A DNA stretch of 63,969 nt, filler included, from an uncultured Gemmatimonadota bacterium (GCA_964576115.1; 3 parts of 3 records of this genome joined end to end with filler, not necessarily neighbours in it), one strand, 5' to 3'; counted from the first letter of the whole stretch, positions 1 through 63,969 are shown. Notes: generated by a model from the letters alone, not told the origin. A program made the numbers and translations.

Positions 1-3000
1 CCCGGCGAATCAGAGCGCACAACCGGTACGGTTTCATCCCGCTTGTCCTGATACTGCTTCCGATCGGGTGCGCCCGGCATCCGCCCCCGGCATCGATCCC
101 TTCCGAGACCGCCCTCTGGGATCGCGCACCGAACGGCTATATCAGCGGTTGGAACCGGAGCCTCGAGGGGGGCGGTTTCCGCTACCACTCTCCCCACCCC
201 GAGGTGGGCACCTCCCTGCTGACCCGGGCCACCGACACCCCGATGCCGATCGCCTGGGAAACCGCTCCCGTGCCGCGGGATCCCGGCCCTGCCGAGGCGA
301 TCTTCGTCTGGATGGGCGGTTTCAACCGCGGTTCACCGAACCACGATTTCTTTTTCTCCATCGACGGGCGGGAGACCTTCACCATCTCCACCATCCCCGA
401 GGGTACCGGCGAGCAGTGGGAGATCGCCGGCGCCGACGGATGCCGGCTCGGTTTCCGCTCGCTGCTGACCGACCGTTACGACGACCTGATGGGTTACCTC
501 TATCTGTCCGTCCCGCGCCGACTGCTCACCCCGTCCCGGCCGGTACGGATCGATGTCGTCGGCGAGCGGGCGGGAAGTAACGACTGGTACATGACCTTCG
601 AGCACCCGGTTACAGAGGGCGTCACCCTGATCGCCGAGCCCGCCCTGGTCAGCGATCCCGGCGGTCCCCGGCAGCTCATCAGGGTGGATGTCGAGCATCT
701 CGGTCCGCCGGCTGCAGCCGAGGTGCTCTTCGATGGTATGGTCCTGGGCGCCCTCGATCTCGAACCGGGCTATAACGCCCTCGACACATCCCTGCCCGCC
801 GTTCGCGAACCTGTCGAGGTCGCCCTCGAGGTCCGGATCCCGGATATGGAACCGCTCGTCGAGACCGTCCGCCTGGCTCCGGTTCAGCCCCAGGAGCTCT
901 GGCTGCTGCATCATTCCCATGTCGACATCGGCTACACCCACCTGCAGGCCGAGGTGGCCCGGCTGCAGATCGAAAATATCGAGAACGCGATTGCGTACGC
1001 CGAGGCCAGTCGGGAGAATCCGCCCGGTTCTCGATTCAAGTGGAACACCGAGGTGCTCTGGGCCGTCGACGAATATCTGCGAGGGGCTTCTGATGAACAG
1101 CGAGCTCGTTTCGGTGAAGCAGTCCGACAGGGGTGGATCGGTCTCGACGCACTCTATGCCAACGTTCTGACCGGGCTCTGCCGTTCCGAGGAACTGCTCC
1201 AGCTCTTCACCTGCGCCCGCGAGCTGGCCGAGGAGTTCGGGGTGCCGATCGAAGGAGCCATGATCACCGACATCCCCGGCTGGACCTGGGCGCTCATACC
1301 GGCCATGGCCCGCAGCGGGGTGCGTTACTTCTCGATCGGTCCCAACACCGGCCACCGCATCGGCTCGGTTCTCCGCGACCTGGGGGATCGTCCTTTCTGG
1401 TGGGTCTCGCCTTCAGGGACCGAGAAGGTCCTGGTCTGGGTGGCCGGTCGAGGCTATTCGTGGTTCCACACCGGCCTGGGCGCAAGAGCCATCACCACCC
1501 GTCTCGAGCCGGCAGCTCTGTTCAGCTACCTGCGCGAACTGGAAACCGCGGCGTGGCCGTACAGCATGGCTTCCTTCCGCTACAACATCGGTTCGGACAA
1601 CGGGCCTCCCGATGCGTACCTGGCGGACTACGTACGCGACTGGAACGAGCGTTTCCTCACCCCCCGGATCGTCATCGCCACCACGGCGGAGATGATGCGC
1701 GAGTTCGAGCGCCGGCACGGGGAGGAACTGCCCGTCCTGAGCGGCGATATCACCGGTTACTGGGAGGATGGAGCCGCCTCGAGCGCGTATGAAACGGCCC
1801 TGAACCGGCATAGCGCCGAGCGACTGACCACCGCCGGGGCCCTGCAGGCGATGCTGGCGCCGGAGCTCGACCTGAGCGGGGAATTCGCCGAGGCCTGGCG
1901 CCATGTGCTGCTGTACTCCGAGCATACCTGGGGCTCGTGGAACTCGATCAGCGAGCCCGAGGCGCCCTTCACCCTGCAGCAGTGGGAGACCAAGCGGTTC
2001 TTTGCGTTGCGGGCCGATTCCCTCTCCCGGGCCATCGTGGACCGGATCACGAGCGCTGTCGGCGCCCGGCCCCGCTCGACTCCCGCCGCAGCCATGGATG
2101 TCCTCAATCCCTCCTCCTGGTCCCGGGGGGGAGTGCTCACCCTCGGTCCGGAGTACGCCCGCGGAGGCGAGCGGGTCACCGACGCCGAGGGCACCCTGCT
2201 GCCCGCCCAGGTGCTGCGTGACGGTTCGATGGCCGTGCTCGTGCCTGCGATCCCCCCTTTCGGATCCCGCCGGCTGCACTTCGATGACGGCTCGCCCGGT
2301 GCGGGAGGGGGGGTCAGGGTTACCGAAACGGTCCTGGAGAACGGGGTGCTGCGAGTGGAGGTGGATACAGCTTCCGGGGCGGTATGCAGTCTGCGCCGGA
2401 TCGGTCGGACCGAGGAGTTCGTGGACCCTTCCCGTCATCCAGGCCTGAATACCTATGCCTACGTGGCCGGGCGCGATCCCGCCGAGCCGCTGGCCGCCGG
2501 TCAGGTACAGATCGAGATCGGGGAGCGGGGACCGCTCGTCGGGTCGATCGTCATCACCTCCCCGGCGCCCGGCTGCCGGAGTCTGCGGCGCGAAGTGCGC
2601 CTGACCCACGGGGCCGACCGGATCGAAATCGTGGACACCCTCGACAAGGAACGCGTCCGCGATCCCGAGGGTATCCACTTGCTCTTTCCCTTCCACATCC
2701 CCGACGGCGAGGTCCGTATCGATCTGGGCTGGGGTCACTACCGGCCCGGTCCCGACCAGCTACCCGGGGCCAACCGGAACTACTTCAGCGTCCAGCACTG
2801 GGTCGATGTCTCGAACGAGCGCTCCGGCGTGACCTTCGTGCCGGTCGACGCGCCCCTCATCGAACTGGGCCGGATCACGACCGACGCCGTCGCGGTCGGC
2901 TGGCGGGAGCGGATCGAACCTTCCTCGACCCTCATCTCCTACGTCATGAACAACTACTGGGAGACCAACTACCGGGCCTGGCAGGAGGGCCCGGTCACCT

Positions 3001-3314
3001 TCCGGTACACCATGCGACCGCACGATGGCTTCGATCCGGCCGCCGCTACCCGCGTCGGGCTGGAAGCGAGCCAGCCTCTGGTCGTCTGCAATATGGATCC
3101 GGGCGCCGCCCGCCCCGGTTTCGATCTAATCGTCGAGCCGACCGACATCATCGCCATGATCGCACCCCCCGAGCCGGGCCGGAACACCTTCGGGCTACGC
3201 CTCTACAACCCGACTGCAAAGACGATCCGAGCCCGGGTGAGGATGGCCGGGGTCGAACAGGAGTTGATCGAGATCCCCGGCCTGGATTTTACGACCATCC
3301 GGTTCGAACCCTGA
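1..3314 (+). CDS. Glycoside hydrolase family 38-like (alpha-mannosidase-type) lipoprotein, 5'-partial
   Basis: HHSHVDIGYT metal-binding motif, LLYSEHTWG, C-terminal NNYWETN. The frame is open from position 3 (RRIRAHNRYGFIPLVLILLPIGC..., lipobox-like), so the true start lies before the window, not at 204. Confidence 0.75.
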   Translation, partial: RRIRAHNRYGFIPLVLILLPIGCARHPPPASIPSETALWDRAPNGYISGWNRSLEGGGFRYHSPHPEVGTSLLTRATDTPMPIAWETAPVPRDPGPAEAIFVWMGGFNRGSPNHDFFFSIDGRETFTISTIPEGTGEQWEIAGADGCRLGFRSLLTDRYDDLMGYLYLSVPRRLLTPSRPVRIDVVGERAGSNDWYMTFEHPVTEGVTLIAEPALVSDPGGPRQLIRVDVEHLGPPAAAEVLFDGMVLGALDLEPGYNALDTSLPAVREPVEVALEVRIPDMEPLVETVRLAPVQPQELWLLHHSHVDIGYTHLQAEVARLQIENIENAIAYAEASRENPPGSRFKWNTEVLWAVDEYLRGASDEQRARFGEAVRQGWIGLDALYANVLTGLCRSEELLQLFTCARELAEEFGVPIEGAMITDIPGWTWALIPAMARSGVRYFSIGPNTGHRIGSVLRDLGDRPFWWVSPSGTEKVLVWVAGRGYSWFHTGLGARAITTRLEPAALFSYLRELETAAWPYSMASFRYNIGSDNGPPDAYLADYVRDWNERFLTPRIVIATTAEMMREFERRHGEELPVLSGDITGYWEDGAASSAYETALNRHSAERLTTAGALQAMLAPELDLSGEFAEAWRHVLLYSEHTWGSWNSISEPEAPFTLQQWETKRFFALRADSLSRAIVDRITSAVGARPRSTPAAAMDVLNPSSWSRGGVLTLGPEYARGGERVTDAEGTLLPAQVLRDGSMAVLVPAIPPFGSRRLHFDDGSPGAGGGVRVTETVLENGVLRVEVDTASGAVCSLRRIGRTEEFVDPSRHPGLNTYAYVAGRDPAEPLAAGQVQIEIGERGPLVGSIVITSPAPGCRSLRREVRLTHGADRIEIVDTLDKERVRDPEGIHLLFPFHIPDGEVRIDLGWGHYRPGPDQLPGANRNYFSVQHWVDVSNERSGVTFVPVDAPLIELGRITTDAVAVGWRERIEPSSTLISYVMNNYWETNYRAWQEGPVTFRYTMRPHDGFDPAAATRVGLEASQPLVVCNMDPGAARPGFDLIVEPTDIIAMIAPPEPGRNTFGLRLYNPTAKTIRARVRMAGVEQELIEIPGLDFTTIRFEP

Positions 3315-3372
3315 CCTGAGGTCCCGAATACTCCTCCGGGAGACAGGTGTCGTATATCGAAGAGGGCCTGTC

Positions 3373-4068
3373 TCAGAGTCCGGGCAGGTGGAGAATCAGA
3401 TTGGGATCGGGGCAGAGTTCGAGGTAGCGGCGGCGTTCGGAGGGCGGAGCGACCCCCGGGAAATCGCCCTTCCACTCCCCGATATCGGTAATCAGCTGGA
3501 AGTGCAGATGCGGGGGCCAGCCCCCGTTCTCGTGCGCCTCACCGACCTGCCCCACGACCGCCCCGGCCCCGATCTCCTGACCCTGCCGACAGGTGTCCAG
3601 CGAGGAGCGGGTCAGGTGTCCGTAGAGGATCCAGAAAGAGAGCGGGCCCAGCCGGTGCTCGAGGATGATCGTGGGACCGTAGTCCCCCACCCCGGTGTTC
3701 TCGGCCAGGCTGTGCACCGTGGCGGGCAGCGGCGCTGAGACCGGTGTGCCCGATTCGACGAAGATATCGATCCCCAGATGAATGCTGCGCGGTTCCCGGT
3801 CCCGGGTGAAGAGCGGACTGTGGCGGTAGATGACCCGCTCCTCGTCATACCGGCCGATCCCCACCGCCGCCTCCTCGCGATGGAGCACTGCGTCGATCCA
3901 GGCCGAAAAAGCCGCGGGATCGCTCAGATTTACCGCATCGAGCTCGCGATTGTGAACCGAGAGATCGAGCACCGTCAGAGCCGTCTTTGACAGATCGAAG
4001 GAAAAAAGCGGACTAACAGCGGACCTTTCCGCCAGCTGTTTTCTGATCTGATCGCTCATCGAGTCCAT
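3373..4068 (-). CDS. M23 family metallopeptidase
   Basis: HLGID (HxxxD) and HLHFQ (HxH) motifs; YGPTIILEH...LYGHL. Confidence 0.85.
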   Translation of the reverse strand: MDSMSDQIRKQLAERSAVSPLFSFDLSKTALTVLDLSVHNRELDAVNLSDPAAFSAWIDAVLHREEAAVGIGRYDEERVIYRHSPLFTRDREPRSIHLGIDIFVESGTPVSAPLPATVHSLAENTGVGDYGPTIILEHRLGPLSFWILYGHLTRSSLDTCRQGQEIGAGAVVGQVGEAHENGGWPPHLHFQLITDIGEWKGDFPGVAPPSERRRYLELCPDPNLILHLPGL

Positions 4069-4083
4069 CGAGTATCTCCACTC

Positions 4084-6846
4084 TCATTCTACCCGCAGGG
4101 CGTCCATGGGATCCACCCGCATGGTCCGCAGAGCCGGACAGACCACGGCTGTTATTCCGGTCAGACCGAGCACCACGCAGACGGCCAGCGTCAGCGGGAG
4201 GTTCCAGGCCTCGACTGCTACCGCCACCGACCCGGTGATGAGCCGTATCATGGCAGAGGCCAGAAGCAGGCCCAGTGCCAGACCGGTGAGAACCTGTACG
4301 AGTCCCTGCCGGAGAATCAGGCCGAGGATATTCCGGGCCCTGGCCCCCAGAGCCATCCGCAGACCGACTTCCCGGGTCCGCTGGTCCGCCAGAAAGCTGG
4401 TCACGGCGAACAGGCCTACTGACGCCATGAGGAACGCCGCCACGCCGAAGGTTATAAAAATCCCGCCGATAATGATGAGGTTGATCAGGTTACTGTTGAC
4501 CGCGTCGCGCAGCGTCCTGACAAAGTAGATGGGCGTATCGCCCTGCAGCTCCATGACCTCCTCCCGGAGAGTCGCTGCATAGGTCAACGGTGCTCCCTCG
4601 ACGCACAGACCGATACTCACAAATCCGAGATCCCCCTGGGGAATGGGACGGTAGGCCCCCTGAGGATCCCCCGCCGGGCTGTACGCCCCATCCATATTCA
4701 GGTCGGGAACGACTCCCACCACGGTGAGCCAGGGAGAATCGGTGTCATCATCCCCCAGACGAATCTGTTTGCCCAGAGGCTCCTGGTCGGGAAAGAACTG
4801 CTCGGCGAGGCTCTGATTGATCAGGGCGACGGCAGCCCCCCGGGTATCATCTGAGGCGGTGAAATCGCGGCCCTGCACGACGGGAACATCCAGAGCCCGG
4901 AAGAATCCGGGCGAGATCCAGGCCGATCGAACGTACGGGCCCTCTCCCCTTCCCACGGATTCGTCGCCCTGGAGCCCGAGTCGGAGCCGCTGCGCTTCTT
5001 CTCCGGGCAGAGAGGTGGCCAGGAAGGTCGAGACCACCCCCGGATGAGCCTCGAGCCGGCTGCACACATCCCGGTAGAAGGCCTGCCGAGCATCCCGGTC
5101 GGGAAAGTACTCGTCGAAGAGCCCGACCCGGGCCGTCAGCACCTGATCGACGGGATAGGGATAGTCCACGGTCTGTTTATTAACAACCCGCAGGGCCACA
5201 TGGCCGGAGGTCACCATGAGAGCAGCCGATACGACGAGCTGAGCCGTCACCAGCAAACGGCTCAGTCGACCCTGCTTCAGGCCGGATCCGCCCCGCATGC
5301 CGGTCCGAAGAACCGTCTGAACACCGGTCCGGGAGGCTCGGTAGGCCGGGATGAGACCGGAGAGGATCGCAGCCAGGACCGTACTGGCCAGGACGAAAAG
5401 AAGAATGGGGGCATCCACCCGGAAGATCATCCAGAAGGGCGGTGGATAGGTCAGGTTGACCATAACGGTCCGGTTGAGGATTTCCATGATCCCGATCGTC
5501 AGAGCTGTTCCGAAGCAGGCTCCCCCCACCGCCAGAAGCAGAGCTTCCTGAAAAACCTCCTTCATGACCTGTCCCCGGCCGGCCCCTATGGCTACCCGGA
5601 TAGCCAGGTCCCGGGATCGGGTCACAGCCCGGGCCAGGAGGAGGTTGGCCACATTGAAACAGGCGATCAGAAGGACCGAGAATCCGGTCAGAAGAAGAAA
5701 GGCAACGACGCCCCAGAGGTCCGAATCCTGGTATGACAGCGGGTAGGGTTCAAGATAGGCGCGGCGTCCCCGGGTTGATTCGGGGTACGCCTGATCCAGC
5801 CGGGTACTGATACCGTCGAACTCGGCCTTCGCTTCATTCAGGGTCACCCCGTCGCGAAGCCGGCCGAAGACCTCGAGTCCGGGGCCCTGCCCGCGCTCAA
5901 AGGTCTGGGGATCCACCGCCAGAGGCAGCCAGATGTCCTCCCAGTAGGGGAACCCGAATCCCTCGGGCATGATCCCTGCGATCGTGGTCGGCTCTCCGTT
6001 CACTCTCATCACCCGGCCGATGATGTCACCATCGGCGCCGAAGCGACTCTGCCAGACTGTATAGGAGATCAGCGCCACCCCCGGCGCTCCGGGGAGCCCT
6101 TCTTCGGGCAGGAAGGCGCGTCCCATGAACGGCCGGACCTGAAGCAGATCGAAGGTATTGGTCGTCACCCAGGCGCCAAAGAACCGTTCCGGCCGGTCGA
6201 TGCCCGAGAGGTTCACGGTACCGGTGTAAAAACCGCCGAGATCCTCGAAGGTCGTCTGCTGTTCCCGCCAGTCGCGCAGATCGTGCAGGCTGACCGGGAG
6301 CCCGCTATCGACCTGTTCGGGATCAACCTGTTCCAGGTGCATGATCCGGCGCCCCCCGGGGACCGGCAGCGGCCGAAAAGCCATGGCCGCGACCAGGCAG
6401 AAGAGTACCGTGGTGAGACCGATCCCGAATCCGAGAACAACGATGCCACCGATCGAGAGCGACGGCCGACGGATCAGAGCCCGAACGGAATGCTTGAGAT
6501 CCCGCCCCATATCGGGCAACCGGCTCCACCCTCGCCGGGTCGAGGAAAGTTCGCGAAGCTCTATCCTCTCCTGCTGGCTATCAGATCGATCGCCTCTCTT
6601 CCTCCAGCTCCGGGCCCGGAGCCTGAGCCCGCCGATTCCGGCTCCGACACACTCTCGAAACAGGAACAGGACCTTCCCGGTCAGGCTTTTTCCGACATCG
6701 GCAAGCTTGCTGACGAACGTCCTGACCATGTCAGACCCGAATTCGCCCCGGAAGGCGGACGGGTAGGAGTGGAGGCAGAACCGAAAAAAGGCGACGATCC
6801 AACCGCTCGATGGCGACGTTCCCGTCGTATTCCTCACCGGATTCAT
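4084..6846 (-). CDS. ADOP-type duplicated ABC permease (MacB/FtsX domains)
   Basis: Two MacB_PCD+FtsX halves (IACFNVANLLLAR; RTREVGLRMALGA; DPMDALRVE). Likely ATG at 6846, just after the PadR stop. N-terminal YPSAFRGEFGSDM prefix. Confidence 0.85.
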   Translation of the reverse strand: MNPVRNTTGTSPSSGWIVAFFRFCLHSYPSAFRGEFGSDMVRTFVSKLADVGKSLTGKVLFLFRECVGAGIGGLRLRARSWRKRGDRSDSQQERIELRELSSTRRGWSRLPDMGRDLKHSVRALIRRPSLSIGGIVVLGFGIGLTTVLFCLVAAMAFRPLPVPGGRRIMHLEQVDPEQVDSGLPVSLHDLRDWREQQTTFEDLGGFYTGTVNLSGIDRPERFFGAWVTTNTFDLLQVRPFMGRAFLPEEGLPGAPGVALISYTVWQSRFGADGDIIGRVMRVNGEPTTIAGIMPEGFGFPYWEDIWLPLAVDPQTFERGQGPGLEVFGRLRDGVTLNEAKAEFDGISTRLDQAYPESTRGRRAYLEPYPLSYQDSDLWGVVAFLLLTGFSVLLIACFNVANLLLARAVTRSRDLAIRVAIGAGRGQVMKEVFQEALLLAVGGACFGTALTIGIMEILNRTVMVNLTYPPPFWMIFRVDAPILLFVLASTVLAAILSGLIPAYRASRTGVQTVLRTGMRGGSGLKQGRLSRLLVTAQLVVSAALMVTSGHVALRVVNKQTVDYPYPVDQVLTARVGLFDEYFPDRDARQAFYRDVCSRLEAHPGVVSTFLATSLPGEEAQRLRLGLQGDESVGRGEGPYVRSAWISPGFFRALDVPVVQGRDFTASDDTRGAAVALINQSLAEQFFPDQEPLGKQIRLGDDDTDSPWLTVVGVVPDLNMDGAYSPAGDPQGAYRPIPQGDLGFVSIGLCVEGAPLTYAATLREEVMELQGDTPIYFVRTLRDAVNSNLINLIIIGGIFITFGVAAFLMASVGLFAVTSFLADQRTREVGLRMALGARARNILGLILRQGLVQVLTGLALGLLLASAMIRLITGSVAVAVEAWNLPLTLAVCVVLGLTGITAVVCPALRTMRVDPMDALRVE

Positions 6847-6847
6847 C

Positions 6848-7204
6848 TCACAGTCCTTTCGGCGAGAGAGCCCGGTTCCGGGCCAGTGAGACGAGGTTTT
6901 CCAGCCGTTCCACTTCCAGGGCCATAACCCTGCGGCCCAGGGAGGTATAGCGGAAGTACTTGCGCCGAGCGTCATCATGGCCATCGCCGGGTTCGAATTC
7001 CTCAACCAATCCGTCGTCCTTGAGCCGCTTCAGGGCCTGATAGAGACTCCCGGTGGTCGGTTTCAGCCTCCCGGCCGTCCGTTCCTCGATCTCTTTGCCG
7101 AGGGCGTAGCCGTGCGAAGCTCCCGAACCCAGGGCCAGAAGGATCTGAAAGGCGAACTCGGAAAGAGGCAGGTAGTGTTCTGGATCTGTCGCCATACCGG
7201 ACAT
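6848..7204 (-). CDS. PadR family transcriptional regulator
   Basis: ILLAL..GASHGYALGKEI, GSLYQALKRL, RRKYFRYT. Confidence 0.9.
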   Translation of the reverse strand: MSGMATDPEHYLPLSEFAFQILLALGSGASHGYALGKEIEERTAGRLKPTTGSLYQALKRLKDDGLVEEFEPGDGHDDARRKYFRYTSLGRRVMALEVERLENLVSLARNRALSPKGL

Positions 7205-7474
7205 GGCTTTCTTCCTTGTCTGTGTCTTCCGGATTCCTCAACTGGTTCCGGTGCAGAAACGGCTCTTTACCGCGTTTCTGCCTCGTGTCCTGTCACGCGA
7301 CATGGCACTCGGGAACGCTGTCATTGTAGTGGCTTTCACTATAGTGAGAATACGATTCAAACTGAGAAAAGGTTCCAGCAGCTCACCGCCGAGTATCCTG
7401 AGTCATGAGTTTGTTGCGGCACACCGGGGATCGTCAATCCGTCCCCACGCGTCACCGCGAACGTGAATATCTCC

Positions 7475-7633
7475 TCACAGCGCCAGCCTATGCCCGCCGT
7501 GCACGAAGAGATGCTCTCCCGTGATCCAGCCGGCCTGCTCCGATGCCAGCCAGAGAACCGCGTCGGCGATGTCCTCGGGGTTGTTGTCGCCGGTGACGAT
7601 GACCACCGCATCGTGCAGACCCGGATCGATCAT
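7475..7633 (-). pseudogene. Internally deleted short-chain dehydrogenase (SDR) remnant, 52 aa
   Basis: Not in the ORF track. Reads MIDPGLHDAVVIVTGDNNPEDIADAVLWLASEQAGWITGEHLFVHGGHRLAL*: an SDR N-terminus fused to the SDR C-terminal motif. GAAGGA SD upstream. Confidence 0.7.
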
Positions 7634-7673
7634 GATGGATTCCTTCAATCAACAGGTCAGGTGAGAGCCTCCC

Positions 7674-8438
7674 TCAACGGTTCCGACTCAGGTCCTTGAG
7701 TTCGATCCTGCGGAACTCGATCGGGTGGGTCTCGGCCTGCAGAGCGATATAGCCGCTTTCGAGCAGAGTCCCTTCGGGCAGGGGAAAGCCCTCGGGCACG
7801 TCGCCCCCGATCTGCGGCTGCTCATAGGTGAAGACAGTATCACCCTCCACAACGTGATAGATGAATCCCGACGAGTGCACATGCATCTCGACCGTGACCC
7901 ACTCGTCGCCAGGAAAGGTTCTCGAGGTTGAGTTGGTGCAGTGCCTGGTGATGAGTTCGCCTTCCATGACCACGTGGGTGCCGGGCGTGCAGACGTTCAG
8001 GGTCGGCCGCTCCCCCTCCCCCGTTCCCCCCAGGAACTGCGCTTCGACCGAAACCGGAAAGTCCTGGTCCAGGAGCATGCTCCGGGCCGACTGGGAATGC
8101 AGCATGGCCCCATTGTTTCTCAAGGCCCAGCCGGGTCCGCCCGCGATCTGCTCGCCCGTGAAGCGGTATTCCACCCGCAGGATGTATTCCGAAAAAGGCT
8201 GGTGATAGAAGATGTGCCCGAACTCCCCTCCCCACGTTCCCTCATAGTCCTCGTAGCTGACTTTGAGCAGCCCGTCCTCGACCCGGAAGATATCCCGGTA
8301 GTTGTCGTTGAGCTCGTGGCCGGAGATCTTGACATCCCAGCCCGAGAGATCGGAACCGTTGAAGAGCTGGATCCAGTCATCCTGAGCGGCACTGCAGCCG
8401 GCCAGAGCGAGCAGGGGGAGCAGGGAGAGATACTTCAT
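7674..8438 (-). CDS. DUF1080 / 3-keto-disaccharide hydrolase family lipoprotein
   Basis: MKYLSLLPLLALAGC lipobox; WIQLFNGSDLSGW; GYIALQAETHPIEFRRIEL. Confidence 0.85.
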   Translation of the reverse strand: MKYLSLLPLLALAGCSAAQDDWIQLFNGSDLSGWDVKISGHELNDNYRDIFRVEDGLLKVSYEDYEGTWGGEFGHIFYHQPFSEYILRVEYRFTGEQIAGGPGWALRNNGAMLHSQSARSMLLDQDFPVSVEAQFLGGTGEGERPTLNVCTPGTHVVMEGELITRHCTNSTSRTFPGDEWVTVEMHVHSSGFIYHVVEGDTVFTYEQPQIGGDVPEGFPLPEGTLLESGYIALQAETHPIEFRRIELKDLSRNR

Positions 8439-8748
8439 GGTGGATTGTACCCTTCGCGTGGCGGTGGCAGTCGGTCGGGCCGAGATGACAGCAGTTCTGT
8501 GCCGATGGGAGGAGTCTATCACTCCACTGCCGGCGATATCCACCACCAGCATCGCTGTTTTCAGACTCGATACCTCAATCGCGGCGGCGGCCGGTGCGAC
8601 GTTCCGATCGGCCAGCCGTTGCTGTTTCCTTCTGCAGAATCGGAAGGGTCAGAGCAGACGCGGTGTTGTTGATACCCGTGTCGGCAGGCAGAGAATCAAT
8701 CCGGACCTCACCTGTTCACGGTATGATGCTTCAACCGATGGCGTTACC

Positions 8749-11418
8749 TCACTCCTGCCGCAGGGTTGAAGCCGGGTCAATCGCCGTTGCCCGGCGGGCC
8801 GGCAGGTAGCCGGCGGCGGTGGAGACGACCAGGAGAACCACCCCCACCCCGATGTATACCATCGGATCACCCGGACTGACATCGTAGAGAAGCCCTGCGA
8901 TCAGGCGGCTCAGCACTCCCGCGCAGACGGTGCCGACGAGGATGCCGACGCCGGTCAGCAGCAGCCCCCGGCCGGTGATCAACCAGATGATTCCGGAACG
9001 TCCGGCGCCGAGGGCGGAGCGGATTCCGATCTCGGCCGTACGGCTGGTAACCAGCCAGGAAAGCAGGCCATAGAGTCCGACCATGCAGAGACTCAGGGCT
9101 ATCGCGGCGAAGAGGCCGAGCAGGATCACCTGCAGACGGCGGGGTGCCACCGAGTCGCTGATGATGTTCTCAAAGGTGGTGATCCCGGCCAGCGGCAGTT
9201 CGGGATCCAGTTGTCCAACTACCTCCCTCAGGTCCGCGATCGTCTCCCGGGGAGGGTCGGCGGTCCGGATGACCAGGGTCATGGATCGGGGTGTGGAGAA
9301 CTGGAGGTTGGAGAGGTAGATGCCGGGGAAGGACTCGGTCTCCAGACCGTACTGCCTGACATCGCCGACCACACCGATGATCTCCCACCCGTCGTCTTCG
9401 GAGTCCCCCTGATATCTGACTCGCTGACCGAGCGGATCATCATCGGAGAACATCTGCCGTGCGAATGATGCATTGATGATCGCGACCGTCGGGGTTTGCG
9501 GGGTGTCCTGTTCCGAATCGGGCCGCCGCCCCGTCAGCAGGGGGATCTGCATGGTCTCGAAATAGCCAGGTTCGATATAGCGCCTTTGACAGTCGATCGG
9601 TTCGATGTCGGGGCGTCCGGCGACTTCGAAGTAGTGTGATCTGCCTCCGCGAAAGGGCAGGCCGTCGATCCCTGAGATCGAAGTGAAAGCCGGTAACCGC
9701 TCGATTGTGCGGCGAAGCTCGGCATGAAACAGGCGGGCGTGCTCCGGGGTCGGGTAGCGGGCTGCGGGCAGAGAGATTTCGGTGATGAGCAGATGGTCGG
9801 GTTCGAATCCCACCTCGACCTGCAGCAGGCGATCGAGACTCCTCAGCAGCAGCCCGGCCCCGACCAGGAGGGTGAGCGCAAGGGCCACCTCGGCCACGAC
9901 CAGGACGCTCTGCAGCCGGAAGCGGCCCCGGCCGGGTACCGGCGGTCGTTCGCCGGAGCGCAGCCCGGTCAGGATATCACGCCGGCTTCCGGAGAACGCC
10001 GGGGCCAAACCGACGACGACTCCAGCCAGCACCGAAATCCCGGCGGTGAAGAGAAGCACCGCGTGGTTCATTCCAATCCCGGCCGACCGGGGCAGACCGG
10101 TGCCCAGACCCCGGACGATCAGCTCGATTCCGAGCCAGGCCAGGGCGATGCCGATAATCCCGCCGAACAGAGCCAGTACGAAACTCTCGGTCAACATCTG
10201 CAACAGGAGTCGTCTCCGTCCCGCCCCCAGGGCCAGACGGACCGCCATTTCGCGTCGCCGGGTTTCAGCCCGTGCCAGGGTCAGATTGGTGACGTTGGCG
10301 CAGGCGATCAGCAGCACCATGAGCACCGCCCCCAGCAGCATCAGCAGCGGGGCGCGAATATTGCCGATATACGTAGACAGCAGCGGACGCACCCGCCACT
10401 GCCAGCCGTCATTCGTAGCCGGGTACCGCACGGCGAGATCGGCCGCGATGCCTTCGACTTCATCAACGGCGGCGGCGAACTCGACTCCCGGCTTCAGGCG
10501 GGCCAGTACCCGCAACCAGTGGCGGCCCCGGCCGAGCCTGTCCTGACCGGTCCAGGCACAGGGCAGGCAGAGGTTCACCTCCCCGTCTTCGAAGTGGAAG
10601 TCGGCCGGCAGAACGCCGATGACGGTATGCGGTTCCCCGTCCAGGGTGATTGATTCGCCGATGATACTTTCGCGACCGCCGAACCGGCTCGACCAGAAGG
10701 CGTGTCCCAGCAGGACGACCGGTTCGGCTCCGGCCTCATCATCAGTCGACAGGATCGGTCGACCGATCACGGGCAGGGCGCCCAGCATCTCAAAGAAACC
10801 GGCCGAGACCCGCAGGCCCGCAACGACTTCTGGATCACCCTGCCCGGTCAGGGTGGCCGATCGTGGATAGTACGTCCCCACTTCCTGCAGCAGGGTGGAG
10901 CGCTGGCGCAGATCCTCGAAATTGGGGGGCGAGAATCCCATGAACCAGCCCTCGGGAGCCCGCTCATCTATCATGATCAACTGTTCGGAATCAGGATAGG
11001 GCAGGGGCGCGAGGAGCACCCCCTGCACCACACTGAAGATGGCGGTGTTGGCCCCTATCCCCAGCGCCAGGGTGATGATCACGACCAGGCTGAAACCGGG
11101 ATACCGATGCAGGGTTCTGAGAGCAAGATGGGCATCACTCCGGCGATCTTCGAAGAACCGGACCAGGCGCAGACGTCGGTCCCGCGACTGGATGTCCCGG
11201 CGGCCCTGGCGGTCACCCGCTTCAAGATCACCGAACCGGCGCAGCGCTTCCCGGCGAGCCTCTTCGGGATCCCAGCCCTCGGCGATGAGATCCCCGGTCA
11301 GGGCTTCGAGGTGGAAGCGATGCTCCTGCTCCACCTCGGCTTCGATCGGGATTGAGTTCACATCGGGTCGCCGGCCGGTGATGTGTCCGACCCGCCGCCA
11401 CTTTTCTTTCCCGGTCAT
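8749..11418 (-). CDS. ADOP-type duplicated ABC permease with N-terminal prefix domain
   Basis: EEARREALRRFG prefix; LALGIGANTAIFSVV; IACANVTNL; EIGIRSALGA. Start MTGKEKW at 11418. Confidence 0.88.
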   Translation of the reverse strand: MTGKEKWRRVGHITGRRPDVNSIPIEAEVEQEHRFHLEALTGDLIAEGWDPEEARREALRRFGDLEAGDRQGRRDIQSRDRRLRLVRFFEDRRSDAHLALRTLHRYPGFSLVVIITLALGIGANTAIFSVVQGVLLAPLPYPDSEQLIMIDERAPEGWFMGFSPPNFEDLRQRSTLLQEVGTYYPRSATLTGQGDPEVVAGLRVSAGFFEMLGALPVIGRPILSTDDEAGAEPVVLLGHAFWSSRFGGRESIIGESITLDGEPHTVIGVLPADFHFEDGEVNLCLPCAWTGQDRLGRGRHWLRVLARLKPGVEFAAAVDEVEGIAADLAVRYPATNDGWQWRVRPLLSTYIGNIRAPLLMLLGAVLMVLLIACANVTNLTLARAETRRREMAVRLALGAGRRRLLLQMLTESFVLALFGGIIGIALAWLGIELIVRGLGTGLPRSAGIGMNHAVLLFTAGISVLAGVVVGLAPAFSGSRRDILTGLRSGERPPVPGRGRFRLQSVLVVAEVALALTLLVGAGLLLRSLDRLLQVEVGFEPDHLLITEISLPAARYPTPEHARLFHAELRRTIERLPAFTSISGIDGLPFRGGRSHYFEVAGRPDIEPIDCQRRYIEPGYFETMQIPLLTGRRPDSEQDTPQTPTVAIINASFARQMFSDDDPLGQRVRYQGDSEDDGWEIIGVVGDVRQYGLETESFPGIYLSNLQFSTPRSMTLVIRTADPPRETIADLREVVGQLDPELPLAGITTFENIISDSVAPRRLQVILLGLFAAIALSLCMVGLYGLLSWLVTSRTAEIGIRSALGAGRSGIIWLITGRGLLLTGVGILVGTVCAGVLSRLIAGLLYDVSPGDPMVYIGVGVVLLVVSTAAGYLPARRATAIDPASTLRQE

Positions 11419-11420
11419 GC

Positions 11421-11759
11421 TCAGATCTCCGCGGATCGCAGGACGACATCCATCGCCCTGACGTACTGACGCCAGCCGTCGGTCTGGACCTGCAGATGCT
11501 CGGCCCCGGCCGGTGTCAGATCGTAGTACTTGGCTTCCCGACCGGTGGCTGAACGCCTCCACTCTGAACCCAACCAGCCCCGTTTCTCGAGCCGTCGCAG
11601 CGACTGATAGAGGGCACTGTCCTCTATCTTGATGGCTTCGCCCGTCTTGCGGTGAACCCACTTGCTGATGTCGTAGCCGTGCATCGGCTGCAGACTGACC
11701 ACTTTGAGAATCAGCAGATCGAGGGTGCCGCGCAGCAGTTCAAGGGATTCCCGGCTCAT
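11421..11759 (-). CDS. PadR family regulator (acidobacterial type)
   Basis: LLRGTLDLLILKVV, HGYDI, ALYQSLRRLE, REAKYYDLT. Confidence 0.92.
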   Translation of the reverse strand: MSRESLELLRGTLDLLILKVVSLQPMHGYDISKWVHRKTGEAIKIEDSALYQSLRRLEKRGWLGSEWRRSATGREAKYYDLTPAGAEHLQVQTDGWRQYVRAMDVVLRSAEI

Positions 11760-11850
11760 GGTTCAGCTCCCGTTCGGGCCAGTGTCCTGAGCCGCATATC
11801 CGCTACTATCCATTCCCGGTTATGCAATGAAAGCATGACTCAGAACATGA

Positions 11851-11882
11851 GATACAACTGAAGCAACAGATTCTGATGTATC
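11851..11882. promoter_or_regulatory. Imperfect 12-bp inverted repeat upstream of PadR, candidate operator
   Basis: GATACAACTGAA-N8-TTCTGATGTATC (10/12 complementary) in an AT-rich intergenic region. Confidence 0.35.
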
Positions 11883-11967
11883 AGGTTCTGCTGTATAAAC
11901 GGCTTCCATTCCAGAAATGTTGCCCGAAATCGTCAGCCGAGAATCGTTTATGAAATCCGACTCAAGC

Positions 11968-14634
11968 CTACTCCACCCGCAGAGCTTCCAGGGGATCGAC
12001 CTGCGAGGCCCGTCGGGCGGGAAGCCAGCCGGCCAGCGCAGAAACGAGGGTAAGAAGGAGAATCGCCGCCGTATAGGTCGCCGGATCCGATACGGTCACC
12101 TCGAAAAGCAGCCCCTGGAGTGCCCGGGCGGCGAGCCATGAAGCGGCGGCTCCCAGGATGATGCCTGCACATGCCAGCCTGACGGTCTGCATGAGAACGC
12201 GCACCCGCACGCCTGAGACGGACTCTCCGAGAGCCATCCGGATGCCGATCTCCCGCCTGCGCCGGCTCACCGCATACGAAATGACGCCGTAGATGCCCAG
12301 GGCGGCCAGGATCAGTGCGAAGAGGGCGAAGCCGCTGAGCAGCCACACCACCGAGCGCCGGGCGAACATCGCCCGGTCCACCAATCCCTGCACGGTCCGG
12401 AATTCGGTCACCGGCAGATCGGGATCGACGCGCTGAAGGGCGGCTCGCACCCGGGGCATGAGTTCTGCCGGCGGCCGCCCGCTCCTGATCACCAGATCGA
12501 GCGAACCGAAACCGACGCGATTCACCCGGACAGACATATAGAACTCATTGCCGGATTCCCGCTCGGGCCCGAAGTACCGCACATCGTGCACCACCCCGAT
12601 GACCCGCCACTCCGAACCCTGAGACATCAGGGATTGCCCGATCGGATCCCGGTCCGGCCAGAGGGTGTGCGCCATGGTCTCGTTGACCATGATGACCCGC
12701 TCGCTGGACGGGATCTCGGCCGGCGTGAACTCCCGGCCGACAAGGAGTGGGATATTCATGGCCGCCAGATACCCATCGCTGATGATGCGCGGGTGGGCCG
12801 GCACGAACTGATCCTGTTCGTTGTCCGGCCCGCTCGCCGTCACCCCCCAATTCCGCCAGCCGTAGTTCTGACCCAGCGGCAGGGCATCAGTCAGGCCCGC
12901 CGCCTCGACACCGGGAAGGGCGCGTACGGTGCGGAGAATTTCGTCGAGGTACACTTTTTCCGCCTCCCCCCCTTCTCCTCCCGACGGATCCACCCGCAGG
13001 GCCAGGACATGATCGGACTCAAAGCCCAGGTCCACCTCGAGAACGCTGACGAGACTCCGCAGCAACAAGCCCGTCCCCGTGAGCAGGAGGCAGGCCAGGA
13101 CGATCTGGGTGACGATGAGCGAGCCGCGCGCCCAACCGCGACGGTGACCGCCGTCTGAGGTGCGATCGCCTGCTTTCAGCGCCCCGTACGGTCCCGCCGC
13201 TGACACCCGCAACGCCGGCGCCAGGCCGAATCCCAGGCCGGTCAGAAGCGCGGCCGTCAGCGCGAATCCCAACGTGGCCGTATCAATCCGGACATGGTGA
13301 AGCAGGGGGATGGCTGCTGCCTCGATACGGGCCAGCAGCAGCGTTCCTCCAACCGCGAGCAACAGCCCGACCAGTGCACCGCAACCGGACAGTGCCAGAC
13401 TCTCGGTCAGCATCTGCCGGATCAGGCGTCCGCGGCCTGCGCCCAGCGCGACCCGGACGGCCATCTCCTTCTCCCGTGACGAGGCGCGCGCCAGAAGCAG
13501 GTGTGAGAGGTTGACGCAGACCAGCAGCATCACGAACGCGACCGCGACGGCGAGGATGAACACGGCCTGGCGGTGGGTGCCGCTTACCCGCTCGCGGAGC
13601 GGGGTGAGGCGCGGATCGAAATCGTTTCGCCAGTTCTCTCCCCCCCGTACCGGTTCGATGCTCTCACCGATCGCGGTTGCCTCGGCCCGGGCGGCTTCGA
13701 GGCTCACCCCCGGCGCCAGACGCCCGATCAGAGCCAGGGTGTTCCCCTGACGGTTGATCGCCGGACTCAAGGGGATGGGTACGAAGAGATCGACCCTGCT
13801 ACCCGGCGCAAACATCGCGGCGAAATCGAAGGACTGCGGCAGTACGCCCACGACCGTTACCGGGACATCATCGAGCAGGATCGGGCGGCCGACGACAGCG
13901 GGATCCGCAGCCAGGCTGCGCTGCCAGAAGCGATGACTCAGGAGCGCCGCCCGGGGCTCTTCCCAGGCGGATCCGGCGACTTCTTCAGCCGTGAAGAGCC
14001 GCCCGATCTGAGGCTCGACGCCCAGCAGTGAAAAGAAGTTCTCGAGAACCGGAACAGCGGTCACCCGTTCCGGTTCGCCGGCACCGGTGAAGTGGATATC
14101 GCCCGGACCGTAGAAAGGCGAGAACGCTGCTACATCAACCAGTGTCCGGCTCCGGGTTTTCAGTTCCTGCAGGTTTATCACCTGCACGGTCTGACTGGAG
14201 AGGTTGGTGCTTGTACCGTTGGCGATCCAGACCAGGCGGGAGGGATCCTCGAATGGCAGAGGACGCAGCAGCAGCGCGTTGACCACATTGAAAACCATAC
14301 AGCTCGCCCCGATCCCGAGTCCGACGATCAGGACGGCGAAGAGGGCCAGTCCGGCGTCCCGCCGCAGCACCCGGAGGAAATTGCACAGGTCCTGCCCGAT
14401 CGTCTCCACCACCGGCAATCCACGGTACTCCCGGTGCAGTTCCCGGGTCTGGTCCACCCCGCCGAGACTGATCAGGGCCCGGCGACGGGCCTCTTCGGCC
14501 GACAGCCCGCGCTTGAGGTTGTCCTGAATCGCCAGGTCGAGGTGGGCCGAGAGTTCGGCTTCGAAGTCCTCCTCCCGATCGCGCCGGCGGATCACCGCGA
14601 TCACCCGGGCCAGGAATTCCCGCAGGGCGTCCAT
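11968..14634 (-). CDS. ADOP-type duplicated ABC permease with N-terminal prefix domain
   Basis: EEARRRALISLGG prefix; LLVCVNLSHLLLAR; REIGIRMALG; DPLEALRVE. Start MDALREF overlaps the PadR stop. Confidence 0.88.
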   Translation of the reverse strand: MDALREFLARVIAVIRRRDREEDFEAELSAHLDLAIQDNLKRGLSAEEARRRALISLGGVDQTRELHREYRGLPVVETIGQDLCNFLRVLRRDAGLALFAVLIVGLGIGASCMVFNVVNALLLRPLPFEDPSRLVWIANGTSTNLSSQTVQVINLQELKTRSRTLVDVAAFSPFYGPGDIHFTGAGEPERVTAVPVLENFFSLLGVEPQIGRLFTAEEVAGSAWEEPRAALLSHRFWQRSLAADPAVVGRPILLDDVPVTVVGVLPQSFDFAAMFAPGSRVDLFVPIPLSPAINRQGNTLALIGRLAPGVSLEAARAEATAIGESIEPVRGGENWRNDFDPRLTPLRERVSGTHRQAVFILAVAVAFVMLLVCVNLSHLLLARASSREKEMAVRVALGAGRGRLIRQMLTESLALSGCGALVGLLLAVGGTLLLARIEAAAIPLLHHVRIDTATLGFALTAALLTGLGFGLAPALRVSAAGPYGALKAGDRTSDGGHRRGWARGSLIVTQIVLACLLLTGTGLLLRSLVSVLEVDLGFESDHVLALRVDPSGGEGGEAEKVYLDEILRTVRALPGVEAAGLTDALPLGQNYGWRNWGVTASGPDNEQDQFVPAHPRIISDGYLAAMNIPLLVGREFTPAEIPSSERVIMVNETMAHTLWPDRDPIGQSLMSQGSEWRVIGVVHDVRYFGPERESGNEFYMSVRVNRVGFGSLDLVIRSGRPPAELMPRVRAALQRVDPDLPVTEFRTVQGLVDRAMFARRSVVWLLSGFALFALILAALGIYGVISYAVSRRRREIGIRMALGESVSGVRVRVLMQTVRLACAGIILGAAASWLAARALQGLLFEVTVSDPATYTAAILLLTLVSALAGWLPARRASQVDPLEALRVE

Positions 14635-14984
14635 CACCGGGCCTCCGCCGGCTCGGTTGACAGCACCCGGCCCATCACCTCCACCAGCCGCTCCCAGTAC
14701 TCCTTCTCGGAAGCCAGCCGGGCCGATCCTTTCTTGGTGATCTCGTAGAACTTGGCCTTCCGGTTGTTCTCTGAAGTGCCCCACCGGGCGCGGATCCACC
14801 CGCGGTTCTGCAGGCGGACCAGCGAGGCATAAATGGTGCCCTGGTTCAGCAGGATCTGGTCTCCGCTGGTCTGCTCGATACGCCGGGCCAGGCCGTAGCC
14901 GTGCAGCGGGCCCAGGGCCGTGAGGGTCTGCAGCACCATGATATCGAGGGTGCCCTGCATCAGGTCGATCTTCCGCCGTGTCAT
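14634..14984 (-). CDS. PadR family regulator (acidobacterial type)
   Basis: LMQGTLDIMVLQTL, LHGYGLARRIEQ, WGTSENNRKAKFYEIT. Confidence 0.93.
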   Translation of the reverse strand: MTRRKIDLMQGTLDIMVLQTLTALGPLHGYGLARRIEQTSGDQILLNQGTIYASLVRLQNRGWIRARWGTSENNRKAKFYEITKKGSARLASEKEYWERLVEVMGRVLSTEPAEAR

Positions 14985-15234
14985 GACTCTCCTGCGGTTC
15001 TTCTGTGGTTCTCTCTGTTGTGCCTGAGGAGATCTGCATCACTCATGTGGCCATACAACAGGTAATATACGGAGGCCCCTTTCCCTTTGTTCCAGAAATA
15101 GGGCCCCACAATCCATTCGGGCTGACCCGACCGGTAACTACGGGAGATACAGCAACCGATCACAATCGTGAGAGAGAATCGTTGCATTCTGGAGTCTGAG
15201 AGCGTTGCGAATTGGATGCTATGAAGGCCTGCTA

Positions 15235-16536
15235 TCAGCTCCGCAGCTCCCGCAGACAGGGGGGCACCAGGTAGAGGTTGCCCATCAGCCGGCCGAGCAG
15301 GAAGGCGACGGCCGCGGCGGTGGCGCCGACCATGTCGAAGAGATGGATCCCGATCAGCAGGCAGGCCACGATCCCGGCCATCTCGATGACGGTGGCCCAG
15401 CTGATCGGGCTGGTGGTGCGGGCGTGAACCAGGAAGCCGCGCTGGGAGGAGAGCAGGACGGCCAGGGCGGGCAGCAGGGGCAGGATGCGGGCCGGGGTGA
15501 TGGCGAAGGCGGTCAGCTCGGGACTCAGACCCGAAATGATCCTGAACCAGACATCGGCCAGCGGGGTCCACGCGATCAGGGCGTAGGCGACCGAGGTTAC
15601 GAGAGCCAGGATCGCGCCGAAGCGGATCAGTTCCGCCAGATGTTCGCGCCGCCGGCCCAGCAGGGCGATGATCACTTCCTGGTAGCTGAGACCGATGCTG
15701 CGGAAGATGAAGGTCAGCGAGTTGAGCACCGGCATGACCGCCAGCGATTCGATCGGAAAGCGGGCCCGTCCCAGGAAGAAGGTGACCACCGGATGCACCG
15801 CCAGGCTGATGACCGACGTCAGCGCCAGCGGGTAGTAAAAGGTGGCGATGTTCCCGTAGCTCAGGGTCACCTCACCCTCGGTGCAGACCTCGCAGTTCGT
15901 AAAAAGCCGGCGGACAGTACCGCGGGCCATGAGCCGGGTGACGGCTGATTCGAGCACGACCGCGATCGAGAGAGCAAGAGCGCCGATGCTCGCACCGGGC
16001 AAATCGGTCATCACGATCAGCACCACGGCCGAAAGAGTGACCGAGAGCATCCGCACGACCGTCCCGTAGGCCACCCGGCGGGTCAGGTTGTCGCGGATGA
16101 GCAGGCCCTGATAAAAACGGCGGAAACCGATCGCCGCCGGCCAGGGCAGGAAGAGCAGCAGGGCCTGGTGGGTCAGTCCAGCCACCTCGGGGGGCACGTC
16201 CATGAGCTCGCGTACGAGCAGATTGAAGACGGAGGGCAGTAGCAGGACCACCATCCCGAGCGTGACCAGGGCGTTGAGCGCAAAGAGGAAGTTGCGCAGC
16301 TTGCGGAAGTTGTGGGGGGAATCAGCCAGGGCGGTGGAGGCACCCATGATCATGATCACCGGCGCTTCCACGATGATGGCGAAAGCGAAGGCTACGCCGT
16401 AGGCGGCCAGGTTGAACTTGGCTTCGGGCAGGCGCGCGATCACCGCCGCCAGGAAGGGGCCTTCGAAAGCCATCATCAGCCAGGTGGCCGCCAGCGGCGA
16501 CCAGAAAGCCGCGATTCGACGCAGGGGCAGGGTCAT
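15235..16536 (-). CDS. MATE/MOP-superfamily membrane protein, ANKH-like
   Basis: About 12 hydrophobic segments in two repeats (FWSPLAAT / FYYPLALT; LAAYGVAFA). Start uncertain: ATG 16536 or GTG 16569. Confidence 0.6.
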   Translation of the reverse strand: MTLPLRRIAAFWSPLAATWLMMAFEGPFLAAVIARLPEAKFNLAAYGVAFAFAIIVEAPVIMIMGASTALADSPHNFRKLRNFLFALNALVTLGMVVLLLPSVFNLLVRELMDVPPEVAGLTHQALLLFLPWPAAIGFRRFYQGLLIRDNLTRRVAYGTVVRMLSVTLSAVVLIVMTDLPGASIGALALSIAVVLESAVTRLMARGTVRRLFTNCEVCTEGEVTLSYGNIATFYYPLALTSVISLAVHPVVTFFLGRARFPIESLAVMPVLNSLTFIFRSIGLSYQEVIIALLGRRREHLAELIRFGAILALVTSVAYALIAWTPLADVWFRIISGLSPELTAFAITPARILPLLPALAVLLSSQRGFLVHARTTSPISWATVIEMAGIVACLLIGIHLFDMVGATAAAVAFLLGRLMGNLYLVPPCLRELRS

Positions 16537-16708
16537 TGAGGTGGAGCTGGAATTCAGATCGGGATGCACGTCAGAGCCTTGTTTCCCCTTCCGGTTCGAA
16601 CCGCTCCTTCCGGATCGGGAAAGAAGCGGGTGCGGCGGAACGCTTCCCCATACTATTGTTGGAGTTCGATTCCGGCCACCTCTGTCATACCGGAGCCCGA
16701 AATACGCC

Positions 16709-17434
16709 GTGGAAGCGACTGTCGCCATAGAAAGAATCGAGCCGGATCTTGCTCCGGTCCTGGCCCTGCTTGGCGTCCCCGGTTCCGACCGGTTGCACGC
16801 CGACGTCCGGGAGCTGATCGAGCAGAGCTATGCCCTCTTCTCCGACCTGGCTGTCGGACGGGGCCTGACTGAAACGATCGAGAGGGAGAGCTTCGCCGTG
16901 CTCTACCGCGGTGCCGGCCAGAACGACCCCGACACCCCGCTCGAGCACATTTTCCCAGGGGCCGAGGCCCTGGCGCTCTACGCCGTCACGATCGGAGCCG
17001 CAATCAGCGACGAGATTACAGGGCTCTTCGACAGGGGGGAGTATGCGGCCGGCTCGGTGCTCGATGCCGTCGCCTCGGCCGGGACCGAGCGTCTGGCCGA
17101 GGTGGTGCAGACCGACTGGCTCGAGCAACAGGGGCTCGGGGGAACACCCACCGCGGCCCGGGCCTCGCTGCGGTACAGTCCGGGCTATTGCGGGTGGCAC
17201 GTGAGCGGACAACGGGCGCTTTTCGATGCTCTCGAACCGGAACGGATCGGAATCGAGCTCTCGGAAAGCTCGCTGATGCAACCGATCAAATCAACCACCG
17301 GCGTGATCGTCACCGGCGCCCGGGAGCTGCATGTTTTCGACCCGGTCTTCCCCTGCTGCGCCGCCTGCGCCTGCCCGACCTGCCGGGAACGGATCAGAGA
17401 CCTTTTCGCACCAGAGAACGACAGCCCGAGCTGA
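16709..17434 (+). CDS. Stand-alone B12-dependent methionine synthase activation domain
   Basis: LYAVTIG, LDAVAS, RYSPGYCGW, IGIELSESSLMQPIKSTTG, C-terminal CxxCxxxxC. Start approximate. Confidence 0.8.
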   Translation: MEATVAIERIEPDLAPVLALLGVPGSDRLHADVRELIEQSYALFSDLAVGRGLTETIERESFAVLYRGAGQNDPDTPLEHIFPGAEALALYAVTIGAAISDEITGLFDRGEYAAGSVLDAVASAGTERLAEVVQTDWLEQQGLGGTPTAARASLRYSPGYCGWHVSGQRALFDALEPERIGIELSESSLMQPIKSTTGVIVTGARELHVFDPVFPCCAACACPTCRERIRDLFAPENDSPS

Positions 17435-18112
17435 ATGGATACAGAGATGGACCTCAACCCCCTGCTGCCGCAGATATCCGCCGCCCTCGAGACAGGCCGG
17501 CACGAGGACGTACGCACCCTGGTCAAGGCGGCGCTGGAGATCGACACCGCCCCTGAGATCGTACTCGATCAGGGCCTGATCCCCGGTATGAGCGTGGTCG
17601 GAGACCGCTTCCGGGACGGCGAGATCTTTCTGCCCGAGGTCCTGATTGCAGCCCGCGCCATGCATGCCGGACTCGATATCCTCAAGCCGCTCCTGGCAGC
17701 CAGTGACGCTCCCCGCCGCGGCAGGGTCGTCATCGGCACGGTGCGCGGCGATCTGCACGACATCGGCAAGAACCTGGTGGCAATCATGCTCGAGGGGGCC
17801 GGCTTTGATGTGATCGATCTGGGCACCGATGTGGCACCTGACGCATTTATCGACACCGCCGAGGCCGAGGGTGCCTCCGTGATCGCGATGAGCGCCTTGC
17901 TGACCACGACCATGACCGAGATGCAGAAGGTCGTGAACCGCCTGCACGAACGTCACCTGTCGACCGCTCACTGCACCATCGTGGGTGGGGCGCCGCTCAC
18001 GGCCGCCTTCGCCGAGAAGATCGGAGCCGATGCCTGGGCCGCCGACGCGCCCTCTGCGGTCGAGGAAGTAGTACGGCTCATCGGAACCTTCAAGCAGGGA
18101 AAAGGGGTATGA
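17435..18112 (+). CDS. Cobalamin-binding corrinoid protein (cap + B12-binding domains)
   Basis: GDLHDIGKNLV (DxHxxG), MSALLTTT, VGGAP; FLPEVL cap motif. Confidence 0.93.
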   Translation: MDTEMDLNPLLPQISAALETGRHEDVRTLVKAALEIDTAPEIVLDQGLIPGMSVVGDRFRDGEIFLPEVLIAARAMHAGLDILKPLLAASDAPRRGRVVIGTVRGDLHDIGKNLVAIMLEGAGFDVIDLGTDVAPDAFIDTAEAEGASVIAMSALLTTTMTEMQKVVNRLHERHLSTAHCTIVGGAPLTAAFAEKIGADAWAADAPSAVEEVVRLIGTFKQGKGV

Positions 18113-18999
18113 AACCTCTGCTCGAACGGATTGGAGCCGGTGAGATCATCGTCTGCGACGGAGCCTGGGGGACTACCATCCAGAGCGGCCCCGGGTATGA
18201 GAAGTGTCCCGAGGAGGTGAATCTCTCGGACCCGGAATTTTTAACCGCGACCGCTGCGGCTTTCATCGAGGCGGGAGCCGAGATCGTCACGACCAATACC
18301 TTCGGGGGCTCGCCTCTCAAACTGGCGCCGGCCGGGCTCGATGAACGCACCGCCGAGATCAACGAGCGAGCCGTGCAGGCGGCCCGTGCTGCAGCCGGAG
18401 AGCAGGTCCTGGTGGCCGGTTCCTGCGGTCCCTCGGGGAAACTGCTCGTCACCGGCGACGTGTCCCCCGAAGATCTGGAAGAGAATTTCGAGCGCCAGAT
18501 GACGAGCCTGGCCGAAGCCGGCGCCGATCTCTTCATCATCGAGACCATGACCGATCTGATCGAGGCCACGATTGCAGTACGCACAGCCCGCCGGATCGCA
18601 CCCGAAAAGCCGGTGGTCGCGACCATGACCTTCGATCCGACCCCGCAGGGGTTCCGTACCATCATGGGTGTTTCGATCGAGGAGAGTATCACCCGCCTGC
18701 TCGAGGCCGGGGCCGATATCATCGGTTCGAACTGCGGCCACGGTATGATTACCCTGATCGAGGTGGCACGGGATTTCGGGCGGCTGACCGACGCTCCCCT
18801 CATTATCCAGCCCAACGCCGGAATCCCGAGCCTGGAAGACGAGGGCGTCGTCTATCCGGAAACACCCGAAGCTTTCGCCGCCGGCGTGCCCGATCTGCTG
18901 GCCGCCGGCGTGGCGATCATCGGCGGCTGCTGCGGCAGCACGCCCGCACACATCAGGGCGCTCAGCGAGGCGGTGCGGGCCCGGTCGGGAGCAGCCTGA
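18109..18999 (+). CDS. Homocysteine S-methyltransferase domain protein
   Basis: DGAWGT, TTNTFG, IETM, GSNCG, QPNAG, GGCCG Zn ligands. Confidence 0.92.
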   Translation: MKPLLERIGAGEIIVCDGAWGTTIQSGPGYEKCPEEVNLSDPEFLTATAAAFIEAGAEIVTTNTFGGSPLKLAPAGLDERTAEINERAVQAARAAAGEQVLVAGSCGPSGKLLVTGDVSPEDLEENFERQMTSLAEAGADLFIIETMTDLIEATIAVRTARRIAPEKPVVATMTFDPTPQGFRTIMGVSIEESITRLLEAGADIIGSNCGHGMITLIEVARDFGRLTDAPLIIQPNAGIPSLEDEGVVYPETPEAFAAGVPDLLAAGVAIIGGCCGSTPAHIRALSEAVRARSGAA

Positions 19000-19016
19000 A
19001 CAGGGAGGCAAGGGCG

Positions 19017-20504
19017 ATGACCGACGAACGCACGGCCCGAGACAGCATGGGCGAGATCGCCGTACCCGCCGCAGCGTACTGGGATGCGCAGACTGCCCGG
19101 GCGCGACAGAATTTCCCCATCTCGGGAACAACACCCCTGCCCGCCTTCGTTCGGGCGGGCGGAACCGTCAAATGGGCCACGGCCTCGGCCAATACCGAAC
19201 TCGGTCTCCTCGATCCCGAACTCGGGCGGGCCATTATCCGGGCCGCCGGGGAGGTCGCAGCGGGAGAACTGGCGGATGAGTTCGTGGTCGACATCTTCCA
19301 GGCCGGGGCCGGCACCAGCCATCACATGAACCTCAACGAGGTCCTGGCCAGCCGGGCGGCCGAGATTCTGGGGGGCGAGCGGGGCGATTTCTCCCGTGTA
19401 CATCCCAACGACCACGTCAACTTCGGACAGAGCACCAACGACGTCATACCCACCATCATCAGGATTGCGGCTCTGAACCTGAGCAGAGTCCTGCTCGAGA
19501 ACCTCGACCGGCTGGCCGAGGCTTTCTCGGAGAAAGCCGGCCAATTCGACGAGGTCCTGAAGAGCGGGCGTACCCACCTGCAGGACGCCGTCCCCGTCCG
19601 GCTGGGTCAGGAGTTCGCCGCCTGGGCGGCGACCCTGCGGGAGAGCCGGGACGGGATCGCCCGCGCCCGGTGCGACTGTACCGTTCTGGGAATCGGAGGG
19701 TCGGCCACGGGGACCGGCCTGAATACCGATCCAGCCTACCGCAACCTGGTCTGCCGCCTGCTCTCCGACCGGCTGGGCGAGGAACTCACCCCGGCCGGGG
19801 ATCTGCACGCGGCGATGCAGAGCATGCTGCCGCTGGTACAGCTCTCCGGTTCACTCCGGGCCCTGGCGGTCGAGGTCGGGCGTATCTGCAACGATCTACG
19901 CCTGATGGCCAGCGGACCGCGGACCGGCCTGAGTGAAATCGAACTGCCCCCGGTTCAGCCGGGTTCGAGCATCATGCCGGGCAAGGTCAATCCGGTCATC
20001 TGCGAGATGACCAACCAGGTCTGCTTCCAGGTCATGGGTAGCGATCACGTCATCGCCCTGGCAGCCCAGGCCGGGCAGTTCGAACTGAACGTCATGATGC
20101 CGATCCTGGGGCACAATCTGCTCTGGAGCCTGCAGATCATGGCCAGTGCGCTGGACGTCCTGACCTCCCGGTGCGTACGCGGTATCACCGCCAACCGGGA
20201 GCGCTGTGCCGAATACGCCGCCCGCACGCTGGGCATCGTCACCGCCTTGAATCCCTGCCTGGGGTACGACGCTGCCTCTGAAATCGCCCGGGAAGCGGTC
20301 CGCTCGGGCCGGAGTGTCGAGGCGGTTCTGCGCCAGACCGGACTCCTGAGCGAGACCGAGATCGCCGAGATGCTCGATCCCCAGGCCATGACCGAGCCGG
20401 GCATCCCGACCTGCCGGGAAGCCGACCGGGCTCCGGTCTGGGAAAAACTCGAGGCTCTGAAAAGGAAGGCCGCCGGAGCGGGAGACAATCGGGCGGCGCC
20501 GTGA
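19017..20504 (+). CDS. aspA: Aspartate ammonia-lyase (class II fumarase/aspartase family)
   Basis: GSSIMPGKVNPVICE, GRTHLQDAVP, QSTND. VNPV rather than the FumC VNPTQ favours AspA. Confidence 0.7.
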   Translation: MTDERTARDSMGEIAVPAAAYWDAQTARARQNFPISGTTPLPAFVRAGGTVKWATASANTELGLLDPELGRAIIRAAGEVAAGELADEFVVDIFQAGAGTSHHMNLNEVLASRAAEILGGERGDFSRVHPNDHVNFGQSTNDVIPTIIRIAALNLSRVLLENLDRLAEAFSEKAGQFDEVLKSGRTHLQDAVPVRLGQEFAAWAATLRESRDGIARARCDCTVLGIGGSATGTGLNTDPAYRNLVCRLLSDRLGEELTPAGDLHAAMQSMLPLVQLSGSLRALAVEVGRICNDLRLMASGPRTGLSEIELPPVQPGSSIMPGKVNPVICEMTNQVCFQVMGSDHVIALAAQAGQFELNVMMPILGHNLLWSLQIMASALDVLTSRCVRGITANRERCAEYAARTLGIVTALNPCLGYDAASEIAREAVRSGRSVEAVLRQTGLLSETEIAEMLDPQAMTEPGIPTCREADRAPVWEKLEALKRKAAGAGDNRAAP

Positions 20505-20528
20505 GATCGATTGCGGCCAGGCCCGGGA

Positions 20529-22955
20529 TTACTCCGATCTCAGGGCCTTGACCGGATCGACGCTGGTCGCCCGCCGGGCCGGGAGCCAGCTCGCGAACAA
20601 GGTCAGCAGCGCCAGCCCGGCAGTGACGCAGGCGTACACGACCGGATCACCGGGATCAACCCCGTAGAGGATGCTCTCGAGCACGCGCATGGTGGCCCAG
20701 GCGACTGCCAGCCCGATCGAGAGTCCGATCGCCAGCAACAGCGCTCCCCGTCCCAGAACCAACCGCACGACATCCCCACTGCCCGCACCCAGAGCGAGCC
20801 TGATGCCGAATTCATGCACCCGCTGTGACACGGTCCAAGCCACCACCCCGTAGACCCCGACCACCGCCAGCACCAGTGCCACGACACTGAAGATGCTGAA
20901 GAGCCAGGCGTAGAGCGGCACCTCCCAGTTGGCTTCCTCCACGACCTGCTCCATCGTCCTGAGCGCAAAGAGAGGCAAATCGGAATCCTCGGCCCAGATC
21001 GCCTCGCGGACCGCCCCGGCGAGAGCGAGCGGTTCACGTTCGGTCCGCACCACGTAGCATCCACCCCGGACCACCCCCGGCTGCAATGGGTAGTACACAC
21101 AGGGCCGCGGCGCCCGGTTCAGGTTCCGCTGGTGCACGTCGGCCACCAGACCCACGACCTGGTACCAGCCCCCCTCTTCGGGGTCGCGGGAAAAACGCAG
21201 CCAGCGGCCCAGGGGATCCTGCCCCGGCCAGCAGACTCCGGCCAAATGCTCGTTCACGATCGCGATTTGGGAGGCACCGGCCAGCAGATCGTAGTCGGTC
21301 ACGTCCCGCCCTTTGAGTAAGGGGATCTGCATCGTTCTGAAATAATCGGGCATGATCGCCCGCACGTTGGTCGTCGTCCGGGCGTCGGCGTTGGGATCTT
21401 CGGTGTCCCAGTATACCCGGCGGGCCGTATTGGCGTCGCTCATGGGCAGGTGAGAAATGAGGGACGTCCCGGTTACCCCCGGGATCGTCCCGATACGCTC
21501 GAGGGTGCTTTCGAAGAAAAGTGTCGGTTCTCCCCCGGTCCAGTACCGGCCGGCCTCGAGTTCTACCCGCAGGGTCAGAAGGTCGCTGCGCTCGAATCCC
21601 GGATGCACCAGGCGGGTCTTCATGAAACCCTTGATCATGAGACCGGCCGCAACCAGAACCACCAGCGCCAGGGCAACCTCGAAGGTGACCAGGAATGATC
21701 TGAACCAGCCCATGCGGGTACCGCCGCTGATCCGGGACGTCCCCTCGGCCAGCCCCTGATTCAAATCGGTTTTCATGGCCTGCAGAGCCGGCACGATCCC
21801 GAAGATGATGCCACACAGACCGGTGATGAGAATCAGGCCGGCCACGACCTGCGGTTTGATGCTGAAATCGAGATAATACGGGATTTCGACCGGCACCCCG
21901 CGCAGGACCAGGTCGCGCCCCACACCACCCAACAAGATCCCCACCGTCCCGCCGAGCAGAGCCAGCATGATGCTCTCGATCAGAAGCTGGCGCAGCACCC
22001 GCCAGCGTCCGGCTCCCAGCGCGGCCCGGATAGCGATCTCCCGCTCCCGGGCCGTGGCCCGGGCCAGGAGCAGGTTGGCCACATTGGCACAGGCCAGCAG
22101 GAGCACGAAACAGACGATGCCGTAGAGAATGAGAATCGGTTCCCGGATATCATCGACCAGGTCGTCCTTGGCACTGCGCACCAGGGGTCCGAGTCCTTCG
22201 TTGGTTTCGAGGTGCGCACGTGCCAGCCCGACACTCACAGCAGTCAGGTCCGCCCTGAGGTCGTCGCGCCGATAGCCTTCTTTCAGGCGGGCGATCACGT
22301 CCAGGAAATGGTGTCCCCAGGTGTGTTGTGGCTGCGGCTGGAAAGCCGTCCAGATGACAGCCGTGCCGGGAAAGGCGAAACCGGGCGGCATGAGGCCGAT
22401 GACCATATGCGGCCGGTCGTTCAGAGAGATCGTTTCTCCGATCACCTCCTCGTCACCGCCGAACAGACGCTGCCAGATTCCCCACCCCAGCAGAGCGACC
22501 TCCGGCGCGCCAGGCTCGCAGTCTTCGGCTCGGATCGTACGACCGGCCAGCGGTTCCACCTGCAGGACGTCATCGAGCAGACCGGCGGTCACCGCCGCTC
22601 CTTCGAGCCGTTCGGGACGGCCCCGGCCGACGAGGGAAAAACGCTGCCAATCGAGAGCGGCCAGGGCTTCGCTGGTTCGACTCTGTTCCCGCCAGGCGAT
22701 AAAGTCGGGCCAGGTCACCGAAGTGCGGTCCCACTGCCGCGAGGGAGCGGTCTGATAGACCGCCATGAGGCGCCGGGCCTGCGGAAAAGGGAGTGGATCG
22801 ATGAGGACTTCGTAGAAGAAGGTGAACATGGTGGCATTGGCGCCGATACCCAGACCCAGACAGAGAACAGCCGCGACGGTGAAGAGAGGGTTCCGGATCA
22901 GCATCCGGAAGCCGTAGCGGATATCGTGGAAGAGTGCTTTCACAATCCCGGCCAC
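20529..22955 (-). CDS. ADOP-type duplicated ABC permease (no PadR partner, no prefix domain)
   Basis: DIRYGFRML, LGIGANATMF, LACANVANLLLARA, HEFGIRLALGA, DPVKALRSE. Confidence 0.88.
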   Translation of the reverse strand: MAGIVKALFHDIRYGFRMLIRNPLFTVAAVLCLGLGIGANATMFTFFYEVLIDPLPFPQARRLMAVYQTAPSRQWDRTSVTWPDFIAWREQSRTSEALAALDWQRFSLVGRGRPERLEGAAVTAGLLDDVLQVEPLAGRTIRAEDCEPGAPEVALLGWGIWQRLFGGDEEVIGETISLNDRPHMVIGLMPPGFAFPGTAVIWTAFQPQPQHTWGHHFLDVIARLKEGYRRDDLRADLTAVSVGLARAHLETNEGLGPLVRSAKDDLVDDIREPILILYGIVCFVLLLACANVANLLLARATAREREIAIRAALGAGRWRVLRQLLIESIMLALLGGTVGILLGGVGRDLVLRGVPVEIPYYLDFSIKPQVVAGLILITGLCGIIFGIVPALQAMKTDLNQGLAEGTSRISGGTRMGWFRSFLVTFEVALALVVLVAAGLMIKGFMKTRLVHPGFERSDLLTLRVELEAGRYWTGGEPTLFFESTLERIGTIPGVTGTSLISHLPMSDANTARRVYWDTEDPNADARTTTNVRAIMPDYFRTMQIPLLKGRDVTDYDLLAGASQIAIVNEHLAGVCWPGQDPLGRWLRFSRDPEEGGWYQVVGLVADVHQRNLNRAPRPCVYYPLQPGVVRGGCYVVRTEREPLALAGAVREAIWAEDSDLPLFALRTMEQVVEEANWEVPLYAWLFSIFSVVALVLAVVGVYGVVAWTVSQRVHEFGIRLALGAGSGDVVRLVLGRGALLLAIGLSIGLAVAWATMRVLESILYGVDPGDPVVYACVTAGLALLTLFASWLPARRATSVDPVKALRSE

Positions 22956-23172
22956 CTCTGCTCATATACTCGCACCTGCACGATCTGACTTCGATCATAC
23001 TCCGGGATCATAACGGCGTCCCGTTCCTATCTGGACGGAAGAGCCAACCGGAGAGTTGCACCCGATTATGTGGTATGGTATCTGCTCGGGAACGTCACAC
23101 ATGCCCACCCGAATTTTCCGGACGGGCATTGGCTCGCAACGACCCGACGGGCAGGAGCAACGGACAACGGCC

Positions 23173-24489
23173 ATGACCGAACTCAGACGCGAACTCACTC
23201 TCTACGGGCTGACCATGGTCGCGATAGGATCCTGTATCGGTTCCGGTATCTTCCTGACCCCGGCCCAGATCGCCTCGGTGCTTCCTGCGCCCCTGTTGAT
23301 CCTGCTCGTCTGGGCCCTGGGCGGACTGATCACGCTCACGGGCGCTCTGACGTTCGCCGAACTCGGCGCCATGTTCCCGCAGGCGGGAGGGGTATACGTC
23401 TACCTGAAGGAGGCCTGGGGGGAACTGCCCGGTTTCCTCTACGGCTGGGCCTATCTGCTGATCATCACGTCGGGGGCGATCGCGGCATTGACGATCGCCT
23501 TCGCTCAATACCTGGCTTTCCTGGTTCCACTGGGACCGAACGGCATTACTGTCACCGCCATCGGGGCCATCATCGTCGTCACGGCCGTGAATATCGTGCG
23601 GGTGAAGGCGGGGGAGATTTTTTCAAATATTTTCACCGGGCTGAAACTGCTCGGCGTACTCGGCCTGATTGCAGTCGGTCTCCTGGGGGGGAAAAGCGCC
23701 ACGCTGGCGGCGCCTCCACCGACGGCACCGGCTGCCGGCACCACCCCGTTGCTGGCCGGGTTCGGCCTGGCCCTGATCGGAGTGCTCTGGTCGTACGGTG
23801 GCTGGCAGCACGCTTCCTTCGTCGCCGGTGAAGCCCGCGATCCCCGCCGGGCGGTTCCCCTGGCCATGGTCGGAGGGGCGCTCGTGGTTTCAGCCGCCTA
23901 CCTGCTGAGCAATCTGGCCTATCTCTTTCTGCTGCCGGTGGATCAGATCGCAGTCTCGAACAGCGTGGCGGCCGACGCCGTATCGACGATCATTCCCTTC
24001 GGCGGCAGCGTTATCGCCATTGTCATCGCCCTCTCGGTTTTCGGAACGGCCGGTATTTACACTCTCTCGGCACCGCGCATCTACTACGCCATGGCCGACG
24101 ATGGTCTCTTCTTCAGGGCTCTGGCAAAGGTCCATCCCCGCTTCCGCACGCCGGTCAACGCCATTGTGACCCAGTCGGCGTGGGCGATTCTGCTGCTGCT
24201 CTTCTGGGGAACTTTCGAGGACGTCATCACCTACGTGGTCTTCACCGACTGGCTTTTCTTCGCCCTGACCGGAGCCGGGGTTTTGATCCTGCGCCGCCGG
24301 CGTCCCGAAGCCAAACGCCCATACCGGGTTTTCGGATACCCCGTCACACCAATCATCTTCGTCACCATCTCGGGTTTCTTCGTGATCAATACCCTGATCG
24401 AACGCCCTCTTCACGCCCTGGCCGGCCTGATCCTCATGGGCCTGGGAGTCGTTGCATACTTTGCTTTCCGGAGCCGGGTCAGTTCTTGA
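23173..24489 (+). CDS. APC superfamily amino acid permease
   Basis: IGSGIF, AELGAMFPQAGG, WSYGGW, AGEARDP, RPYRVFGYP. Confidence 0.9.
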   Translation: MTELRRELTLYGLTMVAIGSCIGSGIFLTPAQIASVLPAPLLILLVWALGGLITLTGALTFAELGAMFPQAGGVYVYLKEAWGELPGFLYGWAYLLIITSGAIAALTIAFAQYLAFLVPLGPNGITVTAIGAIIVVTAVNIVRVKAGEIFSNIFTGLKLLGVLGLIAVGLLGGKSATLAAPPPTAPAAGTTPLLAGFGLALIGVLWSYGGWQHASFVAGEARDPRRAVPLAMVGGALVVSAAYLLSNLAYLFLLPVDQIAVSNSVAADAVSTIIPFGGSVIAIVIALSVFGTAGIYTLSAPRIYYAMADDGLFFRALAKVHPRFRTPVNAIVTQSAWAILLLLFWGTFEDVITYVVFTDWLFFALTGAGVLILRRRRPEAKRPYRVFGYPVTPIIFVTISGFFVINTLIERPLHALAGLILMGLGVVAYFAFRSRVSS

Positions 24490-25912
24490 ACTCATCCTTG
24501 TTCAGACCATAACTCTTCATCTTGCCATAGAGCGAGCGGGGTTCGATGCCGGCCAGTTCGGCCGTCTCGCCGATCCGCCCGCCGGTCTGCTCGAGAAGAC
24601 GGGTCAGATAGTCTTTCTCCACCCGGCGGACCGCCTGAGCCCGCACCTCTCTGATCGATCGCGCGTACCATTCCTCGGGGATTCGAATGGTAAACTCACC
24701 GCCGTCATCGGGGCCGCTCGAGCCGGGGGGAACCGTCCGCAGAACGGTGAGTTCGTCCGGCAGGTCCAGAGTGTCGATAGTATCATCCCGGCAGAGAAGA
24801 ACCGCCCGTTCGAGAACATTGATCAGTTCCCGGATGTTTCCCGGCCAGTGGTAACGGCTGAGTAGTTCTACGGCGTCGTGTGAGATACCCTGGATCTGTT
24901 TGCCCGTGCGCGAGGCTATCTCGCGGGTGAAAGACTCAGCCAGCAGGGGAAGGTCGGCCAGCCGTTCCCGCAGGGGAGGCATTTCGACCGTCACGGTACC
25001 GAGGCGAAGATAGAGATCGTTTCGCAATCGCCCCTCTTCCAGCTCACGCTGAACATCCCGGCTGGTGGAGGCGATGACCCGCAGGTCCACCGGGATGCCG
25101 TTGCCGGCCCCGTTCGCCCGCACCTCGTGGTTTTCGAGCGTCCAGAGAAGCTTGACCTGGAGATGGATCGGCAAGTCACAGATCTCGTCGATGAAAAGAG
25201 TGCCGCCGTGAGCCAGTTCGAGACCGCCCCTCTGGACGGGAGAGGTGCCGACAGGAGTATCTCCCACCTGACCGAACAGGTGACTTTCGATTACCGGGTC
25301 AGGGGCGCCGCTGCAGTTGATCGCCAGAAAGGGGCCGTCGGCCCGGCGACTGGCGTAATGTATGGCTCGGGCCAGCCGTTCTTTCCCCACCCCGGTTTCT
25401 CCCCGTACCAACAGGGGGTACTCGCTGTCCACCGCCCGCCGCACGACCTGCAGGAACTGCTGCATCGCTTCGCTCGAGGCAACGAAGTCGGTGAGGGCCG
25501 GCTTCCTGACCGCCCGCCGGGCGGTGAAGACTTCATGAAGGATTTCTTTTCGATGCCGGATGATAGAAGTGAAAATATCGGCGAGCTGATCGTCGGAGAG
25601 GGTACGCGGCAGAAGCACTTCCATGCCGGAACCCTTCATCAGGGCCTGCTCTTGGATCCCGAAATCATCGGTCAGTACGACGACGGCGCGCGAATATCCC
25701 GTGCCGGTCAATTCCCGGGCGCTGTCGGCGACCGGTTCCGGCAGAACGCTACGTTCGATAACCATGATGTCGCAGGGATAGTCGAGGAGCAGATCGTAAT
25801 CGATCTGGTCTTCTGTCAGGGAAATGAGCGTGACGTCATCATGCTGTATCAGGCGTTCAAACCGGTCCCGATCACGATCGTTGCCGATAGCATTTAGAAC
25901 TCGCAGGAGCAC
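24479..25912 (-). CDS. Atypical NtrC/Fis-family AAA+ regulator (pseudo-receiver, AAA+, Fis HTH)
   Basis: Walker A GETGVGKE, Walker B TLFIDEI, PPLRER, WPGNIREL, C-terminal HTH. GAFTGA loop replaced by DTPVGT. Confidence 0.85.
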   Translation of the reverse strand: MLLRVLNAIGNDRDRDRFERLIQHDDVTLISLTEDQIDYDLLLDYPCDIMVIERSVLPEPVADSARELTGTGYSRAVVVLTDDFGIQEQALMKGSGMEVLLPRTLSDDQLADIFTSIIRHRKEILHEVFTARRAVRKPALTDFVASSEAMQQFLQVVRRAVDSEYPLLVRGETGVGKERLARAIHYASRRADGPFLAINCSGAPDPVIESHLFGQVGDTPVGTSPVQRGGLELAHGGTLFIDEICDLPIHLQVKLLWTLENHEVRANGAGNGIPVDLRVIASTSRDVQRELEEGRLRNDLYLRLGTVTVEMPPLRERLADLPLLAESFTREIASRTGKQIQGISHDAVELLSRYHWPGNIRELINVLERAVLLCRDDTIDTLDLPDELTVLRTVPPGSSGPDDGGEFTIRIPEEWYARSIREVRAQAVRRVEKDYLTRLLEQTGGRIGETAELAGIEPRSLYGKMKSYGLNKDEFKN

Positions 25913-26206
25913 GACACACCCCCATCGGTTGAATCGGAATCATCCCCTCGGGCGTATGGAGGATCCGACCCCGCCAGAAGCCGGTTCTCCCGCTCTTCTT
26001 CTTGTATGACACCTTAGACCCGGCTGTCCTTTACCACAGACACCGATTTTTTCAGCCTGGATGCAGACATTTTTCCCCGGTTTCGGACATCTTCGTTCCG
26101 TTTCGGGTGCTTTTTTCCGTTTCCGGCCCCCCACTCTTCTTCGGGACCTCGAAATCTCTGTCAGAGACCTTTACCTCCGGGTTCGATGTGATCTAGTATC
26201 CCACGC

Positions 26207-26419
26207 ATGACTCACGCCCTTGAGCCAGATCAGGCGAGGTCCCGTCCGCACCTGGATCCGGCTGTCGAAAGCCTGCCGAGCCCCGAGCCGGAAGATGACA
26301 ACAACAGACAGGATCCGCCAGCGGACGAACCGGAGGATAAGGCTGAGGACGTGAAAGGCCCGCCCGATCCTTTCACCGGGCACGATGGTGCCGACAGCTC
26401 CTACCTGGACCGGGCCTGA
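26207..26419 (+). CDS. Small acidic/Pro-rich hypothetical protein
   Basis: 70-aa ORF divergent from the regulator and followed by a strong hairpin; no recognisable domain. Confidence 0.4.
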   Translation: MTHALEPDQARSRPHLDPAVESLPSPEPEDDNNRQDPPADEPEDKAEDVKGPPDPFTGHDGADSSYLDRA

Positions 26420-26433
26420 ACCCGGATAATACA

Positions 26434-26476
26434 CACCCGCCGCCCGACCCCCGTGGCTGGGGCCGGACGGCGGGTG
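26434..26476 (+). terminator. GC-rich hairpin after the small ORF
   Basis: CACCCGCCGCCCG...CGGACGGCGGGTG inverted repeat; weak U-tract. Confidence 0.45.
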
Positions 26477-26487
26477 CCGTTTCCCCG

Positions 26488-26587
26488 NNNNNNNNNNNNN
26501 NNNNNNNNNNNNNNNNNNNNNNNNNNNNNNNTTAATTAATTAANNNNNNNNNNNNNNNNNNNNNNNNNNNNNNNNNNNNNNNNNNNN
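26488..26587. other. Artificial contig join (N + TTAATTAATTAA + N)
   Basis: 100-bp block centred on a six-frame stop linker at 26532-26543. Confidence 0.95.
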
Positions 26588-26588
26588 G

Positions 26589-28373
26589 ATGAGCTCGCAT
26601 CCGAGAAACCGCTGCCGCCGCCGGGAGCGGGTGATGACCGTCACGGCCCTGACCGCTCTGCTGGCCGGCCTGGTGGCCACCGCGCCACCGGTACGGGCCC
26701 AATCCTTCGGAGTCCCCGTCTCCGATCCCAGGGTGGAACTGCGCTTCGACCGCTATCACGACTACGACGCCGTCGGTGAGGCTCTCGACCAACTGCTTGC
26801 CGCCTGGCCCGACCTGCTGCGCCTCGATGTGATCGGCCAGTCCTGGGAGGGACGCGACATGCGGGTGGTCGTGATCAACAATCCCGAGACCGGGCCCGAC
26901 ACCGCCAAGACCGCCTTCTGGGTCGACGGCAATATCCACGGCAACGAAATCCAGGGGATCGAGGTCAACCTCTACCTGATCTGGTTCCTGACCGAGAACT
27001 ACGGCGTGCTGCCCGAGGTGACGCGACTGGTTGACGAACGGGCCTTCTACGTCTGCATGACCCAGAATCCCGACGGCTCGCAGTACTGGTTCGATTATGC
27101 CAACACCGGCTCCTCGAGCCGCAGCGGCACCCGGCCGCTCGATTCCGACAACGACGGCCGGGTCGACGAAGACGGCTACGACGATCTGGACGGCGACGGC
27201 AACATCGTCCAGATGCGCATGTACGTGCCGGGTGAGGGGAACATGAACATCAGCCCTGTCGACGACCGCCTGATGGTGCGCTGCGAACAGGGCGAGAGCG
27301 GCGACTGGATCACACTGGGCTATGAAGGAATCGACAACGACGGCGACGGCCGTCTGAACGAGGACGGGCCCGGCGGGTACGATCTGAACCGGAACTGGCC
27401 GGCCGACTGGCAGCCGAACTGGATCCAGGGGGGTGCCCACTGGTATCCCCTCTCCAATCCCGAGTCGCGGTCGGTGGCCGACTTTCTCGAGTCGCATCCG
27501 AATGTGGCCGGAGTGCAGTCGTGGCACAACATGGGCGGCATGATCCTGCGCGGTCCCGGCACCCAGGATCACGGTGACTACACCCGGCGCGACCGCCAGG
27601 CTCTGGACTGGATCGCCGAGCGGGGCGAGCTGATTCTGCCCTACTACCGCTACATGGTCCTCTGGCGCGACCTTTACCCGGTTCACGGCGGCTTCATCGA
27701 CTACACCTACGACGACCTGGGCATCTTCAGTTTCTCGAACGAACTCTGGTCTAACCGGCAGTACTACAACGAAGCCTGGACCGAGGACAGCCCGGTACCC
27801 GCCGAACAGCAGGAGCTCTTCTACAACGACGCTCTCGGCATGGGGGCCTGGTACGTGGACTGGCACGAAGTCGAGCATCCGCAGTACGGGACGATCCAGG
27901 TGGGAGGCTGGGCCAAATACTACGGCCGCATGACTCCACCCTACATGCTGCAGGAACTCTGTCACCGTAACGCCATGTTCGCTCTCTTCCACGCCGACCA
28001 GATGCCCCTGGTCGAACTGGGCGAGGTGAGCGTCGAGCGGCTTTCGGGCAACACCTGGCAGGTAACCGCTTCGGCCCGCAACCTGCGCGTGCTTCCCACC
28101 CGGGCCGATGTAGCCCGGCGCAACCGGATCGGCCTGCCCGACGTCTTCGCCCTCGAAGGAGCCGAGGTCACTCTGGGAAGCTTCGTCTCCGGAGCCCTCG
28201 GCGACGTATTGCAACCGGTCGAACGCAACCCGGCCCGGATCGCCCTGGAAACGGGAATCGACGGACTGGCCGAAGTTACGGTACGCTGGATCGTGACCGG
28301 CCGGGGTCCGGTCACCGTCACCTATACGAGCCAGAAGGGGGGTACGGTCAGCCGGACGGTTGACCTGCGCTGA
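26589..28373 (+). CDS. Secreted M14 zinc carboxypeptidase family protein
   Basis: GNIHGNE (HxxE), NPDG, DLNRNW, SWHNMGG; signal peptide; several DxDxDG loops. Start 26589 or 26634. Confidence 0.88.
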   Translation: MSSHPRNRCRRRERVMTVTALTALLAGLVATAPPVRAQSFGVPVSDPRVELRFDRYHDYDAVGEALDQLLAAWPDLLRLDVIGQSWEGRDMRVVVINNPETGPDTAKTAFWVDGNIHGNEIQGIEVNLYLIWFLTENYGVLPEVTRLVDERAFYVCMTQNPDGSQYWFDYANTGSSSRSGTRPLDSDNDGRVDEDGYDDLDGDGNIVQMRMYVPGEGNMNISPVDDRLMVRCEQGESGDWITLGYEGIDNDGDGRLNEDGPGGYDLNRNWPADWQPNWIQGGAHWYPLSNPESRSVADFLESHPNVAGVQSWHNMGGMILRGPGTQDHGDYTRRDRQALDWIAERGELILPYYRYMVLWRDLYPVHGGFIDYTYDDLGIFSFSNELWSNRQYYNEAWTEDSPVPAEQQELFYNDALGMGAWYVDWHEVEHPQYGTIQVGGWAKYYGRMTPPYMLQELCHRNAMFALFHADQMPLVELGEVSVERLSGNTWQVTASARNLRVLPTRADVARRNRIGLPDVFALEGAEVTLGSFVSGALGDVLQPVERNPARIALETGIDGLAEVTVRWIVTGRGPVTVTYTSQKGGTVSRTVDLR

Positions 28374-28375
28374 CC

Positions 28376-29330
28376 GTGGAGAGTCTGATCGTCATAGGTA
28401 TCGTCGTTCTCTGGGGGTTGCTGGCGCTGCTGCTGCTCGTCGGCCTGCTGGCCCGGGCGCGTCACCTGCTCCTGCGGCCGATCCCGCGCGAGGAGGCTCC
28501 GGCGGTCGACTGCCGGGCCTGCCGTCTGCCCTTCCACGCCGCCTCGTGGAAGTGCGGGAGGTGCGGAGCCTTCCTGCGTCCCTGGCCTTTCTACATGCTG
28601 GGCCGTCTTCTTGAACCCCTCCTCATTCTTTTCATCCTGCCCTGGATCATCCTGATCGGTTCTCTTCTCTCGCTCCTGGTCGGCCTGGTGCATTTCATCC
28701 TGCCCGCCCAGGGGGGTAGCCTCGAACGCCTGACCGCCCGGCTGGGCAACTGGATTTCCCCGGTCTTCGCCCGCTGGGTACCGCCCCGGTGGCGGCTTTA
28801 CTCCGAGGCGCCCCGGCTCGAACCGGCCGAAATCGACACCCCCATCGACACCGCGCTGGAGGCATCGTTCATCCTGGGCGGAGCCCTGCTCGGCAGCGAG
28901 GAAGGTGAACTCACCGCCGTGGCCTTCGCCCCTTCGGAAGAAACCCTCGATCTGCTGCGCCGTGAGAAGGGGGGGATCCACGAGCTGTGGGGCTATGTGG
29001 CCGGCGACCGGGTACTTACGCCCGTCTTTTCGGACCAGATCATCGGCGCCCTCATGCGCGGCGAAGATCTGACCAGGTATGTCGACGGTCTCGATCTGCA
29101 TCTGGATCAGCCCGGGCGCGAGCTCGAGATCGAACCCTCCGAACGCATCGAACGCGACGGCCGAACGGTTCCGCCCTGGCGCTTCAGGATCCGACGGCTG
29201 ACCGACATTAAGGGAGAGTATCCTCTGCTGTGGGAGGTCGACGCTGATCCCGCGACCCTGCTCAGAATCCAGGCCCTGATCGAGGAACTGGTGACCTGGG
29301 ACACCCTGCCCTGCCAGCTGGTCTTTCGCT
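28376..29330 (+). CDS. Hypothetical membrane protein with CxxC...CxxC ribbon, 3'-truncated by gap
   Basis: N-terminal TM, CRAC..WKCGRCG, further TM segment; runs into Ns at 29331. Confidence 0.6.
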
Positions 29331-29430
29331 NNNNNNNNNNNNNNNNNNNNNNNNNNNNNNNNNNNNNNNNNNNNNNNNNNNNNNNNNNNNNNNNNNNNNN
29401 NNNNNNNNNNNNNNNNNNNNNNNNNNNNNN
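29331..29430. other. Assembly gap
   Basis: 100 N. Confidence 0.98.
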
Positions 29431-29811
29431 GGCTTCTACAGCCACGACCGGCTCGACAACAACAAGGTGCCGAGTGCGGAGGAGATCATCCCGGAGTATC
29501 AGTCCGTCGCCGTGGGTGACCGGATACCGCTGACCGCGAGCGGGTATATGAAGGTCGAATCGATACAGGCCGACAGTTTCCTCTGCGTGGCCTGTCCCGA
29601 CCAGGGTGAACCCTGGTTCACCTGGGTCTGGGGGCTCTATCCCGTGGAGGATGGACAGACCCGCCTCGTGGTGCGACTGCGCTGGCACCAGGAGCAGTGG
29701 CTGCACACGGTTACGATCCGCCTGTTCGAGATCATCATGATGAAGCGGCATATGAAGGGAATAAAAAAACGCGCCGAATCCCTGGTGCGGACAATCAACC
29801 GGACCGGGTGA
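29431..29811 (+). CDS. Conserved hypothetical (SRPBCC-like) protein, 5'-partial
   Basis: Open from the gap edge: GFYSHDRLDN..SAEEIIPEYQ..VGD, TW.W.L.P...TRLVVR, MM.RHMKGIKKRAE. Confidence 0.6.
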   Translation, partial: GFYSHDRLDNNKVPSAEEIIPEYQSVAVGDRIPLTASGYMKVESIQADSFLCVACPDQGEPWFTWVWGLYPVEDGQTRLVVRLRWHQEQWLHTVTIRLFEIIMMKRHMKGIKKRAESLVRTINRTG

Positions 29812-29828
29812 TCGGGGTATGACACGGA

Positions 29829-31124
29829 TCAGGTGAGCAGGGCGGTCACCGGGTCGAGCAGGGTGCCCTCTGAATCGAAGCGCAGGGTCTCGCCCCGCCC
29901 CAGCACCTCCAGGTCGTCGCGCCGGGTGACTTCGTCTTCATAGGCCCGGCTCACCCGCAGGATCTCGAGATTCAGGGTGTCGGCGATGTGCATGATACGT
30001 GCCGAGTCGGGCTCGATCAGACCGCAGGTCGACAGAGCCGTTTCCAGGCACTCCCGGTCGGTTTCGAGCACGATCGGGCAGCGGGCCTTGTAGGGCACCA
30101 GGGCGGTGATGGCATTCAGCCGGGTTTTATCCCAGTCGATGGCGTCATAGAGCCGGCGGGGGATGAAATCGACCAGGCCGACCCCCAGGGCATTGCCGTG
30201 GGTTTCGGGGGTCAGGGCGCGCACCACGAGTCGGGTCACCTCGGCCGGCGGCGGTCGCAGATCCTGGCGGCGCTCCCAGGCGTCGAGACTGCCCCGGCCG
30301 GTCACGTTCGGATCGACTCCCACCCCGCTCAGGTTCTTGCCCATCCGGTCCACGAGCAGGACGTCGGCGCTTTCGAAGGGCAGGCGTGCCATGAGCCGGA
30401 TCGCTTCACCGAGCAGTTCGGCCTCGCGCGAAAAGATCTCGTCGACCGCCACGGCCGCAATCCGGGCGGTCTGCTCCCGGGCGTTCTCGATGATCGCCAG
30501 ACCCCCGACCACGTTGGTGCGCCGCACGACCACCGATACCGCCTCGCGGGCCAGGGTGGAGAACCCGGTCTGGACCGCGGCCCGGTGATAGAGCGCCGCC
30601 CCCTCGAGCTTGCCCAGCCCGATCAGCATCATCTTCAACAGACCGCTCTCGACCTCACCCCGGAACTCGGTGTGGGGTTTGACGCGGTTAACGATGAGAA
30701 TGGCGTCGGCCTCGGCCGCGTGCCGGTCGACGTGTACCGGCAGGCCGCGGGTCGTCTCGCCCACCACGACCGTCTTCATCGAAGCCCGGATCGGAGCTCC
30801 GACCGCCCCCTCGGTAATACCGAGCGAATCCAGTACCTCGAGCTGACCCGGGGCGGTGCCGCCGCCGTGACTGCCCATGGCGGGAACCAGGAAGGGCTCG
30901 AAGCCCATCTCGCGCAGAGCGCCGACGATCGAACCGACGATCGGGACCAGGTCGTGGATGCCGCGGCTGCCGACTGGAAGAGCGATAGACGCTCCCGCGG
31001 GCACACGGCGTACCAGGTCGAGTTTTTCCAGTTCGCGAGGTACCGCCTCTTCGGGAGGGGCCTCCCGTTCGGCAGCGAAGTGACGTTTGACGGTGAGCAT
31101 CTCAGGGTACGTCATGGCAGACAT
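29829..31124 (-). CDS. Lactate-racemase (LarA N-terminal)/DUF362-like domain protein
   Basis: VGSRGI, VPAMGSHGG, NRVKPHT, ESGLLKM..IGLGK, MGKNLSG.G.D.NV.GR. Confidence 0.7.
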   Translation of the reverse strand: MSAMTYPEMLTVKRHFAAEREAPPEEAVPRELEKLDLVRRVPAGASIALPVGSRGIHDLVPIVGSIVGALREMGFEPFLVPAMGSHGGGTAPGQLEVLDSLGITEGAVGAPIRASMKTVVVGETTRGLPVHVDRHAAEADAILIVNRVKPHTEFRGEVESGLLKMMLIGLGKLEGAALYHRAAVQTGFSTLAREAVSVVVRRTNVVGGLAIIENAREQTARIAAVAVDEIFSREAELLGEAIRLMARLPFESADVLLVDRMGKNLSGVGVDPNVTGRGSLDAWERRQDLRPPPAEVTRLVVRALTPETHGNALGVGLVDFIPRRLYDAIDWDKTRLNAITALVPYKARCPIVLETDRECLETALSTCGLIEPDSARIMHIADTLNLEILRVSRAYEDEVTRRDDLEVLGRGETLRFDSEGTLLDPVTALLT

Positions 31125-31300
31125 AAGATGGGCGCCGGAACCGCCTGCGGGCCAGCGGAAATATACCTCGGTCCAGACCGGCTCGGTGTCGGGGGGGATT
31201 GCGATAATCCCCGCAACAGCCGCCGCTGTCGAGGTCGACCCGGAAATGTATGGGCCCGGGTTTTAGATGGTGCCATCGCGAGCGGAGGAAAGCCTGCCCG

Positions 31301-32128
31301 ATGATCGAGCGTGAAGAACTGGAGCGGCTTTTCCGGGAAGCGAACCGGAAAGCCGAGGCCCGTCAGTACAACAGTGCCATCGCCGTCTACCGCCAGGTGA
31401 TCACTCTGGCCGGCGACGACGACCCCCTGGCCGCCGAATGCGCTCATTGGGGGATCGGTGAAGCTTCTCTTTCGGCGGGCAACTACCCCGAAGCGCTCGT
31501 AGCGCTGCAATCAGCCCTGGCCATCAATCCGGTCGAAGCGGCGTATCATTATCTGCTCGGCGTCGTATATACCCGACTGGGAGCACGCGACGAAGCCCTG
31601 GCCGCTCTGGGCCGGGCGTTCGAGTTGGAACCGCGTAAACCCAAGGTACTACGCGGTTACGGCTGGGCTCTGCACCGGTTTGGATACCACCGGAGGGGTA
31701 TGACGATGCTACACCAGGCTCTGGCAAATAATCCCGATGACACACTGACCCTGACCGAACTCGGCTGGGCGTACGCCCTCGAAGGTCGGTACCCGGAATC
31801 GCTTGTCTGCCTGGAGCGGGCCCGGGAGTGCGATCCGGTTTCCTTCAGTATCACAGCGGCGCTGGCCACCGTCGAACGACTCGATTCCAATCCGCCCTCG
31901 AGCGGGTTCATTCCCGCCACCGGTCCGATCCTGCTCACGGTCGACGACGATTGGGATGACGAGGACGAGATCTGGGACGACGATGATGACGGCGATGACG
32001 AGGCTGACTGGGACGAGGAGTGGGAAGACGAGGATGACGATGACGGGTGGGACGGTGAAGGCGAAGATGAGAACTGTGAGGACGACGAGGAGTGGGAGGA
32101 TGACGATAACGAGATAGATATCAGCTGA
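31301..32128 (+). CDS. TPR protein with long Asp/Glu/Trp tail
   Basis: GGAGG SD before MIEREEL; several TPR helical repeats; about 60-aa acidic C-terminus. Confidence 0.75.
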   Translation: MIEREELERLFREANRKAEARQYNSAIAVYRQVITLAGDDDPLAAECAHWGIGEASLSAGNYPEALVALQSALAINPVEAAYHYLLGVVYTRLGARDEALAALGRAFELEPRKPKVLRGYGWALHRFGYHRRGMTMLHQALANNPDDTLTLTELGWAYALEGRYPESLVCLERARECDPVSFSITAALATVERLDSNPPSSGFIPATGPILLTVDDDWDDEDEIWDDDDDGDDEADWDEEWEDEDDDDGWDGEGEDENCEDDEEWEDDDNEIDIS

Positions 32129-32180
32129 GGTTCACCGGTCAGCATCGGTTCTCGTGTGGTGCGCCATGCCTGGCGCACCA

Positions 32181-32225
32181 TAAAAAAGACCCGGTCCGCA
32201 CGAAAGGGACCGGGCCTTTTTCTTT
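32181..32225. terminator. Bidirectional intrinsic terminator
   Basis: AAAAAAG-(A)CCCGGTCC...GGACCGGG(C)-CTTTTT between convergent genes. Confidence 0.8.
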
Positions 32226-32232
32226 CCCTCTT

Positions 32233-33165
32233 TTACAGCTCGACGAGCTCGAGCTGCTCCTTGACGTGAGCGGCACTGGTGTGCAGGGCTTCCCGCTCGG
32301 TATCGGTCAGTTCGACCTCAATGATCCCCTCCAGACCGTTCGCTCCGATCTTGCAGGGAACGCCGACGAAGGTGCCCTCGATCCCGTACTCGCCCTCGAG
32401 GTAGGCCGAGCAGGGCAGGATCCGCTTCTTGTCACGTACGATGCTTTCGACCATCTGTGCGGCAGCTACGCCGGGGGCGTAGTAGGCACTGCCGGTCTTG
32501 AGCAGACCGACGATCTCGCCGCCGCCCTTGCGGGTGCGCTCGACCAGAGCCTCGATGTCATCGGCCCCCAAAAGTTGCGGAAGCGGGATCCCGCCGATCG
32601 TGGTGTAACTGGGAAGCGGTACCATGCTGTCTCCGTGACCGCCCAGTACCATGGCCTGGATGTCCTCGACCGAAACATCGAGCTTCATGGCAATGAAGGA
32701 GCGGAATCGGGCGGTGTCGAGAATCCCCGCCATACCGAAGACCCGGTTCTTCGGGAAGCCCGAAACCTTCCAAGACACCCAGGTCATCACGTCGAGCGGA
32801 TTGGCGACCATGATGATGATCGCATCGGGGCTCGCCTTGGCGGCCCCGGCCGTCACGGCCTTGGCGATCGCCACATTGGCGTCCCTCAGGTCATCGCGAG
32901 ACATGCCGGGTTTGCGCGGCATGCCCGAGGTAATGACGACGATATCGCTGCCTTCGCTCGGACCGTAGTCGTTCGCGCCGGTGATCCGGGTGTCGAAGCC
33001 GGAAACCGGTGCGGATTCCCACATGTCAAGAGCTTTGCCCTGAGGCATGTCCTCGATGATGTCGACCAGGACGATCTCTCGGGCCAACTCTTTCAGAGCA
33101 CAGTACTGGGTAACAGTGGCACCGACATGTCCGGCGCCGACAACGGTAATCTTCTGTGCACCCAC
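32233..33165 (-). CDS. mdh: Malate dehydrogenase (LDH-like)
   Basis: [40 protein letters not shown]. Confidence 0.95.
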
Positions 33166-33195
33166 GGGATTCGCCCTTTCGTTTGGATCTTTCGT

Positions 33196-33462
33196 TTAGT
33201 TGGAGACCTCAACGGGTTCGACGCGTACCTGTTTCCGGTTCCGTCCCCGGCGCTCGAATACCACCGTCCCGTCCACGAGTGCGAAGAGGCTGTCGTCCCC
33301 ACCGCGGCCCACATTGGGGCCGGGGTGGATTCTGGTTCCCCTCTGCCGCACCAGAATTGTTCCCGCCGTCACCGTCTGGCCGCCGTAGCGTTTCACACCC
33401 AGGAACTGCGGTTGACTGTCACGCCCGTTCCGGCTCGAACCGACACCTTTCTTGTGTGCCAT
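33196..33462 (-). CDS. rpmA: 50S ribosomal protein bL27
   Basis: [16 protein letters not shown]...VRQRGT. Confidence 0.98.
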
Positions 33463-33476
33463 GGTATCCTCCCGAC

Positions 33477-33794
33477 CTAGGCCGTCGTGACCTTCGTCAC
33501 AACGGCTTCGGTGAAGCGCTGCCGGTGGCCGATGAGCCGGCGGTATTTCTTGCGCCGTTTCTTCTTCACGATGGTTACCTTCCGGTCCCGACCGTGACCC
33601 AGAATCTCCAGGCTGACGTTCGCCCCCGGAACCTCCGGCGTACCGATGGCGGTGTCCTTCTCGCTGCGCAGCAGCAAAACCCGATCGGCATCCACCTTTG
33701 TACCAGCCTCAAGCCCGTCGTGGAAGGGAATCCGTATGACGTCCCCTTCGCTGACGACCATCTGCAGGCCTTTGATCTCGATTACTGCGTACAC
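33477..33794 (-). CDS. rplU: 50S ribosomal protein bL21
   Basis: (M)[34 protein letters not shown] start at 33794. Confidence 0.95.
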
Positions 33795-33977
33795 CCCGAT
33801 CCCTCCATCTGTTGCGGGATCTCCCACCGTACCGGCCGCCTCAGCGGCCGGACATGGCAAAGAACGCCCTTTGGTACCCGCTGTCAAGTTTCCTGGACCT
33901 CGTCGTCCCGTACTTACTGTACGCCGCACAAGGGAACGCAACTGTCAACGCCGAGATTGCCGGACAGACCCGCCGTA

Positions 33978-35573
33978 TCAGGTCACGAATTCGGAGGTCA
34001 CATACCGTTTGCGCCGCACACTGTAGACCTCGAAATCGTCGGCCGGCAGTTTCGGGTTCTCCTCGACCTGAACCCGCAACCGGAACCGACTCTGTATCAT
34101 CCGTACCAGGCGACCGTTCTCCTCCTGCAGGTGAGCGGCCACTTCGGGATGGACTTCGAGCCGGTACTTGCGGTCACGCGAACCGACCCGGGCCCGCTGG
34201 AACCAGCGCTCGATCTTGGTCGTCACCGTCTCACGGCTCAAAACCCGTCCGGTTCCGCTGCAGGTCGGGCAGGTCTCCGAGAGGGTGTGGTAGAGACTGG
34301 GCCGGACCCGCTGACGGGTCAGTTCCACCAGACCGAATTCCGAGAAGTCGGAGATATTGAATTTGGCCCGGCCCTGTTTCATGCCGGCCCGCAGCTCCCC
34401 GAGCACCTGCCGCTGGTGACCGGGATCGTCCATGTCGATGAAATCGACGACCACGATGCCGCCGATATCGCGCAGACGCAGCTGCCGGGCGATTTCCTTG
34501 GCAGCTTCGATGTTGGTTCGCAGAATCGTCTGAGCCTGATCCTTCGAGCCGACATAGCGGCCGGTGTTGACATCGACGCAGACCATTCCCTCGGTATGCT
34601 CGATGATGATGTTCCCGCCCCGTTTGAGCCAGACTTTGCGATCCATCGTCTTCTTGATCTCAGGCTCGATATCGTACTTGTCGAAGATCGGCTCTTTACC
34701 TCGGTACAGATGCACGCGGTCGAGCAGATGCGGAGCCACATCGCGCAGGTAGCGTCTGGTCTCGTCGTAAATCCTCTTGGAGTCCACCATCAGGCGCGAA
34801 ATGTGCGCCCCGAAGACGTCCCGGATGATGCTGGTCGCAAAACCGGTCTCTTCGTGCAGCCGGCTTGGCGCCGGCAGGGTCTGGTAATTGCGCTGGATGT
34901 CTTCCCAGCGTTTGACCTGGCGTTCCAGATCGCTCTGGATGGCCTTCTGGTCTTTACCTTCGGCTTCGGTCCGCAGGATGACACCGAGCTGTTTCGGCTT
35001 GATGTTGCGGACGATCCTGTAGAGGCGCCGGCGTTCGTTCCGGTCGGATATCTTGCGGCTGATGCCGATCTTGGAATCGGCTGTCAGCAGGACGAGAAAC
35101 CGTCCGGGGAGGCTGACCTGGGTCGTGAGGCGCGGTCCTTTGGTACCGATCGGCTCCTTGGTGACCTGAACCATGATGTCCTGGTTCCGGTTGAGCCGCT
35201 GTTCGATCGGCCGATGTTCGCTGTTCCCCTTCTGCGAGCGGGAGCGGCTGCGGCGCGAACCGTTACGCCCCTTTTTCTGGCCGCCATCCTCGGAATCATC
35301 ATCCTCTTCGTATTCCACGTCGAGGGTGGCGGTGATCTCTTCCATCCGGGCTGAAACATCGGAGACATGCAGGAAAGCGCTCATCTCCAGACCGATGTCC
35401 ACGAATGCGGCCTGCATGCCCGGCAACACAGTCTTGACAACGCCCTTGTACACGTTTCCAACGATACGGACGTTGTCGGGCCGCTCGACATCAAGTTCGA
35501 CCAGCTGGCCATCCTCCAGCAACGCGATGCGCTCTTCGGTAGCACCGACGTTGATGAAGATCTCTTTTTTCAC
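33978..35573 (-). CDS. rng: Rne/Rng family ribonuclease (RNase G-size)
   Basis: GNVYKG.V..VLPGMQAAFVDIG; DVNTG; LRDIGGIVVVDFIDM; CPTCSGTG. Confidence 0.93.
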   Translation of the reverse strand: MKKEIFINVGATEERIALLEDGQLVELDVERPDNVRIVGNVYKGVVKTVLPGMQAAFVDIGLEMSAFLHVSDVSARMEEITATLDVEYEEDDDSEDGGQKKGRNGSRRSRSRSQKGNSEHRPIEQRLNRNQDIMVQVTKEPIGTKGPRLTTQVSLPGRFLVLLTADSKIGISRKISDRNERRRLYRIVRNIKPKQLGVILRTEAEGKDQKAIQSDLERQVKRWEDIQRNYQTLPAPSRLHEETGFATSIIRDVFGAHISRLMVDSKRIYDETRRYLRDVAPHLLDRVHLYRGKEPIFDKYDIEPEIKKTMDRKVWLKRGGNIIIEHTEGMVCVDVNTGRYVGSKDQAQTILRTNIEAAKEIARQLRLRDIGGIVVVDFIDMDDPGHQRQVLGELRAGMKQGRAKFNISDFSEFGLVELTRQRVRPSLYHTLSETCPTCSGTGRVLSRETVTTKIERWFQRARVGSRDRKYRLEVHPEVAAHLQEENGRLVRMIQSRFRLRVQVEENPKLPADDFEVYSVRRKRYVTSEFVT

Positions 35574-35696
35574 GTACTCTCTCGCCCCCTCCGGCGATCG
35601 CTCCTTTGTGGGTTCTGAGGGGTTGGAGCAGATTCCAGTACGGGTGGAGGGCCCAGGTATCCGAACGAGTCTGCGTGGCCGGTAAAGAAGCGGGGC

Positions 35697-35894
35697 CTAG
35701 CTGAATACTTCTGATTCGTTACACGAACAGTAGCTCTGCATGGTCCTGCGGAATCGCAGGGCCCCGGTCCGCTCGGAGACCGTGGGAGAAATGACCAGAA
35801 CGGGCTTGATGGTCTCTCCACACTGTGGACAGAGATCGCCTCTCTGCTCCCGTGCCTTGGCGATCTTATCCGCGAATGTTTTCCCTTTAGCCAT
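35697..35894 (-). CDS. Small basic Cys4 protein, 65 aa (possible bL38/DUF4295-related)
   Basis: AAGGA SD; MAKGKTFADK; CPQC...CSC; SERTGALRF. Confidence 0.65.
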   Translation of the reverse strand: MAKGKTFADKIAKAREQRGDLCPQCGETIKPVLVISPTVSERTGALRFRRTMQSYCSCNESEVFS

Positions 35895-36049
35895 GGGAAT
35901 CGGATCCTTCGCTGGCGGTACCCGGGGCTCAGAGCCCCGGGAACCGGCCGGAAATGCTGTCAGAGCATCGTCTCAGGATCAGCTCAACCGGCCACAAACT
36001 CACAGAAATAATAAGTTCGCTCTGAAACAGGAGAGTGTCAAACGTATTG

Positions 36050-36856
36050 TCAGGACTCCGCCGTATGGGCCGCTTCGGCCAGCTCGGTCAAGAGACCGCT
36101 CTCCCAGGCTCCTTCCAGGGCGCTGCCGACGACCACGACCGCGGCTCCCGCCACGACCCGCTCCCGTACCGCGTCCGCATCCCTGATCCCCCCCCCGACA
36201 AAGAGGGGGAGTCCGGTCGCTCCGGCTACGGCCTCGACCATCTCCACCGGCACCGCCAGTTCTGCCCCCGATCCGCTGTCGAGATAGACACAGCGCATTC
36301 CCAGGTAACGCGCCGCCAGAGCATGGGCTACCGCCAGATCGGGTTTCGAGCGGGGCAGCGGCGGTGTCATCGACATGTACTGCGCACTGGTAATCGGACC
36401 CGATTCGACCAGCAGGTAGGCGGTCGGGACGGTTTCCAGACCGAGAGCGTGAATCCGGGGGGCGGCGGTTACCTGCTGTCCGATCAGGTACTCCGGATTG
36501 CGTCCCGAGACCAGACAGAGAAAGAGCATGGCATCGGCCTCGCCGCAGACCTGGTCGGCTCCCCCGGGAAAGAGGACGACCGGTAGATCGCCCCCCTCTT
36601 TCGCCGCTCTGACTGCCGGTACGAAACCGTCGCCGAGCATCAGGCTCGAACCGATGAGAATCAGGTCGGCCCCGGCCGTGGTCGCTGCCGCAGCGGCCCG
36701 CGCGATTTCTTGAGGGGTACTGCGATCGGGATCGCAGACGACCGCCAGGCACCCTCCCCGGTCGGCAGTGCGGTCGTGCAGAAACAGTTCGATCGGTCCG
36801 GGCTTCGTGGGGCCGGTCGCTAATGGCCCGGAAGGCATCGGTGCGGGACGGGTCAT
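36050..36856 (-). CDS. Geranylgeranylglyceryl-phosphate synthase (PcrB/GGGPS family, group II-like)
   Basis: DPD, IGSS, VVLFPG, SGRNPEYLIGQQV, TAYLLVESG, YLDSGSGA, VGGGIR. Confidence 0.88.
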   Translation of the reverse strand: MTRPAPMPSGPLATGPTKPGPIELFLHDRTADRGGCLAVVCDPDRSTPQEIARAAAAATTAGADLILIGSSLMLGDGFVPAVRAAKEGGDLPVVLFPGGADQVCGEADAMLFLCLVSGRNPEYLIGQQVTAAPRIHALGLETVPTAYLLVESGPITSAQYMSMTPPLPRSKPDLAVAHALAARYLGMRCVYLDSGSGAELAVPVEMVEAVAGATGLPLFVGGGIRDADAVRERVVAGAAVVVVGSALEGAWESGLLTELAEAAHTAES

Positions 36857-36857
36857 C

Positions 36858-39515
36858 TCACTTCCCCTCTTCGGGCCAGCTGCGGATGATGTCGGGGACC
36901 GCCCCCAGGGCTTCGTCGAGACGATTCCCTTCAGGTCCGCCGGCTTGAGCCATGTGCGGCTTTCCGCCGCCGGTCCCGCCCACGATTTCGGCCACCCGGC
37001 TGACGATCGCGCCGGCCTGCCAGCCGTCGCTGACCAGGTCGTCGCTCACGACACAGAGCAGGACGGCTTTGCCCTGCTGTTCCATACCCAGTACCCCGAT
37101 CCCCCGCCCGATCTTGCTGCGCACACTGTCAGCCAGGGTCCGCAGAGTGCCGATATCGGGCGCTTCGATCCGGCCGCGCACGACTGCAATCCCGTCTACT
37201 TCGACGGCCGCCGAGATCAGATCCTTGACCTGGTCGAGGCCGCGTCGCTGGGCCGCAGCGGCGACGCCTTTGCGCAGGGTGCGGATCTCCTCGAGCAGGT
37301 TCTCGACCGTCTCGCTCAGCTGCCCCTCGCCGCTCCCGGTGAGTTCGCGCAGCCGGTTGAGAGTTTCATGTTCCTGCAGCGAGAGCTCAACGGCCTCGTC
37401 ACCGGTCACCGCCTCGATCCGCCGCACCCCGCTCGAGATGCTGCCCTCGTTCGTGATCCTGAAGAAACCGATGTCACCGGTCCGCCTCACATGGGTGCCG
37501 CCGCAGAGTTCGCTGGCCCACGGCCCCGATTCCACCACCCGGACCACATCGCCGTAGCGGTCGCCGAAGAAAGCCAGGGCGCCCTTCTCGAGAGCTTCGC
37601 TGTAGGGCATCTCACGGGCCGAGACCCGCACATTGGCGCGAATGGCTTCGTTCACCTGCCGCTCGACAGCGGCGATCTCGGCCGGGGTCAGGGCCGTGAA
37701 GTGGGAGAAATCGAAGCGGAGCCGTTCCGGTTCGACCAGCGAACCGGATTGCTGGACGTGATCTCCGAGGATCCGCCGCAGGGCGGCGTGAGCCAGGTGC
37801 GTCGCGGTGTGATTGCGCATGATCCTGTGCCGGCGTTCGGCATCGATGCGGGCGGTGACCCGCGCCGGGGCGACCGTCCCGGCCGCAACCCGTCCCTTGT
37901 GAAAGATCACCTCTCCGAACCGTTTCACCAGTTCCACGGTAAAGGTGAATCCCTTGCCTCTGATTTCGCCGGTATCGGCCACCTGCCCCCCGGCTTCGGC
38001 ATAGAAGGGGGTCTCGGCCAGCACAACCCAGCCCGTCATGCCCTGATCGAGATGGGCCACCTGGTTGAATTCGGCGTCGAAGAGATTGACGATGCGGGTA
38101 GCGGTCTTCCACCGACGCCGGTCGTAGCCGACGAAAGTGCGCCCGCCCTCGGGACGCACGGCGGCTGCGGCCCGTTGTGCCTCTTCTTCGCCGGCACCCT
38201 CCCGCCCGGCTCGATCGGCGCGAGAGCGTTCCTTCTGCTCGGCCAGCGCCTTCTGGAAGTCTTCTATATCAACCGGGAGTCCCCGCTCCTCGGCCATGAC
38301 CTGGGTCAGATCGAGAGGGAATCCGTAGGTGTCATAAAGCAGAAAAGCATCACGTCCCCCAATGGCGATCTCGCCTTCTTCCTCCACCCGAGCGGCGATT
38401 TCCTCGAAGCGCTGGAGCCCCTGATCGAGGGTCTCGCCGAACCGCTCCTCTTCGGTCCGGATCACCAGCTCGACCCGCTCGGCCGCTCCCGACAGCTCGG
38501 GATAGGCCTCGCCGAACATCGATACCACCGTGCCGACAAGCCGGTGGATAAAGGGTTCGCGTACCCCCAGCTTGCGGCCATGCCGGGCGGCCCGGCGCAG
38601 CAGGCGGCGCAGCACGTAGCCCCGGCCGTCATTTGAGGGCACCACGCCGTCGGTAATGGCGAACACCAGCCCGCGGATATGATCGGCCACCACCCGATGA
38701 CTGAGTCCCCCTTCGCCGCGTTCGTAGTCGATTCCGGTCAGGGCGCAGACCTCTTCGATGACCGGGTACATCAGGTCGGTCTCGTAGTTGCCGGGCACTT
38801 CCTGCACGACGCTCGCCAGACGTTCCAGACCCAGCCCGGTGTCGATGCTCGGTCGAGGCAGGGATACCAGTTCACCGGAGGCGAGGGCGTCATACTGCAT
38901 GAAGACCAGGTTCCAGATTTCGAGAAAGCGGTCGCCGTCGGTGGGATCGATGCCGGCCCGGTCCGACCCGGTTGCCGGTGCCAGATCGAAGAGCAGCTCG
39001 GAGCAGGGTCCCTGCGGTCCCGTCTCGCCCATGCTCCAGTAATTGTCTTTGCGGCCCAGACGGTGGATCCGGTCGGGATCGATGTCGGTGGCTTCGATCC
39101 AGGCCTGTTCGGCTTCGTCATCTTCGGCATAGATCGTGACGTAGAGACGATCTTTGGGTAGACCGATCCGATCGCAGATGAATTCCCAGGCGAACGCGGC
39201 CGCTTCGGACTTGAAGTAATCCCCGAAAGAGAAATTGCCCATCATCTCGAAGAAGGTATGGTGCCGCGGCGTGCGGCCGACGTTCTCCAGATCGTTGTGC
39301 TTGCCCGAAACGCGAATACACTTCTGGGCCGAGACGGCCCGGGCGTAAGCCCGCGTTTCCTCACCGGTAAAGACCCGCTTGAACTGATTCATCCCGGCAT
39401 TGGTGAAGAGCAGGGTCGGGTCTTCGGCCGGGACGACAGGACTCGAGGGAACCTCGGTATGGCCCTGTCCGGCGAAGTAGTCGAGGAACGCTCGGCGCAG
39501 TTCGTTTCCCGTCAT
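36858..39515 (-). CDS. alaS: Alanine--tRNA ligase
   Basis: DPTLLFTNAGMNQFK, HHTFFEMMGNFSFGDYFK, NHTATHL, ELCGGTHV, GGGKPHMAQAGG. Confidence 0.98.
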   Translation of the reverse strand: MTGNELRRAFLDYFAGQGHTEVPSSPVVPAEDPTLLFTNAGMNQFKRVFTGEETRAYARAVSAQKCIRVSGKHNDLENVGRTPRHHTFFEMMGNFSFGDYFKSEAAAFAWEFICDRIGLPKDRLYVTIYAEDDEAEQAWIEATDIDPDRIHRLGRKDNYWSMGETGPQGPCSELLFDLAPATGSDRAGIDPTDGDRFLEIWNLVFMQYDALASGELVSLPRPSIDTGLGLERLASVVQEVPGNYETDLMYPVIEEVCALTGIDYERGEGGLSHRVVADHIRGLVFAITDGVVPSNDGRGYVLRRLLRRAARHGRKLGVREPFIHRLVGTVVSMFGEAYPELSGAAERVELVIRTEEERFGETLDQGLQRFEEIAARVEEEGEIAIGGRDAFLLYDTYGFPLDLTQVMAEERGLPVDIEDFQKALAEQKERSRADRAGREGAGEEEAQRAAAAVRPEGGRTFVGYDRRRWKTATRIVNLFDAEFNQVAHLDQGMTGWVVLAETPFYAEAGGQVADTGEIRGKGFTFTVELVKRFGEVIFHKGRVAAGTVAPARVTARIDAERRHRIMRNHTATHLAHAALRRILGDHVQQSGSLVEPERLRFDFSHFTALTPAEIAAVERQVNEAIRANVRVSAREMPYSEALEKGALAFFGDRYGDVVRVVESGPWASELCGGTHVRRTGDIGFFRITNEGSISSGVRRIEAVTGDEAVELSLQEHETLNRLRELTGSGEGQLSETVENLLEEIRTLRKGVAAAAQRRGLDQVKDLISAAVEVDGIAVVRGRIEAPDIGTLRTLADSVRSKIGRGIGVLGMEQQGKAVLLCVVSDDLVSDGWQAGAIVSRVAEIVGGTGGGKPHMAQAGGPEGNRLDEALGAVPDIIRSWPEEGK

Positions 39516-39607
39516 CGGACCTTCCTGATCGTATGCTTCGGCGGGCTGCGGGCCTGCCTTGCGGTCGGATCCGCCTCGCCGTCCTGGCTCTGTGTTCAGG
39601 CTGCTGT

Positions 39608-40294
39608 TTATTCGTCGACCAGCAGCCCGGCCGCCGTCATCTCCTCGACCACGACCCGCACGGCGTCGATAACCGTTGCGACCGGATAGCCGGCCCGGTT
39701 CAGGAGCCCTGCCAGACGCCGGCCCGCCACTTCGGCTCGTAATCCCTCATACCGCCCACTGCGGCGGCGCAGCAGATCCAGGGCTTCGTCGAAGAGAACG
39801 TTACCGGCCTCGATTTCGTTCTTGTACGCCTCGTACGCGGTCGCGTGCGCCAGTTCGGGAGCGATCCCCCGCCGGCGCAAGTCGGCTTCTATCCGGGCCG
39901 GAGCGTGACGCTTGAGGCGGCGCCGCTCCTCGGCGAAGGAGCGCGCCCAGGCCTCGTCATCCAGTGCCCCGTCCCGAACCAGCTGCTCCACGACCGTCTC
40001 CACAACCGGGGGTGCAACATCACCCCTGAGCAGAGCCCGGCGCAACTCCTCTTCTGTCCGGGGCCGCACCGCCAGCAGCCGTCGGGCCCGGGCTCGGGTA
40101 CGTACCAACCGGTCGTGACGAGCGAGAGCATCGAAGCGGTCGGAGTCGATGTGTGAGCCGACCGTCAGCCCTTCCGCTCTGACCAGGTCGACCGGCAGGC
40201 GGAGGCTGGTCCCCTCGGAGAGCCGAACCACGCGCAGGTCAGGCTTCCCGCCTGGCGCGTGCACCGAGACTACTGTGACACTATCGGCGGGCAT
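39608..40294 (-). CDS. recX: Regulatory protein RecX
   Basis: LLAVRPRTEEELRRAL, LDDEAWA, RIEADLRRRGI; directly downstream of recA. Confidence 0.85.
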   Translation of the reverse strand: MPADSVTVVSVHAPGGKPDLRVVRLSEGTSLRLPVDLVRAEGLTVGSHIDSDRFDALARHDRLVRTRARARRLLAVRPRTEEELRRALLRGDVAPPVVETVVEQLVRDGALDDEAWARSFAEERRRLKRHAPARIEADLRRRGIAPELAHATAYEAYKNEIEAGNVLFDEALDLLRRRSGRYEGLRAEVAGRRLAGLLNRAGYPVATVIDAVRVVVEEMTAAGLLVDE

Positions 40295-40322
40295 GGTCTA
40301 GTACCGTGTCACGCGATACGTC

Positions 40323-41429
40323 CTAGGTATCGGAAGCTTCCCGAGCTGCTTCCTGAGCTGCTTCCTGCTCCTGCTCCTCCGCAGCTGCGTCCGCTTCGGC
40401 CCCGGCTTCGGCGGGTGCGGGAGCCAGAGGGGGCATTTCCAGATCATCGCGGACCTGGTTCTCGATCTCGCGGCCGAGGTCGGGATTCTCCTTGAGGAAG
40501 ATCCGCACGTTCTCGCGGCCCTGTCCCAGGCGCTCCTCGCCGAAGGAGTACCAGGTCCCCGCCTTTTCGATGATCCCCAGCTCGAGGGCCATATCGATCA
40601 CTTCCCCCTCGCGGGAGATGCCCTCGTTGTAAATGATGTCGAACTCGGCCTGCTTGAAGGGCGGAGCCACCTTGTTCTTGACCACCTTGACCCGGGTACG
40701 GTTGCCGATGACGTTGGTGCCCTCCTTGACCGCTCCGATCCGGCGGATGTCGAGCCGCACCGAAGAGTAGAACTTGAGCGCCCGACCGCCGGGGGTGGTT
40801 TCGGGATTGCCGAACATCACTCCGATCTTCTCGCGGATCTGGTTGACGAAGAGCAGACAGCATTTCGATTTGCTGACTGCGGCGGTGAGTTTGCGCATGG
40901 CCTGGCTCATCAGGCGGGCCTGCAGACCCACAAAAGAGTCCCCCATCTCGCCGTCGATCTCGGCCTTGGGCACCAGTGCCGCCACCGAGTCGACCACCAC
41001 CAGATCGATGGCGTTCGAACGCACCAGCGTTTCGGCGATATCGAGAGCCTGCTCGCCGGTATCGGGCTGGGATACGAGCAGATCGTCGACGTTGACCCCG
41101 AGCCGTTCGGCGTAGTTGACATCCATGGCGTGTTCGGCGTCGATGAAGGCCGCCGCGCCGTTAGCTTTCTGCGTCTCGGCCGCGATGTGCAGGGCCAGGG
41201 TCGTCTTACCCGAGGATTCGGGCCCGAAGACCTCGAGTACCCGCCCCCTCGGCACACCGCCGATGCCCAGGGCTGCATCGAGTCCGAGACTCCCCGTGCT
41301 GATCGACGGCACCGAGTCGATCCGGTCCTCCCGACCGAGCCGCATGATGGCTCCCTTACCGAACTGTTTCTCGATCTGGGAGACGGCCATCTCGATGGCC
41401 TTTTCCTTGTTCTTGTCCCATGCTGTCAT
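40323..41429 (-). CDS. recA: Recombinase RecA
   Basis: [37 protein letters not shown]. Confidence 0.99.
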
Positions 41430-41570
41430 CAGATCTTGTCCTCCCTGCCTCAGCTTCCACCCTTCCCGGTCCGGCTGTAAACGCGCCGGGCCGTCCGGGA
41501 ATCCGGGTCAGCAGCTTTCTCGTCACGGGGGGATCGGGTGGGGGGTGATTGAGAATACCGCCGGTTCCGC

Positions 41571-41627
41571 CGGATCTCAACCTTCATTGCGGATCTCAAC
41601 CTTCGGTACGGGTCTCATACATCGTTG
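41571..41627. repeat. Three direct repeats at 19-bp period upstream of recA
   Basis: CGGATCTCAACCTTC at 41571 and 41590 (identical); CGGGTCTCATACATC at 41609. Confidence 0.75.
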
Positions 41628-41713
41628 CGGGTTTGCCCTGAATCAGGCGTCCCGACCTGTCCTGCAGGCCGCACCCGCCCGGTCCGATTTTCGCCTTTCT
41701 TTTGCTTACCCTA

Positions 41714-42295
41714 TCATCCACGTCCGACATTGTCACGCCCCAATCCGATTTCCACCAGGGGCGAATACGTCGCCCCGTGCCGGCTCAGGACGCTCTGGAA
41801 CAGAATCATCCGTCGGGTGACCCAGTTCTCGAAGGGGATCACCCAGTCGGCCGCAGCGTGTTCGAGCGCTCGCCGCTCTCCCGCCTGTTTGATCCGGCCG
41901 ATAGTCAGGTGAGGGTGAAAAGTCCGCCGCTCCGGTTCGAAACCGATCGGTTCGAGGGCATCATCGAGCCGGGTTTTGAGCGCTGTCGCCTCCTCCCGGC
42001 CGTCGGCGAAGCCGATCCACACTACCCGCGGCCGCCGGAAATCGGGGAAGGCACCAACGCCGTCCAGTGAGGTCAGAAAGGGCTCGACTTCGGCTGCAAC
42101 GCCTGTCATGGCCTCGCCGATCGGCTCGACCTGGCCGGGCTCGATATCGCCGAGAAAAATGCAGGTCAGATGCATCGCCTCGGCCTTGACCCAGCGGATG
42201 CGCCCGGCGCTGTGGGGCACCGACTCGTGCAGCCGGGCCAGGTGCCGGGTGACCTCCTCCGGAACCGGCAGGGCGATGAAGCTCCTGATCCCCAT
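41714..42295 (-). CDS. thpR: RNA 2',3'-cyclic phosphodiesterase (2H family)
   Basis: RSFIAL, HLTCIFLG, PRVVW, FHPHLTIGR. Confidence 0.92.
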   Translation of the reverse strand: MGIRSFIALPVPEEVTRHLARLHESVPHSAGRIRWVKAEAMHLTCIFLGDIEPGQVEPIGEAMTGVAAEVEPFLTSLDGVGAFPDFRRPRVVWIGFADGREEATALKTRLDDALEPIGFEPERRTFHPHLTIGRIKQAGERRALEHAAADWVIPFENWVTRRMILFQSVLSRHGATYSPLVEIGLGRDNVGRG

Positions 42296-42307
42296 CCGTG
42301 CCTCCGC

Positions 42308-43615
42308 TCACTCCCGGGAAGGTGTTTCCCACCCCCCTCGCTGCGGGTCGAGTCCCTCGATCAGACGCCTGAGCAAATCGAGGGCTACGGTTCGGGCCCG
42401 GCTGCGATTGAGCCAGCGGCCGCTGTTCCCAAAGAGATACCGGCGTACGACGACACCGTCGGATCCGGCACCGGCCACGAACGTCAGCCCGACCGGTTTC
42501 CCCGGCCGCTCACCGGTGGGGCCGGCGATCCCGGTCACGGCCAGGGCCCAGTCGGTCCCCGCCCGCTCGCGCGCTCCGGCTGCCATAGCCCGGGCGACGG
42601 GTTTGGAAACCGCCCCCTGGTCAGCAATCAGCTCGGCCGGCACGCCGAGCTCCCCGGTCTTGGCCTCGTCCGAGTAGGTCACCCAGCCGCGCCGGAACCA
42701 GGTCGAAGCTCCCGGCACCCCCGTCAGGGCGGCGGCGATCATCCCTCCCGTGCACGACTCGGCCGTGGCCACGGTCTGGTGTGCAGCGGTAAGGAGGCGG
42801 GCCAGGTGCTCGGGCAGATCGATATTTTCGCGGGCATAGAGATAGGAACCGGCGGCGTGCACGATCCGGGCCTCGGCCTCATCGAGCAGGCGCTCCAGGG
42901 CAACTTCATCCTCTTCCTCTCCGGTCAGGTAGAGGGCCGTGCCCTGCACCGAGGGCAGGTAGGCCAGACGCACGGCCGGAGCCATCGCCTCGAGTCCGCC
43001 GATTCGTTCGAAGAGGTCCGATTCGCCGATTCCGGTGGTGCGGTACCAGCGGCGCCGCACGATCGGGCCTGCTTCGCGGGTTCGACTCAGGAGAGGTTCG
43101 ACCCAGCTCGTCATCAGCGCCTTCATCTCTCCGGGCACGCCCGGCAGAACGAAGAGAAAGCGGTCATCCACGCGACGAAGCATGCCGGGGGCGGTCCCCC
43201 GCGGATTGACGACGGCTTCGAAACCCTCGGGGACCAGGGCCTGATCGAGATTCAACTCCGAGACCTCCCGGCTGCGGGAGGCGAAGAAGTCCCTGACCGC
43301 AGCGACGACTTCTTCGCGGCGGGACAGGGGCGCTTCAAAAAGCTCGGCCAGTGCGGAGGTGGTCCGGTCGTCGGCGGTCGGACCGAGACCACCGCTGACG
43401 ATGACGACCGGAACCTGATCCAGAGCTTCGGCGGTCGCCTGCCGGATCGCGTCGGGATCGTCGCCGACCGAGATCGCCCGGGTGACCCTGATGCCCAGAT
43501 CGGCCAGCCGGCCGGCTATCCAGGCCGTGTTGGTGTCGGCCCGGACCCCGTTGATGAGTTCATCACCGATGGTGATGATCCAGCAGGTATTGTTCGTGTC
43601 CGGTGCGCTCACCAC
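42308..43615 (-). CDS. cinA: CinA family protein (NMN deamidase fusion)
   Basis: IGDEL..G...DTN, SGGLGPTADD, LPGVPGEM, ATAESCTGG, TGIAGP. GTG start at 43615 or 43612. Confidence 0.92.
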   Translation of the reverse strand: MVSAPDTNNTCWIITIGDELINGVRADTNTAWIAGRLADLGIRVTRAISVGDDPDAIRQATAEALDQVPVVIVSGGLGPTADDRTTSALAELFEAPLSRREEVVAAVRDFFASRSREVSELNLDQALVPEGFEAVVNPRGTAPGMLRRVDDRFLFVLPGVPGEMKALMTSWVEPLLSRTREAGPIVRRRWYRTTGIGESDLFERIGGLEAMAPAVRLAYLPSVQGTALYLTGEEEDEVALERLLDEAEARIVHAAGSYLYARENIDLPEHLARLLTAAHQTVATAESCTGGMIAAALTGVPGASTWFRRGWVTYSDEAKTGELGVPAELIADQGAVSKPVARAMAAGARERAGTDWALAVTGIAGPTGERPGKPVGLTFVAGAGSDGVVVRRYLFGNSGRWLNRSRARTVALDLLRRLIEGLDPQRGGWETPSRE

Positions 43616-43631
43616 TGCCGCTCCCTTCCCT

Positions 43632-44105
43632 TCACGCCGCCAGCAGACCCAGCAGCCCCCGCACCACGAGATTGGTGAAGATCCCGGCCACCACATCGTC
43701 GAGCATGACCCCCCAACCGCCCTTCAATCTCTGCGCCCGGTTGGCGGGGAAGGGTTTGAGGATGTCGAAGAGCCGGAAGAGGATGACGGCCGCCACTATC
43801 GCTTCGGTCGTTTTCGGCAGAGCCCAGACAGCCACGGCGAATCCGGCGAATTCATCCCAGACGATCGCTCCGGCGTCGTGGCCCAGCTGCTTCTCGGCCG
43901 CCGTACAGAGGGGGATGCCGACCCCGATCAGGACCGCGGCGGCGATTCCCCCGGCCAGGACCGATATCCCGGGCATACAGCAGTAGACCAGAGCCAGCAC
44001 CAGGGTGGCGATAGTGCCGGGAGCCACCGGAGCGAAGCCCAATCCGAAGCCGCAGGCGATCCAGGTGGGAAAGGTGATGATCCCTTTGAGGGTACGCAGG
44101 CTCAT
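43632..44105 (-). CDS. pgpA: Phosphatidylglycerophosphatase A
   Basis: APGT, HDAGAIVWDEFAG, FRLFDILKPFP, GVMLDDVVAG. Confidence 0.93.
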   Translation of the reverse strand: MSLRTLKGIITFPTWIACGFGLGFAPVAPGTIATLVLALVYCCMPGISVLAGGIAAAVLIGVGIPLCTAAEKQLGHDAGAIVWDEFAGFAVAVWALPKTTEAIVAAVILFRLFDILKPFPANRAQRLKGGWGVMLDDVVAGIFTNLVVRGLLGLLAA

Positions 44106-44731
44106 GCCGCATTCCCTCCTGTTTCCCGCTTTCCCGTCACCGGCATGGTGGCCGCATTCACGGTGAAGTAGCGCACTCCGCTGATCACGGTCAGCACCAG
44201 CGCCGCAGCGAACAGACCCTGTACCAGCCACCAGACGGCGCCCGAGTCGATCCAGGCCCCCGGGAGACCGACCGCCTCGGCCACCCGGGCCGCCGCCTCG
44301 AAGATGAGCACGGCGGCGATGGTGATGATCTGCCAGGTGGTCTTGGCCTTGCCCTCGGCGGCGGTGATCACCTGCTCACCCCTCATCCGGCGGACCGTAC
44401 GCAGGACTGTGATCGCGATCTCCCGCAGGGCGATGAGGTGCACCAGCCAGATCGAGAACCAGCTGCGGGAAGCCCCGATCCCGAGCGCCGCCCAGTAGAA
44501 GGCGCTCAGGACCAGGAGTTTGTCGGCCAGAGGATCGAGGAAGCGGCCCAGATCGCTGTCCGAGCCGTAGCGCCGGGCGATCCAGCCGTCGAGAGTGTCG
44601 GTCAGCCCGGCCACCAGAAAAACGATCCCCGCCGTCACCGCCCCCCCGGCGGTTCCGCGGGTGGCGAACCAGAGAAAAACCGGTATCAGGACGAGCCGGA
44701 AGCAGGTCAGAACGTTCGGGATGGTCCACAT
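44102..44731 (-). CDS. pgsA: CDP-diacylglycerol--glycerol-3-phosphate 3-phosphatidyltransferase
   Basis: IPNVLTCFR, TDTLDGWIAR...GRFLDPLADK, GKAKT. Confidence 0.85.
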   Translation of the reverse strand: MWTIPNVLTCFRLVLIPVFLWFATRGTAGGAVTAGIVFLVAGLTDTLDGWIARRYGSDSDLGRFLDPLADKLLVLSAFYWAALGIGASRSWFSIWLVHLIALREIAITVLRTVRRMRGEQVITAAEGKAKTTWQIITIAAVLIFEAAARVAEAVGLPGAWIDSGAVWWLVQGLFAAALVLTVISGVRYFTVNAATMPVTGKRETGGNAA

Positions 44732-44733
44732 GG

Positions 44734-45342
44734 TCAGTCGTCGAGGGCGACGCGGGCCTGGATGGCGCGGGAGATGGTGTGCTCGTCGGCGTATTCGAGA
44801 TCCCCCCCCATCGGGATCCCGCGGGCCAGACGGGTGACGCGCACACCGAGAGGGCCGACGAGCCGGGCGATATACAGGGCGGTGGTGTCGCCGTCGAGAG
44901 TGGCGGCCACGGCCAGGATCAGTTCGGCGGTTTCCCCTTCACGCAGACGGGCGATCAAGCCGTCGATGGCCAGGTCTTCCGGCCCCACTCCTTCGAGGGG
45001 ATTGATCGCTCCGCCGAGCACGTGGTAGGTGCCCGAATGAATCCCGGTCCGTTCGATCGCCAGCAGATCGGTCGGGGCCTCCACCACACAGATCGTCTCA
45101 TCGGTACGGCGCGGATCGGCACAGATCCCGCAGAGTTCGCCCCGCTCGGCCAGATTGTTACAGCGGGGGCAGAAGGTAATGTCGGCCGCCACCCGCTCGA
45201 GCACTCCGGCCAGCCGGCGGGGGGCTTCATTGCGCGCTTTCAGCAGATGGAAAGTCAGCCGCTGGGCGGTCTTGCGCCCGATACCGGGCAAACGGGTGAA
45301 CTCGTCGATGAGGGCTTCAATACTCTCTGGCAGGGCACTCAT
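44734..45342 (-). CDS. recR: Recombination mediator RecR
   Basis: LPGIGRKTAQRL, C4 finger, YHVLGG, G.PMGGDLEYAD. Confidence 0.96.
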   Translation of the reverse strand: MSALPESIEALIDEFTRLPGIGRKTAQRLTFHLLKARNEAPRRLAGVLERVAADITFCPRCNNLAERGELCGICADPRRTDETICVVEAPTDLLAIERTGIHSGTYHVLGGAINPLEGVGPEDLAIDGLIARLREGETAELILAVAATLDGDTTALYIARLVGPLGVRVTRLARGIPMGGDLEYADEHTISRAIQARVALDD

Positions 45343-45386
45343 GCTACCTCGGTCTCACCGCTGGTGACATCGACCGGTACCGGGGC

Positions 45387-45731
45387 TCAGCGGAACTGCC
45401 CCAGCAGACTGTCCAGATCCAAACCGGGGGGAAGCAGGCCTCCCGCCGCCCCGGCCATGGTTTCCCGGGCTTTGGCTGCGGCCGCTTCGCCGGCACTAGC
45501 CACCGCCGCCACGATCAGATCCTCGAGCATCTCCACATCTCCGTCGGCCAGGGCTTCGGGGTCGATCGAGAGATCCACCAGCTGGCGCTCTCCGTCCACG
45601 ACCGCGCGCACCAGCCCTCCCGCCGCACTCCCTTCGGCCCGCACCTGTTTGAGTTCTTCCTGGGCGCGGGCCATATTCTGCTGGACCTCCTGGATCTTCT
45701 TCAGGAAGCCGGGATCAAATGGATTGGCCAT
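45387..45731 (-). CDS. ybaB: YbaB/EbfC nucleoid-associated protein
   Basis: EGSAAGGLV, IDPE, EMLEDLIVAAV; between dnaX and recR. Confidence 0.92.
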   Translation of the reverse strand: MANPFDPGFLKKIQEVQQNMARAQEELKQVRAEGSAAGGLVRAVVDGERQLVDLSIDPEALADGDVEMLEDLIVAAVASAGEAAAAKARETMAGAAGGLLPPGLDLDSLLGQFR

Positions 45732-47659
45732 CAGACTCTCCTGCCGCCCGGTCCGTCCTCCAGGCGCGCGTTGAACAAATCGACGATGGTCTTCAGTTCC
45801 TCGTTCTGACTGCAGAGTCGCTCGAGAAGCCGGGCGTTGAGATCCTCGCCTGTTCCGCCCGCCGAACCCGCTTCGGGGCTCAGATCACCCGCGACAGCAC
45901 CTTCATCGCGCAGGCAGGTCACACCGAAAGGGTGACCGCAGACCTGGCGGGTCACATCCCTGATCAGGTCGGCATGGCGGGTCACCTGGTTGATATGAAA
46001 GGTGTGATTGCCCGTCCCGAAGGCGAGCAGCAGGTTATTGTCCCGGACTCCCTTGAGACGGGCCTCGCTCAGAAAGACTCCCAGCGCAACCTTGCGCCGG
46101 CGGACCTCCTCGACAATGTCTTTCCACTTTCCCTGAACCGCCTCGGCGCCGGCATTTTTCCCCCCGGAGCGCGTCCCGGTCCGCGAGTCCGAGCGATCCG
46201 GAGATCCGGATTCGGGAGCCATTTCGGTCTCGTAACTATCAATCGGCGGCAGATCGTCGTCGCCGGTAACCGGACCGTGATCGCGGGCCAGCAGAGGAGC
46301 TGAGTCTCCACCGGTTTCGGCGACTCGACCGGGGCCCGTCCCGCTCCCGCCCTGCGGTGTACCCTGGGCGGGCGCGTCCTTCCCGGGCGTGTCCGCTTCG
46401 GGGGTATCCGCATCCGGCTTCGCCGGCGGCGGGTTAGGGTCCGGCGCCGGCGGGGAATCGCCGGATCGCCCGGCGGCGGGATCCTTTTGCGGCGTCGTGA
46501 CCGGGTTCGCCCCCAGGGTGGCGTCGATCCGGTCGAGCAGACGGCGCAGATCGACCGAACGGTCCATGTGCACCAGGCGTAGAAAGGCGGCTTCGAGCTC
46601 GATCCAGGGCTGGGGCGAAGAACGCAACGACCGGGCGACCTCACCGGCGAACTCGAGACGGCGCAGGAAATCCTCGAGTCCGAGCAGACCGGCCGTATCG
46701 AGGTAGCGCTGCCGCTCTTCGGGAAGCAGGGCTTCGAGGGTCGTTTCTCCGCCGGCGGCGGCGGCGATCAGGAAGCGCAGGTGCTCGGCGTACCCGAGAA
46801 TGAACTCGTACGGTTCCTGCCCCTCCTCGACCAGTTCGGCGGCCAGCTTCAGGGCACCGGCGGCGTCGGCCCCGGCCGAGAGCCGGGTGAGCCGGAAATA
46901 GCGCTCTGAATCGACCACTCCCAGAACCGTACGGGCGCCCTCCAGCGTGATCGTCTCCCCCGTGAAAGCCCTCACCTGGTCGAGCAGGCTCTCGGCGTCA
47001 CGCAGCGAACCGTCGGCCCGGGCGGCGATCAGGTGCAGGGCCTCCACTTCGGCCTCGATTGTCTCGGCCGTGACGATCGCGGTCAGGGTATCGGTCATGG
47101 CCCCGATGCCGATCCGCCGGAAATCGTAGCGCTGCACCCGGCTGATAATGGTCGGGATGACCTTGTGCGGTTCGGTGGTGGCGAAGACGAAGACGACGTG
47201 CTCGGGTGGTTCTTCGAGGGTCTTGAGCAGGGCATTGAAAGCCGAGGTGCTGAGCATGTGCACTTCGTCGATGATGTAGACTTTGTAGCGTCCCTCGAAG
47301 GCCGCGTAGCGGACCGTCTCGCGCAGCTCTCTGATCTGGTCGACCGAATTGTTGCTCGCCCCGTCGATCTCCATCACATCGACGCTCAATCCCCTGGAGA
47401 TCGCGGTGCAGCTCTCGCATTCCCCGCACGGTTCCCGGACCATGGTGTCCGAGGACCGACAGTTCAGGGCTTTGGCCAGCAGCCGTGCGGTCGTGGTCTT
47501 GCCCGTGCCGCGGGGACCGGCGAAGAGATAGGCGTGGGCGATCTGGCGGGTCTCGAGGGCGTTCTGCAGGGTTCGGGTGATGTGCTCCTGACCGACGACC
47601 TCGGCAAAGGTCTGCGGCCGGTACTTCAGGGCGGTGACTTCATATCTCTGATCGCTCAT
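45731..47659 (-). CDS. dnaX: DNA polymerase III subunit gamma/tau
   Basis: KYRPQTF, GPRGTGKTT, IIDEVHMLS, NALLKTLEEPP, GSLRDAESLLDQ; Pro-rich linker. Confidence 0.97.
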   Translation of the reverse strand: MSDQRYEVTALKYRPQTFAEVVGQEHITRTLQNALETRQIAHAYLFAGPRGTGKTTTARLLAKALNCRSSDTMVREPCGECESCTAISRGLSVDVMEIDGASNNSVDQIRELRETVRYAAFEGRYKVYIIDEVHMLSTSAFNALLKTLEEPPEHVVFVFATTEPHKVIPTIISRVQRYDFRRIGIGAMTDTLTAIVTAETIEAEVEALHLIAARADGSLRDAESLLDQVRAFTGETITLEGARTVLGVVDSERYFRLTRLSAGADAAGALKLAAELVEEGQEPYEFILGYAEHLRFLIAAAAGGETTLEALLPEERQRYLDTAGLLGLEDFLRRLEFAGEVARSLRSSPQPWIELEAAFLRLVHMDRSVDLRRLLDRIDATLGANPVTTPQKDPAAGRSGDSPPAPDPNPPPAKPDADTPEADTPGKDAPAQGTPQGGSGTGPGRVAETGGDSAPLLARDHGPVTGDDDLPPIDSYETEMAPESGSPDRSDSRTGTRSGGKNAGAEAVQGKWKDIVEEVRRRKVALGVFLSEARLKGVRDNNLLLAFGTGNHTFHINQVTRHADLIRDVTRQVCGHPFGVTCLRDEGAVAGDLSPEAGSAGGTGEDLNARLLERLCSQNEELKTIVDLFNARLEDGPGGRRV

Positions 47660-47687
47660 AAGCACCTATGGTAGCCGATGAAGAGTG

Positions 47688-47960
47688 GGGCCGTACACCC
47701 GCCGTCGAGGGTCGTCTCCCGCCGGCGCGTCCGGCAGCCGGCTCCGGTCAGGCAACCCCGCGGCGCCCGGACACGACCACCTGCCGCTGCTCCCTTCCGG
47801 GCCTGACGGGGTTCAGTGGGCGTCCGTCGCGCGGGACCCGGCCATCGACGCTGCTTACCGGGCGGCCGGAGGGTGCAGGCACCCCCTCGGGCGGGAATCC
47901 GATCCGGCTGGAGCGGGTTGCCGGTACAGGGTACCGCTAGCCCCCCATCTGGTACGGCCC
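47688..47960 (-). ncRNA. ffs: Large (Alu-domain) bacterial SRP RNA
   Basis: Helix 8 GTCAGGCCCGGAAGGGAGCAGC; 5' Alu-like GGCCGTACCAGATGGGGGGCTAGCGGTACCCTGT; ends pair (GGGCCGTAC/GTACGGCCC); upstream of dnaX. Confidence 0.92.
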
Positions 47961-47992
47961 CGGATCCGGTTCTCGCAAAGTGTACAGTGTAC

Positions 47993-48387
<395 letters not shown>

Positions 48388-48417
48388 ACGCAAGTCCGGG
48401 TGTACGACAGATGGAAT

Positions 48418-48446
48418 AAGCTAGGCGGCACTGTCGGAGGTGTCAA
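48418..48446 (-). promoter_or_regulatory. Sigma70-type promoter for tRNA-Ser
   Basis: TTGACA-17 bp-TAGCTT on the minus strand, 30 bp upstream of the tRNA. Confidence 0.65.
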
Positions 48447-48479
48447 TCCTCCCGGCGGAACGGCAGACCCGATTGTCTT

Positions 48480-50627
48480 CTACGATTCTGCGAAACCGAG
48501 ATCGAGAAAGGTCTGCTGCAGAACCGAGAGCGATACCGGCTTTTTCAGCAGGGCGTGTACGCCGGGGGGAAGCTCGTCCGTTTCCTCACGGTAGCGGTCG
48601 TGTCCGGTGATCACGATGATGGGCATGTCGGGCCGCAGTTCGTGAACCGCCTCCGCCAGGCTGATCCCGGTCATCGCGGGCATGACATGATCGGAGATCA
48701 GTAGATCGAAGGTTCCCTGTTCGATCTCCTGCAACGCTTCGGCCGCGCTGGTAACGGAGACGACCGTGTGACCGAATGTTTTCAGAATCTCGCCCAGGGT
48801 TGCGAGGTTGCGGACATCGTCATCGACCAGGATGAGTTTCAAAGCCCTGACAGCGGAAATGTCATCAGTGGAAACAACCTCTTCATTCTCAACAACCACA
48901 GGGGAAGCCGGGAAGGTGAGAGTGATTCGCGTTCCCTCGGCGGGCGCGCTGTCGATATGCATCGTCCCCTGTGCTCCTTCGACGACCTCCGCAATCATGC
49001 ACAGCCCCATCCCGGTGCCTGCTTCCCCCTTGGTCGTGAAGAACGGCGTCAGACATGTCTCGCGGATCTCTTCGCTCATGCCAATACCGGTGTCTTCAAT
49101 CTGGACCTCGATCATTCCGTTCACCGAACGGGTGCGCAGGGAAATGGTACCGTCTGCTTCGAGGGCATCAACCGCGTTGAGGATCAGGTTGACGATCATC
49201 TCGCGCAGTTCGCTCTCGCTGGCTACGACCGGGGCCACCTGGCCTGTTTCCACCTGCATATCGATCCGTACCCCACGGCTCTGGGCCTGGCCGTACCACT
49301 TCGGGCGGGTCATGTCCACGGCATCGTGAACCACCCGGTTGACATCCACCGGGATGATCTGCGTCAGCGCCCTGGTGGAGCGGTAAAACGCCCGCAGGCG
49401 TTCCACGGTCTGGGCGGCATCCATGGCCGCATTCTGGATCGTTTCCAGCTTGTGAGTCGCGTTGGCGGTATCCGCCAGAGTCTGAGGATCATTCAGGAGC
49501 AGTTCGGCATAACCGATGATCGGCGCCAACGCATTGTTGATGTCGTGCGCAATACCGCTGGCCATCTGCCCCAGGGCATGCAGACGTTCCTTGCGGATAT
49601 GTTCCTCCTGAGCCCGGCCCAACTCGGACAGAGTCTGCTCGAGTTCTTCGGTGCGTTGGCGCAGTTCACCGGTGGCGATCCGCACCTGGTTGCGCAGAAG
49701 CACAACGAACGTGACCGAGATCAGCAGCAGCGCGAGCAGGATACCGGCTGCCAGGAGCAGGCCCCGGCTCAGAGTCCGGCCGGTCGACTCACTGATCCAG
49801 TCATCGAGCAACCGGTAGTAAACGGAGCCAGTATTCTCCTTGAGCACTTCGAGATGATGATCGATCGCAGCGAGCAGATCGGCATTGCGCTCCGGTGGAG
49901 CGGCGATGAAGAGCGAGGTCGGGAAGAAGACGATGGGCGTATCCTGCAGCCGGTACCTGCGCTTGTGAGTCAGACCGAAGAAACGGTTCACCACGCCGGC
50001 GTCCACCCGGTCGCCGGCGATGGCTTCAAAGACAGCCGTGTTCGAACTCACCGGCAGGATTTCACAGACCAACCCCAGCTCGTCGACCATCTGAGAGAAA
50101 ACATCGTGCTGGATGCTCCCTTCGAGGATCGCGACGCTCTTCCCTCGCAAATCGGGGAACGATTCGATCCGCTGCCGGGTGGGAGCGTAGACCTCCAGCC
50201 AGTCCGAGATGACGGGGATCTGATTAAAGGAGAATCTCTTGGCCCGTTCGGGCGAGAGCGCAATATCGGGCAGCAGGTCGATCTCGGCCGTTTCGAGCCG
50301 CTCAAGGCACTCCGGCCAAGAACCGGGGATAAACTCCAGTGTCCACCCCTCCTGTTCGGCGATGACCTCGATGATCTCGATGAAAATTCCGCCGACCTCT
50401 TCCGGACCGTTGTGAAACACTTTCGGCGCGTTCTGGTACACCCCGACGCGGACCGTGGTCGGTGAAACCTGAACGTCAGCGGAACGTGAGATACTCGCGA
50501 GGGCGGACTGAGTGGTGATCGGAACCAAGGTACAGAGCAGAACGGTGATGCAGATCGAGGCAGTCCGGTAACGACGGTTGGCCCACACATCCGTGGGGCC
50601 GACATGAAAGAAGGAGACCATACCCAT
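48480..50627 (-). CDS. Hybrid sensor histidine kinase (periplasmic solute-binding domain, HisKA, HATPase, REC)
   Basis: PBP domain (VGVYQNAPK, DLRGKSVA), TM, GIAHDINN, NLILNAVDA, DTGIGM, FFTTK..GTGMGL, LVDDD...SDHVMP. Confidence 0.92.
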   Translation of the reverse strand: MGMVSFFHVGPTDVWANRRYRTASICITVLLCTLVPITTQSALASISRSADVQVSPTTVRVGVYQNAPKVFHNGPEEVGGIFIEIIEVIAEQEGWTLEFIPGSWPECLERLETAEIDLLPDIALSPERAKRFSFNQIPVISDWLEVYAPTRQRIESFPDLRGKSVAILEGSIQHDVFSQMVDELGLVCEILPVSSNTAVFEAIAGDRVDAGVVNRFFGLTHKRRYRLQDTPIVFFPTSLFIAAPPERNADLLAAIDHHLEVLKENTGSVYYRLLDDWISESTGRTLSRGLLLAAGILLALLLISVTFVVLLRNQVRIATGELRQRTEELEQTLSELGRAQEEHIRKERLHALGQMASGIAHDINNALAPIIGYAELLLNDPQTLADTANATHKLETIQNAAMDAAQTVERLRAFYRSTRALTQIIPVDVNRVVHDAVDMTRPKWYGQAQSRGVRIDMQVETGQVAPVVASESELREMIVNLILNAVDALEADGTISLRTRSVNGMIEVQIEDTGIGMSEEIRETCLTPFFTTKGEAGTGMGLCMIAEVVEGAQGTMHIDSAPAEGTRITLTFPASPVVVENEEVVSTDDISAVRALKLILVDDDVRNLATLGEILKTFGHTVVSVTSAAEALQEIEQGTFDLLISDHVMPAMTGISLAEAVHELRPDMPIIVITGHDRYREETDELPPGVHALLKKPVSLSVLQQTFLDLGFAES

Positions 50628-50741
50628 CCTGCCCTCCCGACAATCCACCCCTGTGCTAGACAATGTGGTCAGTTCGAGCAGCACTGGTTCCCGATTGCAC
50701 ATGAGTGTACGGGCACCCGGGCGTCGGATGCGAGTGGAATT

Positions 50742-51836
50742 CTATTCCGGTCCTTCTCCTTCCACCTTCTTCCCCCCCCTCTCGGTTACCTGCGCTGCAA
50801 GCGTCTCGAGACGCTTCTCGATGCGCTCTTTCTGGGTTTTGAGTTGTTCAGCGCGTTCTTCCGTCGGATCAGAATCGAGTTCGTTCTCGATCTCCTCGAG
50901 GCGATCCGTGAGGATCTGTATGCTCTCCTCGCGGCTGGCAGCTTCTTCGGCCTTGTCGAAGATCAGGTCTTCGGCCCGGTTCTTTTCCTCTTCTTCCTCA
51001 CCGATGACACCCACCAGGTCCGGGATGAAGGTCTTCTCATCCGCACTGCGGCGGTACATGAAGGTGGGCGAGACGATCTCCACTCCATTCTCATGCAGAA
51101 TATCCAGAATGGCGGCTCGCAGACGGGAGCGAGCCGTAATGAGGCCTTTCACCTCGGAGAGCAGACCTGAAACCCGGTAGCTGACTGCGAAGTTGCCCAG
51201 ATCCATCACGTGCACGAAGGGCTCTTCCAACCCGGCCGCCAGAGCCGCCTCCTTGAGCAGTTTCTCCACCTTTCCCCGAGGAACATCGTAACCCAGCGAC
51301 ACAGAGGCGGTGATGGCCGTGCCAGAGGAACGCACCGTCGTCACGGGATTCTGGACCAGATAGAGATTCGGCAGGGTGGTCAGCTCGCGCTGCTCGGTCT
51401 GGATCTCGGTATGAAAGAGTCCCCGTTCCGAGACCCGACCGAAATGCTCGTTGACGCTGATGAAGTCCCCCATCCGGAAACCCTTCACCACACGCAGCAT
51501 GAAACCCGCCAGGGCGTTCCCCAGCACCGTTGTGGAAGACAGGGCGATGGCAGCGCTGACGATGATCCCGATCAGGCTCAGGAGCTGGCCTTGCACCTCA
51601 TTGCCGACCGGCAGAACGAGGATCAGCACGATGATACCCAGCAGACCCGTGCCGGTGTTGACCAGCTGCCGCCGGTAGCGATGCCCTTCACTGAAGAAGG
51701 TTCGTCTGGCCATCAGGCTGTTTATCAGATAGATGAGCGCAACGAAAATAACCACGACCCCGGCGGCCGGCACCAGTGACAGAAGCAGACCGCCGAGCGT
51801 GTCCAGAAACGGCTGTGAAGAGTTCATGATTCCCAT
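50742..51836 (-). CDS. MscS-family mechanosensitive channel with C-terminal coiled coil
   Basis: Three TMs, GNALAG, FRMGDFI.V..HFGRV, TLPN, SLGYDV. Start 51836 or 51827. Confidence 0.85.
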   Translation of the reverse strand: MGIMNSSQPFLDTLGGLLLSLVPAAGVVVIFVALIYLINSLMARRTFFSEGHRYRRQLVNTGTGLLGIIVLILVLPVGNEVQGQLLSLIGIIVSAAIALSSTTVLGNALAGFMLRVVKGFRMGDFISVNEHFGRVSERGLFHTEIQTEQRELTTLPNLYLVQNPVTTVRSSGTAITASVSLGYDVPRGKVEKLLKEAALAAGLEEPFVHVMDLGNFAVSYRVSGLLSEVKGLITARSRLRAAILDILHENGVEIVSPTFMYRRSADEKTFIPDLVGVIGEEEEEKNRAEDLIFDKAEEAASREESIQILTDRLEEIENELDSDPTEERAEQLKTQKERIEKRLETLAAQVTERGGKKVEGEGPE

Positions 51837-52115
51837 CCGGGCTGGTTTGTGGATCCGTCTCTCGAGCCCGGCAGCCTCATGGGCCGTGCACGGGCGGTAC
51901 CGCCAGCATACAGCAGGATGCCCCGCATCCTGTAGGGCCACCGCAAAGGTCGATCCTGCCGGGCGCACCTGCCAACCGATCGACCGACGATACCGCACCA
52001 GAGACGGCACGCTCGTTGCGGCCAATGTGGACAGAACCGTGCAACAAACAGGGAATTCATCCGGTATCATCCGGCATCGGATCCGTCACGCCAGTGTATT
52101 CCACCAGGGAGAACG

Positions 52116-52215
52116 NNNNNNNNNNNNNNNNNNNNNNNNNNNNNNNNNNNNNNNNNNNNTTAATTAATTAANNNNNNNNNNNNNNNNNNNNNNNNNNNNN
52201 NNNNNNNNNNNNNNN
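52116..52215. other. Artificial contig join (N + TTAATTAATTAA + N)
   Basis: Linker at 52160-52171. Confidence 0.95.
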
Positions 52216-52220
52216 TTCCG

Positions 52221-53060
52221 ATGAGAGAAAACAAGAGGCAGAAGAGATCTCTGGTGGGCATCGAACTGGTACGCCTTCTGGCCTCTGAGGGTGACAGAAT
52301 CTTCACGATTGACAGGGCTCGTGAACTGGCCGGACAGGTCGGACTGGAAGCTTCGTACCTCCGGGAGTCGCTCTACCACCTTCGGAAGACCGGATGGATC
52401 GTCCCCTTGCGTCGGGGGCTGTATGCACTCTCCTCAACCGTCCCGGGAATCACTCCGGCCCATGAGTTCGAAGTCGCCATGGCATTGATTGATCCGGCTG
52501 CCATTTCGCACTGGTCGGCCCTGCATTTCCATGGTTTGACAGATCAGGCACCACGGGACGTCGTCGTTCTGACGACGACGGGGACGTCTATCCCCCGGAT
52601 TCGGGCTGCGAAGGGCAGGCAGAAGCGGAGCGGTTATCCTGTTGGCGATACGTACTACCGGTTCGTTCAGATGAAGCCGGAATGGTTCTTCGGTATCAGG
52701 AAGCAATGGATTGGAGAATCGCGCGTCTCGATCACTGACCCCGAACGAACCCTGCTGGATGGCCTCGCGATGCCGCACTACTGCGGTGATTTCGCCGAAG
52801 TCCTGCATGCCTTCGAGGTTCGAGGGGGGGATCTGGATCTCCCCCTCATCATCAGCTACGCACTGAAGTTGAGCGATGCAATGGTCAAGCGCCTGGGATG
52901 GGTCCTTGAGCACGCAGGTGTCGATGCCGTTCACCTGGAACCTCTCGCCAGAGTTCCCGTCAGGGGATACCGCACGCTCGATCCGAGCGGACCCCGCCGG
53001 GGGCGATGCAATCGCAACTGGATGATCCAGGAAAATCTACCAGGCAAGGTAATGAGATGA
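52221..53060 (+). CDS. Type IV TA antitoxin, AbiEi family
   Basis: N-terminal wHTH (GWIVPLRRGLY), ISHWSALHFHGLTDQ, TDPERTLLD. Confidence 0.88.
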   Translation: MRENKRQKRSLVGIELVRLLASEGDRIFTIDRARELAGQVGLEASYLRESLYHLRKTGWIVPLRRGLYALSSTVPGITPAHEFEVAMALIDPAAISHWSALHFHGLTDQAPRDVVVLTTTGTSIPRIRAAKGRQKRSGYPVGDTYYRFVQMKPEWFFGIRKQWIGESRVSITDPERTLLDGLAMPHYCGDFAEVLHAFEVRGGDLDLPLIISYALKLSDAMVKRLGWVLEHAGVDAVHLEPLARVPVRGYRTLDPSGPRRGRCNRNWMIQENLPGKVMR

Positions 53061-53929
53061 AACCTCTCTACAATCGTCTTCAGGAGGCGCGAAAGCGACT
53101 CGGTCTGCCGTGGGAGGTGCTGGAGCGTGACTATGTTCAATCGTGGATCCTTGGAGGCATCGGTCGGGTGGCGAACCTTCGGGATGTACTCGTGCTTAAA
53201 GGAGGTACTGCTCTCAGAAAATGCTATTTCGGAGACTATCGTCTCTCAGAGGATCTGGACTTCACAGGCCTTGAGGGTGTGCCTGTGGGAACGGGGATGG
53301 AGGACACGATCGAAGAGGTCTGTAGTGAGGCCACAGTATTGCTTGAGGAATATGCAGCGGTGGAGATCACCTCTGAAAGATACACCGAGAGGGAACCTCA
53401 TCCAGCCGGGCAGGAGGCGTTTGTCATTCGCGTACGTCTGCCGTGGCATCGACGACCGCAGATTCGGGTCATGATTGAAATCACAGTTGATGAACCGGTG
53501 CAAAGGCGGGTTCAGCAGCGAAAGATCCTGCATGATTTCGGTGAACCGCTTGAGGAGTCGGTCGGAGTCTATTCGCTGGAGGAGATTATTGCTGAGAAGC
53601 TCCGGGCGATCCTGCAATATGTCCGGATACTGGAGGAGAAAGGCTGGAGCCGTTCCCGGGCACGGGATTTTTACGATCTCTGGAGGATCCTGAACACCTA
53701 TGCCGATCAGTTGAACCTCACCGGATTCGAAGACTTTCTCTCCGCAAAATGCGTCGTGCGGGATGTCTCTTTCAGCTCTCCTGAGGACTTCTTTCCGGAA
53801 GCCGCACTCTATCATGTGGAGAACACCTGGGAACAGTGGCTCGGCCCGCTCGTACCTTCGTTACCATCCTATGAAACAGTAATCGGTCAACTTCGTTCTC
53901 TGATATCTGACTTGCTCGAAGATTCCTGA
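53057..53929 (+). CDS. Type IV TA toxin, AbiEii/AbiGii nucleotidyltransferase
   Basis: LERDY, LKGGTALRKCY, RLSEDLDF, AEKLRA, RARDFYDL; ATGA overlap with the antitoxin. Confidence 0.92.
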   Translation: MKPLYNRLQEARKRLGLPWEVLERDYVQSWILGGIGRVANLRDVLVLKGGTALRKCYFGDYRLSEDLDFTGLEGVPVGTGMEDTIEEVCSEATVLLEEYAAVEITSERYTEREPHPAGQEAFVIRVRLPWHRRPQIRVMIEITVDEPVQRRVQQRKILHDFGEPLEESVGVYSLEEIIAEKLRAILQYVRILEEKGWSRSRARDFYDLWRILNTYADQLNLTGFEDFLSAKCVVRDVSFSSPEDFFPEAALYHVENTWEQWLGPLVPSLPSYETVIGQLRSLISDLLEDS

Positions 53930-53998
53930 TGGGGTGTCAAGAACATGCCCGCCAGACATTGACTTGACGGGCGATGCGAAGATGAGAATAAACTAGAC

Positions 53999-54034
53999 TG
54001 GAGGCGGCACCCCGGCCCGCGCCTTATACGGGTT
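53999..54034 (-). repeat. att-like site C: tRNA-Cys 3' end + conserved motif
   Basis: Plus strand TGGAGGCGGCACCCCGG-CCCGC-GCCTTATACGGGTT; tRNA part has one extra C. Confidence 0.85.
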
Positions 54035-54071
54035 TTCGGTGCTACTGTGAGAGCGACATTGCAGCCTGCCA

Positions 54072-54097
54072 CACCCGGCCCCCGCCTTATACGGGTT
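54072..54097 (-). repeat. att-like site B (degenerate tRNA part)
   Basis: CACCCGG-CCCCC-GCCTTATACGGGTT; motif 63 bp from site C. Confidence 0.8.
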
Positions 54098-54200
54098 TGA
54101 GGTGCATCTGTAGGGTGGGGAGGCAGGATCTCCGGACTGTCAGACTCTCGTCCACTCAGAGATGAGTATACGGTACTGGCAATGACTTCATCAGTAGTCG

Positions 54201-55244
54201 CTACATGTTCACACTTCCGGGCACGAGCAGTTCGATCGCGAACTCGAGCTGAAGGTCCCGCCCGGCGGCGATATCGGCTGCCGTATTGACCACCCTGATA
54301 TCGGGGGGCACTCCGTTCCATTCGATCGGCTCGCCGTCGTAGCGGCGGATGTCAAGGTAGTTGATCTCGAACCGCTTCCCGCTGGGCAGGACGAGCCGGC
54401 TCGTGTCCGGGATTGTGCCGCCGATCCCCCCGCCCCCGGTGGTGTCGCCGATCGCGGTCACCTGGGGGAGCTGTTTGAGCATCTCGGTGCAGAGTTCCCC
54501 GGCGCTGAAGGTCAGGCCGCTGATCAGAACCACCACGGGGTTCGTGTACGCCTGAGTGCTCCGCGGTTGCAGGGGGGTGAGCGGGAGCGCTTCACCGTCG
54601 GAGATGAACGTCAGCCAGGGCAGGGGCGCGGTGAGAAAGCACGAGACGACGGCGGCGATATTCGCGGTCGAGCCGCCGACCCGCTGCCGGATGTCGATGA
54701 TCACCCCCGCAGTGTTCCGCATCCGCCGGATGACGGAAGGAAAGTCGTTGATGAGGAAATCCTCATGGAAATCGGCCAGGAAGATGTAGCCTATGTTATC
54801 GGGGAGGATCCCGTATTCGATCTTCCCGCTCGGTGAGAGCTCCAGATCGCGGCTGAAGTACTCTCTGACCACGAATGGATTGTAGAGTCCCTGATCTCGT
54901 CGGCGACGGGGAGGTACCCACGGATACCGTTCACTCCCCCCCGGGGTCATGTAACGCACATGACCGTCCTTGAGCTCATACAGCAATTCGTGCAGGACGC
55001 GGTAGAACTCATCCCCCCGGGCCGCTTCGGCACGCGGCAGATACACGGTGTAGAGGGAATCCCAGTCGATGCCCTTGAACTCGAAGCAGGGGTAGTACTC
55101 ATCCACGGTTGACCAGACCGCCTCGAAATCTTCGACGTTCAGGTTCTCCCCCGGCGGTTTCACGATCAGGTCGGTACAGGCCGTCACGCCGAGAGCCAGC
55201 AGGAACAGGCCGAGACGTCCAGCCACTGCTATCCGTCCTCTCAT
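54201..55244 (-). CDS. S41 family peptidase lipoprotein
   Basis: GVTAC lipobox, ELKDGH, IGYI, IIDIR..VGG, TFSAGE, IGDTTGGG, GVPPD. Confidence 0.9.
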   Translation of the reverse strand: MRGRIAVAGRLGLFLLALGVTACTDLIVKPPGENLNVEDFEAVWSTVDEYYPCFEFKGIDWDSLYTVYLPRAEAARGDEFYRVLHELLYELKDGHVRYMTPGGSERYPWVPPRRRRDQGLYNPFVVREYFSRDLELSPSGKIEYGILPDNIGYIFLADFHEDFLINDFPSVIRRMRNTAGVIIDIRQRVGGSTANIAAVVSCFLTAPLPWLTFISDGEALPLTPLQPRSTQAYTNPVVVLISGLTFSAGELCTEMLKQLPQVTAIGDTTGGGGIGGTIPDTSRLVLPSGKRFEINYLDIRRYDGEPIEWNGVPPDIRVVNTAADIAAGRDLQLEFAIELLVPGSVNM

Positions 55245-55245
55245 C

Positions 55246-56037
55246 TCAGAAACTCCAGGTCAGACCGGCCAGGATCGTATCGCTGGTGGCCAGGAGTGGA
55301 ATCCAGGGCGTGATCCGCGTGAGCGTGAACTGATAGGCAAGCCGGCCGCTGAACGCCGCCGATAGCCGGTAGCGCAGTCCCAGCCTCAGCGAGGCATTCG
55401 TTCCCGCCAGTGCCGTCAGCAGTTTCGGGGCAGTGGCGTCATCACTCGTCTCGTCGTCAACCGCGCGGATTCCCAGAGAAAGGAATCCGGCCTGCAACAG
55501 GCCTTCGACACCCAGTTTCGATGATAGTGGCATGACGAGTTCGGCGCGGACTCCGAGGGAAAGAAGTGCAGAAACCGACAGGCCGAATCCAAGGGCGGAG
55601 ACCGCCAGATCCTGCGTGTTCATCAGGATGAATATCTCGCTGCAGGGACCCAGGAAAAGGTGAAGATCCCGACCGAACAACACCATGCGCGGCAGGGGAT
55701 AGAGGAAGCCCTGGATGAACGAGAACTGGGTGATCGCGGTCTTGACGGAGTAGTTACGTATTTCCGACGAGGTCCGGGCTTCCAGGCCGAGCTGGTAGAC
55801 AGCCTTTTCATGGGCGCGGCTCCAGTTCAAACGCACATACGGCAGGGTGCCGGAATATTTCTCGGTTGAGAAGTACTCGTCGATAACCGCATATGAGCCG
55901 AGGCCGTATTCGGCCGTGATGCCGGTACCAAGCAGGGCCGCGGAGGAAATCTCCTGGCTAGCGGCATGACCGGACGGCAGGAGAAAACCGAGGCACGTGA
56001 CGAGGGAGAGCACATTAAGGGAGCGAATTCGTTCCAC
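55246..56037 (-). CDS. Putative outer-membrane beta-barrel protein
   Basis: Signal peptide, alternating amphipathic strands, C-terminal LAGLTWSF signature; Y.G motif after FS.EK. Confidence 0.6.
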   Translation of the reverse strand: MERIRSLNVLSLVTCLGFLLPSGHAASQEISSAALLGTGITAEYGLGSYAVIDEYFSTEKYSGTLPYVRLNWSRAHEKAVYQLGLEARTSSEIRNYSVKTAITQFSFIQGFLYPLPRMVLFGRDLHLFLGPCSEIFILMNTQDLAVSALGFGLSVSALLSLGVRAELVMPLSSKLGVEGLLQAGFLSLGIRAVDDETSDDATAPKLLTALAGTNASLRLGLRYRLSAAFSGRLAYQFTLTRITPWIPLLATSDTILAGLTWSF

Positions 56038-56305
56038 TATCCAGGAACCTCAGAGAAAGGTGTGAACATCCCGACCGCTGGTCGGATTCATACACCTGTT
56101 ACGGGAAAGAATACCACCAGGTTCTGGTCAAGCGCAGAAAGCGTGCTTCAGTGACCGACAAATGGCGTAACCATGCGGGTTTATGTAAAGTGAATTCACC
56201 TCCTGAAAGCCCCTTGAGGCTATGTTAAGTAAAATAGAAGTGAATTGAGATGGCCTCTTCCACCATCATTTGGAGCCATCGATCTTCCTGAAAATTTTCC
56301 AGTTC

Positions 56306-56339
56306 GAGGCGGCACCCGGCCCCCCGCCTTATACGGGTT
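56306..56339 (-). repeat. att-like site A: tRNA-Cys 3' end + conserved motif
   Basis: GAGGCGGCACCCGG (14 bp identical to tRNA-Cys)-CCCCCC-GCCTTATACGGGTT. Confidence 0.85.
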
Positions 56340-56486
56340 CTGCATCAGTCTGTGAGAACTCACTGCAGGTTTGCCCCGCGAATCATCTATTTCTTTAATC
56401 ACATCGCTGGTCATTGACAAGATCTTGAGCGAAGATACCAGGTTCTCCTGCGTGCTCCCACGATGGCCGGGGCGGGCATCTTTCCC

Positions 56487-56531
56487 TTGACAAAGTGGCT
56501 AGACCTCATTATTAGAGAACGGGTGTTCTCT
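56487..56531 (+). promoter_or_regulatory. Promoter and palindromic operator of the TetR gene
   Basis: TTGACA-17-TATTAG, then AGAGAAC-GGGT-GTTCTCT (56514-56531) abutting the ATG. Confidence 0.7.
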
Positions 56532-56532
56532 T

Positions 56533-57123
56533 ATGCAGATACTCAAAGATGAATTACGGCAGAGGATCATGGCGGAAGCTCTTGAGGCCTTTTATGAAAA
56601 AGGCTATGAGAAGGCATCCATGAGGGATTTGGCCCGCAGGGTGGGAACCAGCGTCAGCAACATCTATCACTATTTTTCAAACAAAGAAGAGTTGTTCAGC
56701 GCCCTCGCGGAGCCCATCGCACAAAGGGTGAAGCAGGTTCTCGAGGAGATCATCGCCCATGAGGCACAAAGTGCTACCGAGTTAGTGGAGGAGGAATACG
56801 TCACGCAGGCACTTGGCGAGGTAATCAAAGGGCACCGGAGGGAGTTCCTTCTGCTCATGGACAGGAGTGGCGGTACCCGCTTCGAGAATATCAGGGTGGA
56901 GATCATCAAAGCCTTGGCAACCCACATCCTCCAACGCCACCTCAGTGACAGCAGCGACGTACGCCATCCGCAGGATACCTTTATCATGCACGTTCTCGCC
57001 TCCAATCTGATCGAGGCCCTTATCGAGATAGCACAACACTGTCGTGATGAGAGAGAAATCGATTGCAGCATACGTTCATTGATGAAGTACCACCTTGGAG
57101 GAGTCGCGCATCTCATGAGCTGA
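56533..57123 (+). CDS. TetR/AcrR family regulator
   Basis: FYEKGYEKASMRDLARRVGTSVSNIYHYFSNKEELF. Confidence 0.95.
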   Translation: MQILKDELRQRIMAEALEAFYEKGYEKASMRDLARRVGTSVSNIYHYFSNKEELFSALAEPIAQRVKQVLEEIIAHEAQSATELVEEEYVTQALGEVIKGHRREFLLLMDRSGGTRFENIRVEIIKALATHILQRHLSDSSDVRHPQDTFIMHVLASNLIEALIEIAQHCRDEREIDCSIRSLMKYHLGGVAHLMS

Positions 57124-57145
57124 TCTCTTTTTTTTACTAAATAAA

Positions 57146-57157
57146 GAACACATGTTC
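57146..57157. promoter_or_regulatory. Second GAAC-N4-GTTC operator copy
   Basis: GAACACATGTTC upstream of the NmrA gene. Confidence 0.55.
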
Positions 57158-57191
57158 ATTAATGAGTGTTTGATAAGTAAGGGGCAGTGCT

Positions 57192-57235
57192 NNNNNNNNN
57201 NNNNNNNNNNNNNNNNNNNNNNNNNNNNNNNNNNN
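57192..57235. other. Assembly gap
   Basis: 44 N. Confidence 0.98.
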
Positions 57236-57247
57236 GAAGGACGGAGG

Positions 57248-58174
57248 ATGATTCAGACTGAAAAACGTGTGGCCGCACCTGTCATTTCAGTGCTTGGAGG
57301 AACCAGACATGTCGGTATCCCCTATATCAGAGAGTTCCTTGCCCATGGTCTGAAGGTGAAGATATTGGCGCGTTCACCCAAACGCGTTGCGGAGCGTTTC
57401 CCCAGGGCTGAGGTCTTTCAAGGAAGCATGATGAATGCGGATGATGTGAGGAAGGTGGTTGAGGGTGTGGACGGTGCCTTTCTTATCACGCCTATCGGTG
57501 GGAATGATAATGCGGACCTTGAAATCAGAGCGGCCACGGCTGCCATCACCGCGTCTCAGATTACCCGTTTGCCCCACCTTATATTCTGCTCTGTGATCCA
57601 ATCCGACCAGATAACCGGCGTACCATTGCTGGATGTGAAACTCTCGATCGAACGGCTGATCAGGGAAAGCGGCCTGCCGTGGTCGGCTCTTCGCACCGGG
57701 TGCTACATGGAGGACTGGCTGGAGTTCAAACCGTCGCTGCTGAAAAAGGGAATCTACTTTTTCCCGATCCGGTCTGCGCACCAACTCAGTTTTACATCCC
57801 AACGGGATGTATCACGGGTCGCAGTTTCATTACTGAGAATAAACAAGGTTCTCTATGGCCCCCTGGATGTCATCGAGCCGGTCACCCGCACCCTCGATGA
57901 GGTGGCCCGGCTTTTCGGTGAATATCTGGGGCGGAAGGTCGTGCACGCCGGTGGTTCTTTGCTACCCATTTTGAAGGTGCTGCAGCCCGTGGTGTTTCGA
58001 TGGCTCAAGCCCGTATTGGCCTCCAAGGTTCGCCTGGCGACGTATCTCGACTCTCATGACTGGTGTGGAGACCCGTCACAGCTCGCCCGGGTTCTACCGG
58101 AATTTCAAGTGACCTCTCTGGATCAATACCTGGCACACAGGTATGAAAATCTCACGATCACGCAGGGCATGTGA
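57248..58174 (+). CDS. NmrA-family NAD(P)-binding protein
   Basis: VLGGTRHVG, LARSP, GVDGAFLIT, K..IE..IRESGLPW.ALR.G.YME. Confidence 0.85.
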   Translation: MIQTEKRVAAPVISVLGGTRHVGIPYIREFLAHGLKVKILARSPKRVAERFPRAEVFQGSMMNADDVRKVVEGVDGAFLITPIGGNDNADLEIRAATAAITASQITRLPHLIFCSVIQSDQITGVPLLDVKLSIERLIRESGLPWSALRTGCYMEDWLEFKPSLLKKGIYFFPIRSAHQLSFTSQRDVSRVAVSLLRINKVLYGPLDVIEPVTRTLDEVARLFGEYLGRKVVHAGGSLLPILKVLQPVVFRWLKPVLASKVRLATYLDSHDWCGDPSQLARVLPEFQVTSLDQYLAHRYENLTITQGM

Positions 58175-58244
58175 CAGCCCACCATGAATAAATACCCGAC
58201 TCGGGGACTCTACCTCTGCCGATGCCTTCACAAAGGGTGTTGAT

Positions 58245-58811
58245 ATGGCAACGATATTCTCTCGCCTTTGTCACCTTGTCAGGGGCCTGAAGCTGCTAGC
58301 TGGTGCAGGTCTTCACCTGCTCCTGACGGGAGTTATCATTGAGGGCATCACTTTTGGCCTGAATCAATGGATTTCCATCCCTCTCAACCTGACCGGAGGG
58401 GCGCAGGTGGTTCTATCAGTTCCCTTTATCACCATATGCCTGTCAGGCCTGATATGGTTCAATCGAACGCTGAACCTGCCCGGAGTCTTTCTGTCTCACA
58501 GGGCGCACGAGTTGATCACTCATGGCCCTTTCTCCTATGTGCGACATCCACTCTATGCAACGCTCATACTCACCATCCCACCCCTGGTGATCATCTGGTG
58601 TTCGGATCTTCTCTTCACCATTCCATGGTTTCTCATAGTGATTGTCTCTCATCGTATCGTGCTCTATGAGGAGAGGGTCCTGCTTGAGATATTCGGTGAG
58701 GATTACGCAAGGTACATAAAGCATGTTCCAGCACTTATTCCCTTCGTGGGCACCGGTCGGCATTGTCAGCGAAGAAACAGAAATGCCTCCTCCACAAGCT
58801 CAAGAGCGTAG
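58245..58811 (+). CDS. Isoprenylcysteine carboxylmethyltransferase/PEMT family membrane protein
   Basis: LITHGPFSYVRHPLY, EERVLLEIFGEDYARY...VPALIP. Confidence 0.85.
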   Translation: MATIFSRLCHLVRGLKLLAGAGLHLLLTGVIIEGITFGLNQWISIPLNLTGGAQVVLSVPFITICLSGLIWFNRTLNLPGVFLSHRAHELITHGPFSYVRHPLYATLILTIPPLVIIWCSDLLFTIPWFLIVIVSHRIVLYEERVLLEIFGEDYARYIKHVPALIPFVGTGRHCQRRNRNASSTSSRA

Positions 58812-58877
58812 AGGTAACTTTCTTCTGGTGTGTAATTCCGATTGTTGGAGATAGCGGCGCTGTATGCCGTCTAAGGC

Positions 58878-58953
58878 TGGAGGCGGCACCCGGACTCGAA
58901 CCGGGGAATAGAGGTTTTGCAGACCTCCGCCTTAGCCACTTGGCTATGCCGCC
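58878..58953 (-). tRNA. tRNA-Cys(GCA)
   Basis: GGCGGCA acceptor stem, GAGGT-CT-GCA-AA-ACCTC, CCCGG-TTCGAGT-CCGGG, U73 discriminator, CCA. Confidence 0.97.
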
Positions 58954-59050
58954 TCGCAAGAGGATGTGCTCTGGGCACCGACGTACAAGATGAGTTGAAG
59001 TATGGAAGGGGACAACACGAAAGCTCGAACGCTTCCGGCTGTGAGATCAT

Positions 59051-59338
59051 AGTAGAATTATTAGATATATCTAATACTAATATATATTATAAAACAACAA
59101 TTAGTTCTTATAAATACATATATGTTATTTATAGTGATTATAAATCATATTAGGTGTAATTATGTGTCCATAAGGCATTTTTATATTCTGACAAGGCACA
59201 TGTGGTGAGCCCTAAATGACGTATAATCAAGTATATGGCGTATTAGATTGTTATATGGCTTTTATGAAATCTTAATAGAATTAATAAAGGTTATATAAAG
59301 ATATGATAGTTTCATAAAGGGTTATCTAGTACTGATAT
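59051..59338. other. Very AT-rich non-coding block with clustered palindromes
   Basis: 17 G+C in the 110 bp 59051-59160; perfect palindromes at 59059-59076 and 59078-59089. Confidence 0.85.
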
Positions 59339-59610
59339 GGCACAACAAGCTCGGTCAATCCCGGGATTCACGGATCAGGGAACAGATTATCATCGGGGTG
59401 AGAGGGGCTGGAAGCATCGGACAGGTCTCTGTGAGACATTCGTGAAGCCGGTGAAACGCCCCTATTGTGTTCTGAGACCGCCGACATTAATATGGTACCT
59501 TCCTTCATCTTTAGGAGGCCCACCCACCGTGTGACATCAGCCGGCCGCTTTCACCTGTCAGCGACAGGGTGTCGTGGAGGTGTACGGTCGCAGGCAGGAG
59601 GAACCCCGCC

Positions 59611-60819
59611 ATCAAGGACGTCTTCCAAAAGAGTTATGAGCCGGGCGGCCATTTCGGTCCTTTCCGGATGCAGGGAGATACCTATTTCTCCCAGCCGGTC
59701 CTCGAAGGACCCGCCGGCCCCCATGTGGTCTTCCGCGGCAAGGAAGTCCTCAACTGGTCGATCAACAGTTACCTGGGGCTGACCGGCAACCCCGAGATAC
59801 TGGAAGCGGTCCAGAAGACTCTGGCCGAGTACAGCACGGCTTCGCCGATGGGCTCGCGGATGCTGACCGGGAATACGCCGCAGCACATCGAGCTCGAGGA
59901 ACGGTTCGCCGAGTTCATGGGCAAAGAAGCGGCGGTCGTCTTCAATTACGGCTACATGGGTGTACTCGGAACGGTAAGCGCGCTGGTTCACGAGGATGAC
60001 ATCGTTCTCTACGACCGCATCGCCCACGCCTGTATTCACGACGCCGTGGTGATGTGCCGGGGCGAGCGCCGGGTCTTTCAGCACAACGACATGGAGCACC
60101 TCGAGGCGCGCCTGCAGAAGGCCCGTGACAACCACGACGGCGGATTGCTTATCGCCGTCGAGGGCGTCTACGGCATGACCGGCGATATCGCGCCTCTGCC
60201 CCAGATGTGTGAACTGGCCGAGAAGTACGGCGCCCGGACCTTCGTGGACGACGCCCATGGCTTTGGTGTCATGGGCCCGACCGGTCAGGGAGCAGCCGAA
60301 CACTTCGGCATGGCCGATAAGGTCGACCTGGCCTTCGGGACCTTCGCCAAGGCCTTCGCCGCCATCGGCGGAGTGGTGGCAGGCCCCAAGCAGGTCATCG
60401 ATTACATCCGCTACAACGCCCGCACCAATGTCTTCGCCAAGAGCCTGCCGATGGTCTACGTCACCGCCGTCGGCAAGGCTCTGGAGATCATGACCCGCGA
60501 TTCGAGCCTGCGCGACCGCATGTGGGAGGTCACCCACCGCCTGCAGGGCGGTCTGCGCGAACTCGGCTTCGACCTGGGCAACACCGAATCTCCGGTCACT
60601 CCGGTCTACGTGCCGGCCGGCGACATCGAGGTCGGCATGGGGATGGTGAAGATCCTGCGCGAGGAGTTCGGGGTCTTCGTTTCCGGTGTCATGTACCCGG
60701 TCGTCCCGAAGGGGATCATCCTCTTCCGGCTCATCCCGACCGCGGCCCACACCGACGAGGATGTGGACCGGACCCTGCATGCCTTCGAGCAGATGGGCCA
60801 GCGGATGGGTGTGATCTGA
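59611..60819 (+). CDS. PLP-dependent alpha-oxoamine synthase, probable cysteate acyltransferase (capnine/sulfonolipid type)
   Basis: NWSINSYLGL, HACIHD, HND, VDDAHG, GTFAK (PLP Lys), NVFAKSLPM, YPVVPKGIILFRLIPTAAHT. Start at ATC 59611 (strong SD) or GTG 59569. Confidence 0.8.
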   Translation: MKDVFQKSYEPGGHFGPFRMQGDTYFSQPVLEGPAGPHVVFRGKEVLNWSINSYLGLTGNPEILEAVQKTLAEYSTASPMGSRMLTGNTPQHIELEERFAEFMGKEAAVVFNYGYMGVLGTVSALVHEDDIVLYDRIAHACIHDAVVMCRGERRVFQHNDMEHLEARLQKARDNHDGGLLIAVEGVYGMTGDIAPLPQMCELAEKYGARTFVDDAHGFGVMGPTGQGAAEHFGMADKVDLAFGTFAKAFAAIGGVVAGPKQVIDYIRYNARTNVFAKSLPMVYVTAVGKALEIMTRDSSLRDRMWEVTHRLQGGLRELGFDLGNTESPVTPVYVPAGDIEVGMGMVKILREEFGVFVSGVMYPVVPKGIILFRLIPTAAHTDEDVDRTLHAFEQMGQRMGVI

Positions 60820-60879
60820 CATAACTGAATCGTCGGAGCCCGGCTCCACGGATCCGCCCGTGGCGGGTACCCGACAGGT

Positions 60880-63800
60880 TCAGCGAGTGATATGCAGGAG
60901 GGCGGACCGCTCGGTGCGCTCTCCTGTTGTTGTATCGGTCAGGGTGATGGTGACCAGGTAGGTCCCTTCGCTCGATTCGTCGGGGAAGACCACCCGCTGC
61001 CATTCCACCGCCCGGGTGCTGATCCCTTCTCGTTCGAAACGCAGGGTCACCGTACCCTCGTCCTGACGCCGGCCGATCAGGCGTCCGAGAGCGTCCACGA
61101 AGTCGGCCAGTACGCTCTGCTCCCGATCGATGCCGGTGATGCTGTAGGCCAGCTCGTAGGTCACAGTGCCGTATTCGTCCCGGTTCAGACCGTAGACCTC
61201 GAAATAGAGATAGATCGGCAGCTTGCGCCGGATGTGCTGTCCCGCATAGGGGAAGACCGCCGCATCGCCCCGGGCAAACCAGGTATCCGTCGGCAGGGAG
61301 GCAGCCTCTTCGAGCGGCAGTACCTCCCGGGCCAGAACCAGGCTGGAGAGGCGGGGAGCGTCGACGAGGGACCGGGCCAGGGTATCGTGTCCGGCCCAGG
61401 CGGGCTCACCGGCGATATCGGGCAGCAGTTCGACGGCGATGTACCGGATGCGGCCGGCTCCGGTCGGAGCCGTCATGGTGGGGGTGATCCACGTATTCTG
61501 CGTGGGGGTGAAGAACGCTCCGGTGGGCAGGGCGAGGGTATCCTGTCTGACCCGATACCAGCCTTCATCGAGCAGGACGATCGTGGCCCGGTCGGTCGGC
61601 GCCCGGGGCTCGCGTCCGAGCGGGGCGGTCAGCAGGGGCAGGTTCACCACCCCCACGAACTCTTCCCGCTCGGCCCGGTTTTCGAAGCGGTACCAGGTGG
61701 TGGTCAGGGGATTCACGACGGGGGCACCGATGACCCGGTCGAGATCGGGGACCTCGTCGGCGTACTCGGCGTATTCCGACGCGCTGGAGACCAGACGATC
61801 CCCATACCTTTCGGCTGAATCATCCCAGATCGGCCAGAAGATCAGGTTTCCACTGGTGTAGCCGCCCCCGAAGGTGAAGATCTTCTCGCCGTAGGTCCAC
61901 GTCTCGCTCGGAAAGGAAAAGCGCATTCGAGCAGCACTCTCAGGATTGGGCATGTTTCTGAAGCCGCCGCCCATCCGGCTCTCGAGGTTGGAGAGCGAAC
62001 TCGAGACCTGGTCGGGCTCGCCGTAGCGCAGGTAGACCCGGCCGCGCACGGTGTCCCAGCCGCGCAGACCGAGTTCGGGGACGGCATAGTGCCAGCTGAT
62101 CCAGGCCAGACGGCGGTACTGTTCGAGCAGTCGCTCGTTCACGGGGGTGGAGAAGAGGATGTCCTCGCTGCGCCAGTACCGGTTGGTGGCCGAGGTATCT
62201 AAGGCCGTCATGACCCCGGTGACCGGGGTGTCGATCGTGATTCCGCCTTCGGCAGGCGCGATCGACCAGCGGGGATCGCGGGCGATGGCGACCTTCTCGA
62301 CCGAGAGGGCGGTCAGGGCCGCTTCGTAGCTCTCCTGAGCCTCGGCCAGCCGGCTGAGACTCTGCAGGGCCAGCCCCCGGCCCAGGAATGCTTCGGGAGT
62401 GTGGGTGCCGTGCTCGATGAGGTAGTTCATGACCGGCAGGACCGCACTCCAGTCCTCGGTCCGGTAGGCGTTCAGAACCGCGTCGGCACCCATGTACCAG
62501 GTGGCGAGCAGGTTATCGGGATCGCAGGTCAGGGCCCGGTTGATGTATTCATGGGCTTCGGTCCGGAACTCGGCGGCGGTGGTGGCCTCCTCGCCGTGCG
62601 CGGTCTGGGCCCAGCTCGAACCGTGCCAGCCCAGGCCGTAGAGCAGGGTCAGGCGCATCTGGGCTTTGAGGGCGTAGGCGTCGGCGATCCCGGGCTGTTC
62701 CTCGAGTACCCTGTCGCAGGCCAGATCGCTGTACAGGCCGAAGGTGCGGTTGTAGAGGATCCGGGCCAGGGTCATGCGGTAGCGGGCGTCGCCGGGATCG
62801 AGCCGGATGGCCTGACGGGCGCGCTCTTCGGCCAGTTGACGGGAACCGGGTTCGCCCAGGGCCAGCAGAACGATGGCATCCAGGTGCCAGGCTTCGGGTT
62901 CGCGCAACAGCTCGCGGCGCAGCTGTTGGTCCAGTATGGCATGGGCCTCTGTGAGTTGACCCGACGCCAGCAGATCCCTTATCCGGCCGAGGGTGCCGGT
63001 ATAGAGCAGGGCGGCATCCTCGGGGGTGAGCCAGCTGCGGTTGCCGCCTCTCACTTCGGCCTCGGCACCCGCGGCTCCCAGACCGGCGATCTCGGCCTCG
63101 GTCAAGAGCAGGGTGGGATCGTAGACCGCCGTGTTCCGTTCGGCGAGCAGTTCTTCGACCTTGCGGCCGGGAGGGGGGGCGGTCTGGTCGGGATAGCCGG
63201 CCATGGGGACGTTCGTGGTGGGGGCGTCGAGGATCAGCGGCCGGGTTCCCCCCGAGGCGGGTCCGCACTCGGGCAGGGGGGCCAGGCCGGGGGCCACGCT
63301 CTCGCGCAGGAACTCCCCGGCTTGCCCGACCAGGTCGAGCAGGGCGGCCAGGGTGACGGGGTGCAGGTCGAGCCGCAGGCGCCAGGCCGCCGCGGCCCGC
63401 AGGCTGTCCGCGGATGAGGTGTTCCGAGCCAGATCGATCAGGACCTGTCTTTCGTGCCCAGTCAGGGCCTCGGGGCGACGGGTCCGGTGCACCAGGGGAT
63501 CGACGACATAGCCGTAGGCGCTGCGCAGGAAGAAAGAGATGTGCCAGGAGGCGCCTGCCAGCAGGGGGTGGTCCAAAGCCGCCATGCGCACGCTCTCGAC
63601 CGGATCGTAGAACCAGGTCAGATAGGGGGCATCCCGAAATGAACTCTCCTCGATCCGGGTAGGCGGACCGTACAGGATGAAGGCCTCCCGGCGATCGTCG
63701 GGCAGGTAGCAGCCGGGGAAGATGAGCTGGAAATCGGCGATCTCACGCCGGCCCTCGAAGAGTTCGAAGAATTCGTTGCGCGGCGTGCCGGGGGTGGGAT

Positions 63801-63969
63801 CGCGTGCGGCCCAGAAGGCATCCAGGGCCGTGTCGAGTTCGGCGTCCGAAGAGCGGGCCGCTCGACGGATCTCTTTCATCTCATCCGGTTCGGCGATCAG
63901 CGCCAGATCGTCGAGCAGGGTGCCGTAGACGTCTTCAAGCAGGTCCGCCGAGCGGTGGGCACACCCCGA
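60880..63969 (-). CDS. GWxTD-domain/TPR protein, 5'-partial
   Basis: GWDTVRGRVYLRYGEPD plus an earlier degenerate copy (FWAARDPTPGTPRNE...ILYGPP), TPRs, C-terminal beta domain (YLYFEVYGL). Frame open to the window end. Confidence 0.8.
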   Translation of the reverse strand, partial: SGCAHRSADLLEDVYGTLLDDLALIAEPDEMKEIRRAARSSDAELDTALDAFWAARDPTPGTPRNEFFELFEGRREIADFQLIFPGCYLPDDRREAFILYGPPTRIEESSFRDAPYLTWFYDPVESVRMAALDHPLLAGASWHISFFLRSAYGYVVDPLVHRTRRPEALTGHERQVLIDLARNTSSADSLRAAAAWRLRLDLHPVTLAALLDLVGQAGEFLRESVAPGLAPLPECGPASGGTRPLILDAPTTNVPMAGYPDQTAPPPGRKVEELLAERNTAVYDPTLLLTEAEIAGLGAAGAEAEVRGGNRSWLTPEDAALLYTGTLGRIRDLLASGQLTEAHAILDQQLRRELLREPEAWHLDAIVLLALGEPGSRQLAEERARQAIRLDPGDARYRMTLARILYNRTFGLYSDLACDRVLEEQPGIADAYALKAQMRLTLLYGLGWHGSSWAQTAHGEEATTAAEFRTEAHEYINRALTCDPDNLLATWYMGADAVLNAYRTEDWSAVLPVMNYLIEHGTHTPEAFLGRGLALQSLSRLAEAQESYEAALTALSVEKVAIARDPRWSIAPAEGGITIDTPVTGVMTALDTSATNRYWRSEDILFSTPVNERLLEQYRRLAWISWHYAVPELGLRGWDTVRGRVYLRYGEPDQVSSSLSNLESRMGGGFRNMPNPESAARMRFSFPSETWTYGEKIFTFGGGYTSGNLIFWPIWDDSAERYGDRLVSSASEYAEYADEVPDLDRVIGAPVVNPLTTTWYRFENRAEREEFVGVVNLPLLTAPLGREPRAPTDRATIVLLDEGWYRVRQDTLALPTGAFFTPTQNTWITPTMTAPTGAGRIRYIAVELLPDIAGEPAWAGHDTLARSLVDAPRLSSLVLAREVLPLEEAASLPTDTWFARGDAAVFPYAGQHIRRKLPIYLYFEVYGLNRDEYGTVTYELAYSITGIDREQSVLADFVDALGRLIGRRQDEGTVTLRFEREGISTRAVEWQRVVFPDESSEGTYLVTITLTDTTTGERTERSALLHITR

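Follow-up and report, generated by a model that had tools for sequence, protein, structure and literature searches.

How does a row of small gene cassettes, none of which encodes a recombinase, come to lie behind a tRNA gene? This question is raised by the tRNA-Cys locus of an uncultured Gemmatimonadota bacterium (GCA_964576115.1), which lies in the DNA analysed here (the window; 63,969 nucleotides, filler included). The initial annotation had described an identical motif, followed by a G-rich stretch and a tRNA 3' end, in three places downstream of tRNA-Cys, and had proposed an integron-like array of cassettes mobilised in trans. Our analysis indicates that the region is probably a tRNA-Cys-anchored island of small integrase-less mobile cassettes, formed by serial site-specific insertion by a recombinase acting in trans.

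Organization of the tRNA-Cys locus

The tRNA-Cys of the window (Table 1) is 100% identical to that of G007 and G008, and 99% identical to that of G004, G005 and G003. The aminotransferase gene upstream of it is found at the same place in G004 and G005, with about 75% amino-acid identity. The AT-rich stretch between the two is probably the tRNA promoter region and outside the array; promoter-like matches on its minus strand were no more frequent than in shuffles. The island has a GC content of 0.42-0.62; in the core flank, past about 59.8 kb, it is 0.63-0.74.

Table 1. Features of the tRNA-Cys locus, listed from the core-genome side toward the contig edge
Feature	Position	Strand	Remarks
Alpha-oxoamine-synthase-like aminotransferase	59569-60819	+	core-genome neighbour; proximal island limit; translation
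AT-rich stretch, GC about 0.32	59040-59340		just 5' of tRNA-Cys; composition
tRNA-Cys(GCA)	58878-58953	-	array anchor; ARAGORN; Rfam RF00005, 64.9 bits
Cassette 1, tRNA-proximal	56358-58877	-	three genes: methyltransferase, NmrA-like, TetR; GC 0.42-0.56
PEMT/ICMT-type methyltransferase	58245-58811	+	cassette 1; Pfam
NmrA-like protein	57249-58174	+	cassette 1; Pfam
Masked CCTTCC-type low-complexity stretch	57192-57235		cassette 1; resolved with L025
TetR	56533-57123	+	cassette 1; Pfam
Site C	56304-56357	-	single standard copy: TCTCACAG, 10 nt, AACCCGTATAAGGCG, GGGGG, CCGGGTGCCGCCTC, GA; top row of site alignment
Cassette 2	54119-56303	-	two genes; leader starts GAACTGG (leader class xAAC)
DUF3316-like or OMP-like protein, 263 aa	55246-56037	-	cassette 2
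S41 peptidase	54201-55244	-	cassette 2; Pfam
Site B	54060-54118	-	variant first copy of 63-nt-period doublet; 15-mer same; GGGTGTGGCAGGCTGCAATGTCG replaces tRNA tail
Site A	53999-54059	-	standard second copy of doublet; terminates in CCGGGGTGCCGCCTCCA
D-type leader	53940-53998	-	copy of sequence and hairpin found 3' of intact tRNA-Cys in G003
Cassette 3	52216-53939	-	AbiE pair; contig edge cuts cassette off
AbiEii	53006-53929	+	cassette 3; Pfam
AbiEi	52221-53060	+	cassette 3; Pfam
Artificial contig join	52116-52215		N + ttaattaattaa + N

The annotated gene content was largely recovered by Pfam; only the protein called an OMP gave no Pfam match, and it resembles DUF3316 clusters by its features alone. 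The AbiE pair had been placed beyond the last site. A homologous pair in G001:C553 (L055) is bounded by sites at 262 and 2266, and the window pair is rather a third cassette, incomplete at the contig edge. The same arrangement is independently present in L025 (11,509 nt, 99.46% identical) and L004 (9,135 nt, 99.39%), both from other assemblies, which argues against the misassembly that the initial annotation had considered. The 44 N in cassette 1 are a masked stretch of equal length and do not represent a gap.

The composite site

The minus strand of the window has exactly three copies of the motif AACCCGTATAAGGC (54021-54034, 54084-54097 and 56326-56339), and the plus strand has none; three matches were reached by none of 100 dinucleotide-preserving shuffles, for which the mean was 0.17. 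In tRNA orientation, the motif in copies C (from 56306) and A (from 53999) is followed by a G-run and then by CCGGGTGCCGCCTC, which in both copies is exactly identical to the last 14 nt of tRNA-Cys before CCA. Copy A ends with CTCCA and copy C with CTCGA, and copy B has GGGTGTGGCAGGCTG in place of the tRNA tail, so the sequence reads as annotated, including the decayed tail of copy B. The repeat proved longer than had been stated: a repeat search of the window gave a 52-nt family at 54001-54052, 54064-54115 and 56306-56357. The similarity noted beyond the motif, the 'CTGTGAGA' block, is real and corresponds to a conserved yCACAG element.

The conserved site of about 52 nt is composed of yCACAG, 12 nt, AAYCCGTATAAGGCG and a G-run, together an arm of about 38 nt that we call S, followed by T, which repeats the final 14-17 nt of tRNA-Cys. 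No significant fold was found for the sites (z-scores -1.44 to +0.80). Tested helices pair in 80.9% of cells versus 80.0% in shuffles, so covariation is no better than in controls, and RNAalifold predicted four pairs with no compensatory changes.

Occurrence of the site in the phylum

The phylum, small and uncultured with records labelled Gemmatimonadota, was sampled by nine species genomes, all incomplete MAGs. Among 58 candidate copies in 26 sources examined, 54 were judged real, distributed over 19 metagenome contigs and four of the nine species genomes. Exact 15-mer matches numbered at most six per genome, with none for reversed-pattern controls. An alignment of 41 standard copies has 10 invariant columns and 23 that are at least 90% conserved, all inside one block of about 52 columns, beyond which these copies show no conservation. 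The doublet with a 63-nt period is found at 10 further places besides the window (11 in all).

The sites have a strict polarity. The two sites of a pair point the same way in all 18 adjacent pairs separated by more than 200 nt (17 of 17 without the probable chance match L050-10245), with spacings of 663-3945 nt and a median of 1.9 kb. The genes between them lie on either strand, and on G003:C6 the sites occupy convergent, divergent and tandem intergenic spaces alike. Arrays hold at least four sites, and many of the cassettes contain only one gene and measure 0.7-2.7 kb. The motif always occurs in the tRNA-tailed composite site within co-oriented arrays; it is tied to tRNA fragments and module boundaries, and the possibility of a dispersed repeat raised by the initial annotation is not borne out. 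REP, BIME and MITE elements would be palindromic and present in many dispersed copies in both orientations, whereas the copies found here are few, clustered and co-oriented, with no supported fold. Xer/pdif modules are flanked by 28-bp dif-like sites of alternating orientation; here all sites point one way, and no XerD-arm-like half-site was recognised in them by eye.

An intact tRNA-Cys heads the arrays in the window, on G003:C78 and on G008:C3. On G003:C78 the tRNA (2885-2959) is followed by a doublet at 5732/5795, and on G008:C3 by S-T copies at distances of 2.3 and 7.1 kb, both of them diverged. The GC content at the tRNA falls from about 0.61 to 0.51-0.55 in G003 and from 0.69-0.72 to 0.52-0.64 in G008, in which a terminal S-T on contig C49 adjoins core DNA of 67% GC. 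A proximal intact tRNA, internal partial tRNA copies and deviating composition, the features of tycheposon-type islands, are thus found in all three genomes. That arrays on contigs lacking a tRNA, such as G003:C6, continue a tRNA-Cys array is only assumed.

Variation in cassettes and leaders

Both the content and the order of the cassettes vary, as the initial annotation had anticipated. Behind tRNA-Cys, the window carries TetR-NmrA-methyltransferase, OMP-like gene with S41, and AbiE cassettes; G003 carries a Ser/Thr kinase; and G008 a beta-propeller protein, a beta-lactamase-family protein and an OMP. Identical cassettes recur with different neighbours across contigs, and homology breaks at the site, stopping at ...GCCGCCTC(C). 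A common left flank with unrelated right flanks was found for L003/L006-1409/L052 (300 nt, 85-94% identical), L006-223/L047-5415 (202 nt, 88%) and L013/L018 (69 nt, 100%). The reverse, a common right flank with unrelated left flanks, was found for L006-223/L021-4088 (273 nt), L013/L015/L020 (135-161 nt) and window site A/L055-262 (AbiE; 216 nt, 86%). Homologous recombination between 50-nt repeats could be the source of part of this shuffling.

The leaders that follow the sites also recur. The D-type leader lies 3' of the intact tRNA in G003, and of 40 classified sites at least 8 have it 3' of S-T; the local alignment of the window copy with the downstream flank of G003 tRNA-Cys has a score of 19, which was reached by 0 of 2000 shuffles. 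Likewise, 'ATAATATACGCCCC' is found 3' of the tRNA in G004 and G005 and 3' of S-T in 4 of the 40 sites. That leaders often copy the flank of an intact tRNA-Cys in relatives would follow from excision between T-bearing sites. The tRNA-proximal junction of the window, CCA followed by GCCTTAGACGG, matches no recurring leader type, so the newest window cassette has a private leader.

Search for a recombinase

In agreement with the initial annotation, the arrays examined contain no gene for a tyrosine recombinase. An HMM built from 11 local seeds, all recovered in leave-one-out controls at E<=4e-30, was run on 2046 six-frame ORFs, taken from the whole window and from 199 kb of DNA at 27 site-bearing loci (about 263 kb in total), and matched none of them at E<=10; on L076-L080 it matched 0 of 387. 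When 40 array ORFs were scanned singly against Pfam, no recombinase was found. The proposed search for a tyrosine recombinase co-occurring with the motif gave no candidate on site-bearing contigs: the 14 PF00589 matches in G001-G003 all lie elsewhere, and PF00239 was not found in these three genomes. No integrase lies beside tRNA-Cys in six loci examined, and an autonomous relative with a cognate integrase and the same att specificity was found neither at these loci nor on site-bearing contigs. Because the MAGs are incomplete, such a recombinase or element is to be regarded as not found rather than absent, and gene absence is weak evidence. Circle junctions and empty sites were not found in public runs, looked at as short, low-depth Logan contigs.

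Model and alternative explanations

Since the cassettes differ between relatives and have no recombinase gene of their own, they appear to be moved by an enzyme supplied from another locus, most probably a tyrosine recombinase. Each would comprise a short leader, between one and three genes on either strand, and S-T as an attP-type end. The S-T of a circular cassette would recombine with the T that ends the tRNA gene and has the same sequence, leaving the tRNA intact, so that the cassette lands directly 3' of the tRNA and older cassettes are shifted outward. The outcome would be a co-oriented array terminating in S-T and the former tRNA flank. DNA between any two T-bearing sites might be excised and moved likewise. 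We infer the crossover within T, the circular intermediates and the trans-acting enzyme; the content, order, assembly and site comparisons give partial support to the trans-mobilised array of the initial annotation. Two features go beyond simple serial integration. It does not account for the 63-nt doublet, whose tailless first copy is nevertheless conserved at 11 places. Furthermore, one orthologous cassette end is a true 28-of-29-nt tRNA 3' fragment in G007 and an S-like site in G008, which means that site forms interconvert, as a serial-insertion model does not predict.

The same G007 repeat, which lacks S, fits ordinary island growth, in which full-size integrase-bearing elements (phage-like, ICE/IME or tycheposon-like) inserted serially at tRNA-Cys and decayed, so that the cassettes are dead remnants made of cargo and attR scars. 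Tandem elements parted by partial tRNAs, with degenerated remnants pushed into the island, are documented in the tycheposon account (10.1101/2020.12.28.424599), as is the decay of elements to CIMEs in that of PMC5704250. The phylum also has tyrosine recombinases adjacent to tRNA-Ser, Arg, Ala, Met and Lys. However, decay scars should erode, whereas 33 columns of the S arm reach at least 90% conservation over 41 copies from many contigs. The arrays contain no integrase fragment at a permissive threshold with working controls, many cassettes are single genes, and the same cassette is found intact with new neighbours. We therefore consider island growth by decay unlikely.

Much less probable is a lineage-specific intergenic repeat unrelated to mobility, such as a terminator or a module for RNA processing that derives from the 3' end of tRNA-Cys and whose copies were spread or made uniform through gene conversion or homologous recombination. 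The low copy number, the clustering and common orientation of the sites whatever the orientation of the genes and in every type of intergenic space, the lack of a significant fold or of covariation above control level, and the foreign GC of arrays that begin at the tRNA all argue against it, although the sites are always intergenic, the D-type leader resembles the tRNA's own hairpin terminator, and identical 50-nt repeats are substrates for homologous recombination. Similarly improbable, we think, is a true integron with attC sites of an unusual kind, in which the integron integrase (IntI) of the phylum would serve a cassette array or CALIN. Co-oriented arrays, small cassettes and toxin-antitoxin cargo would suit this explanation, and four of nine phylum genomes have integron integrases above the TIGR02249 cut-off (448-490 bits vs 265), including G008, which also has S-T sites. 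The two sets of genomes mostly differ, however, with no IntI seen in three of the four S-T genomes (G001, G002 and G003) and no S-T match in three IntI genomes (G004, G007 and G009), and the IntI contigs carry no S or T motifs. The site has neither dyad symmetry nor a hairpin, nor a GTTRRRY/RYYYAAC pair at its ends, and cassette genes lie on both strands, one cassette with its own regulator.

Comparison with known systems

The term integron-like therefore holds as an analogy and not in the strict sense. attC sites are imperfect hairpins with paired R''/R' core sites, RYYYAAC...GTTRRRY, and CALINs are attC clusters without an integrase. As in these systems, the trans-mobilised array favoured here consists of co-oriented small cassettes of unrelated function (18/18 pairs, median spacing 1.9 kb), with a recurring recombination-type site, toxin-antitoxin cargo and a recombinase outside the cassettes. 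It differs in that an adjacent IntI is missing (none in the window or the 27 site-bearing loci; the IntI of the phylum lie on other contigs), as are an attI and the hairpins and core sites of attC. Instead, what is conserved in the tRNA-derived site is its sequence, both strands carry genes, and a tRNA gene serves as anchor. With no supported fold, no covariation above control level and no core motifs at their ends, the sites are not regarded as attC sites.

Dehalococcoides ssrA-specific islands reportedly have their own recombinase and are much larger than the cassettes described here. With them the array shares repeated integration at one site in a small RNA gene (PMC3146451).

The concept of att-flanked integrase-less elements stacked at a tRNA is already published as CIME accretion, described in PMC5704250 for Firmicutes, with the ICESt1/ICESt3 family and tRNA-Lys of S. 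agalactiae. The cassettes likewise lack integration and transfer genes, are flanked by att sites derived from the target gene 3' end and are stacked in tandem at the target, and CIME movement is also thought to use an integrase from another element (PMC5704250). That source describes CIMEs as decayed ICEs or IMEs, single or paired beside a related autonomous element, whereas in the present arrays neither an autonomous relative nor an integrase is seen, at least 54 sites form arrays of at least four, many cassettes have one gene, and the 38-nt arm is strongly conserved across the whole small phylum. Prochlorococcus tycheposon islands, as described in 10.1101/2020.12.28.424599, share the proximal tRNA, older material pushed outward, scattered partial tRNAs and adaptive or defensive cargo. 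In that account tycheposons themselves encode a tyrosine recombinase, and the partial tRNAs are the marks of elements or of their debris; here no element has its own recombinase and each boundary is the same composite arm-plus-tail site. The array is best read as an integron-like and unusually regular form of CIME-type accretion and of island growth of the tycheposon type.

The composite site

The window carries three copies of the 14-mer AACCCGTATAAGGC, all on the minus strand, a number that none of 100 shuffles reached, and a repeat search of the window delimited a 52-nt repeat at each (Table). Copies A and C terminate in the tRNA-Cys tail CCGGGTGCCGCCTC, copy B has no tail, and B and A form a doublet with a 63-nt period. 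The recurring site that the initial annotation had described behind tRNA-Cys is thereby confirmed. In what follows, S denotes the conserved arm of about 38 nt, T the last 14-17 nt of tRNA-Cys, and S-T the composite site.

A search tolerating three substitutions in the 15-mer gave 58 candidates from 26 sources, which were classed as 41 standard copies, 11 variant first copies of doublets, two copies with the tRNA tail lost and four chance matches. The consensus of the standard copies reads yCACAG, 12 nt, AAYCCGTATAAGGCG, (C/G)GGG(C/T)C and CGGGGTGCCGCCTC, usually followed by CA. Aligned, these 41 copies form one conserved block of about 52 columns, 10 of them invariant and 23 others at least 90% conserved; conservation outside the block was not found in this alignment.

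Judged from the alignment, the site is conserved as sequence, in the manner of a putative protein-binding DNA site. Its fold was no better than that of shuffles, RNAalifold gave no supported structure, and tRNA was the only Rfam match at E≤5, the site belonging to no Rfam family. A hairpin or pseudoknot pairing the 7 nt left of the 15-mer with CGGGGTG, with additional inner and acceptor-like helices, was rejected since overall pairing and covariation did not exceed those of shuffles; isolated compensatory cases in the tested helices occur in the copies L016-5031 and L020-6534. In length and at a few positions (AACC..TAT) the site resembles the 3' half of tRNA-Cys, counted from the anticodon loop, and we infer that it may be derived from that half.

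Distribution

Scanning metagenome contigs for the 14-mer plus CCGGG returned 25 loci. The full composite site was present in 19, and the other six (L001, L009, L010, L012, L014 and L019) were chance matches. Among 185,579 species genomes nine loci were found, six of them in three MAGs recorded as Gemmatimonadota (G001, G002 and G003); the remaining three (L027, L032 and L033) lie in other phyla, about four matches being the estimated chance expectation. The order, class and phylum of G003 all comprise the same nine genomes, which in the taxonomy used makes the lineage a small clade at phylum level. The exact 15-mer occurs in three of the nine, with no match for reversed-pattern controls, and a looser arm-plus-tail pattern in four, adding G008. 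The strict pattern had no match in a viral contig collection; the loose pattern gave four there, all dismissed as chance because the site context was missing.

Window assembly and gene content

The window consists of concatenated MAG contigs, joined artificially at 26488-26587 and 52116-52215, and gaps of 100 N stand at 29331 and 48159. A run of 44 N at 57192-57235, between the genes for TetR and NmrA, is a mask rather than an assembly gap, as a stretch of the same length is present in locus L025; read in tRNA orientation, the masked stretch is a low-complexity repeat of the CCTTCC(G/A)T type. Because the whole arrangement is repeated in L025 (99.46% identity over 11,509 nt) and L004 (99.39% over 9,135 nt), it is not a misassembly, the objection that the initial annotation had raised against its own reading. 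Pfam supported the modules proposed there (TetR/NmrA/methyltransferase as cassette 1, an S41 peptidase in cassette 2, and AbiEi/AbiEii) except for the 'OMP', which had no Pfam match and only a DUF3316-like feature match.

GC content is 0.42-0.62 at 52.2-59.4 kb and 0.63-0.74 in the core flank past about 59.8 kb. Directly 5' of tRNA-Cys, at 59040-59340, lie 300 nt of AT-rich DNA (GC about 0.32, in a genome of about 65% GC), and an AT-rich tract also stands 5' of tRNA-Cys in G003. Promoter-like hexamers were no more frequent in this interval than in shuffles, and a promoter and terminator scan of the region found nothing exceeding shuffles. A plus-strand aminotransferase at 59569-60819 is a real gene, and the long ORF on the opposite strand (59551-60849) is its high-GC shadow frame; a 999-aa minus-strand ORF at 60880-63879 has weak TPR matches only and may also be spurious. 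Elsewhere in the window, tRNA-Ser(GGA) at 48259-48387 has a contig edge 37 nt off on its 3' side, on a 3.9-kb contig with a GC of 0.60, below that of its neighbours. The assembly may have broken here at a further tRNA-anchored island.

Table. Positions of the array and its sites, shared cassette flanks and recombinase genes
Feature	Location	Strand	Remarks
Contig bearing the array	52216-63969
tRNA-Cys(GCA)	58878-58953	minus
Site C	56304-56357		repeat at 56306-56357
Site B	54060-54118		variant; repeat at 54064-54115
Site A	53999-54059		repeat at 54001-54052
Left flank common, right unrelated	L003/L006-1409/L052		300 nt, 85-94% identical
Left flank common, right unrelated	L006-223/G003:C6-5415		202 nt, 88%
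Left flank common, right unrelated	L013/L018		69 nt, 100%
Right flank common, left unrelated	L006-223/L021-4088		273 nt
Right flank common, left unrelated	L013/L015/L020-6534		135-161 nt
Right flank common, left unrelated	window site A/G001:C553-262 (AbiE module)		216 nt, 86%
G003:C198-like family copies	G007:C143, C37, C256; G003:C185, C198; G001:C440 (L081-L090)		several at contig ends
Integron integrases (L097-L100)	G004:C400:4214-5158; G007:C384:301-1245; G008:C55:152-1093; G009:C19:759-1700

Arrays and the tRNA anchor

The sites form co-oriented arrays, with four sites each in L006 and contig G003:C6, three cassette boundaries each in L020 and L023, and two doublets in L017. Adjacent site pairs more than 200 nt apart had the same orientation in 18 of 18 cases, one of which includes a probable chance match. 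Spacing ranges from 663 to 3945 nt (median 1.9 kb), with genes on both strands between the sites. Single large genes (GH95, fucosidase, MacB-type permease and GH127) alternate with the sites in G003:C6, where the sites occupy convergent, divergent and tandem intergenic spaces. Since all three types are represented, the site does not serve as an expression signal linked to the ends of genes.

At three loci the array begins with an intact tRNA-Cys: the window, G003:C78 (in the order tRNA-Cys, kinase cassette, doublet) and G008:C3, which has diverged S-T copies at distances of 2.3 and 7.1 kb behind the tRNA. On another G008 contig (C49) a terminal S-T faces core DNA of 67% GC, and GC drops at tRNA-Cys in both G008 and G003. 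Upstream of tRNA-Cys stand an aminotransferase gene in the window, G004 and G005, a symporter gene in G003 and a GDPD gene in G008; no recombinase was found among the upstream genes of these five.

G007 has a plain repeat of the tRNA-Cys 3' end (28 of 29 nt, T-arm intact) 0.8 kb behind the tRNA-Cys gene. At one orthologous cassette end (L076 12290-12345 vs L077 2190-2246), a tRNA-Cys 3' fragment in G007 corresponds to a diverged S-like arm plus tail in G008. The plain tRNA-fragment and S-like forms appear to interconvert, by an unexplained mechanism.

Other tRNA genes lie close to these loci. A 1.7-kb Na/sulphate-symporter gene is located between tRNA-Gly and tRNA-Cys in G003:C78 (L048 1063-2959), and contigs of other organisms aligned to the tRNA-Cys locus have a tRNA 3' end immediately before tRNA-Cys (loose ends at L025 4770-4772). 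L017 (oriented 4114-8650) contains two intact tRNA-Val(TAC) genes 2.57 kb apart, each with the same upstream stretch of about 130 nt, enclosing a sulphur-transport gene and an LMW-phosphatase-like gene; a third copy, of the 5' part only, adjoins an S doublet. Fragments of the tRNA-Val 5' part precede the site also in L015, L020, L021 and L023.

Evidence for cassette movement, and leader sequences

The same cassettes occur with different neighbours, and homology stops in the tRNA-tail part of the site (Table). The AbiE module of G001 is a complete 2.0-kb cassette with a second site at 2266. Because this homologue is closed by a site and the window contig stops about 200 nt short of the expected closing site, the AbiE pair in the window is a third cassette; the assembly probably broke at the repeat beyond it.

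The DNA directly after T, the leader, could be classified in 40 of the 41 aligned sites. Eight have by strict pattern the D-type leader, the sequence and hairpin that follow the intact tRNA-Cys in G003, and several more keep its hairpin; nine have an xAAC leader (GAACTGGGG...), four ATTATACGCCCC and 19 other leaders. The leader of window site A matches the G003 tRNA-Cys flank with a score of 19, which 0 of 2000 shuffles reach. Its match to the G008 tRNA flank was not significant, 311 of 2000 shuffles scoring as high, and the G003 D-type match is preferred. Directly after the intact tRNA-Cys of G004 and G005 stands ATAATATACGCCCC. Since leaders match the flanks of intact tRNA-Cys, many S-T junctions are of attR form (element arm, tRNA tail, former tRNA flank), several of which are possible within one array. 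These junctions would fit either cassettes whose attP includes the flank or the capture of DNA formerly adjacent to a tRNA-Cys.

Twenty public sequencing runs contain part of the stretch; four of them contain nearly all and may be its source. In four runs of partial coverage, represented by short low-depth Logan contigs only, no circle or deletion joint was found at the sites. Runs X7 and X8 cover cassettes 2 and 3 and not cassette 1; uncovered parts are uninformative. In X7, a 1647-nt contig has the beginning of cassette 2 linked to 1.4 kb of dissimilar DNA. In X8, a 1780-nt contig of another organism steps back 102 at the doublet (L025 9627-9728, window 54003-54104); this joint points to an extra repeat unit, giving three copies in a row.

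Recombinases

A tyrosine-recombinase profile built from 11 proteins of G001-G003 recovered 11 of 11 in leave-one-out runs (E≤4e-30). When it was run on 2046 six-frame ORFs, drawn from 27 site-bearing loci (199 kb) together with the whole window, no match reached E≤10, and the tRNA-Cys loci of five relatives likewise gave none. No recombinase was present among 40 ORFs scanned singly against Pfam, the set within which serine, DDE and HUH enzymes of the metagenome loci were checked, or among the 25 commonest of 145 families in a pooled scan of 98 ORFs, where singletons are hidden. Of the 14 PF00589 matches in G001-G003, none falls on a contig with sites; PF00239 had no match in these genomes. Besides two Xer-like orthologue groups, their tyrosine recombinases lie beside tRNA-Ser, tRNA-Arg and tRNA-Ala; these are Xer-like, not IntI, and have no S-T nearby.

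One family of about 300 aa, like the protein of G003:C198, is found in five of the nine genomes, often in several copies. Its genes lie just 5' of, and co-directional with, tRNA-Arg, tRNA-Met and tRNA-Ser, and near one tRNA-Lys. No tRNA 3' repeat was found downstream in the short loci examined, and no member was seen at tRNA-Cys. The family is a plausible helper source, as a candidate only.

True integron integrases, scoring 448-490 bits where the TIGR02249 cut-off is 265, occur in four of the nine genomes. Neither S nor T motifs are present on their contigs, and integrase and S-T occur together in G008 only. All four contigs end 12-758 nt past the intI 3' end. The short tails in G007 and G009 contain ORFs that, judged by eye only, are small and of toxin-antitoxin type; this would point to cassette arrays beyond intI in these two genomes.

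Significance and relation to known systems

The cargo includes toxin-antitoxin pairs, regulators with their enzymes, glycoside hydrolases, kinases and transporters. If recombinase-less cassettes are routinely captured and reshuffled at a tRNA gene, integrons are not the sole route by which bacteria build ordered collections of accessory genes. Since both the 52-nt site, with its invariant 15-mer, and the target are defined, a recombination assay and an enzyme search are directly feasible. The array also accounts for MAG assembly breaks behind tRNA-Cys and at cassette ends in this phylum, and S-T is a practical marker of where horizontally acquired genes begin and end in the genomes concerned.

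The cassette array mobilised in trans that the initial annotation had proposed is largely borne out by the comparative evidence, its mechanism being unproven. Only tentatively do we suggest a second gene-capture system in the phylum, unrelated to integrons. In such a system tRNA-Cys would be the fixed insertion point (an attI analogue) and the 52-nt tRNA-derived site the cassette-borne attC analogue, and a dedicated recombinase encoded elsewhere would capture, stack and reshuffle single genes, including chromosomal genes between two sites.

Literature searches on Gemmatimonad integrons and attC and on tandem tRNA-Cys islands gave no account of the present system. The nearest published concepts are those of CIMEs and accretion at tRNA genes (PMC5704250) and of the growth of Prochlorococcus islands by serial integration at tRNAs (preprint 10.1101/2020.12.28.424599). 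Unusual here are the regularity of the arrays, the strongly conserved arm with its invariant 15-mer and the single-gene cassettes. It is also unusual that, over more than 50 boundaries, integrase genes and fragments of them are completely lacking. The system is best classed not as an integron but as an integron-like variant of tRNA-anchored accretion of integrase-less elements.
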